Origin: Thermoanaerobaculales bacterium
GTDB taxonomy: Bacteria > Acidobacteriota > Thermoanaerobaculia > Thermoanaerobaculales > Sulfomarinibacteraceae
Direction of reading: 5' to 3'
DNA: 64,000 nucleotides
Assembly (NCBI GenBank): GCA_036351195.1
Contig: JAZBOQ010000126.1
Coordinates: 8,059-72,058, forward strand
The notes under the pieces are model-generated. The model made no database searches. It saw only the letters and a list, made by a program, of their open reading frames with translations, and was not told the origin of the DNA. Made by a program: the position numbers and the translations under genes. Shown here one piece after another: positions 1-64,000 of the stretch; the first letter of the stretch is position 1, and each line of letters opens with the position of its first letter.

Positions 1-3000
1 GCCGGCGTCGATCTTCTCGGCGCGTTACCTCGACGACTCGACGGTCCGGTTGGAGCGTCGCTACGCCGACTACACGTTCCCGGCCTGGGTCCAGGGCGTC
101 GACTTCAGCGCCTTTTCGACCCCGGTCGCGACCGTTCCGGCGGGCGACCTCCCGGATCTGGTGACGGCCCCCGACGGTTACAGCCTGGCACCGGGCGAGA
201 GCTTGGTGGTGACCTTCCAGGTTGTGGTGGATGCCGATCTCGATCCGTCCGTGACAGAGATCGTCAACACCGCTTCGAGCTTGACCGACCAGAATCCGGT
301 TGCCACCAACGCAACGGTCACGGATCAGGTGATTCGCGCCGGTGTGCTGGTGACCCCAGGCAACGCAGGATTCGGCCCTGCCGGGAGCACGGTCACCTAC
401 AGTCACGAGGTCGTTAACAACGGTCCCGACGTCGACTCCTTCGAACTTACTCCCTACAGCGACCCCGGTCACCGGGTAGAACTCATCGACCCGGCCACGG
501 GAGCGGTCTTGGCGGTTGACGATGATGGAGACGGGCTGTGGGACGGAGGCACAGCGATCAACACCGGATCGATGGCCGTTGGTGAGTCGAAGGCCTACAA
601 CATCCGGGTGACGATTCCTCCGGGGACGACAGCGGGTAGTTCACTTTCCTCGGGTCTGACGGCCACTTCGGTTCGTGTGCCGACGGTTTCGTCGACGGCC
701 TACGACGAGACGCTGGTTGTGGACGACTTCGGGGAGGTCATCGTCACCCCCGACAACAGCGGAAGCATCGAAACGGTTCCGGGTACAGTTGTTTACCCAC
801 ACCACGTGATCAACAACACGGGGGTCGCCGACGTCTTCGATCTGAGCGTCTTCGACTCGCAGTCCGCTTCCGGGTGGTCCTCGACCATCCACTGGGACAC
901 CAACGGCGACGGTGTCTACACACCTGGAACGGATCTCGAGATCGCCAATACGGCGCAGCTGGACGATGGTGAGTCGCAGTTGATCTTCGTGGTGGTGACG
1001 GCCGATGGAGCTCAGGCGCCGGGTGATGTGAACGTCAGCAGTCTGGGGGCCGTTTCGCGGACCAATCCGACGGCCTGGCTCGACGGCGCCACCGACACCA
1101 CCACGGTTCAGGGCGGAACATTGGACTTCGACCTCACCGGCGGCGGCACCCGCCTGGTCGAACCGGGCGATACTGCCGTCTTCCCGGGACGCCTTCGAAA
1201 CCTCGGCGACGCCGCCGATACCTACGAGATGACCATCACACCGTCGCCGAACTTCGGCATCGACGGGTTTGACCACACCACTCAACTTGTCGTCGGTGGC
1301 GTGGTGGTTGCGGAGGATGAAGACGGCGACGGTAATTGGGACACCATCGACCCGGCCTACGGCGCCGGGCCCAACGGCGGTCCCATTCTCCCGGTCCCGG
1401 CGGGCGGGACCCTGTTGTACGACTTGGTGCGGCCGGTGGATGGGAATCAGCGGCCCTACCACGATCCGGTGACGCTGACCGCGCAGTCCCAGGCCTCAGG
1501 AGGCTGGGACAGCGTGACCGCCACCAACATCCTGCTCGCCGAGAGCCGGGCCGTATTGGCGGGCCTCGAGAGCTACTCGACGGGTGGGCGCGTCGTGGTT
1601 GAGTGGGTCACCACCGCCGAGATCGGAACGGTGGGCTTTGATCTGTACCGGCGTGCCGAAAGCGGTCCGAGCTTCATCAAGCTCAACCACCGGCTGCTGC
1701 AGGGCGTATTCGACGTTTCCCAGGGCGGCGTCTACCGATTCGTGGACGAAAAGGCATCCCCGGGCATGGACCTGGAGTACCTGCTCGTCGAGAGAGATGT
1801 CTGGGGAGACGAGGCGTCGTTCGGTCCCATCGCGACCACCGCGAAGGAGCTCGACGACGAGGACGAGCGACGATCCGCTGCCGTGTGGGACTCGGGTTAT
1901 GAAGCCGCGGCGCGTTCAGAGCGATTCAGAGAACCGGTGGAGATCGCCGGTGGACACGAGGCGTTGCCAGCCGACCGGATGAAGGTCGCCGTCGATCGTA
2001 TCGGTCTCGTCAGACTCGATGTCGACGATGTCGCTCAGGCTCTCGGTGTGGATGCCGGGAAGGCGGCCCACCTCATCGAGACCGGAGACTTCAGGATGAC
2101 CCTGGGCGGCGACGAGGTGGCCTGGATGCCCGAGGAGGGGGGCGGCGGCCTCTTCTTCTTCGGCGAGGCCAATGACAGCATCTACACCCGGGACAACGTC
2201 TACCTGCTCGAGGCAGTCGCCGGCTCGACCATGAACGCGACGGCCGGTGACCCCCAGAAGCCCCAGCCCGGTGGACTTTTCAACGAGTCGCTGCACGTGG
2301 AGCAGGAGCACTTCCCGGTGACCGCGGTGGTCACCGACCCGGAGGGCGACTTCTGGATGTGGGATCTGATGTACGTCGACAGCCCGGTCCCCGTGTCCAA
2401 GAGCTTCAACTTCCACGTTCCTGCGCCGGTCGCGGTGGAGAGCAGGGCGGCGATCACGGTTCACCTCCACGGAGCTCTGAACTCCGACGTTGCGTCCAAC
2501 CACCTGGCGCGAGTCCATCTCAACGGCCGGGAGCTCGGCACGGTGAGCTGGGAGGACCTCGACCCGGTCTCCGCGACCTTCCGGTTTCCGCAAGAGCTGC
2601 TCGTTGATGGGACCAACACCCTCGAGATCGATGCCGAGCTGGTTCCGGGAGTCGATGAGGATCTGATCCTTGTCGACGCCTTTGATGTGGTGTACAAGCG
2701 GGGGCTGGAAGCCGCCGCCGACCAGCTGCTGCTCAGCGGGCGCGGCGGCAGGGTAACGACCGTCACCGGTTTCACGGATCCCGAGATCATGGTCCTCGAC
2801 CTCACCGACCGCTTGCAGCCGTTCGTCCTCACCGGGACGACCATCGAGCGGCACGAGGGCGGCTTCAGTGTCACCTTCGTCCCGCCGGGCTCAGGTGAGA
2901 TTCTGGCGGTGGCCACCAGTTCGGCCGCTGGTCCGCACTGGATGACGCCGGACCAACCATCGGATCTGAGATCGGCGGCCAACGCGGCCGAGCACCTCGT

Positions 3001-4027
3001 CATCGCCGGGCCGGGGTTGGCCGACTCCGCCCAGGCCCTTGCCGATCATCGGACGGCCTACGGACTCCTCAGCCGGGTCGTGCGCATCGAGGACGTTTAC
3101 GACGAGTTCAACCACGGCATGGCAAGCCCCTGGGCGATTCGAGACTTCCTCCAGCTCGCCTGGACCACGTGGTCGGTGAGGCCGCGGTTCGTCGCGCTGG
3201 CGGGTGACGGGTCCCTGGACTACATCGACCGGCTCGGAGGGCACGAGAACCTGATCCCGGCGCCCCAGGTGAGCACGGAGCTCGGCCTCTTCGGTTCGGA
3301 CCAGCCGTTGGCGGACTTCGACGACGACGGCGACCCCGAGGTGGCTCTTGGTCGCCTTCCGGTGCATGATGCGGCCGAGCTGAGGACCATCATCGACAAG
3401 ATCATCGCGGCGGAGACCGCCGACCGGTGGTGGCGCTACACCACTCTTTGGGTTGCCGATGCGGCGGACGAAGGCGGCGAGTTCAGCGGCGATCTCGACG
3501 CCGTTCTCGATCTCCTCGGTCCGAGGTTCACGACCACCCGCATCGATCTGGATGTGACCGGGATCGGTCTTGGCCGCCAGCTGTTGAGCCAACGGTTCGA
3601 CCGCGGCGCGGCGCTCGTCGGTTTCCTCGGTCACGCCGGCATGGACCGGTTGGGTAACCACGGTGTGCTGACAACCGCGGACGTGGGGATGCTTGCCAAT
3701 GACGAGCGGATTCCCGTCGTGACCGCGTTCACCTGCGTCGCGGGTCGATTCGACTTGCCGCTTTACGACACCCTCGCCGAGACAATTCTCCTTCGTGAGG
3801 GTGGTGGTGCAGGGGCCGTTTTCGCACCCGTAGGCCTGACGATGAACGACGACACGGCCATGGTTGGGCAGCAGTTGGTTCGGGTGATCACCAAGAAGCC
3901 GGGCATTCGCATCGGCGATGCTACCCGCAGGGCCCTGTGGCGGTACGTGCGAACCGACGGCGCCGATCCCACGGTGGCCCGGCTCTTCGTCCTGCTCGGC
4001 GATCCGGCATTCGACCCGGGCTGGTAG
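1..4027 (+). CDS. Giant secreted DUF11-repeat protein with a C-terminal peptidase C25 (gingipain-like cysteine peptidase) domain; the 5' end runs off the window
   Basis: The frame is open from nt 2, with no stop before the track's TTG at 50, so the N-terminus is missing. The N-terminal half has repeated modules of the DUF11 / conserved-repeat-domain type (VTPGNAGFGPAGSTVTYSHEVVNNGPDVDSFEL; VTPDNSGSIETVPGTVVYPHHVINNTGVADVFDL; TGGGTRLVEPGDTAVFPGRLRNLGDAADTYEM). The C-terminal part has a C25-like His/Cys dyad context (FLGHAGMDRLG ... VVTAFTCVAGRFD). Stop TAG at 4025-4027. Confidence 0.7.
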   Translation, partial: PASIFSARYLDDSTVRLERRYADYTFPAWVQGVDFSAFSTPVATVPAGDLPDLVTAPDGYSLAPGESLVVTFQVVVDADLDPSVTEIVNTASSLTDQNPVATNATVTDQVIRAGVLVTPGNAGFGPAGSTVTYSHEVVNNGPDVDSFELTPYSDPGHRVELIDPATGAVLAVDDDGDGLWDGGTAINTGSMAVGESKAYNIRVTIPPGTTAGSSLSSGLTATSVRVPTVSSTAYDETLVVDDFGEVIVTPDNSGSIETVPGTVVYPHHVINNTGVADVFDLSVFDSQSASGWSSTIHWDTNGDGVYTPGTDLEIANTAQLDDGESQLIFVVVTADGAQAPGDVNVSSLGAVSRTNPTAWLDGATDTTTVQGGTLDFDLTGGGTRLVEPGDTAVFPGRLRNLGDAADTYEMTITPSPNFGIDGFDHTTQLVVGGVVVAEDEDGDGNWDTIDPAYGAGPNGGPILPVPAGGTLLYDLVRPVDGNQRPYHDPVTLTAQSQASGGWDSVTATNILLAESRAVLAGLESYSTGGRVVVEWVTTAEIGTVGFDLYRRAESGPSFIKLNHRLLQGVFDVSQGGVYRFVDEKASPGMDLEYLLVERDVWGDEASFGPIATTAKELDDEDERRSAAVWDSGYEAAARSERFREPVEIAGGHEALPADRMKVAVDRIGLVRLDVDDVAQALGVDAGKAAHLIETGDFRMTLGGDEVAWMPEEGGGGLFFFGEANDSIYTRDNVYLLEAVAGSTMNATAGDPQKPQPGGLFNESLHVEQEHFPVTAVVTDPEGDFWMWDLMYVDSPVPVSKSFNFHVPAPVAVESRAAITVHLHGALNSDVASNHLARVHLNGRELGTVSWEDLDPVSATFRFPQELLVDGTNTLEIDAELVPGVDEDLILVDAFDVVYKRGLEAAADQLLLSGRGGRVTTVTGFTDPEIMVLDLTDRLQPFVLTGTTIERHEGGFSVTFVPPGSGEILAVATSSAAGPHWMTPDQPSDLRSAANAAEHLVIAGPGLADSAQALADHRTAYGLLSRVVRIEDVYDEFNHGMASPWAIRDFLQLAWTTWSVRPRFVALAGDGSLDYIDRLGGHENLIPAPQVSTELGLFGSDQPLADFDDDGDPEVALGRLPVHDAAELRTIIDKIIAAETADRWWRYTTLWVADAADEGGEFSGDLDAVLDLLGPRFTTTRIDLDVTGIGLGRQLLSQRFDRGAALVGFLGHAGMDRLGNHGVLTTADVGMLANDERIPVVTAFTCVAGRFDLPLYDTLAETILLREGGGAGAVFAPVGLTMNDDTAMVGQQLVRVITKKPGIRIGDATRRALWRYVRTDGADPTVARLFVLLGDPAFDPGW

Positions 4028-4033
4028 GCGTCG

Positions 4034-5158
4034 GTGAATCAACCTGGCTGGATGAGTCGTTTCGGGGCCGAGGTCGCTCGGCGAAGGGTCCCCATTTCGG
4101 TGACCCTCGAGCTGACTCGGCGGTGCAACCTGCGATGCGTCCACTGCTATCTCGGGTCGCAGGAGGTGGTCCGCGAGTCGCGCGAGCAGGAGATGACGAC
4201 CGAGCAGATCTTGTCGGTCATCGACCAGGCGGTGGAGGCGGGGTGTTTGTACCTGCTCATCACCGGTGGTGATCCCATGATGCGGCGGGATTTTGCCGAG
4301 ATCTACCGGCACGCGAGACAGAGCGGTCTCGTGGTGACTGTCTTCGCCGACGGTGTGCTCGTCACCGACGCCGTTGTGGAGCTCTTCCGTGAGCTTCCGC
4401 CGCGGATGGTGGAGATCAGCCTCTATGGCGCCACCGCGGAGACCTACGAGACCGTAACGCGTGTCGAGGGCTCGTACGACAAGTGCCTGAGGGGCGTGCA
4501 CCGGCTGCTGGATGCGGGCATCGAGGTGGGTTTCAAGACGGTGCTTATGACCGTCAATCAGCACGAGCTCGAGGCCATGAGGACCCTGGCGGAGGATCTC
4601 GGCGTGGATTTCCGGATCGACGCCGCCATCTTCCCGTGCCTTTCCGACGGCAATCGGGATCCGCTCGCTCTCCGCGTGGCGCCTGCCGTCGGTGTCGACG
4701 GTGAACTCGCGGCGCCCGGCGCCGTGTCCAAGCTCCGGGAGTACGTGGAGAAGAGATCGGATATACCCGTATCCGACCGGCTCTACGGATGCGGGGCCGG
4801 GGTCACCGGGTTCTCGGTCGATCCCTACGGTTGGGCTTCGCCCTGCCTCATGGCCACACACGTGCGGGCAAACCTGTTGGAGCGTGGCCTGAACGAGGTG
4901 TGGAACGACGACTTGAAGATGGTGATGGACCGACCGGCGCCGGCGGGATATGCGTGCTCGAGCTGCGAGATGCGCGTCGCATGTATGGTCTGTCCCGCAT
5001 TCAATTATCTGGAGACCGGTTCAGAGGACGTGCCATCGGAGTACCTCTGCGCCGCAACTGCCATTCGGTGGAAGCGAATCAACGACGCGAACCCCGGTGG
5101 AGTGGACTGCGACATTCGTACGGCCACCGGAGAGATCTGGGAGGGTTCCACGGAATGA
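4034..5158 (+). CDS. Radical SAM / SPASM-domain peptide maturase
   Basis: Has the CxxxCxxC cluster motif (RRCNLRCVHCY) near the N-terminus. The C-terminal SPASM cysteines are CGAGVTGFSVDPYGWASPC (CX12GX4C) and CSSCEMRVACMVC (CX2CX5CX2C), plus a later Cys in EYLCAA. The GTG at 4034 lies 6 nt after the upstream stop; an alternative ATG is at 4052. Confidence 0.85.
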   Translation: MNQPGWMSRFGAEVARRRVPISVTLELTRRCNLRCVHCYLGSQEVVRESREQEMTTEQILSVIDQAVEAGCLYLLITGGDPMMRRDFAEIYRHARQSGLVVTVFADGVLVTDAVVELFRELPPRMVEISLYGATAETYETVTRVEGSYDKCLRGVHRLLDAGIEVGFKTVLMTVNQHELEAMRTLAEDLGVDFRIDAAIFPCLSDGNRDPLALRVAPAVGVDGELAAPGAVSKLREYVEKRSDIPVSDRLYGCGAGVTGFSVDPYGWASPCLMATHVRANLLERGLNEVWNDDLKMVMDRPAPAGYACSSCEMRVACMVCPAFNYLETGSEDVPSEYLCAATAIRWKRINDANPGGVDCDIRTATGEIWEGSTE

Positions 5159-5334
5159 GAAACCGTGTGAAGAAGAGCGAGAAGAAGAATCGACGCGAAT
5201 ATCGCCGGCCGGAGCTGAGATCCATCGACCTCGTTGCCGACGAGGTTCTTTCGGTCGGCTGCAAGTTGGCCAACAGCGGTGGACCGATTAGCAAGACCTG
5301 CAGCCTGTCGAGCTGTTCAGGCGTTGGGTCCTGA
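5155..5334 (+). CDS. Candidate RiPP precursor peptide (59 aa, 3 Cys, C-terminal Ser)
   Basis: Not listed separately in the track; it is hidden in the tail of ORF 4789..5334. The ATG at 5155-5157 overlaps the maturase stop TGA at 5156-5158 (ATGA). A GGGAGGG Shine-Dalgarno sits at 5139-5145. Sequence: MRNRVKKSEKKNRREYRRPELRSIDLVADEVLSVGCKLANSGGPISKTCSLSSCSGVGS. The N-half is basic and leader-like; the C-half is Cys/Ser/Gly-rich (Cys36, Cys49, Cys54). Confidence 0.6.
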   Translation: MRNRVKKSEKKNRREYRRPELRSIDLVADEVLSVGCKLANSGGPISKTCSLSSCSGVGS

Positions 5335-5360
5335 ACGAGTTGGGCCGAGGCCCCCTGGAA

Positions 5361-5654
5361 ATGAATACGCTCGAACCCCGGCCCGGAATCGTGGTTCGTC
5401 GGATCGCCGACGAGGTGTTGCTGGTCCCCACGACGGGCGAGTTGGCCGGGCTGCAGAAGATCTTCGTGCTCGACGAGGTGGGTTGTTTTATCTGGGAGCG
5501 GCTCGATGGTCGACGGAGCCTCGAGGAGATTTCCCGGCTCATCGCCGGGGAGTTCGCGGTCGAAGAGGACCGGGCGCACGCGGACGTTCTGGACTTCACT
5601 GGCGCACTGACCGATGCGGGTTTGGTCGTGTCGAGGGCGCCGGTTGACGATTGA
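5361..5654 (+). CDS. PqqD-family protein (stand-alone RiPP recognition element)
   Basis: 97 aa. IVVRRIADEVLLVPTTGELAGLQKIFVLDEVGCFIWERLDGRRSLEEISRLIAGEF...VLDFTGALTDAGLV is a typical PqqD/RRE pattern. The ATG at 5361 is 27 nt after the peptide stop; the track's TTG at 5340 is less likely. Confidence 0.75.
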   Translation: MNTLEPRPGIVVRRIADEVLLVPTTGELAGLQKIFVLDEVGCFIWERLDGRRSLEEISRLIAGEFAVEEDRAHADVLDFTGALTDAGLVVSRAPVDD

Positions 5655-5658
5655 AACG

Positions 5659-6579
5659 ATGGTGGACACGCTCGTTCAGCTCTCCATCGCCGACGTGACG
5701 TTGACGGCGGTGGGCGATTCCCGATCGGTGCACATCGAAAAGGACTCGGATTTCTACGCGGCCTTTCTCGGCGGGCGCGGCGATCCCGGCAACGCTGTAG
5801 AGTTCGTCTTCGAGCTGCAGACCGACAGGCCTCCAGAGCCTGGGGTGCTTCCGATGGTCTTCGACACCGGCGAAGCGTGGAAGGTCTACCGCGACGGACC
5901 GGATACGCTGATCGCCATGCCGGCTCCCAGAGGGGTCGACGGTCATCTCTGGGTGGTCCGTCTCAACCAGGAGAATCGACATCACCAGCTCTACGTTGGG
6001 CCGGCTCTGGTGCGCCATGAGGCGGGTCGGCGGGTGATCGAGAACCCGCTGCGCTATCCGCTCGATCAGATTCTGATGATGTACCTCATGGCGCAACACC
6101 GGTGCCTTATCCTGCACGCCGCGGGGATCTGCCGCGGGGGCCTCGGCGTACTATTCTCCGGCGTTTCCGGCGCGGGGAAGAGCACGCTCTCCGGCCTGCT
6201 CGAAGGGCTCGACGACACCGTGCACCTCAGCGACGACCGGGTCGTGGCCCGGAAGGTGCGAGACGGCATCCGTGTCTACGGCACACCGTGGCCCGGCGAG
6301 GCCATGGTTGCCGCCGACGAGAGCGCACCACTCGGCGCGGTCGTGCTCTTACGTCAGGCGGCTCACCACGAGCTCACGCGACTCGAACCGGTCGAGGCTC
6401 TCAAACGTCTGCTCCCGATGGCTTCCATCCTCTGGTACGACTCGGTCCGCGCCGATGCCGCTCTCGGCTGGTGCGACGAGCTCCTGCGGTCGGTGCGCGC
6501 CTACGAACTGGCTTTCGCCAGAGATGAGCGTGTCAGGGCCGTGGTCGAAGACCTCTTTGACGAGCTCTCGGCTTCCTGA
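5659..6579 (+). CDS. HPr kinase/phosphorylase C-terminal-domain-like P-loop protein (HprK-related)
   Basis: Has the P-loop GVSGAGKST followed by HLSDDRVV, matching the HprK pattern G.SG.GKS ... LV.DD.V. The ATG at 5659 is 5 nt after the PqqD stop (5652-5654). Confidence 0.65.
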   Translation: MVDTLVQLSIADVTLTAVGDSRSVHIEKDSDFYAAFLGGRGDPGNAVEFVFELQTDRPPEPGVLPMVFDTGEAWKVYRDGPDTLIAMPAPRGVDGHLWVVRLNQENRHHQLYVGPALVRHEAGRRVIENPLRYPLDQILMMYLMAQHRCLILHAAGICRGGLGVLFSGVSGAGKSTLSGLLEGLDDTVHLSDDRVVARKVRDGIRVYGTPWPGEAMVAADESAPLGAVVLLRQAAHHELTRLEPVEALKRLLPMASILWYDSVRADAALGWCDELLRSVRAYELAFARDERVRAVVEDLFDELSAS

Positions 6580-6621
6580 GGAGTAGTCATTGCCCTCTCG
6601 CCGTGGTTCAATGACCCCGAC

Positions 6622-8874
6622 ATGACCCACACCCACGACAGTCCGATCGACGCCGACACGATCCTCGCCTCCATCCGCCGCCGCGGGCGCGGGGGCATGA
6701 ACATGCAGATGCTGGTGGCGGAGACCGTCGACCGGTTGGGCATCGGCCGCTCGGAGGCGAGGCGGGTGCTGCGTCGGCCGCTTCGCGAGCTCCAACAGCG
6801 AGGCGCGATCGTTCTCGGACGCGGCAAGCGGTACTTCGTCACCGAGGTTTCGAATCTCCACCCCGGCCGCTATCGGCGGATGTCCGGCGGCGGGTTCGTG
6901 GTGGACCTGAACGCGGCGGACGGCGCTCCGGTGTGGATCCCGCCCAGCGGCCGGCGGGGCGCGCTGCACGGCGATGCGGTGCTTGTCCGCCTCGAATCGC
7001 CGCACAAACGAGCCCGGATGCTCGGTCTGCGGGAGGGCGTGGTGGTGCGCATCGTCGAGCGCCGGACCACCGAAGTGGTGGGGGTTTGGGACGAGGAGGG
7101 CGGCAGGAGCCAGGTTCGGCCGCTGGGTCGCGGGCAGAAGTTCACGGTGGAGGTGACGGCCTCGAAGGTGAAGGGCACGCCGCACGACGGCGAGCTCGTG
7201 GTTGTCACCGTGGACAACGTGGACTCCAAAGGCCGGCACGCCCGGGGTGTGCTGCTGGATCGCCTCGGCAAGCCCGAAGAGGCCGGTGCGGTGGATCGGG
7301 CGGTGCTGCGGCTGTTCGGTATCGACGAGGTCTTCAACCCGGAGGTGGAGGCAGAGGCAGACGCCCTTCCGGGAGAGATCGGCGCAGCCGAGCTGACCGG
7401 CCGTTGGGACCTTCGCGACCGGCCCGCCATCACCATCGACGGCCGCACCGCCCGCGATTTCGACGACGCGGTGAGCGCGCGGCGGGTGGGGAAGAACGAC
7501 ATCGAGGTCGAGGTCCACATCGCCGACGTGAGCCACTACGTGCGATCAGGAACGCTGCTCGACCGAGAGGCCCGCCGCCGGTCCACCAGCGTCTACCTGC
7601 CGGGGCTGTGCGTGCCCATGCTGCCGGAGCGGCTGTCCAACGACCTCTGCTCGCTGCGTGAGGGCGTGGATCGCCTGACCTTCAGCGTCCGCTTCCGGGT
7701 GGGGCCGGATGGGCGGGTCGGTGCGGCGAAGGCGAAGCGGTCGGTGATTCGCTCGCGGCGCCGGTGCACCTACCTGGAGGTCTTCGACTGGCTGCTGCGG
7801 CCCCGGGCCGAGTGGCCGCCGGAGACCGAGGGCTTCGCCGATTCGCTGGAGCTGCTCGCCGAGGCGGCGGAGCGGCTGGGTGCGGCGCGAAAGGTCAGGG
7901 GCAGCCTCGACTTCGACCTGGCCGAGCCGGTGCTGATCCTCGACCCCGAGGGCCGGGTGGAGTCCATCGCGCCGAGTGCCCGCAACCGGGCCCACCGGCT
8001 CATCGAGGAGCTCATGGTCACCGCCAACATCGCGGTGGCGAGGTTGATCGTGGCGGCGGATCAGCCGTGTCTGCACCGGGTGCACGACGAGCCCGATCCG
8101 GCCAAGATCGAAACCCTGGGCGAGGTGGTCAAGGAGCTCGGCCTGCGTCTCGACAGCGGTGGGGACGAGGTCTCGCCGAACGCCCTGCAGGCCCTGCTCG
8201 AGCAGGTGGAAGGCCGGCGGGAGGAACACATGGTGGCGATGCTGGTGCTGCGCTCCATGGCGCGGGCGGTCTACAGCCACGATCCGCGCGGCCACTATGC
8301 TCTGGCCACCGACGCCTACCTCCACTTCACCTCGCCCATCCGGCGCTACCCGGATCTGGTGACCCACCGCATGTTGGACCGGCTCCTGGATCGTGGGGCG
8401 TTGAAGGGCGAGGAGCGCGACGCCGCCGAGACGGAGCTCCGCGCCCTCGGACCGGCGTGCTCGGCCCTCGAGCAGGAGGCGGAAAAGGCCGAACGGACAG
8501 CGGTGCAGTGGAAGACGGCGCTCTTTCTGCGCGATCGGGTGGGGGAGGTCTTCACCGGCCGAATCTCGGGGGTGGTGGCGTTCGGTTTCTTTGTCGAGCT
8601 CGATGATGTCTTCGCCGACGCTCTGGTCCACATCAAGGACCTGCTCGACGATTACTACGAGTTCGACGAGGCCCGCCACCGCCTGGTGGGGGAGCGGACC
8701 GGTCGAAGGTGGCGGCTCGGCGACAAGCTCGAGGTGCGGCTGACCCGGGTGGACATGGACAGCTTCCAGATTCAGGTCGTGCCGGTGGGGATCAAGCCCG
8801 ACCGGCGGGCCATGCAGGGCAAGGACCGCCGGTCGAAGACCCGCCGTCGTCCCGGCCGCCGCTCCCGAAGGTAG
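6622..8874 (+). CDS. rnr: Ribonuclease R (RNB family 3'-5' exoribonuclease with S1 domain and basic tail)
   Basis: 750 aa. Has an RNB catalytic region (ITIDGRTARDFDDAV ... HIADVSHYV ... YLHFTSPIRRYPDL), a C-terminal S1-like region (GRISGVVAFGFFVEL) and a Lys/Arg-rich tail. Confidence 0.9.
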   Translation: MTHTHDSPIDADTILASIRRRGRGGMNMQMLVAETVDRLGIGRSEARRVLRRPLRELQQRGAIVLGRGKRYFVTEVSNLHPGRYRRMSGGGFVVDLNAADGAPVWIPPSGRRGALHGDAVLVRLESPHKRARMLGLREGVVVRIVERRTTEVVGVWDEEGGRSQVRPLGRGQKFTVEVTASKVKGTPHDGELVVVTVDNVDSKGRHARGVLLDRLGKPEEAGAVDRAVLRLFGIDEVFNPEVEAEADALPGEIGAAELTGRWDLRDRPAITIDGRTARDFDDAVSARRVGKNDIEVEVHIADVSHYVRSGTLLDREARRRSTSVYLPGLCVPMLPERLSNDLCSLREGVDRLTFSVRFRVGPDGRVGAAKAKRSVIRSRRRCTYLEVFDWLLRPRAEWPPETEGFADSLELLAEAAERLGAARKVRGSLDFDLAEPVLILDPEGRVESIAPSARNRAHRLIEELMVTANIAVARLIVAADQPCLHRVHDEPDPAKIETLGEVVKELGLRLDSGGDEVSPNALQALLEQVEGRREEHMVAMLVLRSMARAVYSHDPRGHYALATDAYLHFTSPIRRYPDLVTHRMLDRLLDRGALKGEERDAAETELRALGPACSALEQEAEKAERTAVQWKTALFLRDRVGEVFTGRISGVVAFGFFVELDDVFADALVHIKDLLDDYYEFDEARHRLVGERTGRRWRLGDKLEVRLTRVDMDSFQIQVVPVGIKPDRRAMQGKDRRSKTRRRPGRRSRR

Positions 8875-8899
8875 GCGCTCGGCTTCTGGGCGCGATCCC

Positions 8900-8916
8900 G
8901 CGGGCGGGACGCCCGC
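8900..8916. repeat. REP-like hairpin GCGGGCGGGACGCCCGC (family also at 15077-15095 and 15116-15134)
   Basis: Perfect 7-bp stem with a 3-nt loop, 26 nt after the rnr stop. The same 17-19-mer recurs twice inside the 3' end of CDS 14142..15239. Confidence 0.7.
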
Positions 8917-9073
8917 ACCACAATAGGTGTCGGCTCGAGAAGTGGGTTGTGGTGCGCGCGTCTCGCGCGCAGGATCACTTTGAATTTGGGAATACCTGTA
9001 TGCACCAGAAGAGAATGCACTGCGATGACTCGGCGCGTCCGACGCGCCGCCACAATTCGTTCGACGAATTGTC

Positions 9074-9123
9074 TTGACAAACCGCCTCGGCACTCTCATA
9101 TTCTAAACTACAAAACGATCGTT
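9074..9123 (+). promoter_or_regulatory. Candidate sigma70-type promoter plus palindromic operator upstream of the TetR gene
   Basis: TTGACA at 9074-9079, a 17-nt spacer, then CATATT at 9097-9102. A perfect 10-bp palindrome AACGATCGTT lies at 9114-9123 between the -10 and the SD (GGGAGG, 9134-9139), in an unusually AT-rich stretch. Confidence 0.35.
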
Positions 9124-9148
9124 CGGTTTTTCTAGGGAGGCCCCCAGC

Positions 9149-9814
9149 TTGCCGAGAGGTGCCCAAGCCGCCAGGTCCGAGGTCGCCACCGCCAAGGTGC
9201 TCGATGCGGCCCTGCACCTCTTTTCCAGCCAGGGTTACGGTGCCACCTCCATGCGCCAGATCGCCGAGGCCTGCGATCAGTCGGTGGGCAACCTCTACCA
9301 CCACTTCGGATCCAAAGAGGCGATCTACAAGAAGCTCATCGACGGCTACCTGCTGCAGTTCCTCCAGGCGGACCACCCCCTGCAGAAGGTCTTTGTCGCC
9401 GCGCGTTTTCCCGACGATCTCGAGGACCTCGCGGCGGCCATCGAGCTCACCGTGGAGCGGAACAAGGCGTCGATCATGCTCGTCTTCATCGACGTCATCG
9501 AGTTCGGGGGACGGCACATCCGCTGGTTCTACGAAACCATGGCCGATCGATTCAAGGCCATGTACGGCGAACGCTTCGAGGAGCTCGATCGCCAGGGGCG
9601 GCTCACCGACGCCGATCCCATGGTGGCGGTGATGGTGGCCACCCGGTGGCTCTTCTACTTCTACACGGTGGAGAAATGTTTCGGCGTGCCCATGCACTTC
9701 GGCATGGACGCCCAACAAGCGGTTGACGGATTTATCCGCATTCTGAGAAACGGGCTGCTGCGCGGTGACGAAACGGCGCAGGAGCCGAATCCCGATAAAG
9801 GGGGGAGATCATGA
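9149..9814 (+). CDS. TetR/AcrR-family transcriptional regulator
   Basis: Has an N-terminal HTH (VLDAALHLFSSQGYGATSMRQIAEACDQSVGNLYHHFGSKEAIY). TTG start 8 nt after the SD. The stop overlaps the next gene's ATG (ATGA at 9811-9814). Confidence 0.85.
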   Translation: MPRGAQAARSEVATAKVLDAALHLFSSQGYGATSMRQIAEACDQSVGNLYHHFGSKEAIYKKLIDGYLLQFLQADHPLQKVFVAARFPDDLEDLAAAIELTVERNKASIMLVFIDVIEFGGRHIRWFYETMADRFKAMYGERFEELDRQGRLTDADPMVAVMVATRWLFYFYTVEKCFGVPMHFGMDAQQAVDGFIRILRNGLLRGDETAQEPNPDKGGRS

Positions 9815-12099
9815 GCGATTGGAAACGACTGTTGATGGTACTGGCGATCCTGCTGGTGCTGGTGGTGGATCTGACGCCGCCGGCGATGGCGCAGGAAGCC
9901 ACCGAGGAAGCCCCGGCGGAAGCTGCGGCCGAAGAAGAGACGGCAGCCGAGGAACCTCAAGGGAGGTTCATCGAAGAGATCGTGGTGACCTCCCGGCGTC
10001 GGGAAGAGAATCTGCAGGAGGTCCCGATCGCGGTCTCGGTGATCGCCTCGGACCAGCTCGAGGACATCGCGGCGACGTCGATCGCCGAGCTGCAGGCCTA
10101 CGTGCCTAACCTGTCCATCTACCAGGGCCGCAACCAGTCGACGACGCTGACCGCGTTCGTCCGCGGCGTCGGCCAGGCGGATCCGCTGTGGGGCGTCGAC
10201 CCGGGCGTCGGGCTCTACATCGACGATGTGTACATCGCCCGCGCCCAGGGCGCGCTATTGGATGTCTACGACGTGGCGCGGGTCGAGGTGCTGCGCGGCC
10301 CCCAGGGAACCCTCTACGGCAAGAACACCATCGGCGGCGCGGTGAAGTACGTGACCAAGGAAATGACCGACGACCCCGAGGGGCGGATCACCTGGAACAT
10401 GGGGTCCTTCAATACCCAGGAGGTCCGCGCCAACTTCGCCGGCCCCTTGATCAAGGGCAAGCTTCGAGGCAAGGCATCGGCGGCGTGGCTCACCCGTGAC
10501 GGCTACGGCGACAACCTCTACCAGAACCGCGAGGTGTCGAACAAGGACACCATGGCGTGGCGGCTGGGTCTCGACTGGCTGCCCACCGACAATCTCAGCT
10601 TCACCCTGAACTACGACCACACCGAGGACGACGCGGAGCCCATCGGCCTGACCCGCCTCGAGCCGAACCCGTACTGCGCGCTCTTCGGCGGCGCGCCGTG
10701 CGTGCCGTTTGACGACCTTTTCGACACCGAGAGCGGCATCGACCCGGTCAACGAGACCGACGCGACGGGGTACTCGTTGGGGGTGGAGTGGGACATCAAC
10801 GACGCGTGGACCTTCAAGTCCATCACCGCCTACCGCGAGACCGACTCCCGCAACTGGATCGACTTCGACACCTCGCCGTTGGCGATCGCCGACTCCCAGG
10901 CGACCTACTACGACGACCAGACCACCCAGGAGTTTCAGCTGCTCTACACAGGTTCGGACCGGTGGGGCGGCGTCTTCGGGCTGTACTACTTCGACGGGAC
11001 CGCCGGCGGCATCGTCAATGCGATGTTCTACACGAACTTCCCGAACACCACCGAGGGCTACGTCGACACCACCTCGTACGCCTTCTACGCCGATGCCAGC
11101 GTCAAGCTCACCGACCGGCTCTCCCTCAACCTGGGAATCCGGCCGACCCGTGAGGAGAAGCACGGTGTCGCCTTCAATGTCTACAACACCGACGACACCT
11201 TCACCGACTACTACTTCGTGGCGGCGGACTTCGACGACGAGACGACCTTCACCTCGTGGGCGCCCAAGATCGGCCTCGACTATCAGTTCAACCCGGACGT
11301 CATGGGCTACATCAAGGTCAATCAGGGCTTCAAGAGCGGCGGCTACAACGTCCGCGCCCAGTCGACCCTGTTCCCCGAGACCGCAGAGCCTTTCGACGAC
11401 GAGGTCATGACGGTCGGGGAGGTCGGCTTCAAGTCGGTGCTCGCCAACCGCAGCCTGGTGCTCAACGGCGCCCTCTTCTACGGCGACTACTCCGACATCC
11501 AGGTCTCCACCTTCACCTCGTACGACTCGGACGGCGACGGGGTCGACGACGCCTTCTTCGGCAACTTCCTGAATGCCGGCGACGCGACCATCAAGGGCGC
11601 CGAGCTCGAGTGGAATTGGGCGTCGCAGTCCTTCTTCGGGCTGTCGGGCTTCCTCGCCTACCTCGACACCGATCCGGATTACCTCGACGAGAACGGCGAT
11701 GGCTTCCTCGACGCCCAGGTGATCACCAATGCTCCCGAGTTCACCGGGACGCTCCGCGCCAACTTCGACTGGCCCCTGGCCGGCGGCCTGCTCACCGCCA
11801 GCGTCGGCTACGCCTATCGCGACGAGTCGATGCTGACCAACGAAGGCGGCGCCGACCCGCGCGACCCCTCCGGCGAAACACCGCTCGAGCCGCTCATTCA
11901 GGACTCGTACGGTTTGCTCGACGCGTGGGTGGCCTGGCTGTCGCCGCAGGCGAAGTGGCGCATCGGGATCACCGGTAAGAACCTCACCGACGAGGAGTAC
12001 CTGCTCAGCGGCTACAACCTGCCGGTGCTGGGCTCGATCCAGGGCTCGTACGGACCGCCGCTGACCGTCATCGGGACCATCGAGTACCGTTTCTGGTAG
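9811..12099 (+). CDS. TonB-dependent outer-membrane receptor
   Basis: Has a signal peptide (…PPAMAQEA), a plug region (IEEIVVTSRRREENLQEVPIAVSVI … VEVLRGPQGTLYGKNTIGG), a long beta-barrel region, and a terminal aromatic residue (…IEYRFW). Confidence 0.85.
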   Translation: MSDWKRLLMVLAILLVLVVDLTPPAMAQEATEEAPAEAAAEEETAAEEPQGRFIEEIVVTSRRREENLQEVPIAVSVIASDQLEDIAATSIAELQAYVPNLSIYQGRNQSTTLTAFVRGVGQADPLWGVDPGVGLYIDDVYIARAQGALLDVYDVARVEVLRGPQGTLYGKNTIGGAVKYVTKEMTDDPEGRITWNMGSFNTQEVRANFAGPLIKGKLRGKASAAWLTRDGYGDNLYQNREVSNKDTMAWRLGLDWLPTDNLSFTLNYDHTEDDAEPIGLTRLEPNPYCALFGGAPCVPFDDLFDTESGIDPVNETDATGYSLGVEWDINDAWTFKSITAYRETDSRNWIDFDTSPLAIADSQATYYDDQTTQEFQLLYTGSDRWGGVFGLYYFDGTAGGIVNAMFYTNFPNTTEGYVDTTSYAFYADASVKLTDRLSLNLGIRPTREEKHGVAFNVYNTDDTFTDYYFVAADFDDETTFTSWAPKIGLDYQFNPDVMGYIKVNQGFKSGGYNVRAQSTLFPETAEPFDDEVMTVGEVGFKSVLANRSLVLNGALFYGDYSDIQVSTFTSYDSDGDGVDDAFFGNFLNAGDATIKGAELEWNWASQSFFGLSGFLAYLDTDPDYLDENGDGFLDAQVITNAPEFTGTLRANFDWPLAGGLLTASVGYAYRDESMLTNEGGADPRDPSGETPLEPLIQDSYGLLDAWVAWLSPQAKWRIGITGKNLTDEEYLLSGYNLPVLGSIQGSYGPPLTVIGTIEYRFW

Positions 12100-12110
12100 A
12101 CGATTTCAAC

Positions 12111-12145
12111 GGGGTGCGCCGCTGAGGCGGCGCACCCCCTTTTAC
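12111..12145 (+). terminator. Rho-independent terminator after the TonB receptor gene
   Basis: A 12-bp GC stem, GGGGTGCGCCGC (12111-12122) / GCGGCGCACCCC (12127-12138), with loop TGAG, followed by CTTTTAC. Confidence 0.6.
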
Positions 12146-12159
12146 AACAGGGAGCAGCA

Positions 12160-12927
12160 ATGATCGAAACAGGACTGAAGGGGAAAGTTGTCATCGTGAC
12201 CGGCGCCGCCGCCGGCATCGGCCGCGGCACCGCCGAGGCGTTCGCGGGGGAAGGCTGCCGGGTGGCGGCCTGGGACGTCAGCGACGCCGATGAGATCGCC
12301 GCCGCCGACGGCGGTGAGGTGGTGTATCAGAAGGTGGACGTCACCGACGTCGACGCGGTCGCCGCGGCGGTCGCCGAGGTGGTCGAGCGTTGGGGCGGCA
12401 TCGACGTGCTGGTCAACAACGCCGGCATCGTCCGCGACGCCCAGCTCGTCAAGTATAAAAACGGCGAGGTGGTCGCCACCATGAGCGACGCCCAGTGGGA
12501 CGCCGTCATCGGGGTCAACCTCAAGGGAGTTTTCAATTGCACCCGCGCTGTGGTCCCGCACCTCATCGCGGGGGGCGGCGGAACGATCCTCAACGCGTCG
12601 TCGGTGGCGTGTCTGGACGGCAACTTCGGCCAGACCAACTACGTCGCCACCAAGTCCGGGGTCATCGGCATGGCCAAGACCTGGGCCCGCGAGCTTGGAA
12701 AGTTCGGTATCCGCGTCAACGCGGTGGCCCCCGGCTTCGTCGCCACCGAGATCATCAGCGCCATGCCGCAGAAGGTCCTGGACGGCATGGTCGCCCACAC
12801 CCCGCTGGGCCGGATCGGTGACGTCAAGGACATCGCCAACGCCTACGTCTGGCTGGCGTCGGATGCGGCGAGCTGGATCACCGGAACGACGCTGTCGGTG
12901 GATGGTGGTCTCGTCATTGGCACATAG
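12160..12927 (+). CDS. Short-chain dehydrogenase/reductase, 3-oxoacyl-ACP reductase (FabG)-like
   Basis: Has VVIVTGAAAGIGRG (Rossmann TGxxxGxG), NNAG, and the catalytic S...YxxxK (SSVACL…NYVATK). Confidence 0.85.
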   Translation: MIETGLKGKVVIVTGAAAGIGRGTAEAFAGEGCRVAAWDVSDADEIAAADGGEVVYQKVDVTDVDAVAAAVAEVVERWGGIDVLVNNAGIVRDAQLVKYKNGEVVATMSDAQWDAVIGVNLKGVFNCTRAVVPHLIAGGGGTILNASSVACLDGNFGQTNYVATKSGVIGMAKTWARELGKFGIRVNAVAPGFVATEIISAMPQKVLDGMVAHTPLGRIGDVKDIANAYVWLASDAASWITGTTLSVDGGLVIGT

Positions 12928-13092
12928 TAATTATGAGTTATGAGTTATGAGTTATGAGTTATGAATGTTATCGCACCGAGAAACGTGTCGATGGATGAGG
13001 GTTTTGAGTCTAATTTATTGACTCCAAATTACCGTGAATATGACAGTTCGAGGTTCGATGTTCGGAATTCATCATTCATCATTCATAATTCG
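12928..13092. repeat. AT-rich periodic-arm hairpin element (left arm (GTTATGA)n, right arm (TCATCAT)-type)
   Basis: Starts the nucleotide after the SDR stop. The left arm, 12928-12975, is TAATTATGA(GTTATGA)x3...GTTATCGCA. The right arm, 13065-13092, is GAATTCATCATTCATCATTCATAATTCG. The reverse complement of the right arm matches the left arm at about 18/22 positions. About 30 percent GC in a GC-rich genome. Confidence 0.7.
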
Positions 13093-13123
13093 ACTTGGCC
13101 CTGCGCGAAAGTAGGGAGGAACA

Positions 13124-14116
13124 ATGGAACGTTTTGCAACGATTAGATCGACGGGAAGGTACATCCCGGAGATCGAAGTTTCCAATGACGAACTGCGCGA
13201 GCGGTTCGCGCACATCCCCGACTTCGTTGACAAGATGGAGGCGTCGTCGGCGATCACGACCCGATGGAGGGCGCCGGACGACTGGTGCACCTCGGACATC
13301 GCCCTGCCGGCGGCTCGGCAGGCCCTCGAACGGGCGGGCCGCCTGCCGAAAGAGGTGGACCTGGTCATCCTCGGTACCGACTCGCCGGACTACGTGACTC
13401 CGGCCACGTCGGTGGTGCTGCAACACAAGCTCGGCGCCCACAACGCGGGGACCTTCGACGTGGGTTGCGCGTGTGCATCCTTCCCCACCGGCGCCGCCAT
13501 CGCGGCGGGGATGATCGCAACCAACCCGGCTTTGAAGACGGTGCTCGTCATCGGCGTCTACAACATGCAGAAGCTGGCGGACCCCAACGATCCCATGGTC
13601 TTCTTCTACGGCGACGGTGCGGGGGCGGCGGTCATCGAACCTGCCGACGAGCCCGGTTTCGTGTCCTCGGCCATGCGGGCCGACGGTGCCTACAACCGCC
13701 ACTGGGGACTGTACTCCGGCGGCACCTTCGAGCCGGCGAACGAGGAGGCGGTCCGCGAGGGGCGCACGAAGGTGAAGATGCTCGAGCGCTACCCGCCGGA
13801 GGTCAATCACGAGGGCTGGCCCAAGGTGGTGCGCTCCATGGCCGCTAACGGCTCGTTCCAGGTTTCGGACATCGACTTCGCCATCTTCACCCAGGTTCGC
13901 CGGCCGTCCATCGAGCTGGTGATGGAGGATGTCGGCCTGCCCATGAGCAAGACCCACACGGTCATGGAGAAGTGGGGCTACACGGGTTCGGCGTGCGTGC
14001 CCATCGCCCTGGACGATGCTCTCGAGCAGGGGAAGATCGCCTCGGGCGATCTCGTCGCCCTGGTCGGATCCGGGGTAGGGTATAACCAGGCAGGGGCCAC
14101 GTTCCGAATGCCGTGA
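13124..14116 (+). CDS. KAS III (FabH)-like thiolase-fold protein with a degenerate catalytic triad
   Basis: Aligns end to end with E. coli FabH (sequence recalled from memory). The Cys is retained (FDVGCACASF vs FDVAAACAGF), but the His position is Thr (IFTQVR vs VPHQAN) and the Asn position is Tyr (WGYTGSACVP vs HGNTSAASVP). SD GGGAGGA at 13114-13120. Confidence 0.8.
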   Translation: MERFATIRSTGRYIPEIEVSNDELRERFAHIPDFVDKMEASSAITTRWRAPDDWCTSDIALPAARQALERAGRLPKEVDLVILGTDSPDYVTPATSVVLQHKLGAHNAGTFDVGCACASFPTGAAIAAGMIATNPALKTVLVIGVYNMQKLADPNDPMVFFYGDGAGAAVIEPADEPGFVSSAMRADGAYNRHWGLYSGGTFEPANEEAVREGRTKVKMLERYPPEVNHEGWPKVVRSMAANGSFQVSDIDFAIFTQVRRPSIELVMEDVGLPMSKTHTVMEKWGYTGSACVPIALDDALEQGKIASGDLVALVGSGVGYNQAGATFRMP

Positions 14117-14141
14117 TTTCCAGGAAAGCCGGGGGCGTTTC

Positions 14142-15239
14142 GTGGGCAACAAGATCGTGAAAGTGATTTTCTTCTTCCTGGTCGTCGCTGCCGTGCTGAT
14201 CGTGGTCGCGTGCTGGATGATCTGGAAGCGGCCGCTGACCGTGGACGCCCGCATGAGCAGGATGGCGCTCAAGATCAACGGGCTCACCGAGCGTACGCTG
14301 GCCACCGACAGTGGCGAGATGACGTGCTGGGTGGGAGGCCAGGGACCCACCGCGGTTCTGCTCCACGGTGCCGGCGATCAGGCGGGGGCGTGGGCGCGAA
14401 CCGTCGGCGACCTGGAAACCGGGTACCGGCTGGTCATCCCCGACATGCCCGGCCACTGGAAGAGCGACCCCCGGAAGGGCCCGATCCACCTCGATGACCT
14501 GTTGGACGGGCTGAACCGGGTGATGGACGAGCTCGGGGGGAACGAGCCGGTGATCGTGGTCGGCAACTCCATGGGCGCGTGGCTCGGCTTCCTCTACGCC
14601 ATCGATCATCCGGAACGGGTGGACCGCCTGGTGGCGGTCAACGGCGGGCCGCTGTTCAACCCCGATCCGCAGGTCAACATCTTTCCCACCACCCGCGACG
14701 AGGCCCGCGAGACGATGAAGGGTCTCATGGGTCCGACCAGCCCGACGATCCCAGGTCATGTCCTGGACGACATCGTCCGCCGGGCGCCCACCGGGCCGGC
14801 GGCGCGCTTCGCGTCCACCGCCGGCGAGATGGGAGCCTACCTGCTCGACGGGAGGCTCGACGAGGTGGCGGTCCCGGTGGAGCTGGTGTGGGGCGATGCC
14901 GATCAACTGCTGACGGTGGCCTACGCCGAGCGCATTCTCGAGGGCTTACCGCGCGGACGTCTGCACCTGGTCGAGGGCTGTGGCCACGTGCCGCAACGGG
15001 AGTGTCCGCTGCGCTTTCTCGAGGTGTTGAAGGAGGCGCTGGAGACGGAGCCTGCATTGCCGAATCCGGAGGAGAGTGCGGGCGAGACGCCCGCAACCAC
15101 AAAGGCGAAGGAAAGTGCGGGCGGGACGCCCGCACCCACGACCGCGCGGTTGGGCCTCGTCGACTCGGGCGATGATTGTGGCCGCGGGCGCCCCGCCCGC
15201 GATACGACGCGGGTGGATCCCAACGGGGAGTTGACATGA
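14142..15239 (+). CDS. Membrane-anchored alpha/beta-fold hydrolase with a REP-derived C-terminal tail
   Basis: Has an N-terminal TM helix (IFFFLVVAAVLIVVACWMIW), an HG oxyanion motif (LLHGAGD), a GNSMG nucleophile elbow, and a C-terminal GHVP. The last roughly 60 codons run through two REP hairpins. The stop overlaps the next ATG (ATGA at 15236-15239). Confidence 0.75.
   Translation: MGNKIVKVIFFFLVVAAVLIVVACWMIWKRPLTVDARMSRMALKINGLTERTLATDSGEMTCWVGGQGPTAVLLHGAGDQAGAWARTVGDLETGYRLVIPDMPGHWKSDPRKGPIHLDDLLDGLNRVMDELGGNEPVIVVGNSMGAWLGFLYAIDHPERVDRLVAVNGGPLFNPDPQVNIFPTTRDEARETMKGLMGPTSPTIPGHVLDDIVRRAPTGPAARFASTAGEMGAYLLDGRLDEVAVPVELVWGDADQLLTVAYAERILEGLPRGRLHLVEGCGHVPQRECPLRFLEVLKEALETEPALPNPEESAGETPATTKAKESAGGTPAPTTARLGLVDSGDDCGRGRPARDTTRVDPNGELT
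15077..15134. repeat. Two direct copies of the GCGGGCG(A/G)GACGCCCGC REP hairpin inside the 3' end of a CDS
   Basis: 15077-15095 is TGCGGGCGAGACGCCCGCA and 15116-15134 is TGCGGGCGGGACGCCCGCA. They are translated as ...ESAGETPATT...ESAGGTPAPT. Confidence 0.75.
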
Positions 15240-16774
15240 TCAGTGCCGATATTCTCGGTGAACGGTCGAGGTTGTCGCCGGATCGCACCGCGCTGGTGGA
15301 GGTGGCGACCGGCCGGAGGTTCAGCTACGCCGATCTCGACGCCCGGGCCGTGGGCTGCGCGCGGATGTGGCTGTACGGCCTCGGCATTCGGCCCGGATCC
15401 CGGGTCGGAATCCTCTCGGGCAACCGGGTGGAGTTCCTGGACGCCGTTTTCGCCGCGGCCAAGAGCGGCATCGTGCTGGTTCCGCTCAACACCCGGGCGA
15501 CGCCGCACGAGCTGGGGTACATCGTTCGTGATGCCGGAATCCAGGTCGTGCTTTACGACAACGAACACCGGCCGACCGTCCACCGCCTGCGCAACACCGT
15601 CGACGTCGACCACTGGATCGCTCTGGACGAGCCCGACGACCCCGAGGACCCGGACTACGCCGAGCTCGTTCTCACCCGGGGCGCGGGCAGCTCGGTGCGC
15701 CGGCACAACCGGCCGGAGGATCCGTTCTGTCTGCTCTACACCTCGGGGACCACCGGCCGTCCCAAGGGGGTCATCACCCCCCACCGCATGGTGTCGTGGA
15801 ATGCGTACAACACGGTGGCGTGCTGGCAGCTCGGCGAGACCGACGTCAGCCCGATCTTCACCCCGCTGTACCACGCGGGAGGCCTCGGCGCCTTCCTCAT
15901 GCCGCTGATCCTGGCCGGCGGAACCGTCGTGCTGCACGCCGGCTTCGACGCGGCCGAGGTCTGGGGGGCCATCGAGACGGAAAAGTGCACCGTCGTGCTC
16001 GGCGTGCCGACCATCTGGAAGATGCTCTCGGACGCACCGGAGTTTGCCACTGCCGAGCTCGGCCACGTCCGCTGGTTCATCTCCGGCGGCGCCCCCTTGC
16101 CGCGGCACCTCATCGACATCTTTCGCGAGCGTGGGGTGGTCCTGCGGCAGGGGTACGGCCTTACCGAGGTCGGGGTCAACTGCTTCTCCATGACCGATGA
16201 GGAGGCGTGGAAGAAAGCCGGTTCCATCGGCCGTCCCTTGATGTTCACCGAAGCGAAGGTGATCGACGAGGCGGGCCAGGAGCTGCCGCCCGGTGAGGTC
16301 GGGGAGCTCTGCTTCCGGGGGCCCCACGTGTCCGCCGGTTACTGGAACAACCCCGAGGCGACGGCGGCCGCCATCGACCGCCGGGGCTGGTTCCACACCG
16401 GCGACATGGCGACCTGCGATGAAGACGGATTCTTCTCCATCGCCGGACGGGCCAAGGACATGTTCATCTCGGGCGGGGTCAACGTCTACCCGGCCGAGAT
16501 CGAGAACCAGCTCCTCCAGCACCCGGCTCTGGGGGATGCAGCGGTGATCGGCGTCCCGCACGACACCTGGGGAGAGGTGGGCGTCGCCTACGTGGTCGCG
16601 GCCGAAGGCAGCGATGTCGACACCGGGTCGTTGGCGTCATTCGTCGAGTCCCGATTGGCGCGTTACAAGGTGCCGAAGGAGTTCATCGTGACGGACGAGC
16701 TGCCGCGAACCGCCTACGGCAAGGTGGTGAAGGGCGATCTCGTTGAGGATTGGAAAAAGCGTCAGGAAGCATGA
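15236..16774 (+). CDS. AMP-dependent synthetase/ligase (acyl-CoA synthetase family)
   Basis: Has the AMP-binding motif LLYTSGTTGRPKGV, then YGLTE and TGDMATCDEDGFFSIAGRAKD. The start is taken at ATG 15236, coupled to the upstream stop, rather than the track's 15176. Confidence 0.85.
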   Translation: MISADILGERSRLSPDRTALVEVATGRRFSYADLDARAVGCARMWLYGLGIRPGSRVGILSGNRVEFLDAVFAAAKSGIVLVPLNTRATPHELGYIVRDAGIQVVLYDNEHRPTVHRLRNTVDVDHWIALDEPDDPEDPDYAELVLTRGAGSSVRRHNRPEDPFCLLYTSGTTGRPKGVITPHRMVSWNAYNTVACWQLGETDVSPIFTPLYHAGGLGAFLMPLILAGGTVVLHAGFDAAEVWGAIETEKCTVVLGVPTIWKMLSDAPEFATAELGHVRWFISGGAPLPRHLIDIFRERGVVLRQGYGLTEVGVNCFSMTDEEAWKKAGSIGRPLMFTEAKVIDEAGQELPPGEVGELCFRGPHVSAGYWNNPEATAAAIDRRGWFHTGDMATCDEDGFFSIAGRAKDMFISGGVNVYPAEIENQLLQHPALGDAAVIGVPHDTWGEVGVAYVVAAEGSDVDTGSLASFVESRLARYKVPKEFIVTDELPRTAYGKVVKGDLVEDWKKRQEA

Positions 16775-16781
16775 ATCAATC

Positions 16782-16843
16782 GATCCCGTTCCCGATCCCG
16801 CTCCCGTTCCGGAGCGGTCGAGTCGGGAACGGGATCGGGAACG
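16782..16843. repeat. Hairpin built from CCCGNT / GGGANC hexamer arrays
   Basis: The left arm, 16782-16811, is GATCCCGTTCCCGATCCCGCTCCCGTTCCG. The right arm, 16824-16843, is CGGGAACGGGATCGGGAACG, with a 14-nt exact complement. It lies between the ligase stop (16774) and the thiolase start (16862). Confidence 0.7.
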
Positions 16844-16861
16844 AAAACAAGGAGAACCGGA

Positions 16862-18067
16862 ATGAAAAAGATCTATATCGCCGCATACCACCAAAGCAAG
16901 TTCGGCAAGCTCTTCGCCAAGACGGTGCCGGAGATCATCACCGCCGCCATCGACGAGACCTACGCCGAGGTCGGCGCCGATCCCGCCGCCGTGGACGTCG
17001 GCTCCATCGGCGCCACCTGCAACTTCTCCCTCAACGAGCAGGGGCTCCTCGCGGGTCTCATGGCCATGTCACCAGGCCTCGGCGGCAAGCCCATCGAGGC
17101 CGTGGAGAACGCCTGTGCTTCCGGTGGCCAAGCGGTGCTGTCGGTCATCCAGAAGCTGCAGCTCGGTTTCGGCGAGGTGGGAATCGCCGTCGGCTACGAA
17201 AAGATGCGCAACGACGAGGGCAAGATGGACGGGGCTCTCATCGGCAAGGTCCTCGGCTACTTCTCCCACCCGGACGAGCGGGAGGGCAAGACCTACATCT
17301 TCCCGCACCTCTTCGCCGAGGTCATGCAGACCTACATGGAGACCCACGGCACCACCGAGCGGGAGTTCGCGGAGATCTCGTCGCGCGAGTACGCCAATTC
17401 GAGCTTCAACCCCTACGCCCAGATGCAGAAGATCGAGGTCTCGGTGGACGAGGCGACGACTCCCGAGGGCCGCAACCGCTACATCGTGCCCGGCCTGCCG
17501 CTCAAGACCTACGACTGCTCGCAGATCACCGACGGCTACGCCGGCATGTTGCTGGCCACTGAAGAGGGGCTGCAGCGCCTCGGCGTCGCCAAGGCCGACT
17601 GCGTCGAGATCGCCGGGTACGGCCAGGGGACGGACCCGCTGCTGAAGGAGGGCCGCGACATTCTGCGGCCGCAGGGTGCGTTCAACGCCATGAACGCCGC
17701 CTACGCCATGGCCGGCGAGAAGCCCGAGGACGTCAACGTCGCGGAGATCCACGACTGCTTCACGGTCATGGGCGCCATCGGCACCGAGGTCATCGGCAAG
17801 GCCGGCTACGGTGAAGGCGCCAAGTACTGGTGCGACGGCAAGGCCGACGCCAAGGGCGAGTGCGGCATCAACACCTCGGGCGGGCTCATCGCCAAGGGCC
17901 ACCCGGTGGGCGCCACCGGGGTCGCCATGATCGGTTGGGCGGCGTGGCAGCTCCAGGGCAAGGTTCCGGCCGCGCTCCAGGTGCCGGATCCCAAGATCGC
18001 CGCCACCTTCAATATCGGTGGACCGATCTGCGCGTCGGTCTGCACCGTGCTCCGCACGGCGCAGTAG
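16862..18067 (+). CDS. Thiolase-like protein (SCP-x / nonspecific lipid-transfer-type thiolase)
   Basis: Has the active-site region VENACASGGQAV and C-terminal EIHDCFTV and NTSGGLIAKGHPVGATG. SD AAGGAGAA lies upstream of the ATG. Confidence 0.8.
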   Translation: MKKIYIAAYHQSKFGKLFAKTVPEIITAAIDETYAEVGADPAAVDVGSIGATCNFSLNEQGLLAGLMAMSPGLGGKPIEAVENACASGGQAVLSVIQKLQLGFGEVGIAVGYEKMRNDEGKMDGALIGKVLGYFSHPDEREGKTYIFPHLFAEVMQTYMETHGTTEREFAEISSREYANSSFNPYAQMQKIEVSVDEATTPEGRNRYIVPGLPLKTYDCSQITDGYAGMLLATEEGLQRLGVAKADCVEIAGYGQGTDPLLKEGRDILRPQGAFNAMNAAYAMAGEKPEDVNVAEIHDCFTVMGAIGTEVIGKAGYGEGAKYWCDGKADAKGECGINTSGGLIAKGHPVGATGVAMIGWAAWQLQGKVPAALQVPDPKIAATFNIGGPICASVCTVLRTAQ

Positions 18068-18169
18068 TTATGAGTTATGAGTTCTTAGTTATGAGTTACA
18101 TCGCACGGAATTCACGACGTAGAGTGGGCCGTAAATAACTAAGAACTCAGAACTAAAAACTGAGAACTC
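18068..18169. repeat. AT-rich periodic-arm hairpin element
   Basis: Starts the nucleotide after the thiolase stop. The left arm, 18068-18105, is TTATGAGTTATGAGTTCTTAGTTATGAGTTACATCGCA. The right arm, 18133-18169, is AAATAACTAAGAACTCAGAACTAAAAACTGAGAACTC. Confidence 0.7.
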
Positions 18170-18212
18170 TCGAGGTGCGTGCCTGTTGGACGGCCTCGAA
18201 GAAGGGATCGCC

Positions 18213-19100
18213 ATGAGCGAAGAGATTGTGCCGCTGCGCTCCGGTTACCTGTCGGTAGACGGGTTTAAGATCTATTGGGAGTACCACGGCACGGGCGACC
18301 GGGAGTGCTGCTGCCTGCTCAACGGTTTGGCCATGCACACCAAGGCGTGGTACGGCTTCTTGCCGAGATTGACCGATTCCTACGACGTCATCCTCTACGA
18401 CTACCTCGGCCAGGGTGAGTCGTCCACCGACGACGTGCCCTACTTCATCCCCGAGTTCGCCCGCTACCTGAAGCTGATCATGGACGAGGTCGGAGTCGAG
18501 AAGGTCCACCTCATGGGGATTTCCTACGGCGGTTTCATCGGCCTCGACTTCGCCCGGTTGTACCAGGAGAGGCTGCACACGCTGACCCTGTCGGGGATCC
18601 TGCTGTCGCATGAGAAGCTCTTCGATCTCTACCAGGAAATCTCGCTGCGCTTCTACCGTTCGTCGGAAGAGGTCTTCGAGATCTACACCCAGTACATGTA
18701 CGAGAAAATCTTCGGCGAGGCTTTCGCGGCCAACATTCCACCCGAGGCCTTCGAGGCCATGCGCCAGCGCTTCTACGACCGCTACATCGACCAACGCCAC
18801 TGTCTGATCCGGCTCACCGAGGCGCAGAACCCCTTCTTCGGGGAACTGGACGGCAACATGGACGGCTATCGCGCGATCCAAACCCCGACGATGATGATCG
18901 CGGGGTCGCAGGACAGGGCGATCATGCTGTGGGCGCAGAAGAAAATCATCGATATCATTCCCACGTCTCGCTGGCTGGAGATCCCGGGGGCCGGTCACGT
19001 TGTCTACCTCGAAAGCCCGGATCTCTTCTTCGGAACCCTGCGCCGCTTCTTCGAGCTCAAGTCCCTCGATTTCGAACCGCTTGATGGGGTCGAAGGTTGA
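18213..19100 (+). CDS. Alpha/beta-fold hydrolase
   Basis: Has LLNGLAMHTKAW, a nucleophile elbow (LMGISYGGF), and a C-terminal GAGHVVYLESPD. ATG 18213 is preferred over the track's TTG at 18186. Confidence 0.8.
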   Translation: MSEEIVPLRSGYLSVDGFKIYWEYHGTGDRECCCLLNGLAMHTKAWYGFLPRLTDSYDVILYDYLGQGESSTDDVPYFIPEFARYLKLIMDEVGVEKVHLMGISYGGFIGLDFARLYQERLHTLTLSGILLSHEKLFDLYQEISLRFYRSSEEVFEIYTQYMYEKIFGEAFAANIPPEAFEAMRQRFYDRYIDQRHCLIRLTEAQNPFFGELDGNMDGYRAIQTPTMMIAGSQDRAIMLWAQKKIIDIIPTSRWLEIPGAGHVVYLESPDLFFGTLRRFFELKSLDFEPLDGVEG

Positions 19101-19109
19101 TCGAATGGG

Positions 19110-19187
19110 ATGATTCACCACACCGTCGACGGTTCGGGACCACCGCTGCTGCTGCTCAACGGCATCGCCATGTCGGCGGCGCCTTGA
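19110..19187 (+). pseudogene. 25-codon N-terminal stub of a further alpha/beta hydrolase (truncated)
   Basis: MIHHTVDGSGPPLLLLNGIAMSAAP* has the typical hydrolase N-terminus (G.G.PLLLL.G...S) and then stops, 57 nt before the 3' end of the oppositely oriented Doc gene. Confidence 0.3.
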
Positions 19188-19244
19188 GGCAAAGGCGGAG
19201 TTGAGCCGGGTCGGCCTGCTCCGGTCTCGCGGTTCGATCTCGTG

Positions 19245-19640
19245 CTACCGGTCCCCGATCCGGCGGCAGCTCGAACGAATCCAGACGACGAGGTGATCGA
19301 AGTCGCATTCGCCGGTTTCCAGCAACCCGATGAGAAATCCATGGGCCTCTCGGGCCTCGACCTGGAGCTTCCATCCGTTGAGCCGGAGAAATACATCGGT
19401 CGCGAAAAACGCGACCCGTTTGTTGCCGTCGGCAAACGGGTGATTCATGATCAATGACTCGAAGAGGGCCGCGGCCATCGCAGTCAGGTCGCCGTAGTAC
19501 CCCGACTGCGGGCGATACAGGGCGCTTTCCACCAAGCCGAGATCGCGGACACCGCCCGGACCGCCGAAGATCTCAATGACCCGCTGGTGAATCGCCAGGC
19601 ACTCGTCGAGACTTAAAAAAGCAACGGTGTCACTTGGCAA
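19245..19640 (-). CDS. doc: Doc (death-on-curing) / Fic-family toxin
   Basis: Has the Fic/Doc motif HPFADGNKRVAF and the N-terminal LSLDECLAIHQRVIEIFGG. The TTG start overlaps the antitoxin 3' end by 11 nt. Confidence 0.85.
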   Translation of the reverse strand: MPSDTVAFLSLDECLAIHQRVIEIFGGPGGVRDLGLVESALYRPQSGYYGDLTAMAAALFESLIMNHPFADGNKRVAFFATDVFLRLNGWKLQVEAREAHGFLIGLLETGECDFDHLVVWIRSSCRRIGDR

Positions 19641-19842
19641 GGAGGCGCCCCAGCTCCTCGTTCTCGGCGATCGAGTCGCCGAGGTGGTTCATCACGACCG
19701 GACGAACCCGTCTGCGCCGCACATAGTCTCTGATCGCCTCAGTCAGGAGGCCCCCGATGCTCTGGTGAGACTCTTCGGCGATCGCCCGCAGGTCGTTCCA
19801 CGCCGACTCCTCGACTTTGGAGCTGATCTTGATGGCTGCCAC
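19630..19842 (-). CDS. Ribbon-helix-helix (CopG/Arc-type) antitoxin
   Basis: Has a beta strand IKISSKV followed by two helices (EESAWNDLRAIAEES..IGGLLTEAIRDYVRR). I prefer the GTG at 19842, 6 nt after AAGGAGG, over the track's TTG at 19875. Confidence 0.7.
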   Translation of the reverse strand: MAAIKISSKVEESAWNDLRAIAEESHQSIGGLLTEAIRDYVRRRRVRPVVMNHLGDSIAENEELGRLLAK

Positions 19843-19853
19843 GGCACGCCTCC

Positions 19854-19906
19854 TTGACAAATCAAGATATGTCAATCCAGCACGATCGTCAACCGGCAGA
19901 TCGTGC
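19854..19906 (-). promoter_or_regulatory. Candidate toxin-antitoxin promoter with two inverted-repeat operators
   Basis: Read on the minus strand: -35 TTGACG (19892-19887), a 17-nt spacer, then -10 TATCTT (19869-19864). Inverted repeat TTGACA (19854-19859) / TGTCAA (19870-19875) spans the -10. Inverted repeat GCACGATC (19880-19887) / GATCGTGC (19899-19906) spans the -35. Confidence 0.45.
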
Positions 19907-20022
19907 CTCTTCGGCGTCTGGTAGGATGATTGGGTGATGATCGACGTCGACTCCTTTGGAACCTACGCATATATCGGGGGACCACCGTGCCGGCGAAGGT
20001 CTTGCTGATTCTTTGAACCATA

Positions 20023-20049
20023 GGCCCGCCGGCGACGGCGGGCCTTTTC
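20023..20049 (+). terminator. Orphan plus-strand rho-independent terminator
   Basis: Stem GGCCCGCCG (20023-20031) / CGGCGGGCC (20036-20044) with loop GCGA, followed by TTTTC. No intact plus-strand gene lies upstream of it. Confidence 0.6.
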
Positions 20050-20085
20050 AATGCCCGCCGCCGTCACGGCCACGACGGAGGACAG

Positions 20086-21219
20086 ATGCACGCACCCCAG
20101 ACCTCAGTGACCGACCCCCACGCGCTGCTCGAGCAGCACCGCCGAGACATCGAGGCGCTGGACCGGCGCATTCTGCACCTGGTCTGCGAGCGCCTCGAGC
20201 TCGCCCGCCAGGTGGGCGAGCTCAAGGGCGACCTCTCGGTGCCGCTTCGCAACTTCAAGGTCGAGGCCCAGGTCTACCGGCGGTTCGAGGACGCGAGCTC
20301 GCTGCTCGGCCTCGATGTCGGCCTCGGCCGCGACCTCGCCCGGTTCCTCATCGAAAAGGCGGTGGAGGAGCAGGCCACCCTGCGCGACGCGGTCTACGCC
20401 GGCGACGCTCTCGACACCGTCGTCATCGGCGGCAAGGGGGGCATGGGGCGGTGGATCTGTCGGCTCCTGGCCGGCCAGGGCCACCGGGTGCGGGTGATCG
20501 ACCCGAGCGACGGCGAGACCGCCTTCGACGAGGCCCAGTCCCTGAGCGACGCCGCCGACGCCGATCTCATCATGGTGGCGGTGCCGATGAGCCTCTGTCC
20601 GGGGATCCTCGATGAACTGGCGGCCGTCGGCCCGCGAGGGGTGGTGGCCGAGATGTGTAGCCTCAAAGGGCATCTCGGCCCAACCATCGCCCGACTGCGC
20701 TCGGCGGGCGTCCGCGTGATCTCCTTCCACCCCATGTTCGGGCCAGATGTCCGCATGCTCGAGGGCCGGACGGTTGCCTTCTGCAGCGATGCGCCACGAG
20801 AGGATCTCGAGGTGGTTGAAGGGCTTTTTGCCGACACCAGCGCCCGGTTAGTGGAGATGGACCCGATGGAGCACGACCGCCGAATGGGGCTGGTGCTCGG
20901 TCTGACCCACCTGGCCAACCTGGTCTTCGCCCGCGCGCTGGTGCTGTCCGAGGTCGGCGCCGACGAGCTGGCCGAGGTCGCCGGCGTGACGTTCGGCCGC
21001 CAGCTCGAGACCACCCGTGAGGTCGCGAGCGAGAACCCGTCGCTCTACTACGAGATCCAGGCCCTCAACGGGCTCACCCCGGAGACCGGCCGGTGGCTGC
21101 GCGAGGCGCTGGACGATTGGTTGGAGGCCATCGAGGAACCCGGAGATGATCGCTTCGCGGAGCTCATGACCACCTGCAGGGCGACCCTGGACGACGCGAG
21201 CGGGAGGAATGACGGGTGA
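20086..21219 (+). CDS. tyrA: Bifunctional chorismate mutase / prephenate dehydrogenase
   Basis: Has an N-terminal AroQ chorismate mutase helix pattern (RRDIEALDRRILHLVCERLELARQVGELK), then an NAD-binding VVIGGKGGMGRW and a prephenate dehydrogenase body (ISFHPMFGP). Confidence 0.85.
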   Translation: MHAPQTSVTDPHALLEQHRRDIEALDRRILHLVCERLELARQVGELKGDLSVPLRNFKVEAQVYRRFEDASSLLGLDVGLGRDLARFLIEKAVEEQATLRDAVYAGDALDTVVIGGKGGMGRWICRLLAGQGHRVRVIDPSDGETAFDEAQSLSDAADADLIMVAVPMSLCPGILDELAAVGPRGVVAEMCSLKGHLGPTIARLRSAGVRVISFHPMFGPDVRMLEGRTVAFCSDAPREDLEVVEGLFADTSARLVEMDPMEHDRRMGLVLGLTHLANLVFARALVLSEVGADELAEVAGVTFGRQLETTREVASENPSLYYEIQALNGLTPETGRWLREALDDWLEAIEEPGDDRFAELMTTCRATLDDASGRNDG

Positions 21220-22328
21220 AACGCGCACTGGACGGCGTCATCGCCGCGCTGAAGGACTTCGATGATCGCCGGATCGACCTTCTGGTGGGAGAGCCGTGCT
21301 TCGAGCCGCCGGAGGAGATCCGGTCGGCCTTCGTCAGGAACGCCCGCAAGCCGGTCCCGGGGTACGGTCCGCCGGCGGGGATTGCAGAGCTTCGGTCCGT
21401 TCTCGCGGCGCGAATCGGCGGACCCGGATTCGATCCGGAGAGGGTTGTCGTGACCCACGGCGCCAAGGGCGGGCTGCTGGCGCTCCTGGCGGCGCTGGTG
21501 GAGTACGGCGACGAGGTGATCCACCCGCTGCCGTGCTACCCGGCCTACCCGGCCATGGTGCGGCGCTTGGGGGGTGTTCCGGTGGGTGTGGCCGAACGGG
21601 GTCCGGACTTTGCCGGGTGGGCCGCGGCGGCGGCGGCGAAAATGGGGGAGCGGACCCGCGCGATGGTGCTCTCGTCTCCCTCGAACCCGTCGGGTTCGGT
21701 GGTCCCGAGCGGGGAGCTGCGTTCTCTGGCCGCCGAGTGCGGCGAGCGGCGCGTGCGGCTGATTCTCGACGAGGCGTACGCTGCCTTCCACCTCGACGGG
21801 GGTGGGTTCGATCCCGGCGCGGACCCGGTACTCGAGGCCCTGGTCCGGGTCGGATCGGCCTCCAAGAGCCTGGCGATCCCCGGTTGGCGCATGGGTTGGG
21901 TCGTGGCCGACGAGGAACTGGCGGCCTCGGTGACCGGGGCCCAGGCGATGCTGCTCAACCCACCGGCGATCCCGCCGCAGCAGGCGCTGCTGGCGCTTCC
22001 CGAGGTCCCAGGGTCGTTCTTCGAGACCAACCGTTGCGAGGTTCGCACCAGAATGGAGGCTCTGGTCGGGGCGATGAGCTCTACGGGCTTTGAGTGCGCC
22101 CTGCCGTCGGGCGGCTTCTACCTGTGGATCGACATCCGCGACCGGCTGGGAAACGAGACCTCGGTCGAGTGGTGCGAGCGCCTCGCCCGGGATGAGGGCA
22201 TCGGCTTCTGGCCCGGCGAGGACTACGGCTGCCCCGGCTTCGTCCGTCTGGCGTTGCCCCAAGGCGACGCATGGCGCGACGACGTCGCCGAGCTCGAACA
22301 ACGTCTTCAGCAGTCCAAGCGAGTCTGA
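21216..22328 (+). CDS. Class I/II PLP-dependent aminotransferase
   Basis: The GTG overlaps the tyrA stop (GTGA). Has YGPPAGIAELR, LSSPSNPSG, and the PLP-lysine context SASKSLAIPGWRMGW. Confidence 0.85.
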   Translation: MKRALDGVIAALKDFDDRRIDLLVGEPCFEPPEEIRSAFVRNARKPVPGYGPPAGIAELRSVLAARIGGPGFDPERVVVTHGAKGGLLALLAALVEYGDEVIHPLPCYPAYPAMVRRLGGVPVGVAERGPDFAGWAAAAAAKMGERTRAMVLSSPSNPSGSVVPSGELRSLAAECGERRVRLILDEAYAAFHLDGGGFDPGADPVLEALVRVGSASKSLAIPGWRMGWVVADEELAASVTGAQAMLLNPPAIPPQQALLALPEVPGSFFETNRCEVRTRMEALVGAMSSTGFECALPSGGFYLWIDIRDRLGNETSVEWCERLARDEGIGFWPGEDYGCPGFVRLALPQGDAWRDDVAELEQRLQQSKRV

Positions 22329-22978
22329 ACCCTGCCCCGCCGGCCTGCTGTGGTGCCTCTGGCATCCAATCGTCGCGCGGTCGTTTGTCAGGTAGGGTGG
22401 GCCTTGGCCCACCGCGGGTGCCTGCTGACGTGGTCGTCGTCCCGGATCCAGCCCTCGGCGCCGGCGTTCTGTGCCACCTCCACCTGGCCGGTGGTGGCGG
22501 CACAGCGTCGCCCGAGCAGCGTGGTCATTTGCGAAACGACGACGAGGTGACCACGCTGCTCGGGCGAGCGACGGCCTACCTCCGAGCCGGTAGAAGTCCT
22601 TTCGACGGCTGGGCTCGGCGATTGCCACTCTTGGCATTGTTCGCGACGATCGGCATGCCGGGACGGTCAGCAGGGAGCAATGCCAAGAACGGCACGTCCG
22701 TCCCAACGCGAATACTCGCGCTCGGGTTGGGAAAACGCGTGCAGGGAGCTTGCGATGGGTCAAAGATGCGACGCTCTGCGCAGGCTCCGCATGCCCGGAC
22801 GCGGCCATCGCATCGGGAGCGGGAGCGGGATCGGGAACGGGGTCGATCGCTCAAACCAGCACACCGCAACAACCACGGTACGGGTACGGGCGAGGGTGGG
22901 GAAAGGGTTCCGGTAGAGTAGAGAGAACATCTACCGGGCGGTGCGATGCTGCCCGGGTTTTCTTGGAGGACGGACAGA
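22329..22978. repeat. Mosaic repeat cluster A (650-bp gene-free interval)
   Basis: Modules shared with 48925-49897 and 57189-57816. These are REP GGTGGGCCTTGGCCCACC (22396-22413); a long hairpin (stem 22508-22526 / 22549-22567); the GGCACGTCC...GGGTTGGG module (22691-22731); and GGGNNC arrays (22815-22842 and 22882-22907). Confidence 0.8.
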
Positions 22979-24346
22979 ATGCGCGACCCGAAGATCCTGC
23001 TGACAGCTGAAGAAATGCCCCGCCAGTGGTACAACCTGGCCGCTGACCTGCCAAAACCGCCGCCGCCGCCGCTGGGTCCGGACGGGCAGCCCATCGGGCC
23101 GGAGGCGCTGGCGCCGGTCTTCCCCATGAACCTCATCGAGCAGGAGGTTTCCACCGAGCGCTGGGTGGACATCCCGGACGGCATCCTCGAGATTGTTGCG
23201 GGCTGGCGGCCGTCGCCGCTGCGCCGCGCCTTCGCCCTGGAAAAGGCCCTCGCGACTCCGGCGAAGATCTACTACAAGGACGAGAGCGTCTCGCCGGCGG
23301 GCAGCCACAAACCCAACACGGCGGTGCCCCAGGCCTGGTACAACAAGCAGTTCGGCATCGAGCGTCTGTTCACCGAGACCGGCGCCGGTCAGTGGGGCAG
23401 CGCGCTGTCATTCGCCTGCGCCCAGGTTGGGCTCGAGTGCAAGGTCTACATGGTGCGGGTGAGCTTCGACCAGAAGCCGTTCCGCAAGGTGATGATGCAG
23501 ACCTGGGGCGGCAGCTGTGTCGCGTCGCCCAGCGACGAGACCGAGGCGGGGCGCACCATCCTCGCCGAAGACCCGGACTCGCCGGGCAGCCTGGGAATCG
23601 CCATCTCCGAGGCCATCGAGGCTGCGGTCAGCGATCCAACGGGCAAGTCCCGCTACTCCCTGGGCAGTGTGCTCAACCACGTGCTGATGCATCAGACCAT
23701 CATCGGCCTGGAGGCCAAGAAGCAGCTCGAGAAGGCCGGCGAAGGCGCGCCCGACGTGGTCATCGGCTGCGCCGGCGGCGGCAGCAACTTCGCTGGCATC
23801 GCGTTCCCCTTCGTCGCCGACAAGATCAACGGCGCCGAGATCGAGATCCTGCCGGTGGAGCCCAGCGCCTGTCCGACCCTGACCCGGGGGCCCTACGCCT
23901 ACGACCACGGCGACGTGGCCAAGATGACTCCGCTGCTCGCCATGTACTCCCTCGGCCACCGCTTCATCCCGCCGACCATCCACGCCGGCGGGCTCCGCTA
24001 CCACGGGATGGCGCCGTTGGTCAGCGCCGCGGTGGACCAGGGCCTGATGGCGCCCCGCGCCTACGGTCAGGAGGAGTGCTACCAGGCGGCGGTGCAGTTC
24101 GCCCGAACCGAGGGGCTCCTCATTGCGCCGGAGACCAGCCACGCGGTGGCGGCCACCATCGACGAGGCGAAGAAGGCCACAGAGGAAGGCAAGGAGAAGA
24201 CCATCCTCTTCTGCCTGTCCGGCCACGGTCTCCTCGATCTGAAGGGCTACGAAATGTACCTCGCGGGCGACATCGCGAACTACCCGCTGCCCGAAGAGGT
24301 CCTCCTTCGTTCCCTCGCGGTCATGGAGGGTCATCCGAAGCCGTAA
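22979..24346 (+). CDS. TrpB2-type tryptophan synthase beta-like PLP enzyme
   Basis: [19 protein letters not shown] is a typical TrpB2 N-terminus. Has the PLP lysine in [11 protein letters not shown] and the GGGSNFAG glycine loop. ATG 22979 follows SD GGAGGA (22964-22969). Confidence 0.85.
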
Positions 24347-24356
24347 GAGACGAGCC

Positions 24357-24420
24357 GTCAGCTCTCAGTTTTTCGTCGCAGGGCGGGCTAGCGATGGAGC
24401 TGATGGCTGATGGCTGATGG
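24357..24420. repeat. Periodic-arm element with (GCTGATG)x3
   Basis: CGTCAGCTCTCAGTTTTTCGTCGCA ... GCGATGGA(GCTGATG)x3, lying 10 nt after the TrpB2 stop. Confidence 0.55.
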
Positions 24421-24455
24421 CTTTCCGCGAACGACGTTGCCGTACACTGGGCCGT

Positions 24456-26423
24456 ATGAGTCAGGTGAGATTACTCTCCGAGCGGCGTTTTTGGCCGCTG
24501 TTCTGGACCCAGTTTCTGGGGGCGTTCAACGACAATCTGTTCAAGAACGCGCTGGTGATTCTCGTGGCGTATCGGTCCATGAGCTTGCTCGGGATCGACT
24601 CCAAGCACATCGTGGTGGCCTGCGCCGGAATCTTCATTCTGCCGTTCTTCCTGTTCTCGGCCACCGCCGGGCAGCTGGCCGACCGATTCGCCAAGTGGCG
24701 GCTCATCCGTCTGGTCAAGATCTGGGAGATCGGGGCCATGACCCTGGCCGGGATCGGTTTCGCATTCGACAACCTGGTCCTGCTGCTGGTGGTTCTCTTC
24801 TTGATGGGGATGCAGTCGGCGTTCTTCGGCCCCGCCAAGTACTCGATTCTCCCCGAGCTGTTGGGAACGAGGGACCTGGTCGGCGGCAACGCGCTGGTTG
24901 CCGGGGCCACCTTCCTGGCCATCCTGTTGGGAACCATCACCGGTGGCCTTGTCATCGCCGGCGGTGATGTCTGGGTGTCCCGCCTCGGACTGATGGTGGT
25001 GGCGGTTGCAGGCGCCGGATACCTGACGAGCCGGTTCATCCAGAAGACCCCGCCGGCAAACCCCGGGCTCGATTTCAAGATCAATCCGGTGATCCCGACC
25101 ATCGAGATCCTCGAGGTCACTCGGAGCGTCAAGACGGTCTTTCTCTCGGTGCTGGCGATCTCGTGGTTCTGGTTCCTCGGCGCCTCGTTCTTGTCGTTGC
25201 TGCCCAACTTCAGCAAGGACGTGATGTTCGGCGATGAGACCGTGGTGACCCTCTTCCTCTCGACCTTCTGCGTTGGAATCGGTATCGGTTCCATGCTCTG
25301 CGAGACCTTCTCGAGAAAACGGCTCGAGCTCGGTCTGGTGCCGTTGGGATCCATTGGGATGAGCGTCTTCGCCGTCGATCTCGCCATCGCCGGCGGGCGC
25401 TTCCTCGGTCCTCTCGACGGCCACCTCATGGGCATTCCCGAGTATCTCGGGCACCCGGGCGCGTTTCGTGTCCTGGTGGATCTCTTCGGCATCGCTGTCT
25501 CGGCGGGTTTCTATACCGTGCCGCTGATGAGCTTCATTCAGCTGCGCACCCGCGCCGCCCGGCGGTCGCGGGTGATCGCGGGATTGAACATCATCAACTC
25601 GTTTTTCATGGTGGTGTCGTCGGTGGCGCTGGTCGCCGCTCTCGCCTGGGGCCGGACGATCCAGTCGCTCTTTTTCATCCTCGGTGTGCTCAACGCAGCG
25701 GTCGCGGTCTACATCTACACCGTGATTCCCGAGTTCCTGCTGCGTTTCGTCGCCTGGTGCACCTCCAACGTTCTCTACCGGCTCCGGGTGACGGGCGAGG
25801 AGCACATCCCCGCCGAGGGCCCGGCGGTGCTCGTGGCCAACCACGTCAGTTGGGTCGACTGGCTCATCGTGGCCTCGGTCTCGGCGAGGCCGGTGCGATT
25901 CGTCATGACCCACGAGTACGCCGAGCTCCCCCTCGCACGGTTTCTCATGCGCGGTGCCAAGGTGATCCAGATCGCGTCGGCGAAGGTCGATCCGGACCTT
26001 CAGCAACGGGCGATGGATCAGATTGCAGCCGAGCTCGACAACGGCGAGCTCGTCTTTCTGTTCCCGGAGGGGCGCTTGACCCCCGACGGTGAGCTGCAGT
26101 GCTTCCGGCCGGGTATCGAGCGGATCGTCGAGCGGACGCCCGTCCCCGTGGTGCCGATGGCCCTCGTCGGGCTGTGGGGCAGCTTCTTCAGCCGCTACGG
26201 CGGCAAGGCGATGACCAAGCCCTTCCGCCGCGTCTGGTCGCGGGTCGAAATCCGCATCGGCGAACCCCGCCAACCTGAAGACGTCACAGCCGAACGGCTG
26301 GCGGAAACCGTCGCCCACCTCGGCGGCTGGGATATTCCGGTCTCGTCAGATATGAGCGAGGATGAAACCGAGGAAGACTCGACTGGCGCGGATGGATCGT
26401 CGGCCGCAGTAGATCGCTCATGA
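24456..26423 (+). CDS. Fusion of an MFS transporter (lysophospholipid transporter LplT-like) with a PlsC-type acyltransferase domain
   Basis: The N-terminal roughly 400 aa is a multi-TM MFS region (RRFWPLFWTQFLGAFNDNLFKNAL). The C-terminal domain has the HX4D acyltransferase motif (VANHVSWVDW) and FPEGRLT. Confidence 0.8.
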   Translation: MSQVRLLSERRFWPLFWTQFLGAFNDNLFKNALVILVAYRSMSLLGIDSKHIVVACAGIFILPFFLFSATAGQLADRFAKWRLIRLVKIWEIGAMTLAGIGFAFDNLVLLLVVLFLMGMQSAFFGPAKYSILPELLGTRDLVGGNALVAGATFLAILLGTITGGLVIAGGDVWVSRLGLMVVAVAGAGYLTSRFIQKTPPANPGLDFKINPVIPTIEILEVTRSVKTVFLSVLAISWFWFLGASFLSLLPNFSKDVMFGDETVVTLFLSTFCVGIGIGSMLCETFSRKRLELGLVPLGSIGMSVFAVDLAIAGGRFLGPLDGHLMGIPEYLGHPGAFRVLVDLFGIAVSAGFYTVPLMSFIQLRTRAARRSRVIAGLNIINSFFMVVSSVALVAALAWGRTIQSLFFILGVLNAAVAVYIYTVIPEFLLRFVAWCTSNVLYRLRVTGEEHIPAEGPAVLVANHVSWVDWLIVASVSARPVRFVMTHEYAELPLARFLMRGAKVIQIASAKVDPDLQQRAMDQIAAELDNGELVFLFPEGRLTPDGELQCFRPGIERIVERTPVPVVPMALVGLWGSFFSRYGGKAMTKPFRRVWSRVEIRIGEPRQPEDVTAERLAETVAHLGGWDIPVSSDMSEDETEEDSTGADGSSAAVDRS

Positions 26424-26478
26424 ATACTTCGGGTGAGCGTTGTTGCTCCATGTTGCAGCGATCGATAACCAAGCGCGG

Positions 26479-26629
26479 AATCGAACCGCAGAGGCGCAGA
26501 GAGCGCTGGGCGTCGCTGAGCATCACGTATTGACCCGGGCTCCTTTCATTCTTGAGAGGTAGGGCGCCTTGCGATGGGCTGAGTGACTCTGCGCATCCTC
26601 TGCGACCTCAGCGTCTCTGCGGTTTGATT
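26479..26629. repeat. Inverted repeat pair with CTCTGCG direct repeats
   Basis: AATCGAACCGCAGAG (26479-26493) is complementary at 14/15 positions to CTCTGCGGTTTGATT (26615-26629). CTCTGCG recurs at 26587, 26598 and 26615. Confidence 0.55.
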
Positions 26630-26685
26630 GTGCGCATCGGCTTGAATCCGCCTGAAACGGAGTCGAACGGTGTGCGGCGCGATCT

Positions 26686-27360
26686 TCAGTTCGCTGCGAG
26701 GTAGATGGTGGAGGAGGGTTCGTCGGGAGAGGAGGTGGTTTCGATCTCGACCGTCGCAAAGGTCTCGCGGAGGGTCGATTCGAAGTCGGGGTTGGGCCCG
26801 GGGCTCCAGACTGCGAGAACGCCGCCCGGCGCCAGCGCCCGACGGCACGCTTCGACGCCGCCGGCGCCGTAGAGACCGGCGTTGCCTGGTGCGGCGAGCC
26901 AACCCGGGCCGTTGTCCACGTCGAGGAGCATCAGGTCGAAGGCGCCGGAGGAGTCGTCGATGACCCGGGCCAGGTCGTCGATGACGATCTCCACGCGGGG
27001 GTCGTCGATCGCCTGGCCGTTGGCATCGGCGAAGTAGCGGCGGTTCCACTCGACGACCTTGGCGCCGATCTCGGCGACGACGATCCGCGCGGCCTCCGGA
27101 AGATCGAGCGCCGCCCGCAGGGTGTGGCCGGCGCCGAGCCCGCCGACGAGGATCGTGAGTTCGTCGGGGTCTGCGGCCAGGCGCTGGTGGGCGAGAGCGG
27201 CCATGGCCCGTTCGGAGTGCGAGCCGTGGCTGGCCATGAGAAAGGCGTCGTCGACGAGAATCTCGTAGCCCTCCTCGCCGGTCTCCGCCCGGTAGCGCCG
27301 CAGCACCAGGTCCCCGAGCTCCGTCGTTTCCCGATCCACCACTTCGTACTCGATCTCCAT
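26686..27360 (-). CDS. Spermidine synthase-like SAM-dependent transferase
   Basis: Has ILVGGLGAGHTLRAAL (glycine-rich SAM/dcSAM loop), VAEIGAKVVEW, and LLDVDNGPGW. Confidence 0.7.
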   Translation of the reverse strand: MEIEYEVVDRETTELGDLVLRRYRAETGEEGYEILVDDAFLMASHGSHSERAMAALAHQRLAADPDELTILVGGLGAGHTLRAALDLPEAARIVVAEIGAKVVEWNRRYFADANGQAIDDPRVEIVIDDLARVIDDSSGAFDLMLLDVDNGPGWLAAPGNAGLYGAGGVEACRRALAPGGVLAVWSPGPNPDFESTLRETFATVEIETTSSPDEPSSTIYLAAN

Positions 27361-27507
27361 CCCGGGAGCATAGCGCGGACGGTCGCTGAGATCTGACTCT
27401 GATGGCTGTTGCCGGCCCGCGCTGTGATCCTTGCGGTTCGAAAAAAATTGCGGGCTCGTGAGAGCCCGCGTGTGGAGGGGTTATGGGTTCGTGGGACCCG
27501 TAGGTGA

Positions 27508-28050
27508 CTACCAGAGGTTGATCGCGACCTTGGTGCCGTCGTCGGCCAGGACGCTGACCAGCGGACCGTTGTCGGCCTTGCCGAGGGCGTCGAAGACCAG
27601 CCCGGGATCGGCCGTCTTCCAATCCCAGCGCTCGAGGGCGTAGAGCACGCCGTCGAGGGGGAGGGTGCAGCGCACGGTGGCGTCGTCTGCATCGACGGCC
27701 ACCGTCAGGTTGTCGCCGTGCTTGGCGATCTCGACCAGGGCGTCCGGCGCCTCGACCTTGACGAGCGCCGTGTCCGGCGCCTCGAGGAGGGCGGTCACCG
27801 CCGAGATGACGAGATCCTTGTTGGCCGTGACCTCGGGCGGGATCCGGGCGTCCTCGAGGGCGCTTTCGGGGACCAACGAGGTGGCGACGTTGGCGATGAA
27901 CAACGGGAACGGCACCTTGATGTGCATGGGATCGGGGTCGGCGATCTCAACATCGACGATCACCCAATCGGTGACGGCCACGGCGGCCAGGGTGCCGAGC
28001 AGACCGGCGAGAAGAACGCCGCCGACGGTGGACATGCCTCGTTGACGCAT
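27508..28050 (-). CDS. Exported/anchored acidic protein, paralog of 28073..28615
   Basis: The start is taken at ATG 28050 (SD GAGGAG 6 nt upstream) rather than the track's 28203. 180 aa with an N-terminal hydrophobic segment. Shares APD..V.V..PDA.V.....L...VD..D....V..TLP with its neighbour. Confidence 0.6.
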   Translation of the reverse strand: MRQRGMSTVGGVLLAGLLGTLAAVAVTDWVIVDVEIADPDPMHIKVPFPLFIANVATSLVPESALEDARIPPEVTANKDLVISAVTALLEAPDTALVKVEAPDALVEIAKHGDNLTVAVDADDATVRCTLPLDGVLYALERWDWKTADPGLVFDALGKADNGPLVSVLADDGTKVAINLW

Positions 28051-28072
28051 GGGGTGCTCCTCGTATCCCGGG

Positions 28073-28615
28073 TCAGTCGATCCAGACCCGGACGTTGGCC
28101 TCGTTGGACTCCACGGTGACGATGTCGCCGTTGGAGAAGTCGTCGAGGCTCTCGAGCAGTCCGGCGACATCGATCTGGTCGTCCTCGCTGATGAAGAGCG
28201 CATCCATGAACTGCATGGGCAGGGTGACCTTGACCTTGGCGTTGTCGCCGTCGGCCTCGTCGACGTTGATGAGCAGGGTTCCGGCTTGCTTGCGGACGCT
28301 GACCTGCGCGTCGGGCGAGTTCACGGTCACGAACTGTCCGTCGGGCGCGTCCTTCACCGCCGCCAGGAGCTCGGGCCAGTCGATGTCCATGTCGGGATCG
28401 TCGATGTCCAGGTCGATGTGACCGCGGTGGAAGTTCTCCACGTCGACGCTCTTGAGGACGGACAGGACGAGATTCAGGGGCAGGTGCACCTCGACGTTGG
28501 TCCCGTCGGTGTTGTCGTTGACGTGAACGTTGATCCACCGGGTCTCCTCGCTGGCCAGGGCGAAGCCGGCAACGAAGACGAAGATGGCGGCGATGATGGT
28601 GATTCTGCGGTTCAT
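28073..28615 (-). CDS. Exported acidic protein, paralog of 27508..28050
   Basis: 180 aa. Has a signal peptide (MNRRITIIAAIFVFVAGFALASEE) and SD GGAGG 7 nt upstream. Rich in Asp/Val with beta-strand periodicity. Confidence 0.65.
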   Translation of the reverse strand: MNRRITIIAAIFVFVAGFALASEETRWINVHVNDNTDGTNVEVHLPLNLVLSVLKSVDVENFHRGHIDLDIDDPDMDIDWPELLAAVKDAPDGQFVTVNSPDAQVSVRKQAGTLLINVDEADGDNAKVKVTLPMQFMDALFISEDDQIDVAGLLESLDDFSNGDIVTVESNEANVRVWID

Positions 28616-28712
28616 GTCATACCTCCGTATCGGTCTGATAGGAAGACGACCGGGAACCGGATTGGTTAACGGCCGTTCCTGACCAAGACAACGAAGGAAG
28701 AGGAAAAAGGTT

Positions 28713-28748
28713 CGCGGGCGGCTCGGAAGCCGCCCGCGTAAATTTTTT
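28713..28748. terminator. Bidirectional rho-independent terminator
   Basis: A 10-bp stem, CGCGGGCGGC (28713-28722) / GCCGCCCGCG (28729-28738), flanked by AAAAAGG on the left and AAATTTTTT on the right, so there are T-tracts on both strands. It separates the PspC gene from the paralog pair. Confidence 0.7.
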
Positions 28749-28793
28749 CATACTGGATGCTGGATCCAGTGTCCAGAATCGCCTTTGAGAGCT

Positions 28794-28991
28794 TCAGCTG
28801 TCCAACGGCATGACGAGCCAGAGTGCGAGGTAGACGACGATGCCGGGGAAGGCGACGGAGGCGATCGAACCGACGACGTAGAGCAGGCGGACGCCGGTCG
28901 GGCTCCAGCCGAGCCAGTCGGCGATACCGCCGCAGACGCCGCCGATCATCCGGTTGGAACGGGAACGGTAGAGGGGGTTGGTTGACGTCAC
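28794..28991 (-). CDS. PspC-domain membrane protein
   Basis: 65 aa. LYRSRSNRMIGGVCGGIADWLGWSPTGVRLLYVV is the PspC domain signature, followed by a TM helix. GTG start with GGGAG upstream. Confidence 0.8.
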   Translation of the reverse strand: MTSTNPLYRSRSNRMIGGVCGGIADWLGWSPTGVRLLYVVGSIASVAFPGIVVYLALWLVMPLDS

Positions 28992-29041
28992 TGAGGTCTC
29001 CCTTCAGTCTGAACTACGCAGAATGGGGCGATCGTGTTCCC

Positions 29042-30409
29042 TTAGACGGCGGCGGCCGCCTCCTTTTTGGCGTCGATCTTGTTGGTGACCACGACGAAGA
29101 TCAGCAGAGCGACCAACGACGTCAGACCCACAATCGAGTAGGCGTACCAGAGGTAGTGGGCGTGGGCGTAGACCTCGGGCATGGGGCCCTGGCCGGCGAG
29201 GGCGAGGGCGTGCTGATCCTGGAGCGTCTGTGACAGGGTTGTCGGCTCGGGACAGTACTTGGCGAGCAGGAAGCCCGACAGAATGAAACCGAAGAGCCAG
29301 GCGAAGAAGGTGTTCATGTGGGCGAATCCCAGGAAGACGCCTTCTTTGCCCTTGGGCGCCTGTTTGGAGGCGAACTCGAGCCACTTGGGACTGAGGAAAC
29401 ACTCGGCGAGGCCCTGGATGGCGATGCCGACGACCATCATCAGGGTGATGGGGTGAACCTCGAGGCCGAAGATGTTGAAGTTGCCGTGGAAATAGGCCGA
29501 CGAAGCCATGGCCAATGAAGACATGGGGATCATCGCCATGGCGACCAGCATGGAGTTCTGGGGCTTCCACTTCCGGACGAGCTGGGTGATCGCGACGACG
29601 AAGATCACCACCACCAGCGGATTGACGTTGGCGTACCACTCGGGCTTGTAGGTCTCGCCGGCCATGCGCAGGACGTAGTCGGGCATGGCGGCGTAGAGCT
29701 GACCCTGGATCGCCCAGAAGCCGGCGGTGATCAAGATCAGGGCGAAGAACCGAAGGTTGGACATGGCCATCCACATCCCCTGCAGCACCTCCCTGGTGTT
29801 CCGCGGCTGCTCATCGCCTTCCTCGGTGGGCCGGAAGATCAAGAAGACGAGAATCAGCGCAACCAGCGATGCGCCCGAGGAGAAGAAGGGAACCGTGTCG
29901 ACGCCCATCTGGATTCGCATCGGGGCGACGATGGTCTTGCCGGTGAAGCTGCCGATGTTGACGACCATGTAGAAGATCGAGAAGGCGCGAGCGCGGTTGT
30001 AGGAGTCGGAGGACTTGGAGACCGTGCCCGTGATCACCGGTTTGACGAAGGCTCCACCGACGACGATGACGAAGAGCCCGACGAGCACCGGGCCGAGGGT
30101 CGAAAAGACACCGAGCATGCCGTAGCCGATGGTGAGCAGGGCGAAGGCCAGCATGAGTCCGTTGCGGAATCCCATTCGGTCGGCGAGCGCTCCCGTGAAG
30201 AACGGGAAGAGGTAGATCAGGGCGCCGAAGAGGCCGGCGGTGACGCCCGCCTGAATGTCGTCGAGGCCCACCACCCTGATCAGGTAGGTGCGCAGGGCGA
30301 TGAAGGTGCCGTAATACGCCGCCCGCTCACACAGCTCGGCTGCGTTGCCGGTCCAGAATGCTCGAGGGAACTTCCAGGTGCTCTTGCCTTCTTCCATTGA
30401 GACTCCCAA
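29042..30409 (-). CDS. Proton-dependent oligopeptide transporter (POT/PTR2 family MFS)
   Basis: Has ERAAYYGTFIALRTYL and FGALIYLFPFFTGALADRMGFR (PTR2 signatures). About 12-14 TM helices. Confidence 0.85.
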   Translation of the reverse strand: MGVSMEEGKSTWKFPRAFWTGNAAELCERAAYYGTFIALRTYLIRVVGLDDIQAGVTAGLFGALIYLFPFFTGALADRMGFRNGLMLAFALLTIGYGMLGVFSTLGPVLVGLFVIVVGGAFVKPVITGTVSKSSDSYNRARAFSIFYMVVNIGSFTGKTIVAPMRIQMGVDTVPFFSSGASLVALILVFLIFRPTEEGDEQPRNTREVLQGMWMAMSNLRFFALILITAGFWAIQGQLYAAMPDYVLRMAGETYKPEWYANVNPLVVVIFVVAITQLVRKWKPQNSMLVAMAMIPMSSLAMASSAYFHGNFNIFGLEVHPITLMMVVGIAIQGLAECFLSPKWLEFASKQAPKGKEGVFLGFAHMNTFFAWLFGFILSGFLLAKYCPEPTTLSQTLQDQHALALAGQGPMPEVYAHAHYLWYAYSIVGLTSLVALLIFVVVTNKIDAKKEAAAAV

Positions 30410-30465
30410 CCCCGGTTGCGACGGGTGCGCAACTCTACCACGGGTGATCCGGTGGGATGGCGTCG

Positions 30466-31704
30466 TTAGAGAGTCGTCTCTTTCGCGCCGGGGAAGCTCT
30501 CGAAGGCCGGCTCGTCGCCGAGGTCGGCTCCGGCCCTCATCCTCTCGACGACCTGCCTGAAGTCGGCGGCCTGTTCGTCGTCGGCGCCCCCGGCGGCCTC
30601 GAGCTCGAGCTCGATTGCGGCGGCGGCGTCGCCGCTGATGTAGAGCAACCGGGCGAGGGTGTCGGCGATGTCGGGCGATGGTTCTGCGGCGTAGGCGGCG
30701 CGGGCCATCTCGATGGCCGCGTCCGTCTGCTCACCGGCCAGATAGAGCTGCCACGCCGCGCGGTTGAGGGCGTCGGGATCCTTCGGCGGCCCGGTTTCCT
30801 CGAACCATCGCGAGTAGAGATCGCCGGCAGTCCCGTAGTGGCCACCGCGGAAGGCGAAGGCCGCAATCCCGTAGAGCTCCGCGCCCGACGCTGCGTTCCG
30901 GTCCACCATGTCGAGCAGGTCCGCGGCGTCGTCGAAACGCGCCCGGCGCATCCGTTCCGCCTGGATCTCGGGATCGAGCTCGATCAGCCCGTCGTCCATG
31001 AGCTCGCGGAGTCGGTTGGTTCCCGGCGCGGCCGGAATCTCGACCGCGGTCTTCCAGCCCTTGCGGAAGTGCTTCGCGCTCGAGAGGTAGACGCGATAGT
31101 GCAGGTCGCGGCCGGCGAGGAACATGAGCGCTCGACAGAGCTCGTGGTCGTGGCCATCGCCGGCGTGGAAGGCGCTGATTCTGGCGATGGCTCCCTCGGG
31201 GTCGCCGCGTTCGAGCAGGCCCTCCACGGCTCGTTTGATGGCGTCGATGTTGGAGGGGTCCCCTTCGAGCTCTTCGAGACACGCGAGGAGGGTGTCGCCC
31301 TTACGGATCCGGCGCACCTCCTTGACGAACTTCTCGGGCGGCAGGTAGCCGACGATGCGCTCCACCTCTTCGCCGGAGCTGTCGAGGAAGACCACGGTGG
31401 GGTAGTTGTCGATGGTCAGCCGTTGGGCGGCCTCGGCACCCTCACCCTCGGCATCGAGCTGGATGGCGACGAACTCAGCGAGCTCCTCTCTCACCGCAAC
31501 GTCGGTGAGGGTCTCGGTCTCGAACCGACGGCACCAGGAACACCACTCGGTGTTGAACTCGACGAAGACCAGCGTGTCCTGCTCGGCCGCGGCCCGGATC
31601 GCTCCGTCGAGATCACCGTCGAACCAGAGTTCATCCCCAGCAACGCCGCAGCCACACAGAGCTACCGTCAACAGGATCACAGGGAGCACCGGTCTGCGGT
31701 TCAT
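30466..31704 (-). CDS. Exported thioredoxin-fold protein with TPR-like C-terminal repeats
   Basis: Has a signal peptide with a Cys-containing end (LLTVALCGCG), a thioredoxin-like WCSWC active site in VFVEFNTEWCSWCRRFE, and a helical repeat C-terminal half. Confidence 0.7.
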   Translation of the reverse strand: MNRRPVLPVILLTVALCGCGVAGDELWFDGDLDGAIRAAAEQDTLVFVEFNTEWCSWCRRFETETLTDVAVREELAEFVAIQLDAEGEGAEAAQRLTIDNYPTVVFLDSSGEEVERIVGYLPPEKFVKEVRRIRKGDTLLACLEELEGDPSNIDAIKRAVEGLLERGDPEGAIARISAFHAGDGHDHELCRALMFLAGRDLHYRVYLSSAKHFRKGWKTAVEIPAAPGTNRLRELMDDGLIELDPEIQAERMRRARFDDAADLLDMVDRNAASGAELYGIAAFAFRGGHYGTAGDLYSRWFEETGPPKDPDALNRAAWQLYLAGEQTDAAIEMARAAYAAEPSPDIADTLARLLYISGDAAAAIELELEAAGGADDEQAADFRQVVERMRAGADLGDEPAFESFPGAKETTL

Positions 31705-31860
31705 TCAACCTCCGAGGGGCCGGGCCTTGGCGGGCGCGCCGGCGTCGTCTCGTTTCCTCTGAATGATACGCGTTTTCGTTCCAAGCGGTTACCCTTGGGG
31801 TACACTGAGCATCCAGTCGGCCGGGACGAAGGTCAAAACGCCCGGACCGTGGGAGGCAGC

Positions 31861-32841
31861 ATGAGCGACGCCGCCGCGATCTACGAGAAGATCAAGCACC
31901 TGGTTCCCGAAGCCGAGTGGGCGGTGCACCGGCCGCTGGTGGAAGAGATCAACCGGCTCAAGAGCGAGCTCGGAGCCGTGATTCTCGCCCACAACTACCA
32001 GACCCCGGAAATCTTCCACGGAGTGGCGGACATTCGGGGGGACTCCCTCGCTCTCGCCCGCCGCGCAGCAGAGTCCGATGCCGAGCTCATCGTGGTCTGC
32101 GGCGTCCACTTCATGGCCGAGACGGCGAAGATCGTGAACCCGTCGCGGACCGTGCTGATTCCCGCCCTCGATGCAGGGTGTTCGCTGGCGGACGCGGTGA
32201 CCGCGGCCGATGTGCGGGAGCTCAAACGGCAGCACCCGGGGGTACCGGTGGTGACCTATGTGAACACCACGGCCGAGGTCAAGGCGGAGACGGACATCTG
32301 CTGCACCTCGGCCAATGCCGTCCAGGTGGTCCGTTCTCTTGGAGTCGATCGGGTCATCTTCCTTCCTGACGAGTTCCTGGGAAAGTGGGTCGCGGCGAAC
32401 ACCGATGTCGAGATCATCCCGTGGAAAGGCCACTGCGAGGTGCATGAGAAGTTTTCCGCCGACCTGGTTTCGGACTACCGCCGCCAGTTTCCGGGCGTGA
32501 CCGTGTTGGCGCATCCCGAGTGCGACATCGATGTCCTGCAGGCTTCGGACGTGGTGGGATCCACCTCGGACATGATCAGGTATCTCGCCGCTGCCCGGCC
32601 CGAGAAGGTGGTGCTCATCACCGAGTGCTCCATGAGCGACAACGTATCTGCGGATTTCCCCGAGATCGAGTTCATCCGGTCATGCACGTTGTGTCCGCAC
32701 ATGAAGAAGATCACCCTCGAGAACATCGTCGACTCTCTGGTCAAGCGGCAGTTCGAGATCGAGGTCGATCCGGTGGTTGCGAAGCGGGCGCTGCGGGCCG
32801 TCGAGCGGATGATGGAGGTCGGTCGGGGCGGAAACCGGTGA
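31861..32841 (+). CDS. nadA: Quinolinate synthase
   Basis: Only the C-terminal 326 aa of track ORF 30457..32841 are real. MSDAAAIYEKIKHL...ILAHNYQTPEIFHGVADIRGDSLALAR...VVCGVHFMAETAKI is typical NadA. Confidence 0.9.
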   Translation: MSDAAAIYEKIKHLVPEAEWAVHRPLVEEINRLKSELGAVILAHNYQTPEIFHGVADIRGDSLALARRAAESDAELIVVCGVHFMAETAKIVNPSRTVLIPALDAGCSLADAVTAADVRELKRQHPGVPVVTYVNTTAEVKAETDICCTSANAVQVVRSLGVDRVIFLPDEFLGKWVAANTDVEIIPWKGHCEVHEKFSADLVSDYRRQFPGVTVLAHPECDIDVLQASDVVGSTSDMIRYLAAARPEKVVLITECSMSDNVSADFPEIEFIRSCTLCPHMKKITLENIVDSLVKRQFEIEVDPVVAKRALRAVERMMEVGRGGNR

Positions 32842-34490
32842 GCGTGGCGCCGGACTTCACGCCCGGGCAGGTGAGACCCGCCGACGTGATCGTCATCGGC
32901 AGCGGCGTCGCCGGTCTGATGGTGGCGCACTCCGCGGCCGGCCGACGGGTCGTTCTGCTGAGCAAGTCCGCCCACGCCGCGGGCGGGTCGAGCCCGCTGG
33001 CTCAGGGCGGGGTAGCGGCGTCGGTGGGCCCGGGGGACTCGCCGTTGGGACACGCCAGGGACACCATGGAGGCCGGGGGCGGCCTCTGCCGGGAGGAGGT
33101 GGCCAGGGCGGTCACCCGGGAGGGCCCGGACGTCATTCATCGGCTCGAAGCGCTCGGTGCGGTCTTCGACCGCAGCGCTTCCGGCGAGCTCGAGCTCGGG
33201 CGTGAGGGCGCCCACGACCTGGCCCGGGTGGTTCACGCCGAGGGCGACGCCACCGGCGCCGAGCTGGTTCGGGCGCTGGCGGCGGCAGTGGCGGAGATGG
33301 ATCGTGTCGAGGTTGTCGACAGGGTTCTCGCCACCGACCTGGTCTGCCGCAGGGGCCGCGTAGTCGGCGTGGTGTGTGTCGACGTCGACGGCCGTCCGAT
33401 GCTGATGGCCGCCAATGCGGTGGTGCTCGCCACCGGTGGGATCGGACACCTTTTCGCCGCGACCACCAATCCGCCGGAATCAACCGGCGACGGCCTGGCC
33501 ATGGCGGGGCGGGCCGGAGCCACCCTGGCGGGTCTCGAGTTCGTCCAGTTCCACCCCACCGCCCTCGATGTTCAGGCCGGCACCAAACCGCTGCTCACGG
33601 AAGCGCTCAGAGGTGAAGGCGCCGCCCTGGTGGACGACCGGGGCCGGCGCATCATGGAAGGGGTGCACGACGGACTCGAGCTGGCGCCCAGGGACATCGT
33701 GGCGCGGACCATCTGGAACGAACTCCAGGCCGGAGGCCGCGTCTACCTCGACGCCACCCACCTGTCGGATCGGTTCGGCGACCGCTTCCCGTCGGTGCTG
33801 AGGCTGTGCCTCGGCCACGGCCTCGACCCGCGAACCGACCCGATGCCGGTGGTCCCGGCGGCCCACTACCACATGGGCGGCGTCGTCGCCGGTCTCGATG
33901 GAAGCACCTCGCTGCCCCGGCTGTGGGCGGCCGGGGAGGTGAGCTGGACCGGGCTCCACGGAGCCAACCGTCTGGCCAGCAACTCGCTGCTGGAGGCCAT
34001 GGTCACCGGCCGCCGCATCGGTCGCTCGCTGGCGTCTGTACCGTGGGACGGCGAGCCCGCCGATCGGGTGGCCGAGGCGGCGAATCGACGGAATCTGGCA
34101 CCGGCGTCTCAGCCCTGGGCCGGAAAGCTGAATCCGGTTGCCGCCGAGCTCCGCAAGATCATGTGGCGGGATGTGGGTCTCGTGCGCTCGGCCACGGGGC
34201 TGCGGCGGGCTCAACTCGACCTCGACCGTTTGGCGTCGGCCCAGGGGCCCGGTTCCGGAGAGGTTGCCAACATGATCACCGTGGCCCGCCTCGTCGCCAC
34301 CGCCGCCGGGTTGCGCACCGAAAGCCGCGGCGCTCACTTCCGACGCGATTTCCCGCGACAATGCCGGCATTGGAAACAGGATCTCTTCTTCGAAGGGCTC
34401 CGGCCGCTTCGGCGGCGGACCAGTCTCGCAGACGACACAAACCGACACCAGAGCCCGCCGGAGGCGGAGTTCGACTCATGGGAGGAGTGA
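32838..34490 (+). CDS. nadB: L-aspartate oxidase
   Basis: The GTG overlaps the nadA stop (GTGA). Has FAD-binding DVIVIGSGVAGL, then LAQGGVAA and RSESRGAHFR-like TESRGAHFRRDFP. Confidence 0.9.
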   Translation: MSVAPDFTPGQVRPADVIVIGSGVAGLMVAHSAAGRRVVLLSKSAHAAGGSSPLAQGGVAASVGPGDSPLGHARDTMEAGGGLCREEVARAVTREGPDVIHRLEALGAVFDRSASGELELGREGAHDLARVVHAEGDATGAELVRALAAAVAEMDRVEVVDRVLATDLVCRRGRVVGVVCVDVDGRPMLMAANAVVLATGGIGHLFAATTNPPESTGDGLAMAGRAGATLAGLEFVQFHPTALDVQAGTKPLLTEALRGEGAALVDDRGRRIMEGVHDGLELAPRDIVARTIWNELQAGGRVYLDATHLSDRFGDRFPSVLRLCLGHGLDPRTDPMPVVPAAHYHMGGVVAGLDGSTSLPRLWAAGEVSWTGLHGANRLASNSLLEAMVTGRRIGRSLASVPWDGEPADRVAEAANRRNLAPASQPWAGKLNPVAAELRKIMWRDVGLVRSATGLRRAQLDLDRLASAQGPGSGEVANMITVARLVATAAGLRTESRGAHFRRDFPRQCRHWKQDLFFEGLRPLRRRTSLADDTNRHQSPPEAEFDSWEE

Positions 34491-34491
34491 G

Positions 34492-35352
34492 ATGTTCAGG
34501 AAGGTACTGCCCGAGCTGCACCAACTTCTTTTCGAGGATCTGCTGCGCCACGCCCTTCTCGAGGATCTCGGCCGCGCCGGCGACGTGACCTCGGATGCGG
34601 TCGTCGAGCACGACCGGCAGGCCCGCGCCAGGATCATCGCGCGGGAGGCGTGCCGGGTTTCCGGCGGGCCGGTGGCGGCCATGGCCTTTCATCTGCTCGA
34701 TCCCAACGCGGTGGTAATGCACCACACGGCGGACTGTGATGATGCTCAGGCGGGCGACGCGTTGATCGAGGTGCACGGCAGGGCGAGGTCGCTGCTCAGC
34801 GCCGAGAGAACCGCCATCAACCTGCTCGCCCGGATGAGCGGGATCGCCACCCTGACCCGGACCTTCGTCGAGGAGGTCGCCCAGTGGCCGGCGCGGGTCA
34901 TCTGCACCCGCAAGACGACGCCCGGCCTGCGGGCGTTGGAGAAGTACGCCGTCCGCTGCGGCGGCGGTTCCAACCACCGGTTCGGGCTCGACGACTCGGT
35001 GATCATCAAGGACAACCACATCGCCCTGGCCGGGGGTGTCCGCCCCGCGGTGGAGCGGGTGCGGCTCGCCATCGGACACACCGTCAAGGTGGAGCTCGAG
35101 GTGGACACCTTGGAGCAGCTCGAAGAAGGGCTCGAGGTCGGTGTCGACGTGGTGATGCTCGACAACATGTCGGTGGAGGAGCTGCGCCAGGCCATGGAGC
35201 TGGCCAACGGCAAGGCCGTGATCGAGGCTTCCGGCGGGATCACTTTGGAGAACGCGGCCGCCGTCGCCTCCACCGGGGTCGATCTCATGGCCGTCGGCGC
35301 CCTCACCCACAGCGCCAAGTCCGTTGACCTGTCCATGGAGGTGATGATCTAA
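34492..35352 (+). CDS. nadC: Nicotinate-nucleotide pyrophosphorylase (carboxylating)
   Basis: Has LEDLGRAGDVTSDAV, RKTTPGLRALEKYAVRCGGGSNHRFGL, and MLDNM..EEL. Confidence 0.9.
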   Translation: MFRKVLPELHQLLFEDLLRHALLEDLGRAGDVTSDAVVEHDRQARARIIAREACRVSGGPVAAMAFHLLDPNAVVMHHTADCDDAQAGDALIEVHGRARSLLSAERTAINLLARMSGIATLTRTFVEEVAQWPARVICTRKTTPGLRALEKYAVRCGGGSNHRFGLDDSVIIKDNHIALAGGVRPAVERVRLAIGHTVKVELEVDTLEQLEEGLEVGVDVVMLDNMSVEELRQAMELANGKAVIEASGGITLENAAAVASTGVDLMAVGALTHSAKSVDLSMEVMI

Positions 35353-35446
35353 CCCCGGGCACGGGCCCGGGGAGCCTCATGCCGTTCCGCGGCATGATTC
35401 TGGAACGTCGTTGTGGTACATACCCGGGCCGCAAGGAGGGCTCGAC

Positions 35447-37069
35447 ATGGAACGCCAACGCGCCGGACTCGACGACGAGACGCTCGGTTTCGTCCTGCAG
35501 ACTCTGAAGACGGTCAGCGAGCGCCGGCTCGACAAGGAGGCCCGCCTCCGCCTCGACGCAACCGACGAGTTTCCGGTGGACCTGGTCAATGAGATGCTCG
35601 GACCGGAGCTCGGCCTGCACCTGCTCTTCCTGCCCGAGGATGTGGGGGGCCTGGGCGGCGGCGGTCGCGACCTCTTCCGGGTCTCGGAAGAGATGGCCCG
35701 GACCGATCTCGGAGTCGCAACGGCTTTCCTCGCCATCGCCCTCGGCGTCGACCCCATCGTGGTCGGCGGGACGTCGGAGCAGAAGGAGCTCTGGCTCGGG
35801 CGCATCGCCGAGGAGGGGCTCATTGTCGCCTACGGCGTCACCGAGCCCGAGGCCGGCTCCAACGTGGCGAGCCTGAAAACGGAAGCCGTGCCGGTGGCCG
35901 ATGCCGATGGACGGGTCACGGCCTACCGCATCACGGGAGCCAAGCAGTTCATCACCAACGGCGGTGTGGCGCAGATCTACACCGTGTTGGCGCGGACGCC
36001 CAAGGGCCCGTCGTTCTTCGTGGTGGAGCGTGGGGCCGAAGGTTTTTCGGTGGGTGAGCCCGAGCACAAGCACGGCATCCGGGCCTCCAACACCACCAGC
36101 CTGACGCTGGAAGATGTCGAGGTCCCGGCCGAAAACCTCCTCGGGCTCGAGGAGGGCAAGGGGCTGGAGCAGGCCAACCAGGTCTTCGGCTTCACCCGTC
36201 TGATGGTGGCGGCCTTCGGGTTGGGCGCCGGCGAGGAGGCTCTGGAGCGGGCCGTGACCTACGCTCGGGAGCGCGTGCAGTTCGGCGAAACGCTGGCGGC
36301 GAAACAGGGCTTCAGCCACAAGCTCGTGGTGCCGCACGTGGTGCGCCTCGAGGCTGCCAGGGCCTACTGCGAGTGGGTGGCGGGGCGGCTCGACGATGGC
36401 GAACAGGGTCTCCAGGTGGAGGGGGCGGTGGCCAAGCTCTTCGCCTCGGAGGCGGGAAACGCCGCCGCAGATGCGGCGATGCAGGCGCACGGCGGCTACG
36501 GCTACACCCACGAGTACGAGGTGGAGAAGATCCGCCGCGACGTCCGCATCACCACCATCTACGAAGGAACCTCGGAAATACTCCAGAGCATCATCGGCAC
36601 CCACCGTTGGCGGACGACGGTCAAGACCAAGGGTGGTTTCTACCATGAGATGGCCTCCTCGCTGCGCGAGCTCGGTACCGGTGAAGCCGCCGCGGCGGCC
36701 GCCGACGCCATGGCGGAGACCATGCTCGCCGCCCACCGGAAACGGCTGCTGCGAGAGCAATGGTGTCTCTTCGAGTTGGCCAGAATGTCGGCCGAGGTGG
36801 AAACCGCGGTGGCATTGGCGCACAAGGCGGCGACCGAAATCGACGACCGCCATGGTTTCCTGATGGCCTGCGCCCGGCTCCACGGTGCTGCGGCGGCGCG
36901 TGAGGTGGCTGCCGGCGGTCTGAGGCTGCTCCGCGCCAGCGGCAGGTACGAAGAGTCGGAGATCGAGGCGTGGGCAACCGCGGTCTGCTTCGACGATCTT
37001 CTCAGGACTTCCGACGGCGAGTTGGAGCTGATGAACCAGGTTGCCGCCGCTGTCGCGTCCGCAACCTGA
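35447..37069 (+). CDS. Acyl-CoA dehydrogenase with a C-terminal extension
   Basis: Has YGVTEPEAGSNVASLKT, QFITNGGVA and YEGTSEI motifs. ATG 35447 lies after AAGGAGGG. Confidence 0.85.
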   Translation: MERQRAGLDDETLGFVLQTLKTVSERRLDKEARLRLDATDEFPVDLVNEMLGPELGLHLLFLPEDVGGLGGGGRDLFRVSEEMARTDLGVATAFLAIALGVDPIVVGGTSEQKELWLGRIAEEGLIVAYGVTEPEAGSNVASLKTEAVPVADADGRVTAYRITGAKQFITNGGVAQIYTVLARTPKGPSFFVVERGAEGFSVGEPEHKHGIRASNTTSLTLEDVEVPAENLLGLEEGKGLEQANQVFGFTRLMVAAFGLGAGEEALERAVTYARERVQFGETLAAKQGFSHKLVVPHVVRLEAARAYCEWVAGRLDDGEQGLQVEGAVAKLFASEAGNAAADAAMQAHGGYGYTHEYEVEKIRRDVRITTIYEGTSEILQSIIGTHRWRTTVKTKGGFYHEMASSLRELGTGEAAAAAADAMAETMLAAHRKRLLREQWCLFELARMSAEVETAVALAHKAATEIDDRHGFLMACARLHGAAAAREVAAGGLRLLRASGRYEESEIEAWATAVCFDDLLRTSDGELELMNQVAAAVASAT

Positions 37070-37070
37070 T

Positions 37071-37281
37071 TCAACTCTCAGTTCTTAGTTCTCAGTTTTC
37101 AGTTACATCGCAGGTGGTGGAGGATTCGAGGCTCTTGAGGGATTGAGGACCTCATCTCGGCCATGAGTCATGAGTTCCATCGCATGGAATCCTGAACGCT
37201 TGCGATTGAACTCAAAACTCAGAACTACCGCAATCGCCTCAACACCTGCGATGGAACTCAAAACTCAAAACTCATAACTCC
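37071..37281. repeat. Nested AT-rich periodic-arm hairpin element (best example of the family)
   Basis: The outer left arm, 37071-37112, is (..CTCAGTT/CTTAGTT/CTCAGTT/TTCAGTT)ACATCGCA. It pairs with the outer right arm, 37247-37281, TGCGATGGAACTCAAAACTCAAAACTCATAACTCC. The inner hairpin is 37162-37184 (CATGAGTCATGAGTTCCATCGCA) / 37201-37228 (TGCGATTGAACTCAAAACTCAGAACTAC). The element starts 2 nt after the dehydrogenase stop. Confidence 0.75.
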
Positions 37282-37330
37282 GACCACGGGATCGGCGTCA
37301 ACCCGCCAGGTTGACGCCGATCCCGTGGTC
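37282..37330. terminator. Perfect 20-bp inverted repeat overlapping the 3' end of the DUF2231 gene
   Basis: GACCACGGGATCGGCGTCAA (37282-37301) / TTGACGCCGATCCCGTGGTC (37311-37330) with a 9-nt loop. There is no T-tract, so the terminator role is uncertain. Confidence 0.4.
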
Positions 37331-37780
37331 GTAGACGAGCTGCCCGCCGTGATAGGCGGTGAGCACGAGCAGGAAGGCGGCTCCGAACGACAGGATCAGG
37401 GCCAAGAGTCGGAAGATCCCGATGTTGACCTCCAGGTCATGCCGGCCGAGCCAGGTCACGAAGAGCTTGAGGAGCAACGCGCCGCCCGCGACGCCGAGGG
37501 TGATCAGGGCGAGGTCTTCGTGCTCGGCGAGAATGCCCTGGGCGGCGCCGGTGACGGGGGCCGCCTTCTCGGCGGCGCGGTTGCCGGTGAGGAAGGCGGC
37601 GCCGAGTCCGGCGCTCCCGAGGATCAGCAGGGCCGATCCGGCGCGGTCGATCCAGACGAATCGGCGAAAGATCAGACAGGCGGCATCGAAGAGCGTCGAC
37701 ACCAGTAACAGAGCGATGGGGAAGTGGACCACCGCGGGGTGCAGGGCGATCGGCGTCATGGTGTCGAAAGTGATGGTCAT
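37298..37780 (-). CDS. DUF2231-like integral membrane protein
   Basis: 160 aa with 4 TM helices. The N-terminal LHPAVVHFPIALLLVSTLFD is typical of DUF2231. Confidence 0.7.
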   Translation of the reverse strand: MTITFDTMTPIALHPAVVHFPIALLLVSTLFDAACLIFRRFVWIDRAGSALLILGSAGLGAAFLTGNRAAEKAAPVTGAAQGILAEHEDLALITLGVAGGALLLKLFVTWLGRHDLEVNIGIFRLLALILSFGAAFLLVLTAYHGGQLVYDHGIGVNLAG

Positions 37781-37896
37781 GTGGCTCTCTCGTCCGGGGT
37801 CGCCGGGCGCCCGCGGGATCGACAGTGTACCTCACGACGACGGCGGCCCGGTGGGGCCGCCGTCACACGTCCAAGGTTGGCCGCAGCCGCGGTTGC

Positions 37897-39609
37897 TCAG
37901 CGGTCGCTGTTGACCACCGGCTCCGCGGGGCTGGTCACCACGTCTCTCGAGGCCGAGAAGCTCTCGAACTGAAGCCACTCGATGTCCTCCCAGAAGTCGT
38001 GGGGAGTCTTCTCGGGTGCGCCGGGATCGACGATCTTGACGTCGTGCCGGTCGAGCAGGGTCCCGGTGGCGACGTGGTACCCGACCATGGCCTTGCGATA
38101 CGCGAGGTGGGCCTGGATCAGGGTGAGCTGGGCGTTGGCCAGGTCCTCTTGGATCTGGGACAGCTGGTAGTTGGTGGACAGCCCGTTGTCGAACTTGGTC
38201 TGTTCGGCCTCGACGTTGCGCTCGGCGAGAACCACCGAAGCTTCGGCGGCGTCCACGTTGGCGGCGCCGTCGTAAAGTGCGCGCACGGCGAAGCGGACCT
38301 GGCGGGTGATCTCCTGCTTCAAAGCGGCAAGCTCGACGGCACCGCGGCGAGCCTCGTACCGCCGTTGGGCAAGCGTGGCCTTGGCGTCGTTGTTGCCGAT
38401 GGGCACCGAAAGGTTGAGTCCGACCGTCCAGTGCGGGAAGTCCCAGTCGCCCAGCTGGTCGTAGGCACCCCTGAAGCCGTCGCCGTCGATTTTCGTCTCC
38501 TCGCCGGTGTCGGGGTCCTCGATGATGGCGTCGCCGTCGACGCCGCCCCAGCCGTAGCTCGCTTCGAGGTCGAGGCTGGGAAGGGTCCGGTGGTGGGCCA
38601 TCTTTTCGTTGACGTCGAGCTGCTCGAGCTCGAGCAGCTTCTCGCGGATCTCGGGTCGCATCCGGTGGGCGGTCTCGATGGCCTCTCTCAGGTCGGGGGT
38701 GATCGGCTCGTAATCGTAGTTCTCGGTGGTGGTGATGGTCGTCATCCACTCCCTGGGATCGTCGAAGCCGAGCACGGCCTTGAGGGTGTCCTCGGCGTTG
38801 GACGCGGCGTTGCGTCGGGTGATCTGGTCCTGACGCCGGGTGGCGACAGTGGCCTCGGACTGGACGGTGTCGATGGGCGCCGAGGTGCCGACCTTGACCC
38901 GCTCTTCGGTTTCGGAGAGCAACTGCTCCGCCAGAGTGAGGCTCTGGTTGGCGACATCGATGGCGCGGCGAGCGGCCACCAGGTCCCAGTAGGCGTTTTC
39001 CACGTCACTGAGCGTGCTCACCACGGTCGCCTCGAAACCGGTTGCGGTGCGGTCGCGGCTGATCTCGGCGATGACGATTCCGGCTCTGTTGATGAGGGTG
39101 CCGAAACCGTCCAGAAGGGGTTGGCGCAGGCTCAGCGAGAGGTCGGCGTTGTAGTTCGGGTTGAGGAAGTAGAAGGTGGAGTTGGAGGCGTTGCGCAGCC
39201 CGCCGGTGGTCAGCTCGAGGTAGGTCCCGGTGGGAAGCAGCTGGTTGATACCGATGCCCATCTGGGTGCGTCGGCTCTCGGTGACCTCAGCGCCGTCGAG
39301 AAGTGTGGAGGACGGGCTGCGGGTGAAGCTGCCGTTGACCGAGGCGATGAAGTTGGGATCGAAGATCCCGGTGTTGGCGAAGATGTTCTCGTCGGCGGCG
39401 GCGATGGAGAAACGCCCCACCTGAAGGTTGAGATTGCGGTGCAGCGCGAGCTGGTAGGCTGCCTCGAGGTTGAGGTTCATTTCTTGCCCCGTGCTCGGCA
39501 GCCCGGGAATGTTCACCGGAAGGGCGGGCACCTCGAACTCGGCGGCATGGGCCGCGACGGTCAAGAGGCTCACTGCGGTGATGGTGAGAATCATCGCTCG
39601 GGTCTTCAT
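37897..39609 (-). CDS. TolC-family outer-membrane efflux protein
   Basis: Has a signal peptide (MKTRAMILTITAVSLLTVAAHA) and two tandem OEP repeats with the typical A..NL.LQ and ..A....L..A pattern. Confidence 0.85.
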   Translation of the reverse strand: MKTRAMILTITAVSLLTVAAHAAEFEVPALPVNIPGLPSTGQEMNLNLEAAYQLALHRNLNLQVGRFSIAAADENIFANTGIFDPNFIASVNGSFTRSPSSTLLDGAEVTESRRTQMGIGINQLLPTGTYLELTTGGLRNASNSTFYFLNPNYNADLSLSLRQPLLDGFGTLINRAGIVIAEISRDRTATGFEATVVSTLSDVENAYWDLVAARRAIDVANQSLTLAEQLLSETEERVKVGTSAPIDTVQSEATVATRRQDQITRRNAASNAEDTLKAVLGFDDPREWMTTITTTENYDYEPITPDLREAIETAHRMRPEIREKLLELEQLDVNEKMAHHRTLPSLDLEASYGWGGVDGDAIIEDPDTGEETKIDGDGFRGAYDQLGDWDFPHWTVGLNLSVPIGNNDAKATLAQRRYEARRGAVELAALKQEITRQVRFAVRALYDGAANVDAAEASVVLAERNVEAEQTKFDNGLSTNYQLSQIQEDLANAQLTLIQAHLAYRKAMVGYHVATGTLLDRHDVKIVDPGAPEKTPHDFWEDIEWLQFESFSASRDVVTSPAEPVVNSDR

Positions 39610-39774
39610 CGGCTGGCTCCTTTTCGGGTTTTCCCCGTTCGCCCTACTTTACGATGCCCCTCGAGAAAAGTTCGTTGAACTCGCAAAGGCGGCATCGGCG
39701 TCGGACGCTGATCATTATCCAATCAACGGAGGTCGTGCGAAAGAGTTACTCCCTCAAGAATTGCAAAGGAGCAC

Positions 39775-42192
39775 TCACAGCGTGCTCAGAGGATCGACGT
39801 CGATGGTGCGGCGGACGTTCTTTCCGACGCCGGGAGTTTCGGCGAGTTCGAGCATCGCACGCAGGGTCTCGCGGTTGCGGGCGCTGATGAGAACTTGCCA
39901 GCGCCATCGTTCGCGGATGCGTTCGATGGGTGATGGCGCCGGCCCGCGAATCCGCACCGAATCCGGAGGGTGGCCGATGGCGTTGACCGCAGCATCGGCC
40001 GCCCGCCGTGCTGCCGTCGCGCTTTTTGATTCGAAGCGGATCAGGGCGAGTCGGGCTGCCGGAGGATAGGCGAAGGCCTGCCGGAAGACGAGCTCTTCGT
40101 CGAGAAAGCTCGACACGTCGTGGCGGCACGCAAAGAGGACCGCGGGGTGGTCGGGGTAGTAGGTCTGAATGATGACGCGGCCCGGTAGGTCGCCTCTGCC
40201 GGCCCGGCCCGCCACCTGGGTGAGAAGTTGGAAGGTGCGCTCGCCGGAGCGGAAGTCCGGTAGATTGAGGAGAGCATCCGCCGAGATGACTCCGGTCAGG
40301 GTGACGCCGGGGAAGTGGTGGCCCTTGGCCACCATCTGGGTGCCCACCAGGACCTGCGCGCGGCCGGAGGCGAATCGGCCGAGGGCGGTTTCCAGGCCGT
40401 CGCGGCGGCGGACCGTGTCGCGGTCGAGAATCACCGAGTCGATGCCGGGGTGGAGTTGCCGGAGGTGGTGGGCCACCTTCTCGGTCCCGGCCCCGACCGG
40501 ATCCAGCAGTTCGCCGCCACAGGACGGACAGGTGGCGGGGATGGCCCGATGGTGGCCGCAGTAGTGGCACCTCAAATCGCCGCTGCGGCGGTGGACGACC
40601 ATGGCCACCGAACACGACGGGCAGTCAATGCGGTGGCCGCAGTCCCGGCACATGAGCACCGGGGCCCAACCTCGCCGCTGCATGAGCAGGATCGCCTGCT
40701 CGCCGCGCTCGATGGTTTCGGCCAGAGCGGTCTTGAGAGGCTGCGAGAAGAGGGTGCGGCCCTGCTCGCCCGCCTCGGGCGGTTCCTGCCGCAAATCGAC
40801 GAGCTCCACCTCGGGCAGCCGGTTCCCAGCAACCCGATGACGGAGCTCGAGCTTGGCGGCGAGCTTCCTCCGCACGAGGGCCTCGGCTTCGGCGGACGGG
40901 GTTGCCGAGCACAGGAGGACGGGCACTCCGGTGTCCCGGCCGAGGACCAGAGCCAGGTCGCGGGCGTGGTAGCGCGGCGCCTCCTGCTGCTTGTAGGCGC
41001 TGTCGTGCTCCTCGTCGACGACGATGAGACCGAGTTCGTCCAGGGGCGCGAAGAGTGCCGACCGCGGTCCGACCACGATGCGGGCCTCGCCGGCTCGAAG
41101 CCGCCGCCACTCCCGCCACCGGTCGCCGTCGGACTGGGCCGAGTGGAGCACCGCCGTCAGGCGGCCGAACCGCTGCGTCACCGCCCCCGCCGCGGCCGGC
41201 GTGAGACCGATTTCCGGGACCAGGACGATGCCGCCCTTGCCGGCGGCGAGCACCGTTTCGAGGCACCGCAGGTAGACCTCGGTCTTGCCCGACCCCGTGA
41301 CGCCGTGCAGCAGGAAGGGCGCGTACCCCCCCGCGTTGACCGCAGCGTCGACGGCCTTCACCGCCGTCCGCTGCTCGTCGGTCAGGCGGTGGCGCTCCGG
41401 GGAGGCGGAGAGCGTCCACAGCGCCCGGCCGGATTTGCGTTGGGTGAACTTCAGGATCACGCCCTTGGAGCTCATGGCGCGCAGGGTGGAGGGGGAGCAC
41501 CCGGTGGCGGTGGTGATGTCGCTGGCAAGAGCCGGGCGCGCTTCGGCGTTCAACCACTGGACGACCTGGCGCTGGCGAGGCGCCCGGCGGCACGCCTCGA
41601 GGAGCTCGTCAATTGGAAGGTCGGCGAGACGGTAGGCGGTGACGTCGACGTGGGGAGCGCGGTCGCGGCGCCGTCGTCGGATCCGGAGCCAACCCCTGTC
41701 CGCCGCCCCTTCCAACGCCGAGCGGCCGGAGACTCCCGCGCGGGAGAGCAGGGTCGGCACCTTGAGCTTTCGGCTCTCGCGGAGGACGTTGAGGAGGGCG
41801 GACACATCGGCATCGGCTGCGTCGAGGTCGAGTCCCGCGCCCGCGGGCGTCAGCTCGGCCTCCTCGGCGTCGGCGCGGAAGAGGCGGGCCGGGATCATGG
41901 CGGCGAGGGTGGTCCCCAGCGGGCAACGGTAATGGGTGGCGACGAACGCCGCGGTTTCCATCAATCGCTGGGGGAGGAGGGGCGCGTCGTCCAGCACCTC
42001 CTCGATCGGCCGCAGCGAATCCGTGTCCAGATCCGTCGTATTCGTGATCCCGACGACGACACCGGTGGCGAAACGATTCCGCAGAGGCACCCGAACCCGG
42101 ACCCCGGGGACGGTGAAGGGCATCAGCTCTTCCGGGACCTGATAGGTCAGAGGCTCGGGAGCGCTTTTCGGCACGGCGACATCGGCGAACAC
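39775..42192 (-). CDS. priA: Primosomal protein N' (replication restart helicase PriA)
   Basis: Has Walker A LLHGVTGSGKTEVY, DEEHD, and the Cys-rich zinc region CRDCGHRIDCPSCSVAMVVHRRSGDLRCHYCGH...CPSCGG. GTG start. Confidence 0.9.
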   Translation of the reverse strand: MFADVAVPKSAPEPLTYQVPEELMPFTVPGVRVRVPLRNRFATGVVVGITNTTDLDTDSLRPIEEVLDDAPLLPQRLMETAAFVATHYRCPLGTTLAAMIPARLFRADAEEAELTPAGAGLDLDAADADVSALLNVLRESRKLKVPTLLSRAGVSGRSALEGAADRGWLRIRRRRRDRAPHVDVTAYRLADLPIDELLEACRRAPRQRQVVQWLNAEARPALASDITTATGCSPSTLRAMSSKGVILKFTQRKSGRALWTLSASPERHRLTDEQRTAVKAVDAAVNAGGYAPFLLHGVTGSGKTEVYLRCLETVLAAGKGGIVLVPEIGLTPAAAGAVTQRFGRLTAVLHSAQSDGDRWREWRRLRAGEARIVVGPRSALFAPLDELGLIVVDEEHDSAYKQQEAPRYHARDLALVLGRDTGVPVLLCSATPSAEAEALVRRKLAAKLELRHRVAGNRLPEVELVDLRQEPPEAGEQGRTLFSQPLKTALAETIERGEQAILLMQRRGWAPVLMCRDCGHRIDCPSCSVAMVVHRRSGDLRCHYCGHHRAIPATCPSCGGELLDPVGAGTEKVAHHLRQLHPGIDSVILDRDTVRRRDGLETALGRFASGRAQVLVGTQMVAKGHHFPGVTLTGVISADALLNLPDFRSGERTFQLLTQVAGRAGRGDLPGRVIIQTYYPDHPAVLFACRHDVSSFLDEELVFRQAFAYPPAARLALIRFESKSATAARRAADAAVNAIGHPPDSVRIRGPAPSPIERIRERWRWQVLISARNRETLRAMLELAETPGVGKNVRRTIDVDPLSTL

Positions 42193-42396
42193 GACTGTAA
42201 TTATGAATGATGAATGATGAATGGTGGATTATTTCCATGGCGGGTTCCGATGTGGCCGGGTTGTGGCCCGTATCCGATGAGGTCTGCCAGGTGGGCCTTG
42301 GCCCACCAGATCGCCCTGCGGGTCAGGGAGCCACGTCATCGGGCACGGGTACGGGTACGGGTACGGGTACGGGGTGCTGCGATACACTTTCGGCAG
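42193..42396. repeat. Divergent priA/ATL intergenic mosaic (21-mer, REP, GGGTAC array)
   Basis: Contains ATTATGAATGATGAATGATGA (42200-42220), REP GGTGGGCCTTGGCCCACC (42290-42307), and six GGG runs of a (GGGTAC)n array (42341-42374) followed by TGCGAT. Confidence 0.8.
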
Positions 42397-42789
42397 ATGG
42401 GTCATGCAAAGGGAACCACGCGCGTTCACGGAGACCTGGAAGGCGACCCGGTCTCGGTTCGCGATGAGGTCTTCGCCGTCGTGAGGTCGATTCCTCGTGG
42501 CTCGGTGATGACCTACGGTCAGATCTCAGCCTGCCTCGGCTCGCGGATTTCGCCGTTGGCGGTGGGGTGGATGCTCCACCGCTGTCCGGACGGTGTTCCC
42601 TGGCACCGGGTGGTCAATGCCTCGGGTGGCTGCTCCACCGAACGACTTCCGGATCTTCCGGGGGGACTGCAGCGGTCCATGCTCGAAAACGAGGGCGTGA
42701 GCTTCTCCCTCGCCGGCAACCTCGATCTCGATCGGTACCGGTGGCGGCCGCCACCGGCCGAGGTCCCGGACGCGGCCTGGGATCGGTGA
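42397..42789 (+). CDS. Alkyltransferase-like (ATL) protein: MGMT DNA-binding domain with Trp replacing the acceptor Cys
   Basis: Has VMTYGQISACLGSRISPLAVGWML....VPWHRVVNASGG, where the canonical PCHRV is PWHRV. The start is taken at ATG 42397; the upstream part of the track ORF crosses repeats. Confidence 0.75.
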   Translation: MGHAKGTTRVHGDLEGDPVSVRDEVFAVVRSIPRGSVMTYGQISACLGSRISPLAVGWMLHRCPDGVPWHRVVNASGGCSTERLPDLPGGLQRSMLENEGVSFSLAGNLDLDRYRWRPPPAEVPDAAWDR

Positions 42790-42862
42790 GCGATCACCCT
42801 CCGGCGAGGCCACCGTGCAGTCAATTCTCCGAGCCTTGCCACGAGGTTAAACCCTTAGCTTT

Positions 42863-43155
42863 GGATCATCCCGCAAATGCCGGGATGATCCCAAGTTCTG
42901 ATTTCTCAGTTTTTCGTTCTTAGTTATCATCGCAAGGAACGGTGCGGCGATGAATGCGGGGCCGGTTCAACCAGGAGCGCCAGCGGCACAAACAGATTCA
43001 GCCGGTGACAGCCGGCGCCGTGACGCCTGCGATGACTGCGATGAAACTCATAACTCAAAACTCATAACTCAAAACTCAGGTTCATCCCGCCATTTGCGTG
43101 ATGAACCTTAACCCTTAACCCTTCACCCTCAACTCTTGCCCTCAAACCTCCAACC
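42863..43155. repeat. MITE-like composite: hairpin TIRs flanking a periodic-arm element, then a (CCTTAAC)n array
   Basis: The left TIR is 42863-42891 (GGATCATCCCGCAAATGCCGGGATGATCC). The right TIR, 43079-43107, matches it at 25/29 positions when reverse-complemented. The AT-rich arms are 42895-42934 (…GTTCTTAGTTATCATCGCA) and 43028-43080 (TGCGATGACTGCGATGAAACTCATAACTCAAAACTCATAACTCAAAACTCAGG). A heptamer array at 43106-43154 runs into the last codons of mqnA. Confidence 0.7.
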
Positions 43156-43945
43156 CATCGCTCGCATGAAGCCTCAACGGGCGCTGCTTCTCGATCACTC
43201 CACACTCGCGGCACAGCCGCCAGAACTCCTCCATGGCGGCACGCTCTTCCGACCCGAGGCCGTACTGGAGATTGCGGCTGAGGTAGCGCGCGGCCAGGTC
43301 TTCCGGCCATCCTCCCGGGGCGGCATGCCGGACCGCGATCTCGGCGATCCGTCGTCCGTTGTCGCGGCGGACCCGGTCGAGGAGTGCCGGCGCGTCGCCG
43401 AGGTCGCTGCCGCCGCAGGTCATCCAGGTGGCGAAGACGAACGGGCGGCCGGTGAGCTCCTTCCAGGCGGCGCCGAGATCCAGTCGGTGGGGGAAGCCGT
43501 CGGAGTCCGGAGGGTGGGTAATGACCTTGTCACCGATGAGCAGCAGAGCGTCCGGATCGGATCGACCCGGTCCGCGATCCAGGGGGCGGAGCGTCGGCCG
43601 GATTCCGTAACGTCGGGAAAGGACGACTGACAGCAGGGCCACCGAGGTGTGGCTGTCGCCATCGACGGCGATCTCGCCGATGTCGTCGATGGGTGTGCGG
43701 CTGAAGAGCTTGACGGTGAGGGCGGGTCCGTTGCAGCCGATGGCGCCGGCCGGAACGATCTCCAGTGGGCACGTCGAGCGCTGATAATCGATGGTCGGGC
43801 ACAGCGCGATCGCGGCGTCGCCCGCTTCGAGGGTCTCGAGCAGCCGGCTGGGGACGCGGCGGATGAGCTCGATCCCGGCGCGGTGCTCGAGCCCGTCGAT
43901 GAGCGGACGGGCGTTGAGGTAGCTGACGGTGGCGATCCTGGTCAT
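43142..43945 (-). CDS. mqnA: Chorismate dehydratase (futalosine-pathway menaquinone biosynthesis, MqnA family)
   Basis: MTRIATVSYLNARPLIDGLE...PSRLLETLEAGDAAIALCPTIDY matches the MqnA/VitK2_biosynth pattern. The start is taken at ATG 43945, not the track's 44215. Confidence 0.75.
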   Translation of the reverse strand: MTRIATVSYLNARPLIDGLEHRAGIELIRRVPSRLLETLEAGDAAIALCPTIDYQRSTCPLEIVPAGAIGCNGPALTVKLFSRTPIDDIGEIAVDGDSHTSVALLSVVLSRRYGIRPTLRPLDRGPGRSDPDALLLIGDKVITHPPDSDGFPHRLDLGAAWKELTGRPFVFATWMTCGGSDLGDAPALLDRVRRDNGRRIAEIAVRHAAPGGWPEDLAARYLSRNLQYGLGSEERAAMEEFWRLCRECGVIEKQRPLRLHASDGLEV

Positions 43946-44404
43946 GGTGGCGAGTCTCCCGCGGCGTGGGCTCGGCGGGCGGCCGAGGCGAGTCGGCGGA
44001 GTGTACCACCGCGGATTGCAGACGTTGTGGTGTCGGAATTCCGAACAGCTGTACGGGTTTCCGGTCACGCCGGTGGGGCCGCTGATGTAAATCCGGCTGG
44101 GCCGGCGGCGGACACGATTTTCGACATCCTGGTTAAGTGATGTTTTTTGAGTCAGTTCGTCGGGATGGATTGTAAAAGTTGCTGCCCCGGGGCGCCGCTG
44201 GCTCGAAAGGTGCACCCACCAGAGGATAGTATTGAGTGGTGAAAGGAGGCCGTGGGATCACGAAAAGGGCGTCGGCCGGCGATGAAGGCCGTCGAAAACG
44301 GCGGAAACGGAGTCGGGTTTCCTGCTCAGCAGTTGACATTCCTGCGAGGAAATTCGATGATGCATCGATGGTTTCGAGCCCGCAAAGGGCCTCGCGGCCG
44401 TTTC

Positions 44405-44432
44405 GGTCGCCCGGAGGGGGCGGTCATTTTTT
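44405..44432 (+). promoter_or_regulatory. Terminator-like hairpin plus T6 in the 5' leader of the TonB receptor gene (possible attenuator)
   Basis: GGTCGCCC (44405-44412) / GGGCGGTC (44418-44425) is an 8-bp stem with two G-U pairs and loop GGAGG. T6 follows at 44427-44432, directly before SD AGGAGG (44434-44439). A candidate promoter is TTGACA at 44333-44338 and GATGAT at 44356-44361. Confidence 0.3.
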
Positions 44433-44444
44433 CAGGAGGTGAGC

Positions 44445-47330
44445 ATGGTTCGTAGAACAATCGCTGCAATGTGTCTCGTGGTGCTGATCGCCGGCGTGGC
44501 ATCGGCCGCAACCACCAGCCGACTCAAAGGTGAAGTCGCCGACAACGATGGCGTGCCCATGCCGGGTGTGACCATCCAGATCTCCTCCGACAAGCTGATC
44601 GGTGGTCCTCAGATCGCCATCGCCGACGGCAACGGAGCATTTGTATTCAATCTGCTTCCGGTGGGCACCTACACCGTCCAGGCGACCCTGGCCGGGTTCC
44701 AGCCGGTGACCGGCGAGGTTCAGGTCAGCCTGGGCCGGACGGCGGAGATCCTCTTCCAGATGATTCCGGAGACCTTCGGTGAAACAATCGAAGTGTCGGC
44801 CCAGGTGCCGGTGGTGGACACCACCCAGGTCAACACGTCGGTCACCTTCGACGAGGACTATCTCCAGAAGGCGGCGGTGGGCTCGGCCAACCGCGACTAC
44901 CTCAGTATGATCGGCCAGGCCGCGGGCGTCGCCGGCACCGGCAATGCCAGCGTCTTCGGCGGGTCCGACGGCGACAACTCCTACCTCATCGACGGTCTCA
45001 ACACCACCGACCCGGTGACGGGGACCTTCGGCACCAACTTCAACTACGACGCCGTGCAGGAGATGAACTTCCAGACCGGCGGCTTCGAGGCCGAGTTCGG
45101 CCAGGCCACCGGCGGCATCGTCAACCTGGTGACCAAGTCCGGTGGTAACGAGTTCTCGGGCTCTTTCGACGCGCGCTACCGCAACCAGAACATGACCGAG
45201 AACGGCGACTACTACGACCGGGACGAGCAGGAAACCCTCTACCAGAGCCTGTCCGCTACCCTGGGTGGCCCGATCCTGCGCGACCGCCTCTGGTTCTTCG
45301 CCTCGCTGCAGAAGGAAGACAGCGACCGCCAGAACGCCGGCGCCCTCTTCCCCCGCGAGTGGGAAGGGCTGAACTACATCGGCAAGCTGACCTGGCAGAT
45401 CGCCGACAGCCACCGCGCCGTGCTGAAGTACACGGGCGCTCCGGCGGACATTTACGGCACCAACTCCAGTCAGTTCGTCGATCCCACGGCCCGCAACGTC
45501 CAGTTCCAGGGCTCGGACATCTGGCAGGCCGAGTTGAACTCGGTGCTCTCCGAGTCGGTGCTCCTCAACGCCGCCGTCGGCCTCTTCGCCAACGACATCG
45601 ACGTCGAGGCGGCCAACGGCGACACCGTCCGCAGCGGCCACCGGATCGAGCAGAGCGGCCAGGACCCGTACGACTACAACAACTTCCTCTACTCGTCCCT
45701 GAACCGCCGCTACCGTGACGAGATCCGCCTCAACACCACCATGTTCGTCGACGAGTTCGCCGGCGCGCACGAGTTCAAGGTCGGCGCCGAGTACTCGGAC
45801 ATGGAGTTCAACTACAACTTCTTCTACAACGGCGGCGGTTTCATTCACGACAACTACGACCTGAGCGAGGACTACGACTACCAGGACATCAACGGCGACG
45901 GCTACTTCAACTACTACGTCCTTGTCGAAGAGCCCTTCGAGACCGCCAAGGACTGGGAGAACTCCTACGGCGACATCACCACCTTCTACGTGCAGGACGC
46001 CTGGCGGCCCCACCCCAACCTCACCCTGAAGCCCGGTATCCGCTTCGACAACGTGACGCTGGACAACCACATCGGCGAGCAGATCGCTGACATGGACCGC
46101 TGGCAGCCGCGCTTCGGTATCGCCTGGGACATCGCCGGCAACTCCAAGTACGTGCTCCGCGGCTCCGCCGGCCGTTTCATGGATCCGACGGCGCTGTCGG
46201 TGGCGAGCTTCGCGTCGGGCCTCGTCCAGACCTACCGCGAGTACAACATCCTCGAGTTCTACTGCAACTCGACCCGTGGACGCCTCTGCTCCCCGGACTC
46301 TCCTTTCCCGCCGTCGTACGGCGACCCCTTCCCGTGGGTCAACGACGAGGGATTCCAGTACTACCTCTTCGACAACCGGGGTCAGGCCGACATCTACGAG
46401 CCGGCCCAGACTCTCGACCAAGCTGGATTGGGTACGCTGGAAACGCCCTACGCCGACGAGTACATTCTCGCCTTCGAGACCCAGATTGCCCGCGACACCT
46501 CCATCGAGCTCACCTACGTCAACAAGAAGACCAAGAACATCATCGAGGACACCTGCGCCAACAACACCTGGGCCTGGGGCGACGGCGAGTACCCGGACCT
46601 GGACGACACCTCGACCTGGACCACCGCCGGTGAGTGCGGCTTCTACATGATCACCAACATGCCCACCTTCTACCGCGACTACGAGGGTCTGATCCTCTCG
46701 GCGGAGACCCGCCGCGAGCGGCTCCACCTGCTCTTCAGCTACACCTACTCCGAGTCCGAAGGCAACACGCCCAACGGTGCGTCCGACTCCTACGCGACGG
46801 CGCTGGCCGATTTCTACCCGGTGCACTTCTACAACACCGACGGCTACATGCCCGACCACCGCGAGCACCGCGTGAAGCTCAACGGCTACTACCTGCTGCC
46901 GCACAACTGGACCATCGGCTTCGACGGCTTCTTCTCGTCGGCCGGCCACCAGACCGTGTTCTCGACCTGCGAGAATCTCCAGGCGGCCGACCCCAACGAT
47001 CCGCTCTTCGCGGAGCTGGGGATCACCCAGGCCGAGGTGCTGCCCTACTGCAGCACCGGCGACGGCGCCTTCCTGGGCACCACCGACATCTTCCTCTCGC
47101 CGCGTGGTGACTACGAGACCAAGTCCACCTGGCAGCTCGACGTTCAGGGCTCCAAGACGTGGAACCTGAACAAGTTCGACATCACCGCCGTGCTGACGGT
47201 CTACAACCTCTTCGATCGCGAGCTCGACCTCGCGTTCAACACCGAGGCCTTCATCGGCACCGATGTCGGCGAGCCGCTCTCCTATCGCCTGCCGCGGCGC
47301 TACGAGATCGGTCTCCGGATCGAGTTCTGA
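44445..47330 (+). CDS. TonB-dependent receptor with an N-terminal carboxypeptidase-regulatory-like domain
   Basis: Has a signal peptide (…VLIAGVASAA), a CarboxypepD_reg pattern (LKGEVADNDGVPMPGVTIQISS...DGNGAFVFNLLPVGTYTVQATLAGFQP), a plug and barrel, and a terminal ...GLRIEF. Confidence 0.85.
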   Translation: MVRRTIAAMCLVVLIAGVASAATTSRLKGEVADNDGVPMPGVTIQISSDKLIGGPQIAIADGNGAFVFNLLPVGTYTVQATLAGFQPVTGEVQVSLGRTAEILFQMIPETFGETIEVSAQVPVVDTTQVNTSVTFDEDYLQKAAVGSANRDYLSMIGQAAGVAGTGNASVFGGSDGDNSYLIDGLNTTDPVTGTFGTNFNYDAVQEMNFQTGGFEAEFGQATGGIVNLVTKSGGNEFSGSFDARYRNQNMTENGDYYDRDEQETLYQSLSATLGGPILRDRLWFFASLQKEDSDRQNAGALFPREWEGLNYIGKLTWQIADSHRAVLKYTGAPADIYGTNSSQFVDPTARNVQFQGSDIWQAELNSVLSESVLLNAAVGLFANDIDVEAANGDTVRSGHRIEQSGQDPYDYNNFLYSSLNRRYRDEIRLNTTMFVDEFAGAHEFKVGAEYSDMEFNYNFFYNGGGFIHDNYDLSEDYDYQDINGDGYFNYYVLVEEPFETAKDWENSYGDITTFYVQDAWRPHPNLTLKPGIRFDNVTLDNHIGEQIADMDRWQPRFGIAWDIAGNSKYVLRGSAGRFMDPTALSVASFASGLVQTYREYNILEFYCNSTRGRLCSPDSPFPPSYGDPFPWVNDEGFQYYLFDNRGQADIYEPAQTLDQAGLGTLETPYADEYILAFETQIARDTSIELTYVNKKTKNIIEDTCANNTWAWGDGEYPDLDDTSTWTTAGECGFYMITNMPTFYRDYEGLILSAETRRERLHLLFSYTYSESEGNTPNGASDSYATALADFYPVHFYNTDGYMPDHREHRVKLNGYYLLPHNWTIGFDGFFSSAGHQTVFSTCENLQAADPNDPLFAELGITQAEVLPYCSTGDGAFLGTTDIFLSPRGDYETKSTWQLDVQGSKTWNLNKFDITAVLTVYNLFDRELDLAFNTEAFIGTDVGEPLSYRLPRRYEIGLRIEF

Positions 47331-47354
47331 TCGGATCGGGTTCTACAACCTCAA

Positions 47355-47389
47355 CGGCCCGCGCCTTCCGGCGCGGGCCGTTTTCTTTG
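47355..47389 (+). terminator. Rho-independent terminator of the TonB receptor gene
   Basis: An 11-bp GC stem, CGGCCCGCGCC (47355-47365) / GGCGCGGGCCG (47370-47380), with loop TTCC, followed by TTTTCTTTG. Confidence 0.8.
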
Positions 47390-47390
47390 A

Positions 47391-47500
47391 AGTGAGAAAG
47401 AAAGAAAGTGAGAAGGTGAGAAAGTCAGAGGGTGTTTCCCGATAGACCTTCTAACCTTCTAACCCTCTAGCCTTCTAACTTCCTAACTCTCTAACTCTTC
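47391..47500. repeat. Purine-rich / pyrimidine-rich 8-nt periodic-arm element
   Basis: The left arm reads AGTGAGAA AGAAAGAA AGTGAGAA GGTGAGAA AGTCAGAG. The right arm, 47447-47500, reads ACCTTCTA ACCTTCTA ACCCTCTA GCCTTCTA ACTTCCTA ACTCTCTA ACTCTTC. The last unit overlaps the stop and final codons of the minus-strand gene 47491..48924. Confidence 0.65.
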
Positions 47501-48924
47501 TCTCCAACGTCATGCGGCATGGAGCCACGCTTTGCCCTGAGGTACGCGAACGGGGTCGCGTGGAGGAAGTTGGAAACCCGCGAGGTGTAGATGTCCGCCG
47601 AACGCTCCACCTGGCGGGCGAGGTGGCTGAAGTCGTATCCCGAGCGCATGGGAGTGCCCCAACGGGGGTTGTAGGCCCGGGCGCTCTGCCGCGCCAGCGG
47701 TGCGATCCTCTCGTCCAGAGCCACCATCTGCTCCCACGCCGCGTCGAGCTCTGCAGTGACCTCGGCGGGCGGGTGCTGGGGTTGTGGCCCGTACCCTTCT
47801 TTCGCCCGCTGCAGCTCCAGGCGCGCCGTACGGTGGCGTTCTTCCAGCGCCTCCTTGTCCGCCATCAACGCGGACAGCTCGCGCTCCACCGGCGCTATGG
47901 CCTCGATGGCCTCGATCTCCTCTTCGAGCTCTCTCAGGATCAGGGCGGTTCGCCAGCGAAGACTGGCTTTGGACATGCGGACGTCGGCGAAGACGTGATC
48001 CCCGACGTAGAGAATCTGCGACCCGGAGAGGCCGAGGTAGCCCTCGACGCGGGCGGCGTCGCCCCCGAGGTAGATCCCCGGGCCGGGAATGGCGCCGGGG
48101 ACCGGCGTCAGCAGCCCCTGCTCCTCGTCAGCCACCGAGAAGAGCGGAAGCCGGTCGGTGAAGAACGACGGCTTGCGGGCGCTGACGATCACCAGCTCGA
48201 AAAGGTCGCGCCAGGTGAGGCCTTCCGGCTCGAGGTAGGGATCGAAGGCGAACGCCATGATCTCTCGGGCGTACTCCCACTCGGCGTTGGAGATCAGCAT
48301 CAGCCGCTTGCCGGACCGCTGCTGGTCGAGCAGGGCCAGCGGCGCCAACGGGTCGAGGTCGATGAACCGGGCCGGATCGGCGGTGATCTCGGCCTTCAGG
48401 GTGCCTTCCAGGTGAGCCTCGTCCATGCGGCTGCGGACCTTCCGGAAGAGATCTTCATAGCCGACAACTCCGGTCAACCGGCCCTCGTCGAAGAGGTCGA
48501 CGAGCTGTGAGTACAGGCAGGTTTCGGACAGAGAGAAGAGGGTGTTGACGAAGATGAAGCGGGGGTCCGAGAGCTGCACCGGGGTGTGGCGGTAGATGTT
48601 GCGCTGCTCGGCGAAGTCCAGCATCCGGGTGCCGTGGGCGGCGCGCAGGACATAACCGAAACGGTTGGCCTTGACGATGTTGCCGAGCCCGGCGTCGACA
48701 ATGAGGCCGCGGATCACCGAGCCGGCGTCGAAGGAGAGGTCTTCCACCGGCCATCCATCCGACGCCAGGAGGTCCCGCAGACGGGCGTAGGCGCGTTCTT
48801 CCCACGTCCGCACGCGGTAGTGGACGAGGGTGTAGTCCATGTCGTATCCGATGGCGCCGATGGAGCGCAGGTTCAGCGTGCGATTGGCGAAGATCCGGCG
48901 GGCAAAGGGGGTTTCGTTCGGCAT
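47491..48924 (-). CDS. HAD-superfamily 5'-nucleotidase-domain protein (cytosolic 5'-nucleotidase II-like) with a coiled-coil tail
   Basis: IFANRTLNLRSIGAIGYDMDYTLVHY carries HAD motif I, DxDxT, in the cN-II context. Also has a later YVGDHVFADV motif and a C-terminal Glu/Ala/Leu-rich helical region. Confidence 0.8.
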   Translation of the reverse strand: MPNETPFARRIFANRTLNLRSIGAIGYDMDYTLVHYRVRTWEERAYARLRDLLASDGWPVEDLSFDAGSVIRGLIVDAGLGNIVKANRFGYVLRAAHGTRMLDFAEQRNIYRHTPVQLSDPRFIFVNTLFSLSETCLYSQLVDLFDEGRLTGVVGYEDLFRKVRSRMDEAHLEGTLKAEITADPARFIDLDPLAPLALLDQQRSGKRLMLISNAEWEYAREIMAFAFDPYLEPEGLTWRDLFELVIVSARKPSFFTDRLPLFSVADEEQGLLTPVPGAIPGPGIYLGGDAARVEGYLGLSGSQILYVGDHVFADVRMSKASLRWRTALILRELEEEIEAIEAIAPVERELSALMADKEALEERHRTARLELQRAKEGYGPQPQHPPAEVTAELDAAWEQMVALDERIAPLARQSARAYNPRWGTPMRSGYDFSHLARQVERSADIYTSRVSNFLHATPFAYLRAKRGSMPHDVGEKS

Positions 48925-49897
48925 GGTCGACTCCGATCGCGTGTTTCGGCTTCCGAGAGCTTAACCCATGCCGGGCTCAGGGGAATCGAAGGTCGCACTG
49001 CGATGTGGACCGCCGAGCCCCAGCTCGGCATTGAGTCGTGGTGGGGATCCGGTGCGTGGTCGATGTGAAGCGTCTACGGGTGGAGCAGCCTCCACGTCAT
49101 CGCACGGACCTCGTCGAAGAGGTCGAGGGCCTTCTCAGCGACTACCCACCGCGTGTGAAACACCAGGAGGCAACCGTGCGTGGCCACATCCACGCGAGTT
49201 CGTCGCGGTTTGCCACTGCCATCCGGCTTCACTCGCTCCGCGAGCTACGCCGTGACGAGCTGCCACCTGGTCGCGGCGTAGCCGAAGGCGAAGCCGGATG
49301 ACTCTGCCTCTCCCACTGATACTGCCGCTGTCGCTGTATTCGGGATCGGGAACGGGATCGTTTCGAGCCCGGACCCGGACGCTGTCTCTGCCACTGCGCG
49401 CCGTCGTCTGCCAGGTAGGGTGGGCCTTGGCCCACCGAGGGTTCCAGAGCCGCGGTTCGACACCAGGAGGCGATCCGGTGGGCCAAGGCCCACCCTACGG
49501 CGCTGCAGTTCCCAGCGCGCTCCGCTTCCGCATTCTGGGCTGCCAGGTTGGGTGGAGCTCGCCCCACCGAGGGTGCCTGTCGGCGTGGTCGCGTCACCGG
49601 ATCTTGCCCCCAGCCCCGGCCTCCTGACCCGCATCCGCCTTATCGGCGGAAGCGGGTCAGCGTCGTCCGCTCGGCACGGTCATTTGAGGAACGAGGATGC
49701 GGTGACCGTGCCGAGCGAACGCCGTCGGCCTGCCTCGGTACCGGAACAACGGCTTTCAACGGCTGGGCACGGGATCGCCACGTTCACACTTTTCGAAGCG
49801 CGAAGAGAGCTTGAACAGCCTGGAGGTGAAAAGTGTGAACATGGCACGTCCGCCGGTGGCGCGCTGGGGCGCTCGGGCTGGAGAGGCGGTCAGGGGA
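48925..49897. repeat. Mosaic repeat cluster B (973-bp gene-free interval)
   Basis: The modules are as follows. GCCGAGCCCCAGCTCGGCATTGAGTCGTGGTGGGGATCCGGTGCG (49012-49056) has a homolog at 57418-57462. A GGGATC/GGGAAC array lies at 49342-49356. An inverted REP doublet lies at 49419-49436 / 49477-49494, with a REP variant at 49550-49568. The long hairpin has its stem at 49664-49681 / 49704-49721. The GGCACGTCC module lies at 49843-49881. Confidence 0.8.
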
Positions 49898-50077
49898 TCA
49901 GGCGAACCAATGCCATCCGAACCACACGAGACCGGCGAGGGAGCCGAGGGCGAGGACGAAGGCGACGGCGGCCACGGCCCGGTCGGGAGCGGACCGCAGG
50001 CAGAAGTACGAGTAGCCCACCGAAATGGGAACGCCGATGAGCACCATGCCCGTCCCGAGCATGCTCGTAGAGCGCAT
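49898..50077 (-). CDS. Small hydrophobic protein (59 aa), possibly the 3' half of a frameshifted membrane-protein gene
   Basis: Below the track's length cutoff. MRSTSMLGTGMVLIGVPISVGYSYFCLRSAPDRAVAAVAFVLALGSLAGLVWFGWHWFA has two predicted TM helices and GC-rich third codon positions. Its ATG directly follows the stop of 50078..50218 (TGAATG). Confidence 0.35.
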   Translation of the reverse strand: MRSTSMLGTGMVLIGVPISVGYSYFCLRSAPDRAVAAVAFVLALGSLAGLVWFGWHWFA

Positions 50078-50218
50078 TCACGGCGAGCACCCAGCGAGGA
50101 AGGTCGCGGCATAGGGCACCGCGACGAAGACCAGCGCCATGCGGCCGGACATCTCCCAGTTCCTGGAGACCACGGCGCCGGCGACACCGAGCGCGAGAAA
50201 GGCAAAGAGAACACCCAC
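50078..50218 (-). CDS. Small hydrophobic protein (46 aa), possibly the 5' half of a frameshifted membrane-protein gene
   Basis: GTG start preceded by GAGGA 7 nt upstream. VGVLFAFLALGVAGAVVSRNWEMSGRMALVFVAVPYAATFLAGCSP has two predicted TM helices. Confidence 0.3.
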   Translation of the reverse strand: MGVLFAFLALGVAGAVVSRNWEMSGRMALVFVAVPYAATFLAGCSP

Positions 50219-50428
50219 GAGTCAATCCTCAATCACCATTCTCGCATCTCTCGGCAAACGTTCGCAAAAAATGAGGGCCTCGACTGAGGCCCTTTCGAAG
50301 GAGGAGATTCATGGGTGCGTCCTGAATCCAATGTAGGTCACGGTCCGGTCATTGGCCGTGAGCCGGATCACAAAATGAGTCCGGATTGCAGGACGAATCA
50401 AGCATCGCCGGTCTTTTAGAGAAGACAA

Positions 50429-52255
50429 TCACTTCGTCGCCGGCAAGATCTTGGCGCGGAACACGATCTGGTGATCGTCCTTCCAGACACCGTTGATCGC
50501 GGACGAGAAGTACGTTCCGACGATGCCGGCGTCGGGAATCGCTTTCGGGTTGCAGATCCTGAAGTCTTCGTCGTCATCGAGGTTCAGCTCGTCCGCCGCG
50601 GCGATGCCGCGGAAGAGAAGGTCGCCCAGCTCTGTCGGGTCCTGGTACTGGATGGCGCTGGCCCCCTTCGGAAGGGCTGCGACGGCTCGGCGCACTTTGC
50701 GCTCTTTCCAAACCGACCCGCTTTTCGCGGACATTCCGCCGAGGGTGGATTCCAGAGTGGCGGGCGTTCCGATGGAGATCAGAAGATGGGTATCGGTGAC
50801 GACGTAGGCGATCTCGTTCTTCGGTCCCTCGTCGTCGGTTCCGGGAAGCTCGAGGGCGAACACGGTGTGGTCCTCAAAGGACCGCTCGGCGAAGAGCTCC
50901 TCCCCCTGTCCGGTGATGGCGGTGAGGCCGGCAACGGCGTTTTCGAGGGCGTCACGATCGGCGATGCCCAGGGCGATGACCTGATCCTGCCGCAGCTCGA
51001 GGTCGGCGACGGTGGTCCCGCTGATATCCGACACGTTCTGAATCGTGACGATCTCCCCGGTGAGGTTGTCAAGGATGTCGCGTTTCAGATCGAGCTCGAC
51101 GCCGGCGCTTTGGGCGGCGGACTGCAGCTGCATGGCCGCCATGGCGCTGAGGGCCGGGTTGATGCCGTTGACGATCTCGACCAGGGCCGACCAGGCGTCT
51201 CCGAAAACGAAGGCGGCGGTGGTGAAGGAATCGGCGTCGGAACGGATGAATGCGGGACGCGGAGCGTCTCCGGGGCCGTAGGCCAACAGCTTCACCAGAC
51301 CGCGGTTGTCGCTGTAGGTCAGGCCGAAGTCAATGGCCATCGCCCCTTCCTGGAAGGAGAAGGTGGCGAAGAGGGCCTGCATGGTGTCGACGCCGAGGGC
51401 TCGGACAACGCTGTCCGGGTCAATGGGGAACGGGCTGCCGGCCTCCTGCGCGGTTGCCGCGGCGGTCTCCGCCAGCTCCCGGACCACGGGCACCAGGGGC
51501 GCCATGTCGATGAAGAGCCAGGAGTCCGCCGCACCGACGTGCGTGGCGGCAGTCGCGAAGTTCGGGCCGGTGTCCAGCGCGGAATCGGCGCCGCCGTCCA
51601 GGATGGCGCTGACCGCCCGCTGGAGGGCCTCCGCCGGAGAGGCGTAGGCGAGGACGCCATCGACCACTGCCCAGCCGGTCTGGATGTCGTACTCGTCGTC
51701 CGTGATGTCCATGATCCGGAGATCGACGCCGCGGAATTCCTGCGTTGTCGCGACGATTGAATCGCCCGTGGTGTCGTCTCCATTCTTCCGGTGCTCTTCG
51801 ATCAACCGTCCTTCCTGGGCCAGGATCATGGCTTTGACGGCCTCGGCGTTGTCGCCCACCGACACCAGTACGGCGCCGGAGAAATCGGCGTCTTCGGCGC
51901 CATCTTCCAGCTCCAGCTTGAGGTTCTCGATGAAGAAGACGAGGTCTCCAGCAAGGAACGTCTTGATCTCATCGATGCCGAGGCCGGTTTCCCTGCGGAC
52001 GAGCTCGTCCCACCTGCCTTCGCCGAGCTCGTCGCGGAGCGGGGCGAAGAAGGCCGCGACCTGAGGGTCGTTCCACAGGCCCGCAAGGGGAGACGTCTCC
52101 AATTGATCCAGCATGTCGGGAGCATCCGCGACATAGACGACCAGTGGAGATCCGGCCGGTACCAGGTCGGTGAGGTCGTCCACTGCGGCGCTCGATGCTC
52201 CGGCAGCGGCGACGAGACAGCAAAGAACAAGACTGAAAAAAAAGTTGTGTTTCAT
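50429..52255 (-). CDS. Exported hypothetical protein (about 608 aa, DUF3352-like by general appearance)
   Basis: The start is taken at ATG 52255 (MKHNFFFSLVLCCLVAAAGASSAAV signal peptide), not the track's 52501. Acidic and Ala/Asp-rich, with no catalytic motif recognised. Confidence 0.65.
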   Translation of the reverse strand: MKHNFFFSLVLCCLVAAAGASSAAVDDLTDLVPAGSPLVVYVADAPDMLDQLETSPLAGLWNDPQVAAFFAPLRDELGEGRWDELVRRETGLGIDEIKTFLAGDLVFFIENLKLELEDGAEDADFSGAVLVSVGDNAEAVKAMILAQEGRLIEEHRKNGDDTTGDSIVATTQEFRGVDLRIMDITDDEYDIQTGWAVVDGVLAYASPAEALQRAVSAILDGGADSALDTGPNFATAATHVGAADSWLFIDMAPLVPVVRELAETAAATAQEAGSPFPIDPDSVVRALGVDTMQALFATFSFQEGAMAIDFGLTYSDNRGLVKLLAYGPGDAPRPAFIRSDADSFTTAAFVFGDAWSALVEIVNGINPALSAMAAMQLQSAAQSAGVELDLKRDILDNLTGEIVTIQNVSDISGTTVADLELRQDQVIALGIADRDALENAVAGLTAITGQGEELFAERSFEDHTVFALELPGTDDEGPKNEIAYVVTDTHLLISIGTPATLESTLGGMSAKSGSVWKERKVRRAVAALPKGASAIQYQDPTELGDLLFRGIAAADELNLDDDEDFRICNPKAIPDAGIVGTYFSSAINGVWKDDHQIVFRAKILPATK

Positions 52256-52304
52256 CTGGCGGGCCCTTTCTCGTCGTTGCGGTGGGGGTGCTCGTTTTGG
52301 AGGT

Positions 52305-52850
52305 TCATTCGTTCTGGTCCGGGCGGACGACGCCGATGTACGGCAGCGTACGGAAGCGTTCGGCCCAATCGAGTCCACACCCCACAACCCAGACATCGGG
52401 GATGGAAAAGCCGAGGTAGTCGATCTGAGTAAAGACCTCGCGGCGATCGGGTTTTTCCACCAGGACGCAGGTCTTGAGGGACGCCGGGCGGCGGGCTGCA
52501 AGATTGCGCAGCAGGTAGCTCAAGGTGTAGCCGGTGTCGACGATGTCTTCCACCACCACCACGTGCTTGCCGGTGATGTTCCGCCGCAGATCCATGATCA
52601 TGCGCACCGCACCGTCGGTTTCGGTTGACTCGGAATCTCCGTAGGTGGACAGCGCCATGAAGTCCACGCTGCGGGGGATGCTCAGAGCGCGGCTCAGGTC
52701 GGCGAGGAAGATGAAGGAGCCCTTGAGGATACCCACCAGGATCAGATCGTCGACGTCGGCGTAGTCGGCGGAAATCCGAGCCGCCAGCTCGGCGACCTTG
52801 CTCGTGATCTCATCCTCGCTGATCAGGACCTCGGGAACGATGTCGGCCAT
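52305..52850 (-). CDS. hpt: Hypoxanthine-guanine phosphoribosyltransferase
   Basis: Has LVGILKGSFIFLADLSR and the PRPP-binding motif VVVVEDIVDTGYTLSYL. Confidence 0.9.
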   Translation of the reverse strand: MADIVPEVLISEDEITSKVAELAARISADYADVDDLILVGILKGSFIFLADLSRALSIPRSVDFMALSTYGDSESTETDGAVRMIMDLRRNITGKHVVVVEDIVDTGYTLSYLLRNLAARRPASLKTCVLVEKPDRREVFTQIDYLGFSIPDVWVVGCGLDWAERFRTLPYIGVVRPDQNE

Positions 52851-53120
52851 AGATGCCTCCGGATTTCGGTGCGCTCACGGTAGCACGGAGAGGTCGCGGC
52901 CGAGTTGACAGTTAGGTACTGAGCTTCGTTGTAGCGCCGGCGCCCCCGCCGGCGTGATCTCGCTCCGGCGAGGCCGCGACACAGTCGACGTTCCGAATGT
53001 TGCAAGAGGCTCGGTTGACAGTCCCGTCGCCAGCCGCTTGGAGGGGTCACTGTCCGCTGTCGCTGTTCCGGCCTTCACGCTCGTCTTGTCGCTGCAGGCA
53101 TCGGACGCGGACCCGGAAAC
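52851..53120. repeat. Partial mosaic repeat cluster D (divergent hpt / ABC promoter region)
   Basis: TGTAGCGCCGGCGCCCCCGCCGGCGTGATCTCGCTCC (52930-52966) matches an arm of the 57288-57361 hairpin. TTGCAAGAGG (53000-53009) and CTGTCCGCTGTCGCTGTTCCGG are shared with clusters C and B. Confidence 0.7.
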
Positions 53121-54929
53121 ATGAGACCATACCATCGGGTTGCATTGACCGTGATCGGCGACGACGTCTCCTCTCATCCCGTTTTTCGACTGCTGCGGCA
53201 TTACGCCTGGCGCCACCGGTGGAGCTATTTCGCCGGTGCGGTCTTCCTGTGGTTGACGAACTTGCTGACGGTGAGCATCCCCGGAGAGATCGGCCGGGCC
53301 ATCGACGGGCTCCGCGCCGGCGACGCTATCGGCCGTTACGTCGCGCTCATCGCCGTCATGGGTTTGACGATCATCGTCGTTCGAAGCCTGTCCCGCATTC
53401 TCATCTTCAACCCCGGGAGGCACGTGGAATATGCGCTTCGGCGCGATCTCTTCGACCGTCTGCTGCGGCTGCAACCGTCGTTTTACGCGTCCCACCAACG
53501 AGGCGACATCGTCAGCCGGGCCTCCAACGACATCACCTGGGTGCGCACCCTCATCGGTTTCGGAGGCCTGCAGGTGGTGAACGTGAGCCTGGCGGTGGTG
53601 CTCACGATTTGGAAGATGACCGCGCTGTCGTTGCAGCTGACGGCTCTGATGCTGCTGCCCATTCTGCTCGCGATGGTGGTGGTTCAGTGGGCGATTCGGC
53701 GGCTCTTCAAGCTCAGTAGGGAGAACCAGGAGCACCTGGGAGAGATCTCTGAGCATGTTCTCGGCAGCCTGCAGGGCATGGCGACCATTCAGGGATTCGT
53801 CGCCGAGCAGGCCTTCATCGACCGTTTCGAGAAGCGCAATCTGAAGTGGCTCGCCACCGGGATGAAGCTCGCTGTCATCCGAGCGACGGCCTTGCCGCTA
53901 CTGGTCCTCGCCGGTGGCGTGGCGATGTACGTCCTGATCGCCGTCGGCGGCAGCTTGGTGCTCTCCGGCGCCTTGTCGGTGGGTGAGCTCGCGGCCTTCA
54001 GCGCCTTGCTGATGGTCTTTCTGCCGCCCCTCCGGTCATTGGGTTGGATGCTGTCGGTGATTCAGCGCGGACGGGCGGCCCTTGAACGGATCTTCGAGCT
54101 CATGGATGCGCCCGTCGAACGGCCCGAAGGGACGTCGGGTGTGGTGGTTCCTTCGGGCCGCGGGCCGGCGGTGGAGTTTCGCGGCCTCGACTTCGCGTAC
54201 CCCGACGAGCCGGATCGGCCGGTTCTGGAGGGCTTCACCGCGGCGGTTGATCCCGGTGCGGTGGTGGGAATCTTCGGGCGCACCGGATCCGGCAAAAGCA
54301 CCGTGCTGAAGGTTCTCTCCAGGCTCTACAACCCACCCGCCGGAACGATCTTCGTCGATGGCGTCGATCTCGCAACGCTGGATCTCGACGCCTGGCGGGA
54401 GCGCCTGTCGGTGGCGCCCCAGCGGCCGTTCCTCTTTTCCGACAGCATCGTTTCAAACGTGAGCCTGGAGCAGGAACCCGACATCGAGCTGGTGCACAAG
54501 GCCATCGGGAAATCCGCCCTCGGCAAAGATCTCGAGAACCTCCCTGAGGGGGCCAAGACCGTGGTCGGAGAACGCGGCATCATGCTGTCGGGAGGTCAGC
54601 GGCAGCGGGTGGCCCTGGCAAGGGCCATCCACCGCGGGGGCGATCTGATGATCCTCGACGATGTGCTGTCGGCCGTGGATCACACCACCGAGGCCCAGTT
54701 GGTGGAGACCATCGCGGCGCTCGCCCGCCGTCCGGATGCCCCGACCGTTCTGATCGCCAGCCACCGGCTGTCCGCTCTGCGCCACTGCGACACGGTGCTT
54801 GTCATGGAACGCGGCCGTTTGGTGGATCAGGGGCGCCACGCCGAGCTGCTCGAACGCCCCGGGATCTACCGCGACGCCTGGCTCATCCAGAGCCAGCGCT
54901 CGGCAGCGGCGGATGAGGCGGCGTCGTGA
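53121..54929 (+). CDS. ABC transporter, fused permease/ATPase (exporter half-transporter)
   Basis: Has a six-TM N-terminal domain, Walker A GRTGSGKST, signature LSGGQRQR and Walker B LILDD. Confidence 0.9.
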   Translation: MRPYHRVALTVIGDDVSSHPVFRLLRHYAWRHRWSYFAGAVFLWLTNLLTVSIPGEIGRAIDGLRAGDAIGRYVALIAVMGLTIIVVRSLSRILIFNPGRHVEYALRRDLFDRLLRLQPSFYASHQRGDIVSRASNDITWVRTLIGFGGLQVVNVSLAVVLTIWKMTALSLQLTALMLLPILLAMVVVQWAIRRLFKLSRENQEHLGEISEHVLGSLQGMATIQGFVAEQAFIDRFEKRNLKWLATGMKLAVIRATALPLLVLAGGVAMYVLIAVGGSLVLSGALSVGELAAFSALLMVFLPPLRSLGWMLSVIQRGRAALERIFELMDAPVERPEGTSGVVVPSGRGPAVEFRGLDFAYPDEPDRPVLEGFTAAVDPGAVVGIFGRTGSGKSTVLKVLSRLYNPPAGTIFVDGVDLATLDLDAWRERLSVAPQRPFLFSDSIVSNVSLEQEPDIELVHKAIGKSALGKDLENLPEGAKTVVGERGIMLSGGQRQRVALARAIHRGGDLMILDDVLSAVDHTTEAQLVETIAALARRPDAPTVLIASHRLSALRHCDTVLVMERGRLVDQGRHAELLERPGIYRDAWLIQSQRSAAADEAAS

Positions 54930-56680
54930 GCTTCGGGGTCATGCTCCGTCGGCTGTGGCCCTATCTCAAGCCCGACTCGTGGACCTTTGCCCTGGCCCTG
55001 GCGCTGACGCCCGCGGCCGCCGGTCTCAGCCTGGTTCAGCCCTGGTTGCTCAAGCGCGCCATCGACGAGCACATCGTGCCGGGAGCGGCCGAGGGTCTGG
55101 CGGCTCTGGCCCTGACGTACCTCGGTGCGGTGGTGGCGGCCTACGTTGTCGAGGGAGGCTACGTCCTTTCGCTGGCGTGGGGCGGCCAGCGGAGCATCGT
55201 CCGGCTTCGCTCCGGTGTCTATCGCAAGCTGCTCGGGCTCGAGCAGCGCTATCTCGACCGACAACCGGCCGGGCGCCTGATGACTCGGGCGACGTCGGAC
55301 GTGGACGCCCTGGGAGAGGCCTTCTCGTCGGGACTGATCAACATCATTCTCGACGTGTTGATGATCGTCGGCACCATCATCGCCATGCTGTGGTTGGATC
55401 CGAGCCTGACGGTGGTTCTCCTGCTCCTGGCGCCGCCGATCCTGGCGGTGCTCGAGTTCATCCGGCGTCGCCTCCGCGCGCTGTTTTCCGAGGTCCGCGA
55501 AGCACTGGCGTCGGTGAACGCTTTTCTCGCCGAGCGGGTGGACGGCGTCGAGGTGGTTCAGCTCTTCGGCAACGAATCGGAGAGTGCGCGGCTCTTCGAC
55601 CTGCGCAATGATCGCTTTCGGCGTGCGACCACGAAATCCAACGTCTACGACTCGTTCATGTACGCCCTGGTGGATGGGGCGGCCTCGATCTGTGTCGCGG
55701 TGATGCTGTGGTATGGGGCCGGCTTGGCGGCCGCGATGGGGTTGCCGCTGTCGCCGGTGGAGCCCGTGAGCGCCGGCCTGCTGGTGGCGTTCATCGAGTA
55801 CCTGGACCGGCTCTTCCGCCCACTTCGCGAGCTGTCGTCGCGGGTGGCGATCCTGCAGCGGGGAGCTGCGGCGCTGGAGAAAATCCTCGGCCTGCTCGAT
55901 GTGGACGAGGTGGTGAGGGACGAGGGTGAGCTGCTGGGCGAGGTGAAGGGAGCCCTGGTGCTCCGAGACGTGCGCTTCCGCTACCGACCGGACGCCGAGG
56001 ACGTGCTGCATGGGATCGATCTCGAAGTACGGCCCGGCGAAGTTGTGGCGGTGGTGGGTTCCACGGGTTCCGGCAAGACCACGCTGACCCGTCTCCTCGA
56101 CACCTCCTACACCGGCTATCGCGGCTCGATAACCATCGACGGAAGGGAGCTCGCCGGCCTTCGGGGCTCGGATGTGCGGCGCCGGGTGTCAGGTGTTCGG
56201 CAGGACGCTCAGCTCTTCTCCGAGACGGTGCGGTTCAACGTGGATCTCGGACGGCCGGAGATCTCCGAGGAGGACTGCGCCGAGGCCACCGAGTTGGTCC
56301 ACGCCGATTCGATCGTCGATCGGGTGGGGTGGCGGCACGTCGTGCGGGAACGGGGAGCCGACCTTTCGGTGGGGGAGGGTCAGCTGTTGACCCTCGCGCG
56401 GGCCATGGCCCACGATCCGGCGTTGCTCATCCTCGACGAGGCCACAGCGTCCATCGACTCCATGACCGAGCAGCTGATCCAGGACGCACTGGCGCGTATT
56501 TTCGAGCGCAAGACGGTGATCGTCATCGCGCACCGCTTGTCGACGGTGGAGCAGGCCGATCGCATCGTGGTGCTCGAGAACGGAAGCGTCGCGGAGCAGG
56601 GAAGCCACACCGAGCTCATGGCGCTGGACGGACGTTACGCCGAGCTGGTTCGAGCCGGAGAGGATCTGCTGGTGGCGTGA
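54926..56680 (+). CDS. ABC transporter, fused permease/ATPase (partner half-transporter)
   Basis: The GTG overlaps the upstream stop (GTGA). Has Walker A GSTGSGKTT, a degenerate signature (LSVGEGQLL) and Walker B LILDEATAS, suggesting a heterodimer with one non-canonical site. Confidence 0.9.
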   Translation: MSFGVMLRRLWPYLKPDSWTFALALALTPAAAGLSLVQPWLLKRAIDEHIVPGAAEGLAALALTYLGAVVAAYVVEGGYVLSLAWGGQRSIVRLRSGVYRKLLGLEQRYLDRQPAGRLMTRATSDVDALGEAFSSGLINIILDVLMIVGTIIAMLWLDPSLTVVLLLLAPPILAVLEFIRRRLRALFSEVREALASVNAFLAERVDGVEVVQLFGNESESARLFDLRNDRFRRATTKSNVYDSFMYALVDGAASICVAVMLWYGAGLAAAMGLPLSPVEPVSAGLLVAFIEYLDRLFRPLRELSSRVAILQRGAAALEKILGLLDVDEVVRDEGELLGEVKGALVLRDVRFRYRPDAEDVLHGIDLEVRPGEVVAVVGSTGSGKTTLTRLLDTSYTGYRGSITIDGRELAGLRGSDVRRRVSGVRQDAQLFSETVRFNVDLGRPEISEEDCAEATELVHADSIVDRVGWRHVVRERGADLSVGEGQLLTLARAMAHDPALLILDEATASIDSMTEQLIQDALARIFERKTVIVIAHRLSTVEQADRIVVLENGSVAEQGSHTELMALDGRYAELVRAGEDLLVA

Positions 56681-56729
56681 CGCTTTCAACCACGGCGCAA
56701 GAGACTGTTGACCGGAGAGGAGCATCGCC

Positions 56730-57188
56730 ATGTCGAGCACCGACGACACCATTCCCGAGATCAAACGCATTGCACTCATCGCCCACGACAACCGCAAGGC
56801 GGATCTGCTCGACTGGGTTCGTTTCAACCGACAGACGCTGAGCCGTCATCACCTCTTCGGAACCGGGACCACCGGAGGCCTCATCAGCAGCGAGCTCGCC
56901 CTCGACGTCCACCGCTTCCGCTCGGGTCCTCTCGGTGGCGACCAACAGGTGGGCGCCAAGATCGCCGAGGGCGACATCGACATGGTGATCTTCTTCTGGG
57001 ATCCGTTGGAGCCCCTGCCGCACGATGTCGATGTCAAGGCCCTGCTGCGGCTCGCGGTGGTCTACAACATCCCCATGGCCTGCAATCGTTCGACGGCGGA
57101 TTTCCTGATCTCGAGTCCGTTGATGAATTCGTCCTACGAGCGGACCCCCTGGGACCGCGATTTCGCGGTCTCTCCCGGAGGCGATTGA
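56730..57188 (+). CDS. mgsA: Methylglyoxal synthase
   Basis: Has [16 protein letters not shown]...[13 protein letters not shown]...[11 protein letters not shown]...[11 protein letters not shown]. Confidence 0.9.
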
Positions 57189-57816
57189 GGGAGCTTTACC
57201 TGCCGCGGTCTGGCTTGCAGCGGCAGGCATCCCTTAGCCTCTTGCAAAATTCGGCAAATCCACCGAGTGATGGCCTTACCGGAGCGAGATCACGCCGGCG
57301 GGGGCGCCGGCACTACAATGGAGCTCAATATTTTGTAGCGCCGGCGCCCTCGCCGGCGATCTGCCTTCGAGCTTCGTCCTCTCCTGGAATCCGGTGTTTT
57401 TGCAAGAGGCTGAGACCGCCGAGCTCCAGTTGGGCATGGGATCGTGGTGGGAACCTGGTGCGCTGTCGTTGGCCGGAATCGTACCCGGAACGCCGGCCTT
57501 CTGGGCGCCTCCGCCTGCCGGCGTCGTTGGCCAGCGTCGCCCGAGCAGCGTGGTCTATGGGATACGAGGATTCGGTGACCACGCTGTTCGGGCGAGAGGC
57601 GGCCTGCCTGCAGGCTTGAACGACGAACCCTGGATGCGCTCCCCGTGGATTGCCAAGCACGCGCATTGTGCGCTGCGCGCGTCGGACCGAGAGGTCGATG
57701 GAGAGCACAATGGCGTGAATGGCACGTCCCGCCCAACGCGCTGGAGCACTCGGGTTGGGGAGGCGCTCGCGGGTGGGACACGGACGCGGACACGGGAACG
57801 GGTACGATAGCGGCCA
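57189..57816. repeat. Mosaic repeat cluster C (628-bp gene-free interval)
   Basis: The modules are as follows. A stem lies at 57199-57206 / 57220-57227. A nested hairpin spans 57238-57409, with outer arms CCTCTTGCAAAA / TTTTGCAAGAGG and inner arms 57288-57317 / 57334-57361. Then come module 57418-57462, the long hairpin with stem 57547-57565 / 57587-57605, the GGCACGTCC module at 57721-57760, and GGG runs at 57762-57812 ending 5 nt before the next ATG. Confidence 0.8.
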
Positions 57817-58170
57817 ATGAAATGGCTCGTCGTGACTGCGATCCTGGCGTACGTAGGGCTGAGGGTCTATATCTACTTCAAGCCGGGAGCTCCGATCTCG
57901 CGCTATCTGCGCCGGCGGTACATCCTCCGCACCGATGCCCACGCCATGTCGCGCAAGGAGCTTCTCTTGAGCGCCCTGTCGTTCCTGGCCTTTGCGGTGT
58001 GCGCCGGGGCGCTCTATCTCGGTGTCACATCGGGCGCGTCGGAGCTCGGCTGGAGGATCTTCGACGCCCGTCCGGTGGTGGTCGCCGCCAAGGCCGGCCT
58101 CTTCATCGGCGGGATGGCGCTGGCCGCCTGTTTGTTCTTGGTGGGGGCGGCGGCGTTCAGAAAGGACTGA
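57817..58170 (+). CDS. Small integral membrane protein (3 predicted TM helices)
   Basis: 117 aa (MKWLVVTAILAYVGLRVYIYF...) with GC-rich third codon positions. No SD is visible upstream, and the start is directly preceded by a repeat cluster. Confidence 0.5.
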   Translation: MKWLVVTAILAYVGLRVYIYFKPGAPISRYLRRRYILRTDAHAMSRKELLLSALSFLAFAVCAGALYLGVTSGASELGWRIFDARPVVVAAKAGLFIGGMALAACLFLVGAAAFRKD

Positions 58171-58172
58171 AG

Positions 58173-58580
58173 ATGAAACGAGGCCGCAAAGGAAGCTGTC
58201 TCTGCGGAGGCGTTGCCTACGAGATCGAACCGCCTTACGTCTTTTTCCAGTACTGCCACTGCAGCCGCTGCCGCAAGTTCACCGGGGGGGCTCACTCAGC
58301 CAGCCTCATGGTGGCGGGGGAGCAGTTCCGGTGGACGTCGGGCGAGGATCTGGTGCGCCGATACGAGGTGCCCGACGCGAAGTACTTCTGCACCGCGTTC
58401 TGTTCCCGCTGCGGATCGTCTCTGCCGTGGAAGACCCGGGACGGCAGGTTTTATCTGGTGCCGGCGGGAACCCTGGACGAGGAGCCGGGCGAGCCGGTTC
58501 AACGCACCATCTACTGGGGCTCCCGCGCGTCCTGGTACGAACCGGTCGATGCGCTGCCGATCTATGACGAGTTGCCCTGA
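58173..58580 (+). CDS. GFA-family (CENP-V / glutathione-dependent formaldehyde-activating-like) zinc protein
   Basis: Has CLCGGVAYEI...CHCSRCRK...FCSRCGS, the typical GFA cysteine pattern. The ATG at 58173 is 2 nt after the upstream stop. Confidence 0.8.
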   Translation: MKRGRKGSCLCGGVAYEIEPPYVFFQYCHCSRCRKFTGGAHSASLMVAGEQFRWTSGEDLVRRYEVPDAKYFCTAFCSRCGSSLPWKTRDGRFYLVPAGTLDEEPGEPVQRTIYWGSRASWYEPVDALPIYDELP

Positions 58581-58587
58581 GCCGGCG

Positions 58588-59001
58588 ATGACCGGACGGG
58601 CTGCAGATCAGGGATCAGCGAGCCCGTGTCGGCGCCACAGCTGCCACGCCTGCTGTATCGAGACCCGGATGACCCTCACCGAGGCCGACGTCGCCCGTCT
58701 CGAAGAGGCCGGTCACGCGGACTTCGTACGGCTGAATGAAGCTGGTGATCTGGAGATGGTCAACCGCGACGGCGCGTGCGTTTTTCTGCGACGTGGGCGG
58801 TGTGGGGTCTACCATCAGAGGCCGGAGGGCTGCCGATTCTACCCCTTCGTTGTGGACCTGGGGTCGGGTCGGGTGGTCCGGGACGATTTTTGTCCCTACG
58901 CCGACGAGTTCTCATCGAACGAAGAGGTGGTCCGGGAGCTGAAACGGTCGGTGGAGCGGGAGGGCGCCGAGGCGCGCCGGAGACGGAGGCATCATGGGTG
59001 A
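58588..59001 (+). CDS. YkgJ-family (UPF0153) cysteine-cluster protein
   Basis: Has CRRHSCHACCIE...GACVFLRRGRCGVYHQRPEGCRFYPF. Confidence 0.75.
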   Translation: MTGRAADQGSASPCRRHSCHACCIETRMTLTEADVARLEEAGHADFVRLNEAGDLEMVNRDGACVFLRRGRCGVYHQRPEGCRFYPFVVDLGSGRVVRDDFCPYADEFSSNEEVVRELKRSVEREGAEARRRRRHHG

Positions 59002-60568
59002 GTCGCGAGGGATGCGATGGATGCCGGTGGTCGGTTCCCTGATCATCGCAGTGGCGGCGGCAGGATCGACCGGTTGCGTCGGGTCGACGGCCGGCAGGCA
59101 GGGAATCGAAGCTCCCGACACCGCGGCCCGGATACTGCCGTGGGAATGGTGGCGCGACCTGGCGACCATCGCGTCGGTGTCTCCGGGAGACCGGGTGGTC
59201 ATGCGTTCGAGCCACTGCCCTTCGGGCTGCGAATTCGACCGGCATGCTCCGGGCGACCACCGTTTTCTTCGGACGATGGACAACGGCGAGGGCGTGATTT
59301 TCTCCGCCGACGGCGCCGGTGCGGTGACCCGGATCTGGATGGTGATGGGCGACGGGATCAGCGAACCTCTGAACCCCTCGATCCGTCTCCGCATCCGCAT
59401 CGACGGCAGGCCAAGTGCGGTGGTGGACGTGCCCTTGCCGGAGCTCTTCGACGGGTCCACAGCGCCTTTCCTACCGCCACTGGTCGCCGATCTCCGTACC
59501 TCCGGTGGGGGCAACGTTTCATATGTACCCGTCGCCTTCCGAAACGGCTGCGAGATCAGCCTGGTGGGCGCCGAAAACGCCAAGATCTGGTTCCAGGTGT
59601 CCGCGAGGCTCTCGGACGACGCCACCGGTGTCCGGTCGTTCACCGGCGACGAGGATTTCGGCGAGCTTTCTTCGATTCTCGCCCGGGCCGGGGGAGATCC
59701 GTGGCCGGATCCGTCGATGCCCGTCGCCGATGGCGTGGTGGTGCTGCCACCGGGCGGAGCGAAGGTCATCGCCGAGCTGGCGGGGCCCGATCTCATCAAC
59801 GGCATCGTGATCCGTGCCCCGAGAAAGCACTGGGGCCGGCTCGGTCTGCGGTTGACCTTCGACGACCGGCCCCCTCAGCTCGTTCCATTGCTCGATCTCA
59901 CCGGCGTCATGACCAGCGATTCGGGGCCATCCGGTTCGCTGATGATGGGCGCCGACGAGGACGGCGATCTCTACTGTTACGCTCCGATGCCTTTCTTCGA
60001 GAAGGCGATCGTCGAGCTCATGCGGCGGCCCGTGGAGGGCCCTGACAGAGCCCGGGTCGAGTTCGCCCTGCGGACGGCCGGGACGCCGCCGCCGGATGAT
60101 GCCGGGTATTTCGGCATGCAGGCGCGCCGGCTGGGCTCAGCCGATTCCGAAGGCGAGATCGACCTGGTCGATCTCGACGGACCGGGCAAACTGATCGGAC
60201 TTGTGACCGATCTGAGACCGGCGAATGGTCGGAAATGGACCTTTCTCGAGGCCGACGAGCGGATCCGGGTCAACGGTGAGCCGAACCCGTCGTGGCACGG
60301 AACCGGGGTCGAGGACCTCTTCAACGGGGGCTTTTACTTCCGCGGCTCAACCGGTGAGCCGGCACCCTTCCTCGCGCCCTTCGCCGGCGCAACGCTGCTT
60401 CGCAGCGGCTACCCGAGGGCGGTGATGTACCGATTGCTGCTGCAGGATGCGATCCCGTTCAGCGCCGGAGTCCACGCCACCCTCGAGGAGCCGGCGAAGG
60501 GTGGGGAGGGCGTTCGGGGCCGGTCGGTGGCGTTTGTCTACACCGCCCGCGGCGTGCTTCGCGAGTAA
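58994..60568 (+). CDS. DUF2961-family protein (family that I recall being classed as GH172 glycoside hydrolases); probable lipoprotein
   Basis: Overlaps the upstream gene by 8 nt. The N-terminus is LIIAVAAAGSTGC (lipobox-like). Has DUF2961-type motifs (TRIWMV..., WHGTGVEDLFNGGFYF). The start could instead be ATG 59012. Confidence 0.7.
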   Translation: MGESRGMRWMPVVGSLIIAVAAAGSTGCVGSTAGRQGIEAPDTAARILPWEWWRDLATIASVSPGDRVVMRSSHCPSGCEFDRHAPGDHRFLRTMDNGEGVIFSADGAGAVTRIWMVMGDGISEPLNPSIRLRIRIDGRPSAVVDVPLPELFDGSTAPFLPPLVADLRTSGGGNVSYVPVAFRNGCEISLVGAENAKIWFQVSARLSDDATGVRSFTGDEDFGELSSILARAGGDPWPDPSMPVADGVVVLPPGGAKVIAELAGPDLINGIVIRAPRKHWGRLGLRLTFDDRPPQLVPLLDLTGVMTSDSGPSGSLMMGADEDGDLYCYAPMPFFEKAIVELMRRPVEGPDRARVEFALRTAGTPPPDDAGYFGMQARRLGSADSEGEIDLVDLDGPGKLIGLVTDLRPANGRKWTFLEADERIRVNGEPNPSWHGTGVEDLFNGGFYFRGSTGEPAPFLAPFAGATLLRSGYPRAVMYRLLLQDAIPFSAGVHATLEEPAKGGEGVRGRSVAFVYTARGVLRE

Positions 60569-60674
60569 CCACCAAGAGAATTCTGCTCCGCATCTGATCC
60601 CAGCGACACGGACCTCTGCTCTGCAACCCCCTACGACCAGGCCGGTCTCGACCGTGCCATTGGTCTCGATCCCC

Positions 60675-61934
60675 TCAGATCAACCACAACGCGACCAGGC
60701 TGAGGACGGCGATCCCGACGAGGGACGCCAGAGCTGCCCGTCCGGTGCTCTTCGAGCCGAAGGCGAAGGCATAGGCGCCCTTCATCACGTTGTTGGTGGC
60801 GGCGGCCAGCACCACCGCGAGGGCGGCGGTGGAGAGGGCGAGGTTGCCGCTTTCCACGTGTTGGGTGATGCCGAGGATGAAGGGATCGACGTCGGCGGCG
60901 CCCATGATGACGGCCATGACGAGCACTCCGGTCCCGCCGAAGCGATCGGCCACCATTCGGGTGGCGACGAGGACGACCGTGAATATGCCGGCGAAGGTGA
61001 AGGCGGAGCTGATCTCCAGCGGATTGGCGTGCGGCCGTTCGATCTCGTCGTCCGACGAGTTGTTTCCGCCGAGGCGGCTGAGGACGAATCCGAGGATGAG
61101 CGCCGCAGCGGCGAGGCCGCCGAAGAGCACCATGAGCTCGCGGGCGAGGGTCGGGGCGAAGAGATAGACCAGGATCCAGAGACGGATGTACATGACACCG
61201 GTGGCGGCTGTGATGGCGCCGGCGTAGGCGATGGCGGGATGACCGCCCGTCTTCGATTGGCGGGCCAGCACCACCGTCGTGACGGTGGAGGAGTAGGCGC
61301 CGCCGAGGATGCCGGAGAGCATCAGGGCCCGTCCGCCGTAGCGTTGCTGGAGCAGGTAGCTGGCGTATGAGACGCCGCTCACGGCGACCACCACCAACCA
61401 GATCTTGAACGGGTTGACCTCGTAGGCCGTGAAGTTCTGGTTCGGCACCGCCGGGAGGATCACCGCGGTGAGAACCAGAAAGCGAAGAAGAGTGCGGAGC
61501 TCGGTGCTGGGGATCCTGTCGGCCAGCCCTTCGAGACTCCGTTTCTCGTGCAGCAGGATGATGGCGACGATGCCCACGGCGAGGGCGATCCAGTACATCT
61601 CTCTGGCGGCGGTCGCTCCCAGCGTGAAGGTGAGGAGGGCGGCGACCTCCGTTGTCAGTCCCAGGTCACCTTCCCTGGCGCTGGCCCAGTGGGTGACCAA
61701 GAGCAGCCCCCCGAGTACGACGAGACCGGCCGCGAAGGGAACGGGCGAGTCGAAGACCCGGACGAGGAGAAACCCGCCGAGACCGATGAGGGGAAAGGTG
61801 CGGATGCCGCCGAAGAACCCGGCAGGATCGTCAAAGCGTTGCTCCTCGCGCTCCAGGCCGATGAGCAGGGAAATCCCGAGGGTGACGGCGAAACCGGCGA
61901 GCTCAGGCGGCAGGTGAGCGAGCAAGTTGTCCAT
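60675..61934 (-). CDS. MgtC/SapB-family membrane protein with a DUF4010-like C-terminal half
   Basis: GFAVTLGISLLIGLEREEQ is an MgtC-type N-terminus, followed by about 12 TM helices. Confidence 0.8.
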   Translation of the reverse strand: MDNLLAHLPPELAGFAVTLGISLLIGLEREEQRFDDPAGFFGGIRTFPLIGLGGFLLVRVFDSPVPFAAGLVVLGGLLLVTHWASAREGDLGLTTEVAALLTFTLGATAAREMYWIALAVGIVAIILLHEKRSLEGLADRIPSTELRTLLRFLVLTAVILPAVPNQNFTAYEVNPFKIWLVVVAVSGVSYASYLLQQRYGGRALMLSGILGGAYSSTVTTVVLARQSKTGGHPAIAYAGAITAATGVMYIRLWILVYLFAPTLARELMVLFGGLAAAALILGFVLSRLGGNNSSDDEIERPHANPLEISSAFTFAGIFTVVLVATRMVADRFGGTGVLVMAVIMGAADVDPFILGITQHVESGNLALSTAALAVVLAAATNNVMKGAYAFAFGSKSTGRAALASLVGIAVLSLVALWLI

Positions 61935-61938
61935 GATT

Positions 61939-62122
61939 CGATTATGAATGATGAATGATGATTTATGAATTCCATCGCATTGGATTCAGACCGGGGAGTG
62001 AGTCCACTCATCAACGCGACGACGACCATTCACATCGCTGCGAAGAATGTCCAAGGCAGCCCGGAGTGCGGCAACCAAGCGCGTCGGAGACTTCAGCGCC
62101 GTAGGGTGGGCCTTGGCCCACC
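61939..62122. repeat. Upstream region of the MgtC-like gene: 21-mer, CATCGCA anchor and REP
   Basis: Contains ATTATGAATGATGAATGATGA (61941-61961), CATCGCA (61973-61979) and GTAGGGTGGGCCTTGGCCCACC (62101-62122). Confidence 0.8.
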
Positions 62123-62218
62123 AGATCGTTTTCCGGCCTCGAACGACCACCCTGGAGCCTCGTCGTCAATTGCCTTTCCTCCAACTCATCGCGAGCGGTG
62201 GCAGGATCCAGCCGTGAG

Positions 62219-64000
62219 CTACTTCAGCAGGTTCTCCAACAGCTCCTCATCCGCGACCCTCGGCACGGTGACGTGCCCCCGGTCGGCATTCGCCTCGTTC
62301 CAGGTGTCCACGGTCTCGATCGCGTTGGCGTTCCGGGCCCAGGCGCGGCGGGCGACGCCGCCCATGGCGTCCCACTCCAGCGCCGTGTCCAGGAGACGGT
62401 CCACCCGCTCCGAACCGTCCAGGACGAGGCCGAATCCGCCGTTGATCGCCTTGCCGGTGCCGACGCCGCCGCCGTTGGAAAGCACGGCCATGGTCATGCC
62501 GCGGGCGGCGTTGCCGGCCCAACACTGGTGCGACATGTCGGCGACGTTCGAGGAGCCGTCGTAGATGTTGGCGGTCTCGCGGTAGGGTGAGTCGGTGCCG
62601 CCGGTGTCGTGGTGGTCGCGCCCCATCATCACCGGGCCGATCTCACCGTCCCGGACCATGGCGTTGAAACGCCGGGCGATGGCGGTGCGCCCCTCGGCGT
62701 CGGCGTAGAGGATGCGCGCCTGGGTACCCACCACCAAGGCGTTGGTTTCGGCGTCGCGGATCCACTGCCAGTTGTCGCGGTCCTGACCGCGGCGGGTGGG
62801 ATCGATGCAGGCCATGGCGGCCTGATCGGTGGCGCGCAGGTCCTCCGGCTGGCCGGAGAGGCAGACCCAGCGGAAGGGTCCGTAGCCGTAGTCGAAGCAC
62901 ATGGGGCCCATGATGTCTTCCACGTAGCTCGGCCAGATGAAGCCTTCGGAGGGGTCGGACCCATTGGCGGTGATCTCCGGCACCCCGGCGTCGTAGACGG
63001 CGCGCAGGAAGGCATTGCCGTAGTCCCAGAAGTGGGCGCCCTTGTCGGTGAGCCGTTGGAGGACCCGAAAGTGGCGCGCCAGGCTCTCGTCGACCATGGC
63101 CTTGAATCCGTCGCGGTCGTGGGCGAGCAGGTCGCGCATCTGATCGAATCCGACACCGGCAGGGCAGTAACCGCCGTCGTACGGGACGTGGCACGAGGTC
63201 TGGTCGGAGTACAGGTCGACGCCGATGTCCTCCTTGTCCAGGTACTCGAGCAGGTCGACGATGTTGCCGTGGTAGGCGACGGAGAGCGGCTCTCCGGCAG
63301 CGGCGGCTTCCAGCATCCACCGTGCGGACGTGGCGAGGTCGTCGGTCACCTTGGAGATCCACCCCTGGGAGTGGCGGGTCTCGATGCGCGAGGCGTCGAC
63401 CTCGGCGACGATCCCGGCGCCGCCGGAGATCTCCAACGCTTTGGGTTGCGCGCCGGACATGCCGCCGAGCCCCGAGGTGACGAAGGTGTGGCCGGCGAGA
63501 TTGCCGTCCTCGGGGACGCCGAGGTAGAGGCGGCCGGCGTTGAGCAGGGTGATGTAGGTGCCGTGGACGATGCCCTGCGGGCCGATGTACATCCATCCGC
63601 CGGCGGTCATCTGGCCGTAGTTGACGCAGCCCAGAGCGGCGAGCCGGTGGAAGTCCTCAGGAGTGTCGAACATTCCCACCATCAAACCGTTGGTGATGAT
63701 GGCCCGGGGTGCTTCGGGGCGGGATGGAAACAAGCCGAGGGGGTGGCCCGAGCTCACGACAAGCGTTTGCGTGTCATCCATGATTTCCAGGTAGCGCTTG
63801 ATCAGTCGGTACTGCATCCAGTTCTGGCAGACCTGGCCGGACTCGCCGTAGGTCACCAGTTCGTAGGGATACAGGGCGACGTCGAAGTCGAGGTTGTTCT
63901 CGATCATCACCTGCATGGCCTTGGCCTCGGTGATCTTACCGGTGTAGGTGTCGATGGGCTTCCCGGTCAAGCGGCCGTGCGGGCGGTAGCGGTAACCGTA
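62219..64000 (-). CDS. hutU: Urocanate hydratase; the N-terminus lies beyond the right window edge
   Basis: Has NAD-binding GLGGMSGAQPKA and an urocanase body (...HGTYITLLNAGR..., ...GGVGTGKAINGGFG...). The frame is still open at nt 64000, so the track's Met at 63970 is probably internal. Confidence 0.9.
   Translation of the reverse strand, partial: YGYRYRPHGRLTGKPIDTYTGKITEAKAMQVMIENNLDFDVALYPYELVTYGESGQVCQNWMQYRLIKRYLEIMDDTQTLVVSSGHPLGLFPSRPEAPRAIITNGLMVGMFDTPEDFHRLAALGCVNYGQMTAGGWMYIGPQGIVHGTYITLLNAGRLYLGVPEDGNLAGHTFVTSGLGGMSGAQPKALEISGGAGIVAEVDASRIETRHSQGWISKVTDDLATSARWMLEAAAAGEPLSVAYHGNIVDLLEYLDKEDIGVDLYSDQTSCHVPYDGGYCPAGVGFDQMRDLLAHDRDGFKAMVDESLARHFRVLQRLTDKGAHFWDYGNAFLRAVYDAGVPEITANGSDPSEGFIWPSYVEDIMGPMCFDYGYGPFRWVCLSGQPEDLRATDQAAMACIDPTRRGQDRDNWQWIRDAETNALVVGTQARILYADAEGRTAIARRFNAMVRDGEIGPVMMGRDHHDTGGTDSPYRETANIYDGSSNVADMSHQCWAGNAARGMTMAVLSNGGGVGTGKAINGGFGLVLDGSERVDRLLDTALEWDAMGGVARRAWARNANAIETVDTWNEANADRGHVTVPRVADEELLENLLK

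Follow-up and report, generated by a model that had tools for sequence, protein, structure and literature searches.

Several phyla have since 1990 been known to carry arrays of short heptamers (the STRR, TAACTGA and TTCAAAA repeats), and to our knowledge no function or reader has been assigned to them in that time. Contiguous 7–8-bp repeats, direct or inverted and without spacers, also make up the operators of RHH proteins such as the omega repressor of pSM19035 and MetJ (metboxes), and inverted arms of short tandem repeats, variable in copy number and in their centre, characterize the eukaryotic foldback (FB) transposons. The STRR of filamentous cyanobacteria, found for example in the spacer between hupS and hupL, have been proposed to act in transcript stability, translational coupling and termination (PMC2670836). 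TAACTGA direct repeats occur in marine Beggiatoaceae, Cyanobacteria and Bacteroidetes, and a protein that binds them has been proposed (PMC4679880). Acidobacteria are reported to encode TIR-flanked tyrosine transposases (PMC3733652).

We identified an abundant, hitherto undescribed family of mirror-image repeats located at gene boundaries in an uncultured Thermoanaerobaculia acidobacterium. The starting point was a 64,000-nucleotide stretch of DNA (the window), in which the original prediction had listed eight intergenic sites with AT-rich arrays and had supposed a multi-copy family. Low-GC arrays of period 7 or 8 were found by Tandem Repeats Finder at all eight sites (12931–64, 13046–91, 18066–98, 18137–68, 24399–422, 37076–104, 37255–80, 42199–223, 43044–78, 47390–434, 47446–501 and 61944–70), and the family does extend beyond the window, with matches in over 106 stretches of genomes and over 120 of metagenomes. 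The carriers are MAGs of Thermoanaerobaculia / 'Ca. Sulfomarinibacteraceae' (Acidobacteriota) and sediment metagenomes, which marks the family as clade-wide. The arms are as AT-rich as had been claimed, with a GC content of 0.24–0.40 in the window and 0.235 in the family, against 0.65 overall. No Rfam covariance model matches the window at the gathering score, and an E-value search of Rfam gave a single element overlap, BTnc231 over the element at 47390–47501 (31 bits, against a cut-off of 80.4). We found no description in the literature of the heptad-armed family or of its core motif. P0085, present on 87 contigs, proved to represent a non-syntenic, element-free lineage, useful only as a negative control. 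Exact look-ups of three proteins of the window gave no match.

The half-site is polar and consists of four to six heptads of the form T-N-A-R-T-T-N, which run without indels and strictly in register with an invariant core heptamer, CATCGCA (TGCGATG in the facing copy), and a weakly conserved R-N3-Y-Y-C follows 3' of the core. In a position matrix of 221 half-sites, the T, A, R, T and T positions are kept at 0.7–0.88 as far as -35 from the core. Half-sites are paired head-to-head across a spacer of free sequence that is 17±1 or 28±2 nt long, with almost nothing in between: among the 126 elements of an independent metagenome sample, spacers measure 16–19 nt in 64 (17 nt in 44 of these), 20–25 nt in one, and 26–30 nt in 52. 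The two classes lie about 11 bp apart, near one helical turn. The helical-turn reading is post hoc, and the classes could reflect two subfamilies by descent, because the spacer class is partly genome-specific. The expected enrichment of the core as an anchor was confirmed, since an A+T array lies 5' of 162 of the 367 intergenic cores (44%) and 3' of only four, compared with 3.5% of random intergenic positions. The cores occur in the order CATCGCA..TGCGATG 68 times and in the flipped order twice. Unit spectra are specific to the genome, with the fraction of A at the R position ranging from 0.04 to 0.96, a pattern indicative of concerted evolution and of a reader acting in trans. A second array family, composed of octads, is built on the same CATCGCA core; a degenerate copy lies at 26480–26640, with octad-type arms (GCAGAG/CTCTGC), an interior that includes ATTGACCCGGGCTCC, and TGCGATG at 26570.

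In the window CATCGCA occurs 22 times, a count reached by none of 100 shuffles (12.0±3.3), and about 15 of these copies lie outside genes by our gene calls. Exact cores of the elements are found at 18099, 37106, 37178, 37247 (- strand), 42928, 43028 (-), 43037 (-) and 61973, and variant cores at 12969 and 13054 (TATCGCA and TTCGATG) and at 24374 and 24390 (CGTCGCA and AGCGATG). Exceptions to the claim that the inner ends of the arms are very often CATCGCA and TGCGATG are the coreless element at 47391–47500 and that at 18068–18169, which carries only the left core. The claimed pairing of the arms with a complementary array holds for six of the eight sites, which are foldbacks with a fold z of about -2 to -6, whereas at 42200–42224 and 61941–61979 a solo half-element lies immediately before a start codon.

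Element D, the one originally reported (37071–37281), begins 3 nt past the TGA of an acyl-CoA dehydrogenase gene (35411–37069). Its 5' arm (37073–37105) is composed of the heptads TCAACTC, TCAGTTC, TTAGTTC, TCAGTTT and TCAGTTA and leads into the left core CATCGCA (37106–37112, + strand). A 134-nt interior (37113–37246) separates this from the right core, which reads TGCGATG on the + strand (37247–37253) and is followed by a 3' arm (37254–37283) of GAACTCA, two copies of AAACTCA, and TAACTCC. The interior holds a nested smaller foldback (37163–37227), in which a mini-array (CATGAGT twice, then TC) precedes an inner core CATCGCA (37178–37184), a 16-nt spacer, TGCGAT (37201–37206), and the array GAACTCAAAACTCAGAACTA. 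A G+C hairpin beside the element (37282–37330) spans the stop and the last codons of a convergent DUF2231 gene (37298–37780, - strand); on the - strand the U-rich arm comes directly after it, and the hairpin is kept in loci L001 and L002 with compensatory changes. The arms had been expected to fold stably, and the foldbacks are indeed far more stable than shuffles: for element D (37068–37285) we obtained -75.3 kcal/mol as RNA (z -4.6) and -43.2 kcal/mol as DNA (z -6.2).

Element A (12928–13092) lies between an SDR gene (stop at 12927) and a KAS III gene (start at 13124). Its 5' arm of five TTATGAG units is followed by the variant core TATCGCA (12969–12975), and on the right the variant core TTCGATG (13054–13060) is embedded in a (GTTCGAG)n array that gives way to a 3' arm of (ATTCATC)n (13066–13092); an ortholog is present in L064. 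Element B (18066–18168) separates a thiolase gene from an alpha/beta hydrolase gene, and its first unit contains the thiolase stop codon TAG. It has a 5' arm (18066–18098), the core CATCGCA (18099–18105) and a 3' arm (18136–18168), and the right core that it lacks is present, together with the left one, in its ortholog in L064. The fold of this region (18063–18172) has z -4.1 on the + strand and -4.4 on the - strand. The claim that at the SDR, thiolase and acyl-CoA dehydrogenase genes the left arm directly follows the stop codon proved accurate, with measured distances of 0–3 nt. Element C (24353–24422), a short variant between a PLP-enzyme gene and an MFS-acyltransferase gene, has the cores CGTCGCA (24374–24380) and AGCGATG (24390–24396) only 9 nt apart and a right arm of (GCTGATG)n (24350–24425; z -4.3 on +, -2.2 on -).

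Element E (42894–43080) occupies the space between a convergent MGMT-like gene (+) and mqnA-like gene (-). Its 5' arm (42894–42927) and core (42928–42934) are followed by a 93-nt interior, two tandem right cores (43028–43034 and 43037–43043) and a 3' arm (43044–43080), and inverted G+C hairpins flank it on both sides (42863–42891 and 43079–43107). Next to it a (CCTTAAC)n array (43106–43149), of a unit type that departs from the family consensus, overlaps the 3' end of the mqnA-like gene. Element F (47390–47501) is an octad variant with the units AAGTGAGA and ACCTTCTA. It begins at the stop codon of a 5'-nucleotidase gene (47491–48924, - strand), a canonical terminator of a + strand gene lies just upstream of it (47353–47382), and its fold (47388–47505) has z -2.1 (+) and -3.2 (-). 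The two solo half-elements, both on the - strand, have no partner arm and are unfolded (z +1.1 and +0.7). The first, H (42199–42223), consists of (ATTCATC)n and ATAATT, 6 nt before the priA start codon, and in L001 the orthologous element is complete and carries both cores. The second, I (61941–61979), consists of TGCGATG and then GAATTCATAAATCATCATTCATCATTCATAATCGAATC, which runs straight into the ATG of an MgtC/DUF4010 gene.

The heptad-armed repeats are clade-specific, vertically persistent intergenic quasi-palindromes of Thermoanaerobaculia. Elements persist at orthologous intergenic sites between species with about 80% flank identity, where the cores and the architecture stay, spacers and unit types are replaced, and the centre may even change its orientation. 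Among orthologous sites that were unascertained (21, with a flank identity of 76–89%), 15 have an exact left core and 11 an exact right core, compared with 3.4% of random 130-nt windows, and the spacers are unalignable or inverted. In one pair (L142 and L166) the unit type of the arms has switched wholly, with the spacer still 89% identical. Because the core and heptad invariants are kept while everything else is turned over, either constraint or a sequence-reading drive is required. The family is conserved among related species and is under sequence constraint; the conservation of the core could stem from molecular drive rather than from a benefit to the host. Complementarity of the arms is 76% within an element and 68% between unrelated elements, N positions pair 0.43–0.55 of the time against an expected 0.30–0.39, and no covariation was seen in the spacers. 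The conserved trait is the periodic sequence and not the pairing of the arms, a result that speaks for a protein as the reader. Pairing seemed to be avoided at spacer positions 1–4 in one set (n=21), but the metagenome sample (n=44) did not bear this out.

Elements usually start at a stop codon and fill the intergenic space. The median distance from array to stop codon is 3 nt, 49% of stop-side arrays fall within -20 to +2 nt of the stop, and in several convergent gene pairs the element is the whole spacer. Co-directional, convergent and divergent contexts hold 47, 25 and 9 elements against 154, 74 and 56 available, which is roughly proportional. A strong G+C hairpin precedes the U-rich arm in 13–26% of stop-side arrays, compared with 0–3% on start sides and 2% at random, and at one orthologous site (L106) a plain 19-bp hairpin stands in place of the element. 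Abutment on stop codons, the stop-side G+C hairpins and this replacement are features that point to a role at the RNA level.

One explanation would be a boundary hairpin that acts in RNA, which we regard as possible but doubtful. The element would be co-transcribed with the upstream gene, its arms would pair as an extended A·U stem with the G+C core at its tip, and this structure would block 3' exonucleases, attenuate read-through or offer an RNase III site, with stops in all frames to catch ribosomes that read through. The same kind of action has been suggested for the STRR hairpins in the hupS–hupL spacer (PMC2670836). The stability of the folds and the stop-side features just described are in keeping with it, and canonical terminators occur only at chance level in the window. 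The original prediction that the arrays close all reading frames is borne out for 52% of arms, where composition-matched shuffles give 19%; however, closure is equal on the other strand (51%), and the left arm of element D closes only one frame. Moreover, the 47 co-directional elements have no folding advantage on the sense strand (22 versus 25, mean difference -0.3 kcal/mol) and no bias toward G·U over A·C on that strand (23 versus 30), and a sense-strand advantage at elements A, C and F, taken as a sign of RNA selection, is gone in this oriented set. Frequent flip-flop of the centre might itself erase strand asymmetry, and the argument from fold energy and G·U is therefore weakened. Other observations against an RNA hairpin are that variable positions pair only about half the time, that arms can evolve to non-complementary unit types, and that the solo half-elements are unstructured. 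Around the G+C stem the sequence is T-rich 5' and A-rich 3', which is the reverse of an intrinsic terminator. Finally, elements are kept in four species between the genes of an ABC-transporter operon, 13–16 nt before the next start codon, a position at which they therefore cannot terminate transcription efficiently. These results leave the proposed function as a combined transcription and translation insulator without positive support.

A selfish or neutral palindromic satellite, REPIN- or foldback-like, seems to us unlikely. Such a repeat would have spread in the clade ancestor and, although functionless for the host, would be maintained by slippage, gene conversion and template switching, its abutment on genes resulting from insertion into short spacers. 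Nested and half-duplicated copies (37163–37227 in the window, and L103), tandem cores in L088 and L072, presence or absence that varies among species, and short spacer motifs such as GGGWTCCTGGGAGC and GATGCTCAG common to non-orthologous elements agree with this explanation, as do the inverted centres, the genome-specific units, and the lack of a preferred type of intergenic region. However, no near-identical non-orthologous copies over arms and spacer were found, and therefore there is no sign of recent transposition; neither a target-site duplication nor an autonomous partner was seen, the viral contigs scanned gave no matches, and orthologous sites keep the core and heptad invariants although all else there has turned over. 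The inverted centres might also suggest a switch, in which the mirror arms are recombination sites and a flip of the centre toggles a promoter or an asymmetry in protein binding, but we consider this very improbable. The centre is inverted relative to its flanks in four clear cases among 44 ortholog pairs (L006/L009, L022/L026, L083/L099 and L109/L103), in a weaker fifth (L007/L013), and in L147/L203 of the metagenome sample. All of these inversions are between species and none is within a population among the sequences compared, most centres (17–28 bp) are too short for invertase synapsis and hold no recognisable promoter, and template switching across the hairpin during replication would suffice without a dedicated system. 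An outward sigma-70 promoter (TTGCGA + CATAAT) was rejected, as the CATAAT-like hexamers lie at spacers of 7, 14 or 21 nt and a consensus scan finds nothing. Hardly credible, in our view, is a motif held identical by biased DNA uptake. The short invariant heptamer, its intergenic enrichment and its inverted pairs at gene ends resemble DUS and USS, but a heptamer is too short to confer specificity of uptake, enrichment within genes is slight, unlike that of USS and DUS, and the phased heptads and quantised spacing would be left unexplained.

We tentatively favor, at somewhat less than even confidence, a boundary repeat of the REP/BIME kind, in which a sequence-specific protein reads the core and the phase-locked heptads and the hairpin potential is a by-product. 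The half-site would serve as a recognition platform for a nucleic-acid-binding protein that is nucleated at the core and reads the heptads singly, much as RHH proteins do on 7–8-bp iterons or a REP-associated transposase does on REP. The functional unit would be a symmetric complex, assembled at gene boundaries with a fixed geometry, a REP/BIME-like 'genomic punctuation'. Pairing of the arms would not itself be the conserved thing. Because of their mirror symmetry the elements would retain enough foldback potential for the centre to invert in flip-flop fashion and for transcripts to form a REP-like hairpin, and the U-rich arm may serve as a terminator tail where a G+C hairpin precedes it. No partner gene, whether for a binding protein, a transposase or another product, was identified in the 8-kb blocks examined. 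A more specific version, which we offer as an improbable conjecture, is a dedicated Thermoanaerobaculia 'punctuation' system in which assembly of a heptad-reading protein starts at CATCGCA and proceeds by polymerisation along phase-locked T-N-A-R-T-T-N arrays. It would form symmetric complexes with a 17- or 28-bp spacer in about one in five intergenic regions, its specificity co-evolving with the arrays in each genome. If so, related machinery would read the heptads of the same class (AAYTNAN) in Cyanobacteria, Beggiatoaceae and Bacteroidetes, and the role of the STRR and TAACTGA repeats, a long-standing question, would become directly testable.

The original prediction had set these elements apart from the REP, BIME, ERIC and MITE families, which is correct by sequence and anatomy, although it missed the described relatives STRR and TAACTGA/TTCAAAA. 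Like REP, BIME and REPIN sequences, the elements are abundant intergenic palindromes, mainly head-to-head dimers, that persist vertically in lineage-specific classes, lie after stops, in operons and between convergent genes, and may hold the length of the dimer spacer while its sequence changes (PMC3733652, PMC3116915, PMC3337134). However, a REP unit is a short stem-loop of 20–40 bp with a conserved stem, a 2–20-nt loop and, at one end, an unpaired GTAG/CGTC tag. Here a conserved 7-bp stem carries a free loop of 17 or 28 nt, tandem arrays form the arms, and an array (R-T-T-N) takes the place of the tag 5' of the stem. CGTC does occur in the core variant CGTCGCA, as part of the stem and not as a REP tag. 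MITEs have conserved terminal inverted repeats at their outer ends, a target-site duplication and copies with a common interior, whereas the conserved part here is at the inner ends and the outer ends vary in length; spacers of non-orthologous copies differ save for short motifs, and no flanking direct repeats were seen by eye. In an intrinsic terminator a U tract comes directly after a G+C-rich stem-loop; here an A-rich arm follows the core stem on both strands, and a consensus scan for such terminators calls none of the elements. The cores CATCGCA/TGCGATG do not resemble the RYYYAAC/GTTRRRY of integron attC sites, and the flanking genes are syntenic housekeeping genes. Resemblances to HIP1 (GCGATCGC), attC cores, IHF, Fur and H-NS sites, ECF -35 boxes, the RNase E motif RN|WUU and HutP-type NAG-N4 repeats were judged coincidental, as none fits all unit types. 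The iterons of RHH proteins, where likewise the unit consensus and not pairing is conserved, offer by analogy a possible model for the reading of phase-locked heptads, but they form a few operator sites on plasmids or in regulons rather than hundreds of boundary elements. FB transposons are eukaryotic, with kilobase-sized arms and the conserved part at their outer termini.

The closest known relatives are the STRR hairpins of cyanobacteria and the TAACTGA/TTCAAAA heptamer repeats (PMC2670836, PMC4679880, 10.1101/2022.06.06.494920). STRR share with the present family tandem 7-bp intergenic units in inverted, hairpin-capable arrays, situated between co-transcribed genes or at 3' ends (PMC2670836), and the Nostoc units TTTTGAA/TTCAAAA (10.1101/2022.06.06.494920) are of the same class as its ATTTTGA/AATTCAA. 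In contrast to STRR, the present repeats are carried not by Cyanobacteria but by Acidobacteriota/Thermoanaerobaculia MAGs with a 65% G+C host genome, and they are phase-locked to an invariant G+C core with 17/28-nt spacing, neither of which is reported in the descriptions of STRR cited here. The TAACTGA unit fits the 3'-arm consensus N-A-A-Y-T-N-A, and its repeats, all forward-oriented, precede start codons by no more than a few nucleotides (PMC4679880), a placement shared by the solo arrays at 42199–223 and 61941–79 and the arm at 13066–92. However, TAACTGA repeats are almost exclusively direct (one indirect set in 170) and comprise two to six copies of a single unit, coreless and in A+T-richer genomes (PMC4679880), whereas the present units are degenerate, associated with a core, and mostly arranged as inverted pairs. 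The elements account for breaks at gene boundaries in the assemblies of these MAGs, and should be masked or modelled when terminators, promoters and sRNAs are predicted in Acidobacteriota. With hundreds of orthologous copies across species, constraint becomes separable from drift, and a phase-locked family is a concrete bait with which to find a putative protein reader. From the present family the heptamer arrays as a class gain a fixed anatomy of invariant core, strict register and quantised spacer.

Element D (37071-37283) starts at the TGA that ends an acyl-CoA dehydrogenase gene; its parts are five A+T-rich heptads, CATCGCA, a 134-nt interior with a nested smaller copy, TGCGATG and four complementary heptads. 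Its 3' limit is a G+C hairpin that overlaps the convergent DUF2231 gene at its stop codon. This 22-bp hairpin (37282-37330) covers the stop codon and the last ~10 codons, and is kept with compensatory changes in three species (the window, and stretches L001 at 11800-11850 and L002 at 3235-3280 from other organisms), with the variants GACCACGGGATCGGCGTCAACC / GATCACGGGATCGGGGTCAACC / GACCACGGTGTGGGTGTCAGCC.

The original prediction listed eight sites with short-period arrays, and Tandem Repeats Finder recovers low-GC arrays of period 7 or 8 at all eight. CATCGCA is indeed enriched in the window (22 copies versus 12.0±3.3 in shuffles). The predicted folding of the arms is borne out for element D, which is far more stable than shuffles (RNA z -4.6, DNA z -6.2), and in part for the remaining sites: the elements at 18066, 24353 and 47390 fold well, while the 42199 and 61941 arrays are unstructured. 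These two are solo half-elements, H (42199-42223) directly upstream of the priA start codon in a divergent context, and I (61941-61979) directly upstream of the MgtC/DUF4010 start codon in a co-directional one. The genes beside the window elements are ordinary metabolic genes, co-directional around elements A (12928-13092), B (18066-18168) and C (24353-24422) and convergent around D, E (42894-43080) and F (47390-47501). Element E is bracketed by two hairpins that are mutual inverted copies (42863-91 and 43079-107) and adjoin a (CCTTAAC)n array (43106-43149) overlapping the 3' end of an mqnA-like gene.

The family extends well beyond the window. Homologs of the acyl-CoA dehydrogenase with 84-93% identity carry the labels 'Ca. 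Sulfomarinibacteraceae', Thermoanaerobaculales and Holophagae. Syntenic contigs obtained through these proteins, a sample unbiased as to the repeat, show at the same place a stop codon, heptads, CATCGCA, an interior, TGCGATG, heptads, and then the same hairpin with compensatory changes; the interiors are 93 or 196 nt long and unrelated in sequence. When one genome per species was scanned for the pattern, at least 106 stretches matched, nearly all in ~15 Acidobacteriota MAGs, with about six of the matches listed being chance matches elsewhere. Scanning metagenome contigs for a pattern built around the other half of the element yielded at least 120 stretches. Viral contigs gave no pattern matches, and these arrays are missing from a more distant acidobacterial locus. 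In an Rfam search the family matched nothing, and literature searches found neither the family nor its core motif described. The DATHSO MAG (including stretches L007, L021 and L025) is labelled Methylomirabilota and CAZONX (L089) Acidimicrobiaceae; these labels disagree with what the MAGs contain. Their contigs share synteny with Thermoanaerobaculia loci and bear this repeat family, which may therefore be of use as a lineage marker or a detector of mis-binning.

Aligned at their cores, 221 half-sites, each an array with one core, show the pattern (T-n-A-r-T-T-n)x5 and then CATCGCA, in a strict heptad register free of indels to -35. Polarity is almost absolute: of 367 intergenic cores, 162 have an A+T array on their 5' side and only 4 on their 3' side (random intergenic positions, 3.5%), and the order CATCGCA...TGCGATG occurs 68 times versus twice for the flipped order. 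Canonical elements are ~100-125 bp long. Between the cores the spacer varies freely in sequence, but its length does not, with clusters at 17 and 28 nt among the elements from genomes. The metagenome sample confirms this: among 126 elements the spacer is 16-19 nt in 64 (exactly 17 in 44), 20-25 nt in one and 26-30 nt in 52. Spacer composition is strand-symmetric, with a purine at +1 and Y-Y-C at +5 to +7, and no base-pair covariation was found in the spacers of either sample. Some copies repeat the core in tandem with a period of 8-9. The element centre appears to accept foreign sequence, since three otherwise normal elements (L067 3638-3884, L102 739-961 and L093 1766-1994) carry A+T-rich, non-repetitive inserts of 150-190 nt between their cores.

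Arms are 76% complementary within an element versus 68% between unrelated elements, and the two variable heptad positions pair at 0.43-0.55 versus 0.30-0.39 expected. Among 47 elements with a defined transcription direction the sense strand has no stability advantage (22 versus 25, mean -0.3 kcal/mol), nor do G·U pairs exceed A·C mismatches (23 versus 30). On both strands the U-rich arm precedes the G+C core stem and the A-rich arm comes after it, the reverse of an intrinsic terminator, and consensus scans found canonical promoters and terminators at chance level only. A strong G+C hairpin lies immediately upstream of the U-rich arm in 13-26% of stop-side arrays versus 0-3% of start sides and 2% of random positions, and a subset of elements, such as D and E, looks terminator-like. 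The sole strong canonical intrinsic terminator in 12000-25000 and 36500-48500 (47353-47382; a 13-bp stem with 11 G·C pairs and a T tract) lies immediately before octad element F; other terminator-like sites occur at chance frequency.

With genes placed by a crude GC3-based caller, a stop codon is the outer neighbour of 138 of 248 arrays (median distance 3 nt; 49% within -20 to +2 nt) and a gene start that of 87 (median 51 nt). The 98 paired elements include 47 in co-directional, 25 in convergent and 9 in divergent spacers, not significantly different from the background of spacers of at least 90 nt (154/74/56). Between several convergent gene pairs the element is the entire spacer, and in four species one ABC-transporter cluster has elements between its ATPase and permease genes, 13-16 nt upstream of the start codon that follows. 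Downstream of some elements, TACAAT or TAGAAT hexamers, sometimes with TGn, stand 6 nt before an ATG (L021 4559, L097 3221, L046 2955, L108 3476 and L095 7545). This placement suggests leaderless mRNAs with putative core promoters directly downstream of the A-rich arm, which would then stand where an UP element does.

Comparison of the loci identified 44 pairs of orthologous elements. At 21 orthologous sites not chosen by the search pattern, the exact core is present on the left in 15 and on the right in 11, versus 3.4% of random 130-nt windows; ortholog spacers, in contrast, are usually unalignable. Five pairs (L006/L009, L022/L026, L083/L099, L109/L103 and L147/L203) have centres that, set against their flanks, are reverse complements of one another. 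L142 and L166 show 89% spacer identity, yet both arms have been swapped for other unit types. At one site L047 carries an element and L106 a plain 19-bp hairpin instead. Unit usage is genome-specific (ATT- versus GTT-type fraction from 0.04 to 0.96 between genomes, 0.16 in the window), so the arrays of one genome evolve in concert. Certain spacer motifs are shared by non-orthologous sites, a hint of past duplicative spread; near-identical copies are absent from the set compared. One 140-nt interior is ~93% identical between two species (L010 4435-4638 and L058 5383-5597), far above other interiors, which makes it a candidate for a structured RNA or a protein-binding insert.

A second family has the same CATCGCA/TGCGATG core but octad arms, CGCAGAGR / CGCAAAGG, and a conserved interior (..TTGACCCGGGCTCC..), with copies at ~26480-26640 in the window (decayed), L074 6229, L080 5700, L048 6844 and L013 5248. 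G+C-type arrays lie beside 5-6% of intergenic cores versus 2% of random positions. Tandem arrays of various kinds thus seem to accompany the core, as hexamer arrays also touch its other side (CATCGCA then (CGGGAG)n, and (CGGGTA)n then TGCGATA, at 22806-22845 and 42340-42385). The mosaic clusters of the original prediction are a ~300-nt GC-rich repeat (22371-22643 and 49541-49874), with one copy in the relative L001 (9517-9874) between QRPTase and ACAD genes. This repeat contains the palindrome GGTAGGGTGGGCCTTGGCCCACC, further occurrences of which lie close to 22395 and 42285 and, as an inverted pair, at 49414-49499; a mir-3923 match at that pair is sub-threshold, present on both strands and spurious.

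These elements retain a periodic sequence in register with a core whose distance from its mirror image is fixed; pairing and a particular strand are not retained. We tentatively regard the half-site as a putative platform for a sequence-specific protein, and the elements as possible REP/BIME-like boundary elements. Hairpin or cruciform potential would then be a consequence of mirror symmetry, and would explain why the centre flip-flops and why an arm now and then serves as a terminator tail. An insulator or stabiliser acting at the RNA level is less probable; in its favour, the arrays abut stop codons, and frequent inversion of the centre could erase strand signatures. That the elements are a purely selfish or neutral satellite would account for the rearrangements; however, it does not account for the retained invariants, unless a drive reads the sequence, and we consider it improbable. 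Neither an invertible switch that uses the reversible centre nor an uptake-signal-like role for the motif is likely.

The nearest described sequences are the cyanobacterial STRR heptamer hairpins (PMC2670836), followed by the TAACTGA and TTTTGAA/TTCAAAA heptamer repeats near start codons (PMC4679880; 10.1101/2022.06.06.494920), whose units are of the same N-A-A-Y-T-N-A class as those of the CATCGCA-core family. The family fails the defining tests for MITEs, intrinsic terminators and attC sites. In genomic behaviour REP/REPIN dimers (PMC3733652, PMC3116915) are closest; the defining test for REP also failed, as there is no tag and the unit anatomy is different. Relative to its described relatives, the family is new in its phylum, its G+C-rich host, its invariant core, its strict register and its quantised spacer.
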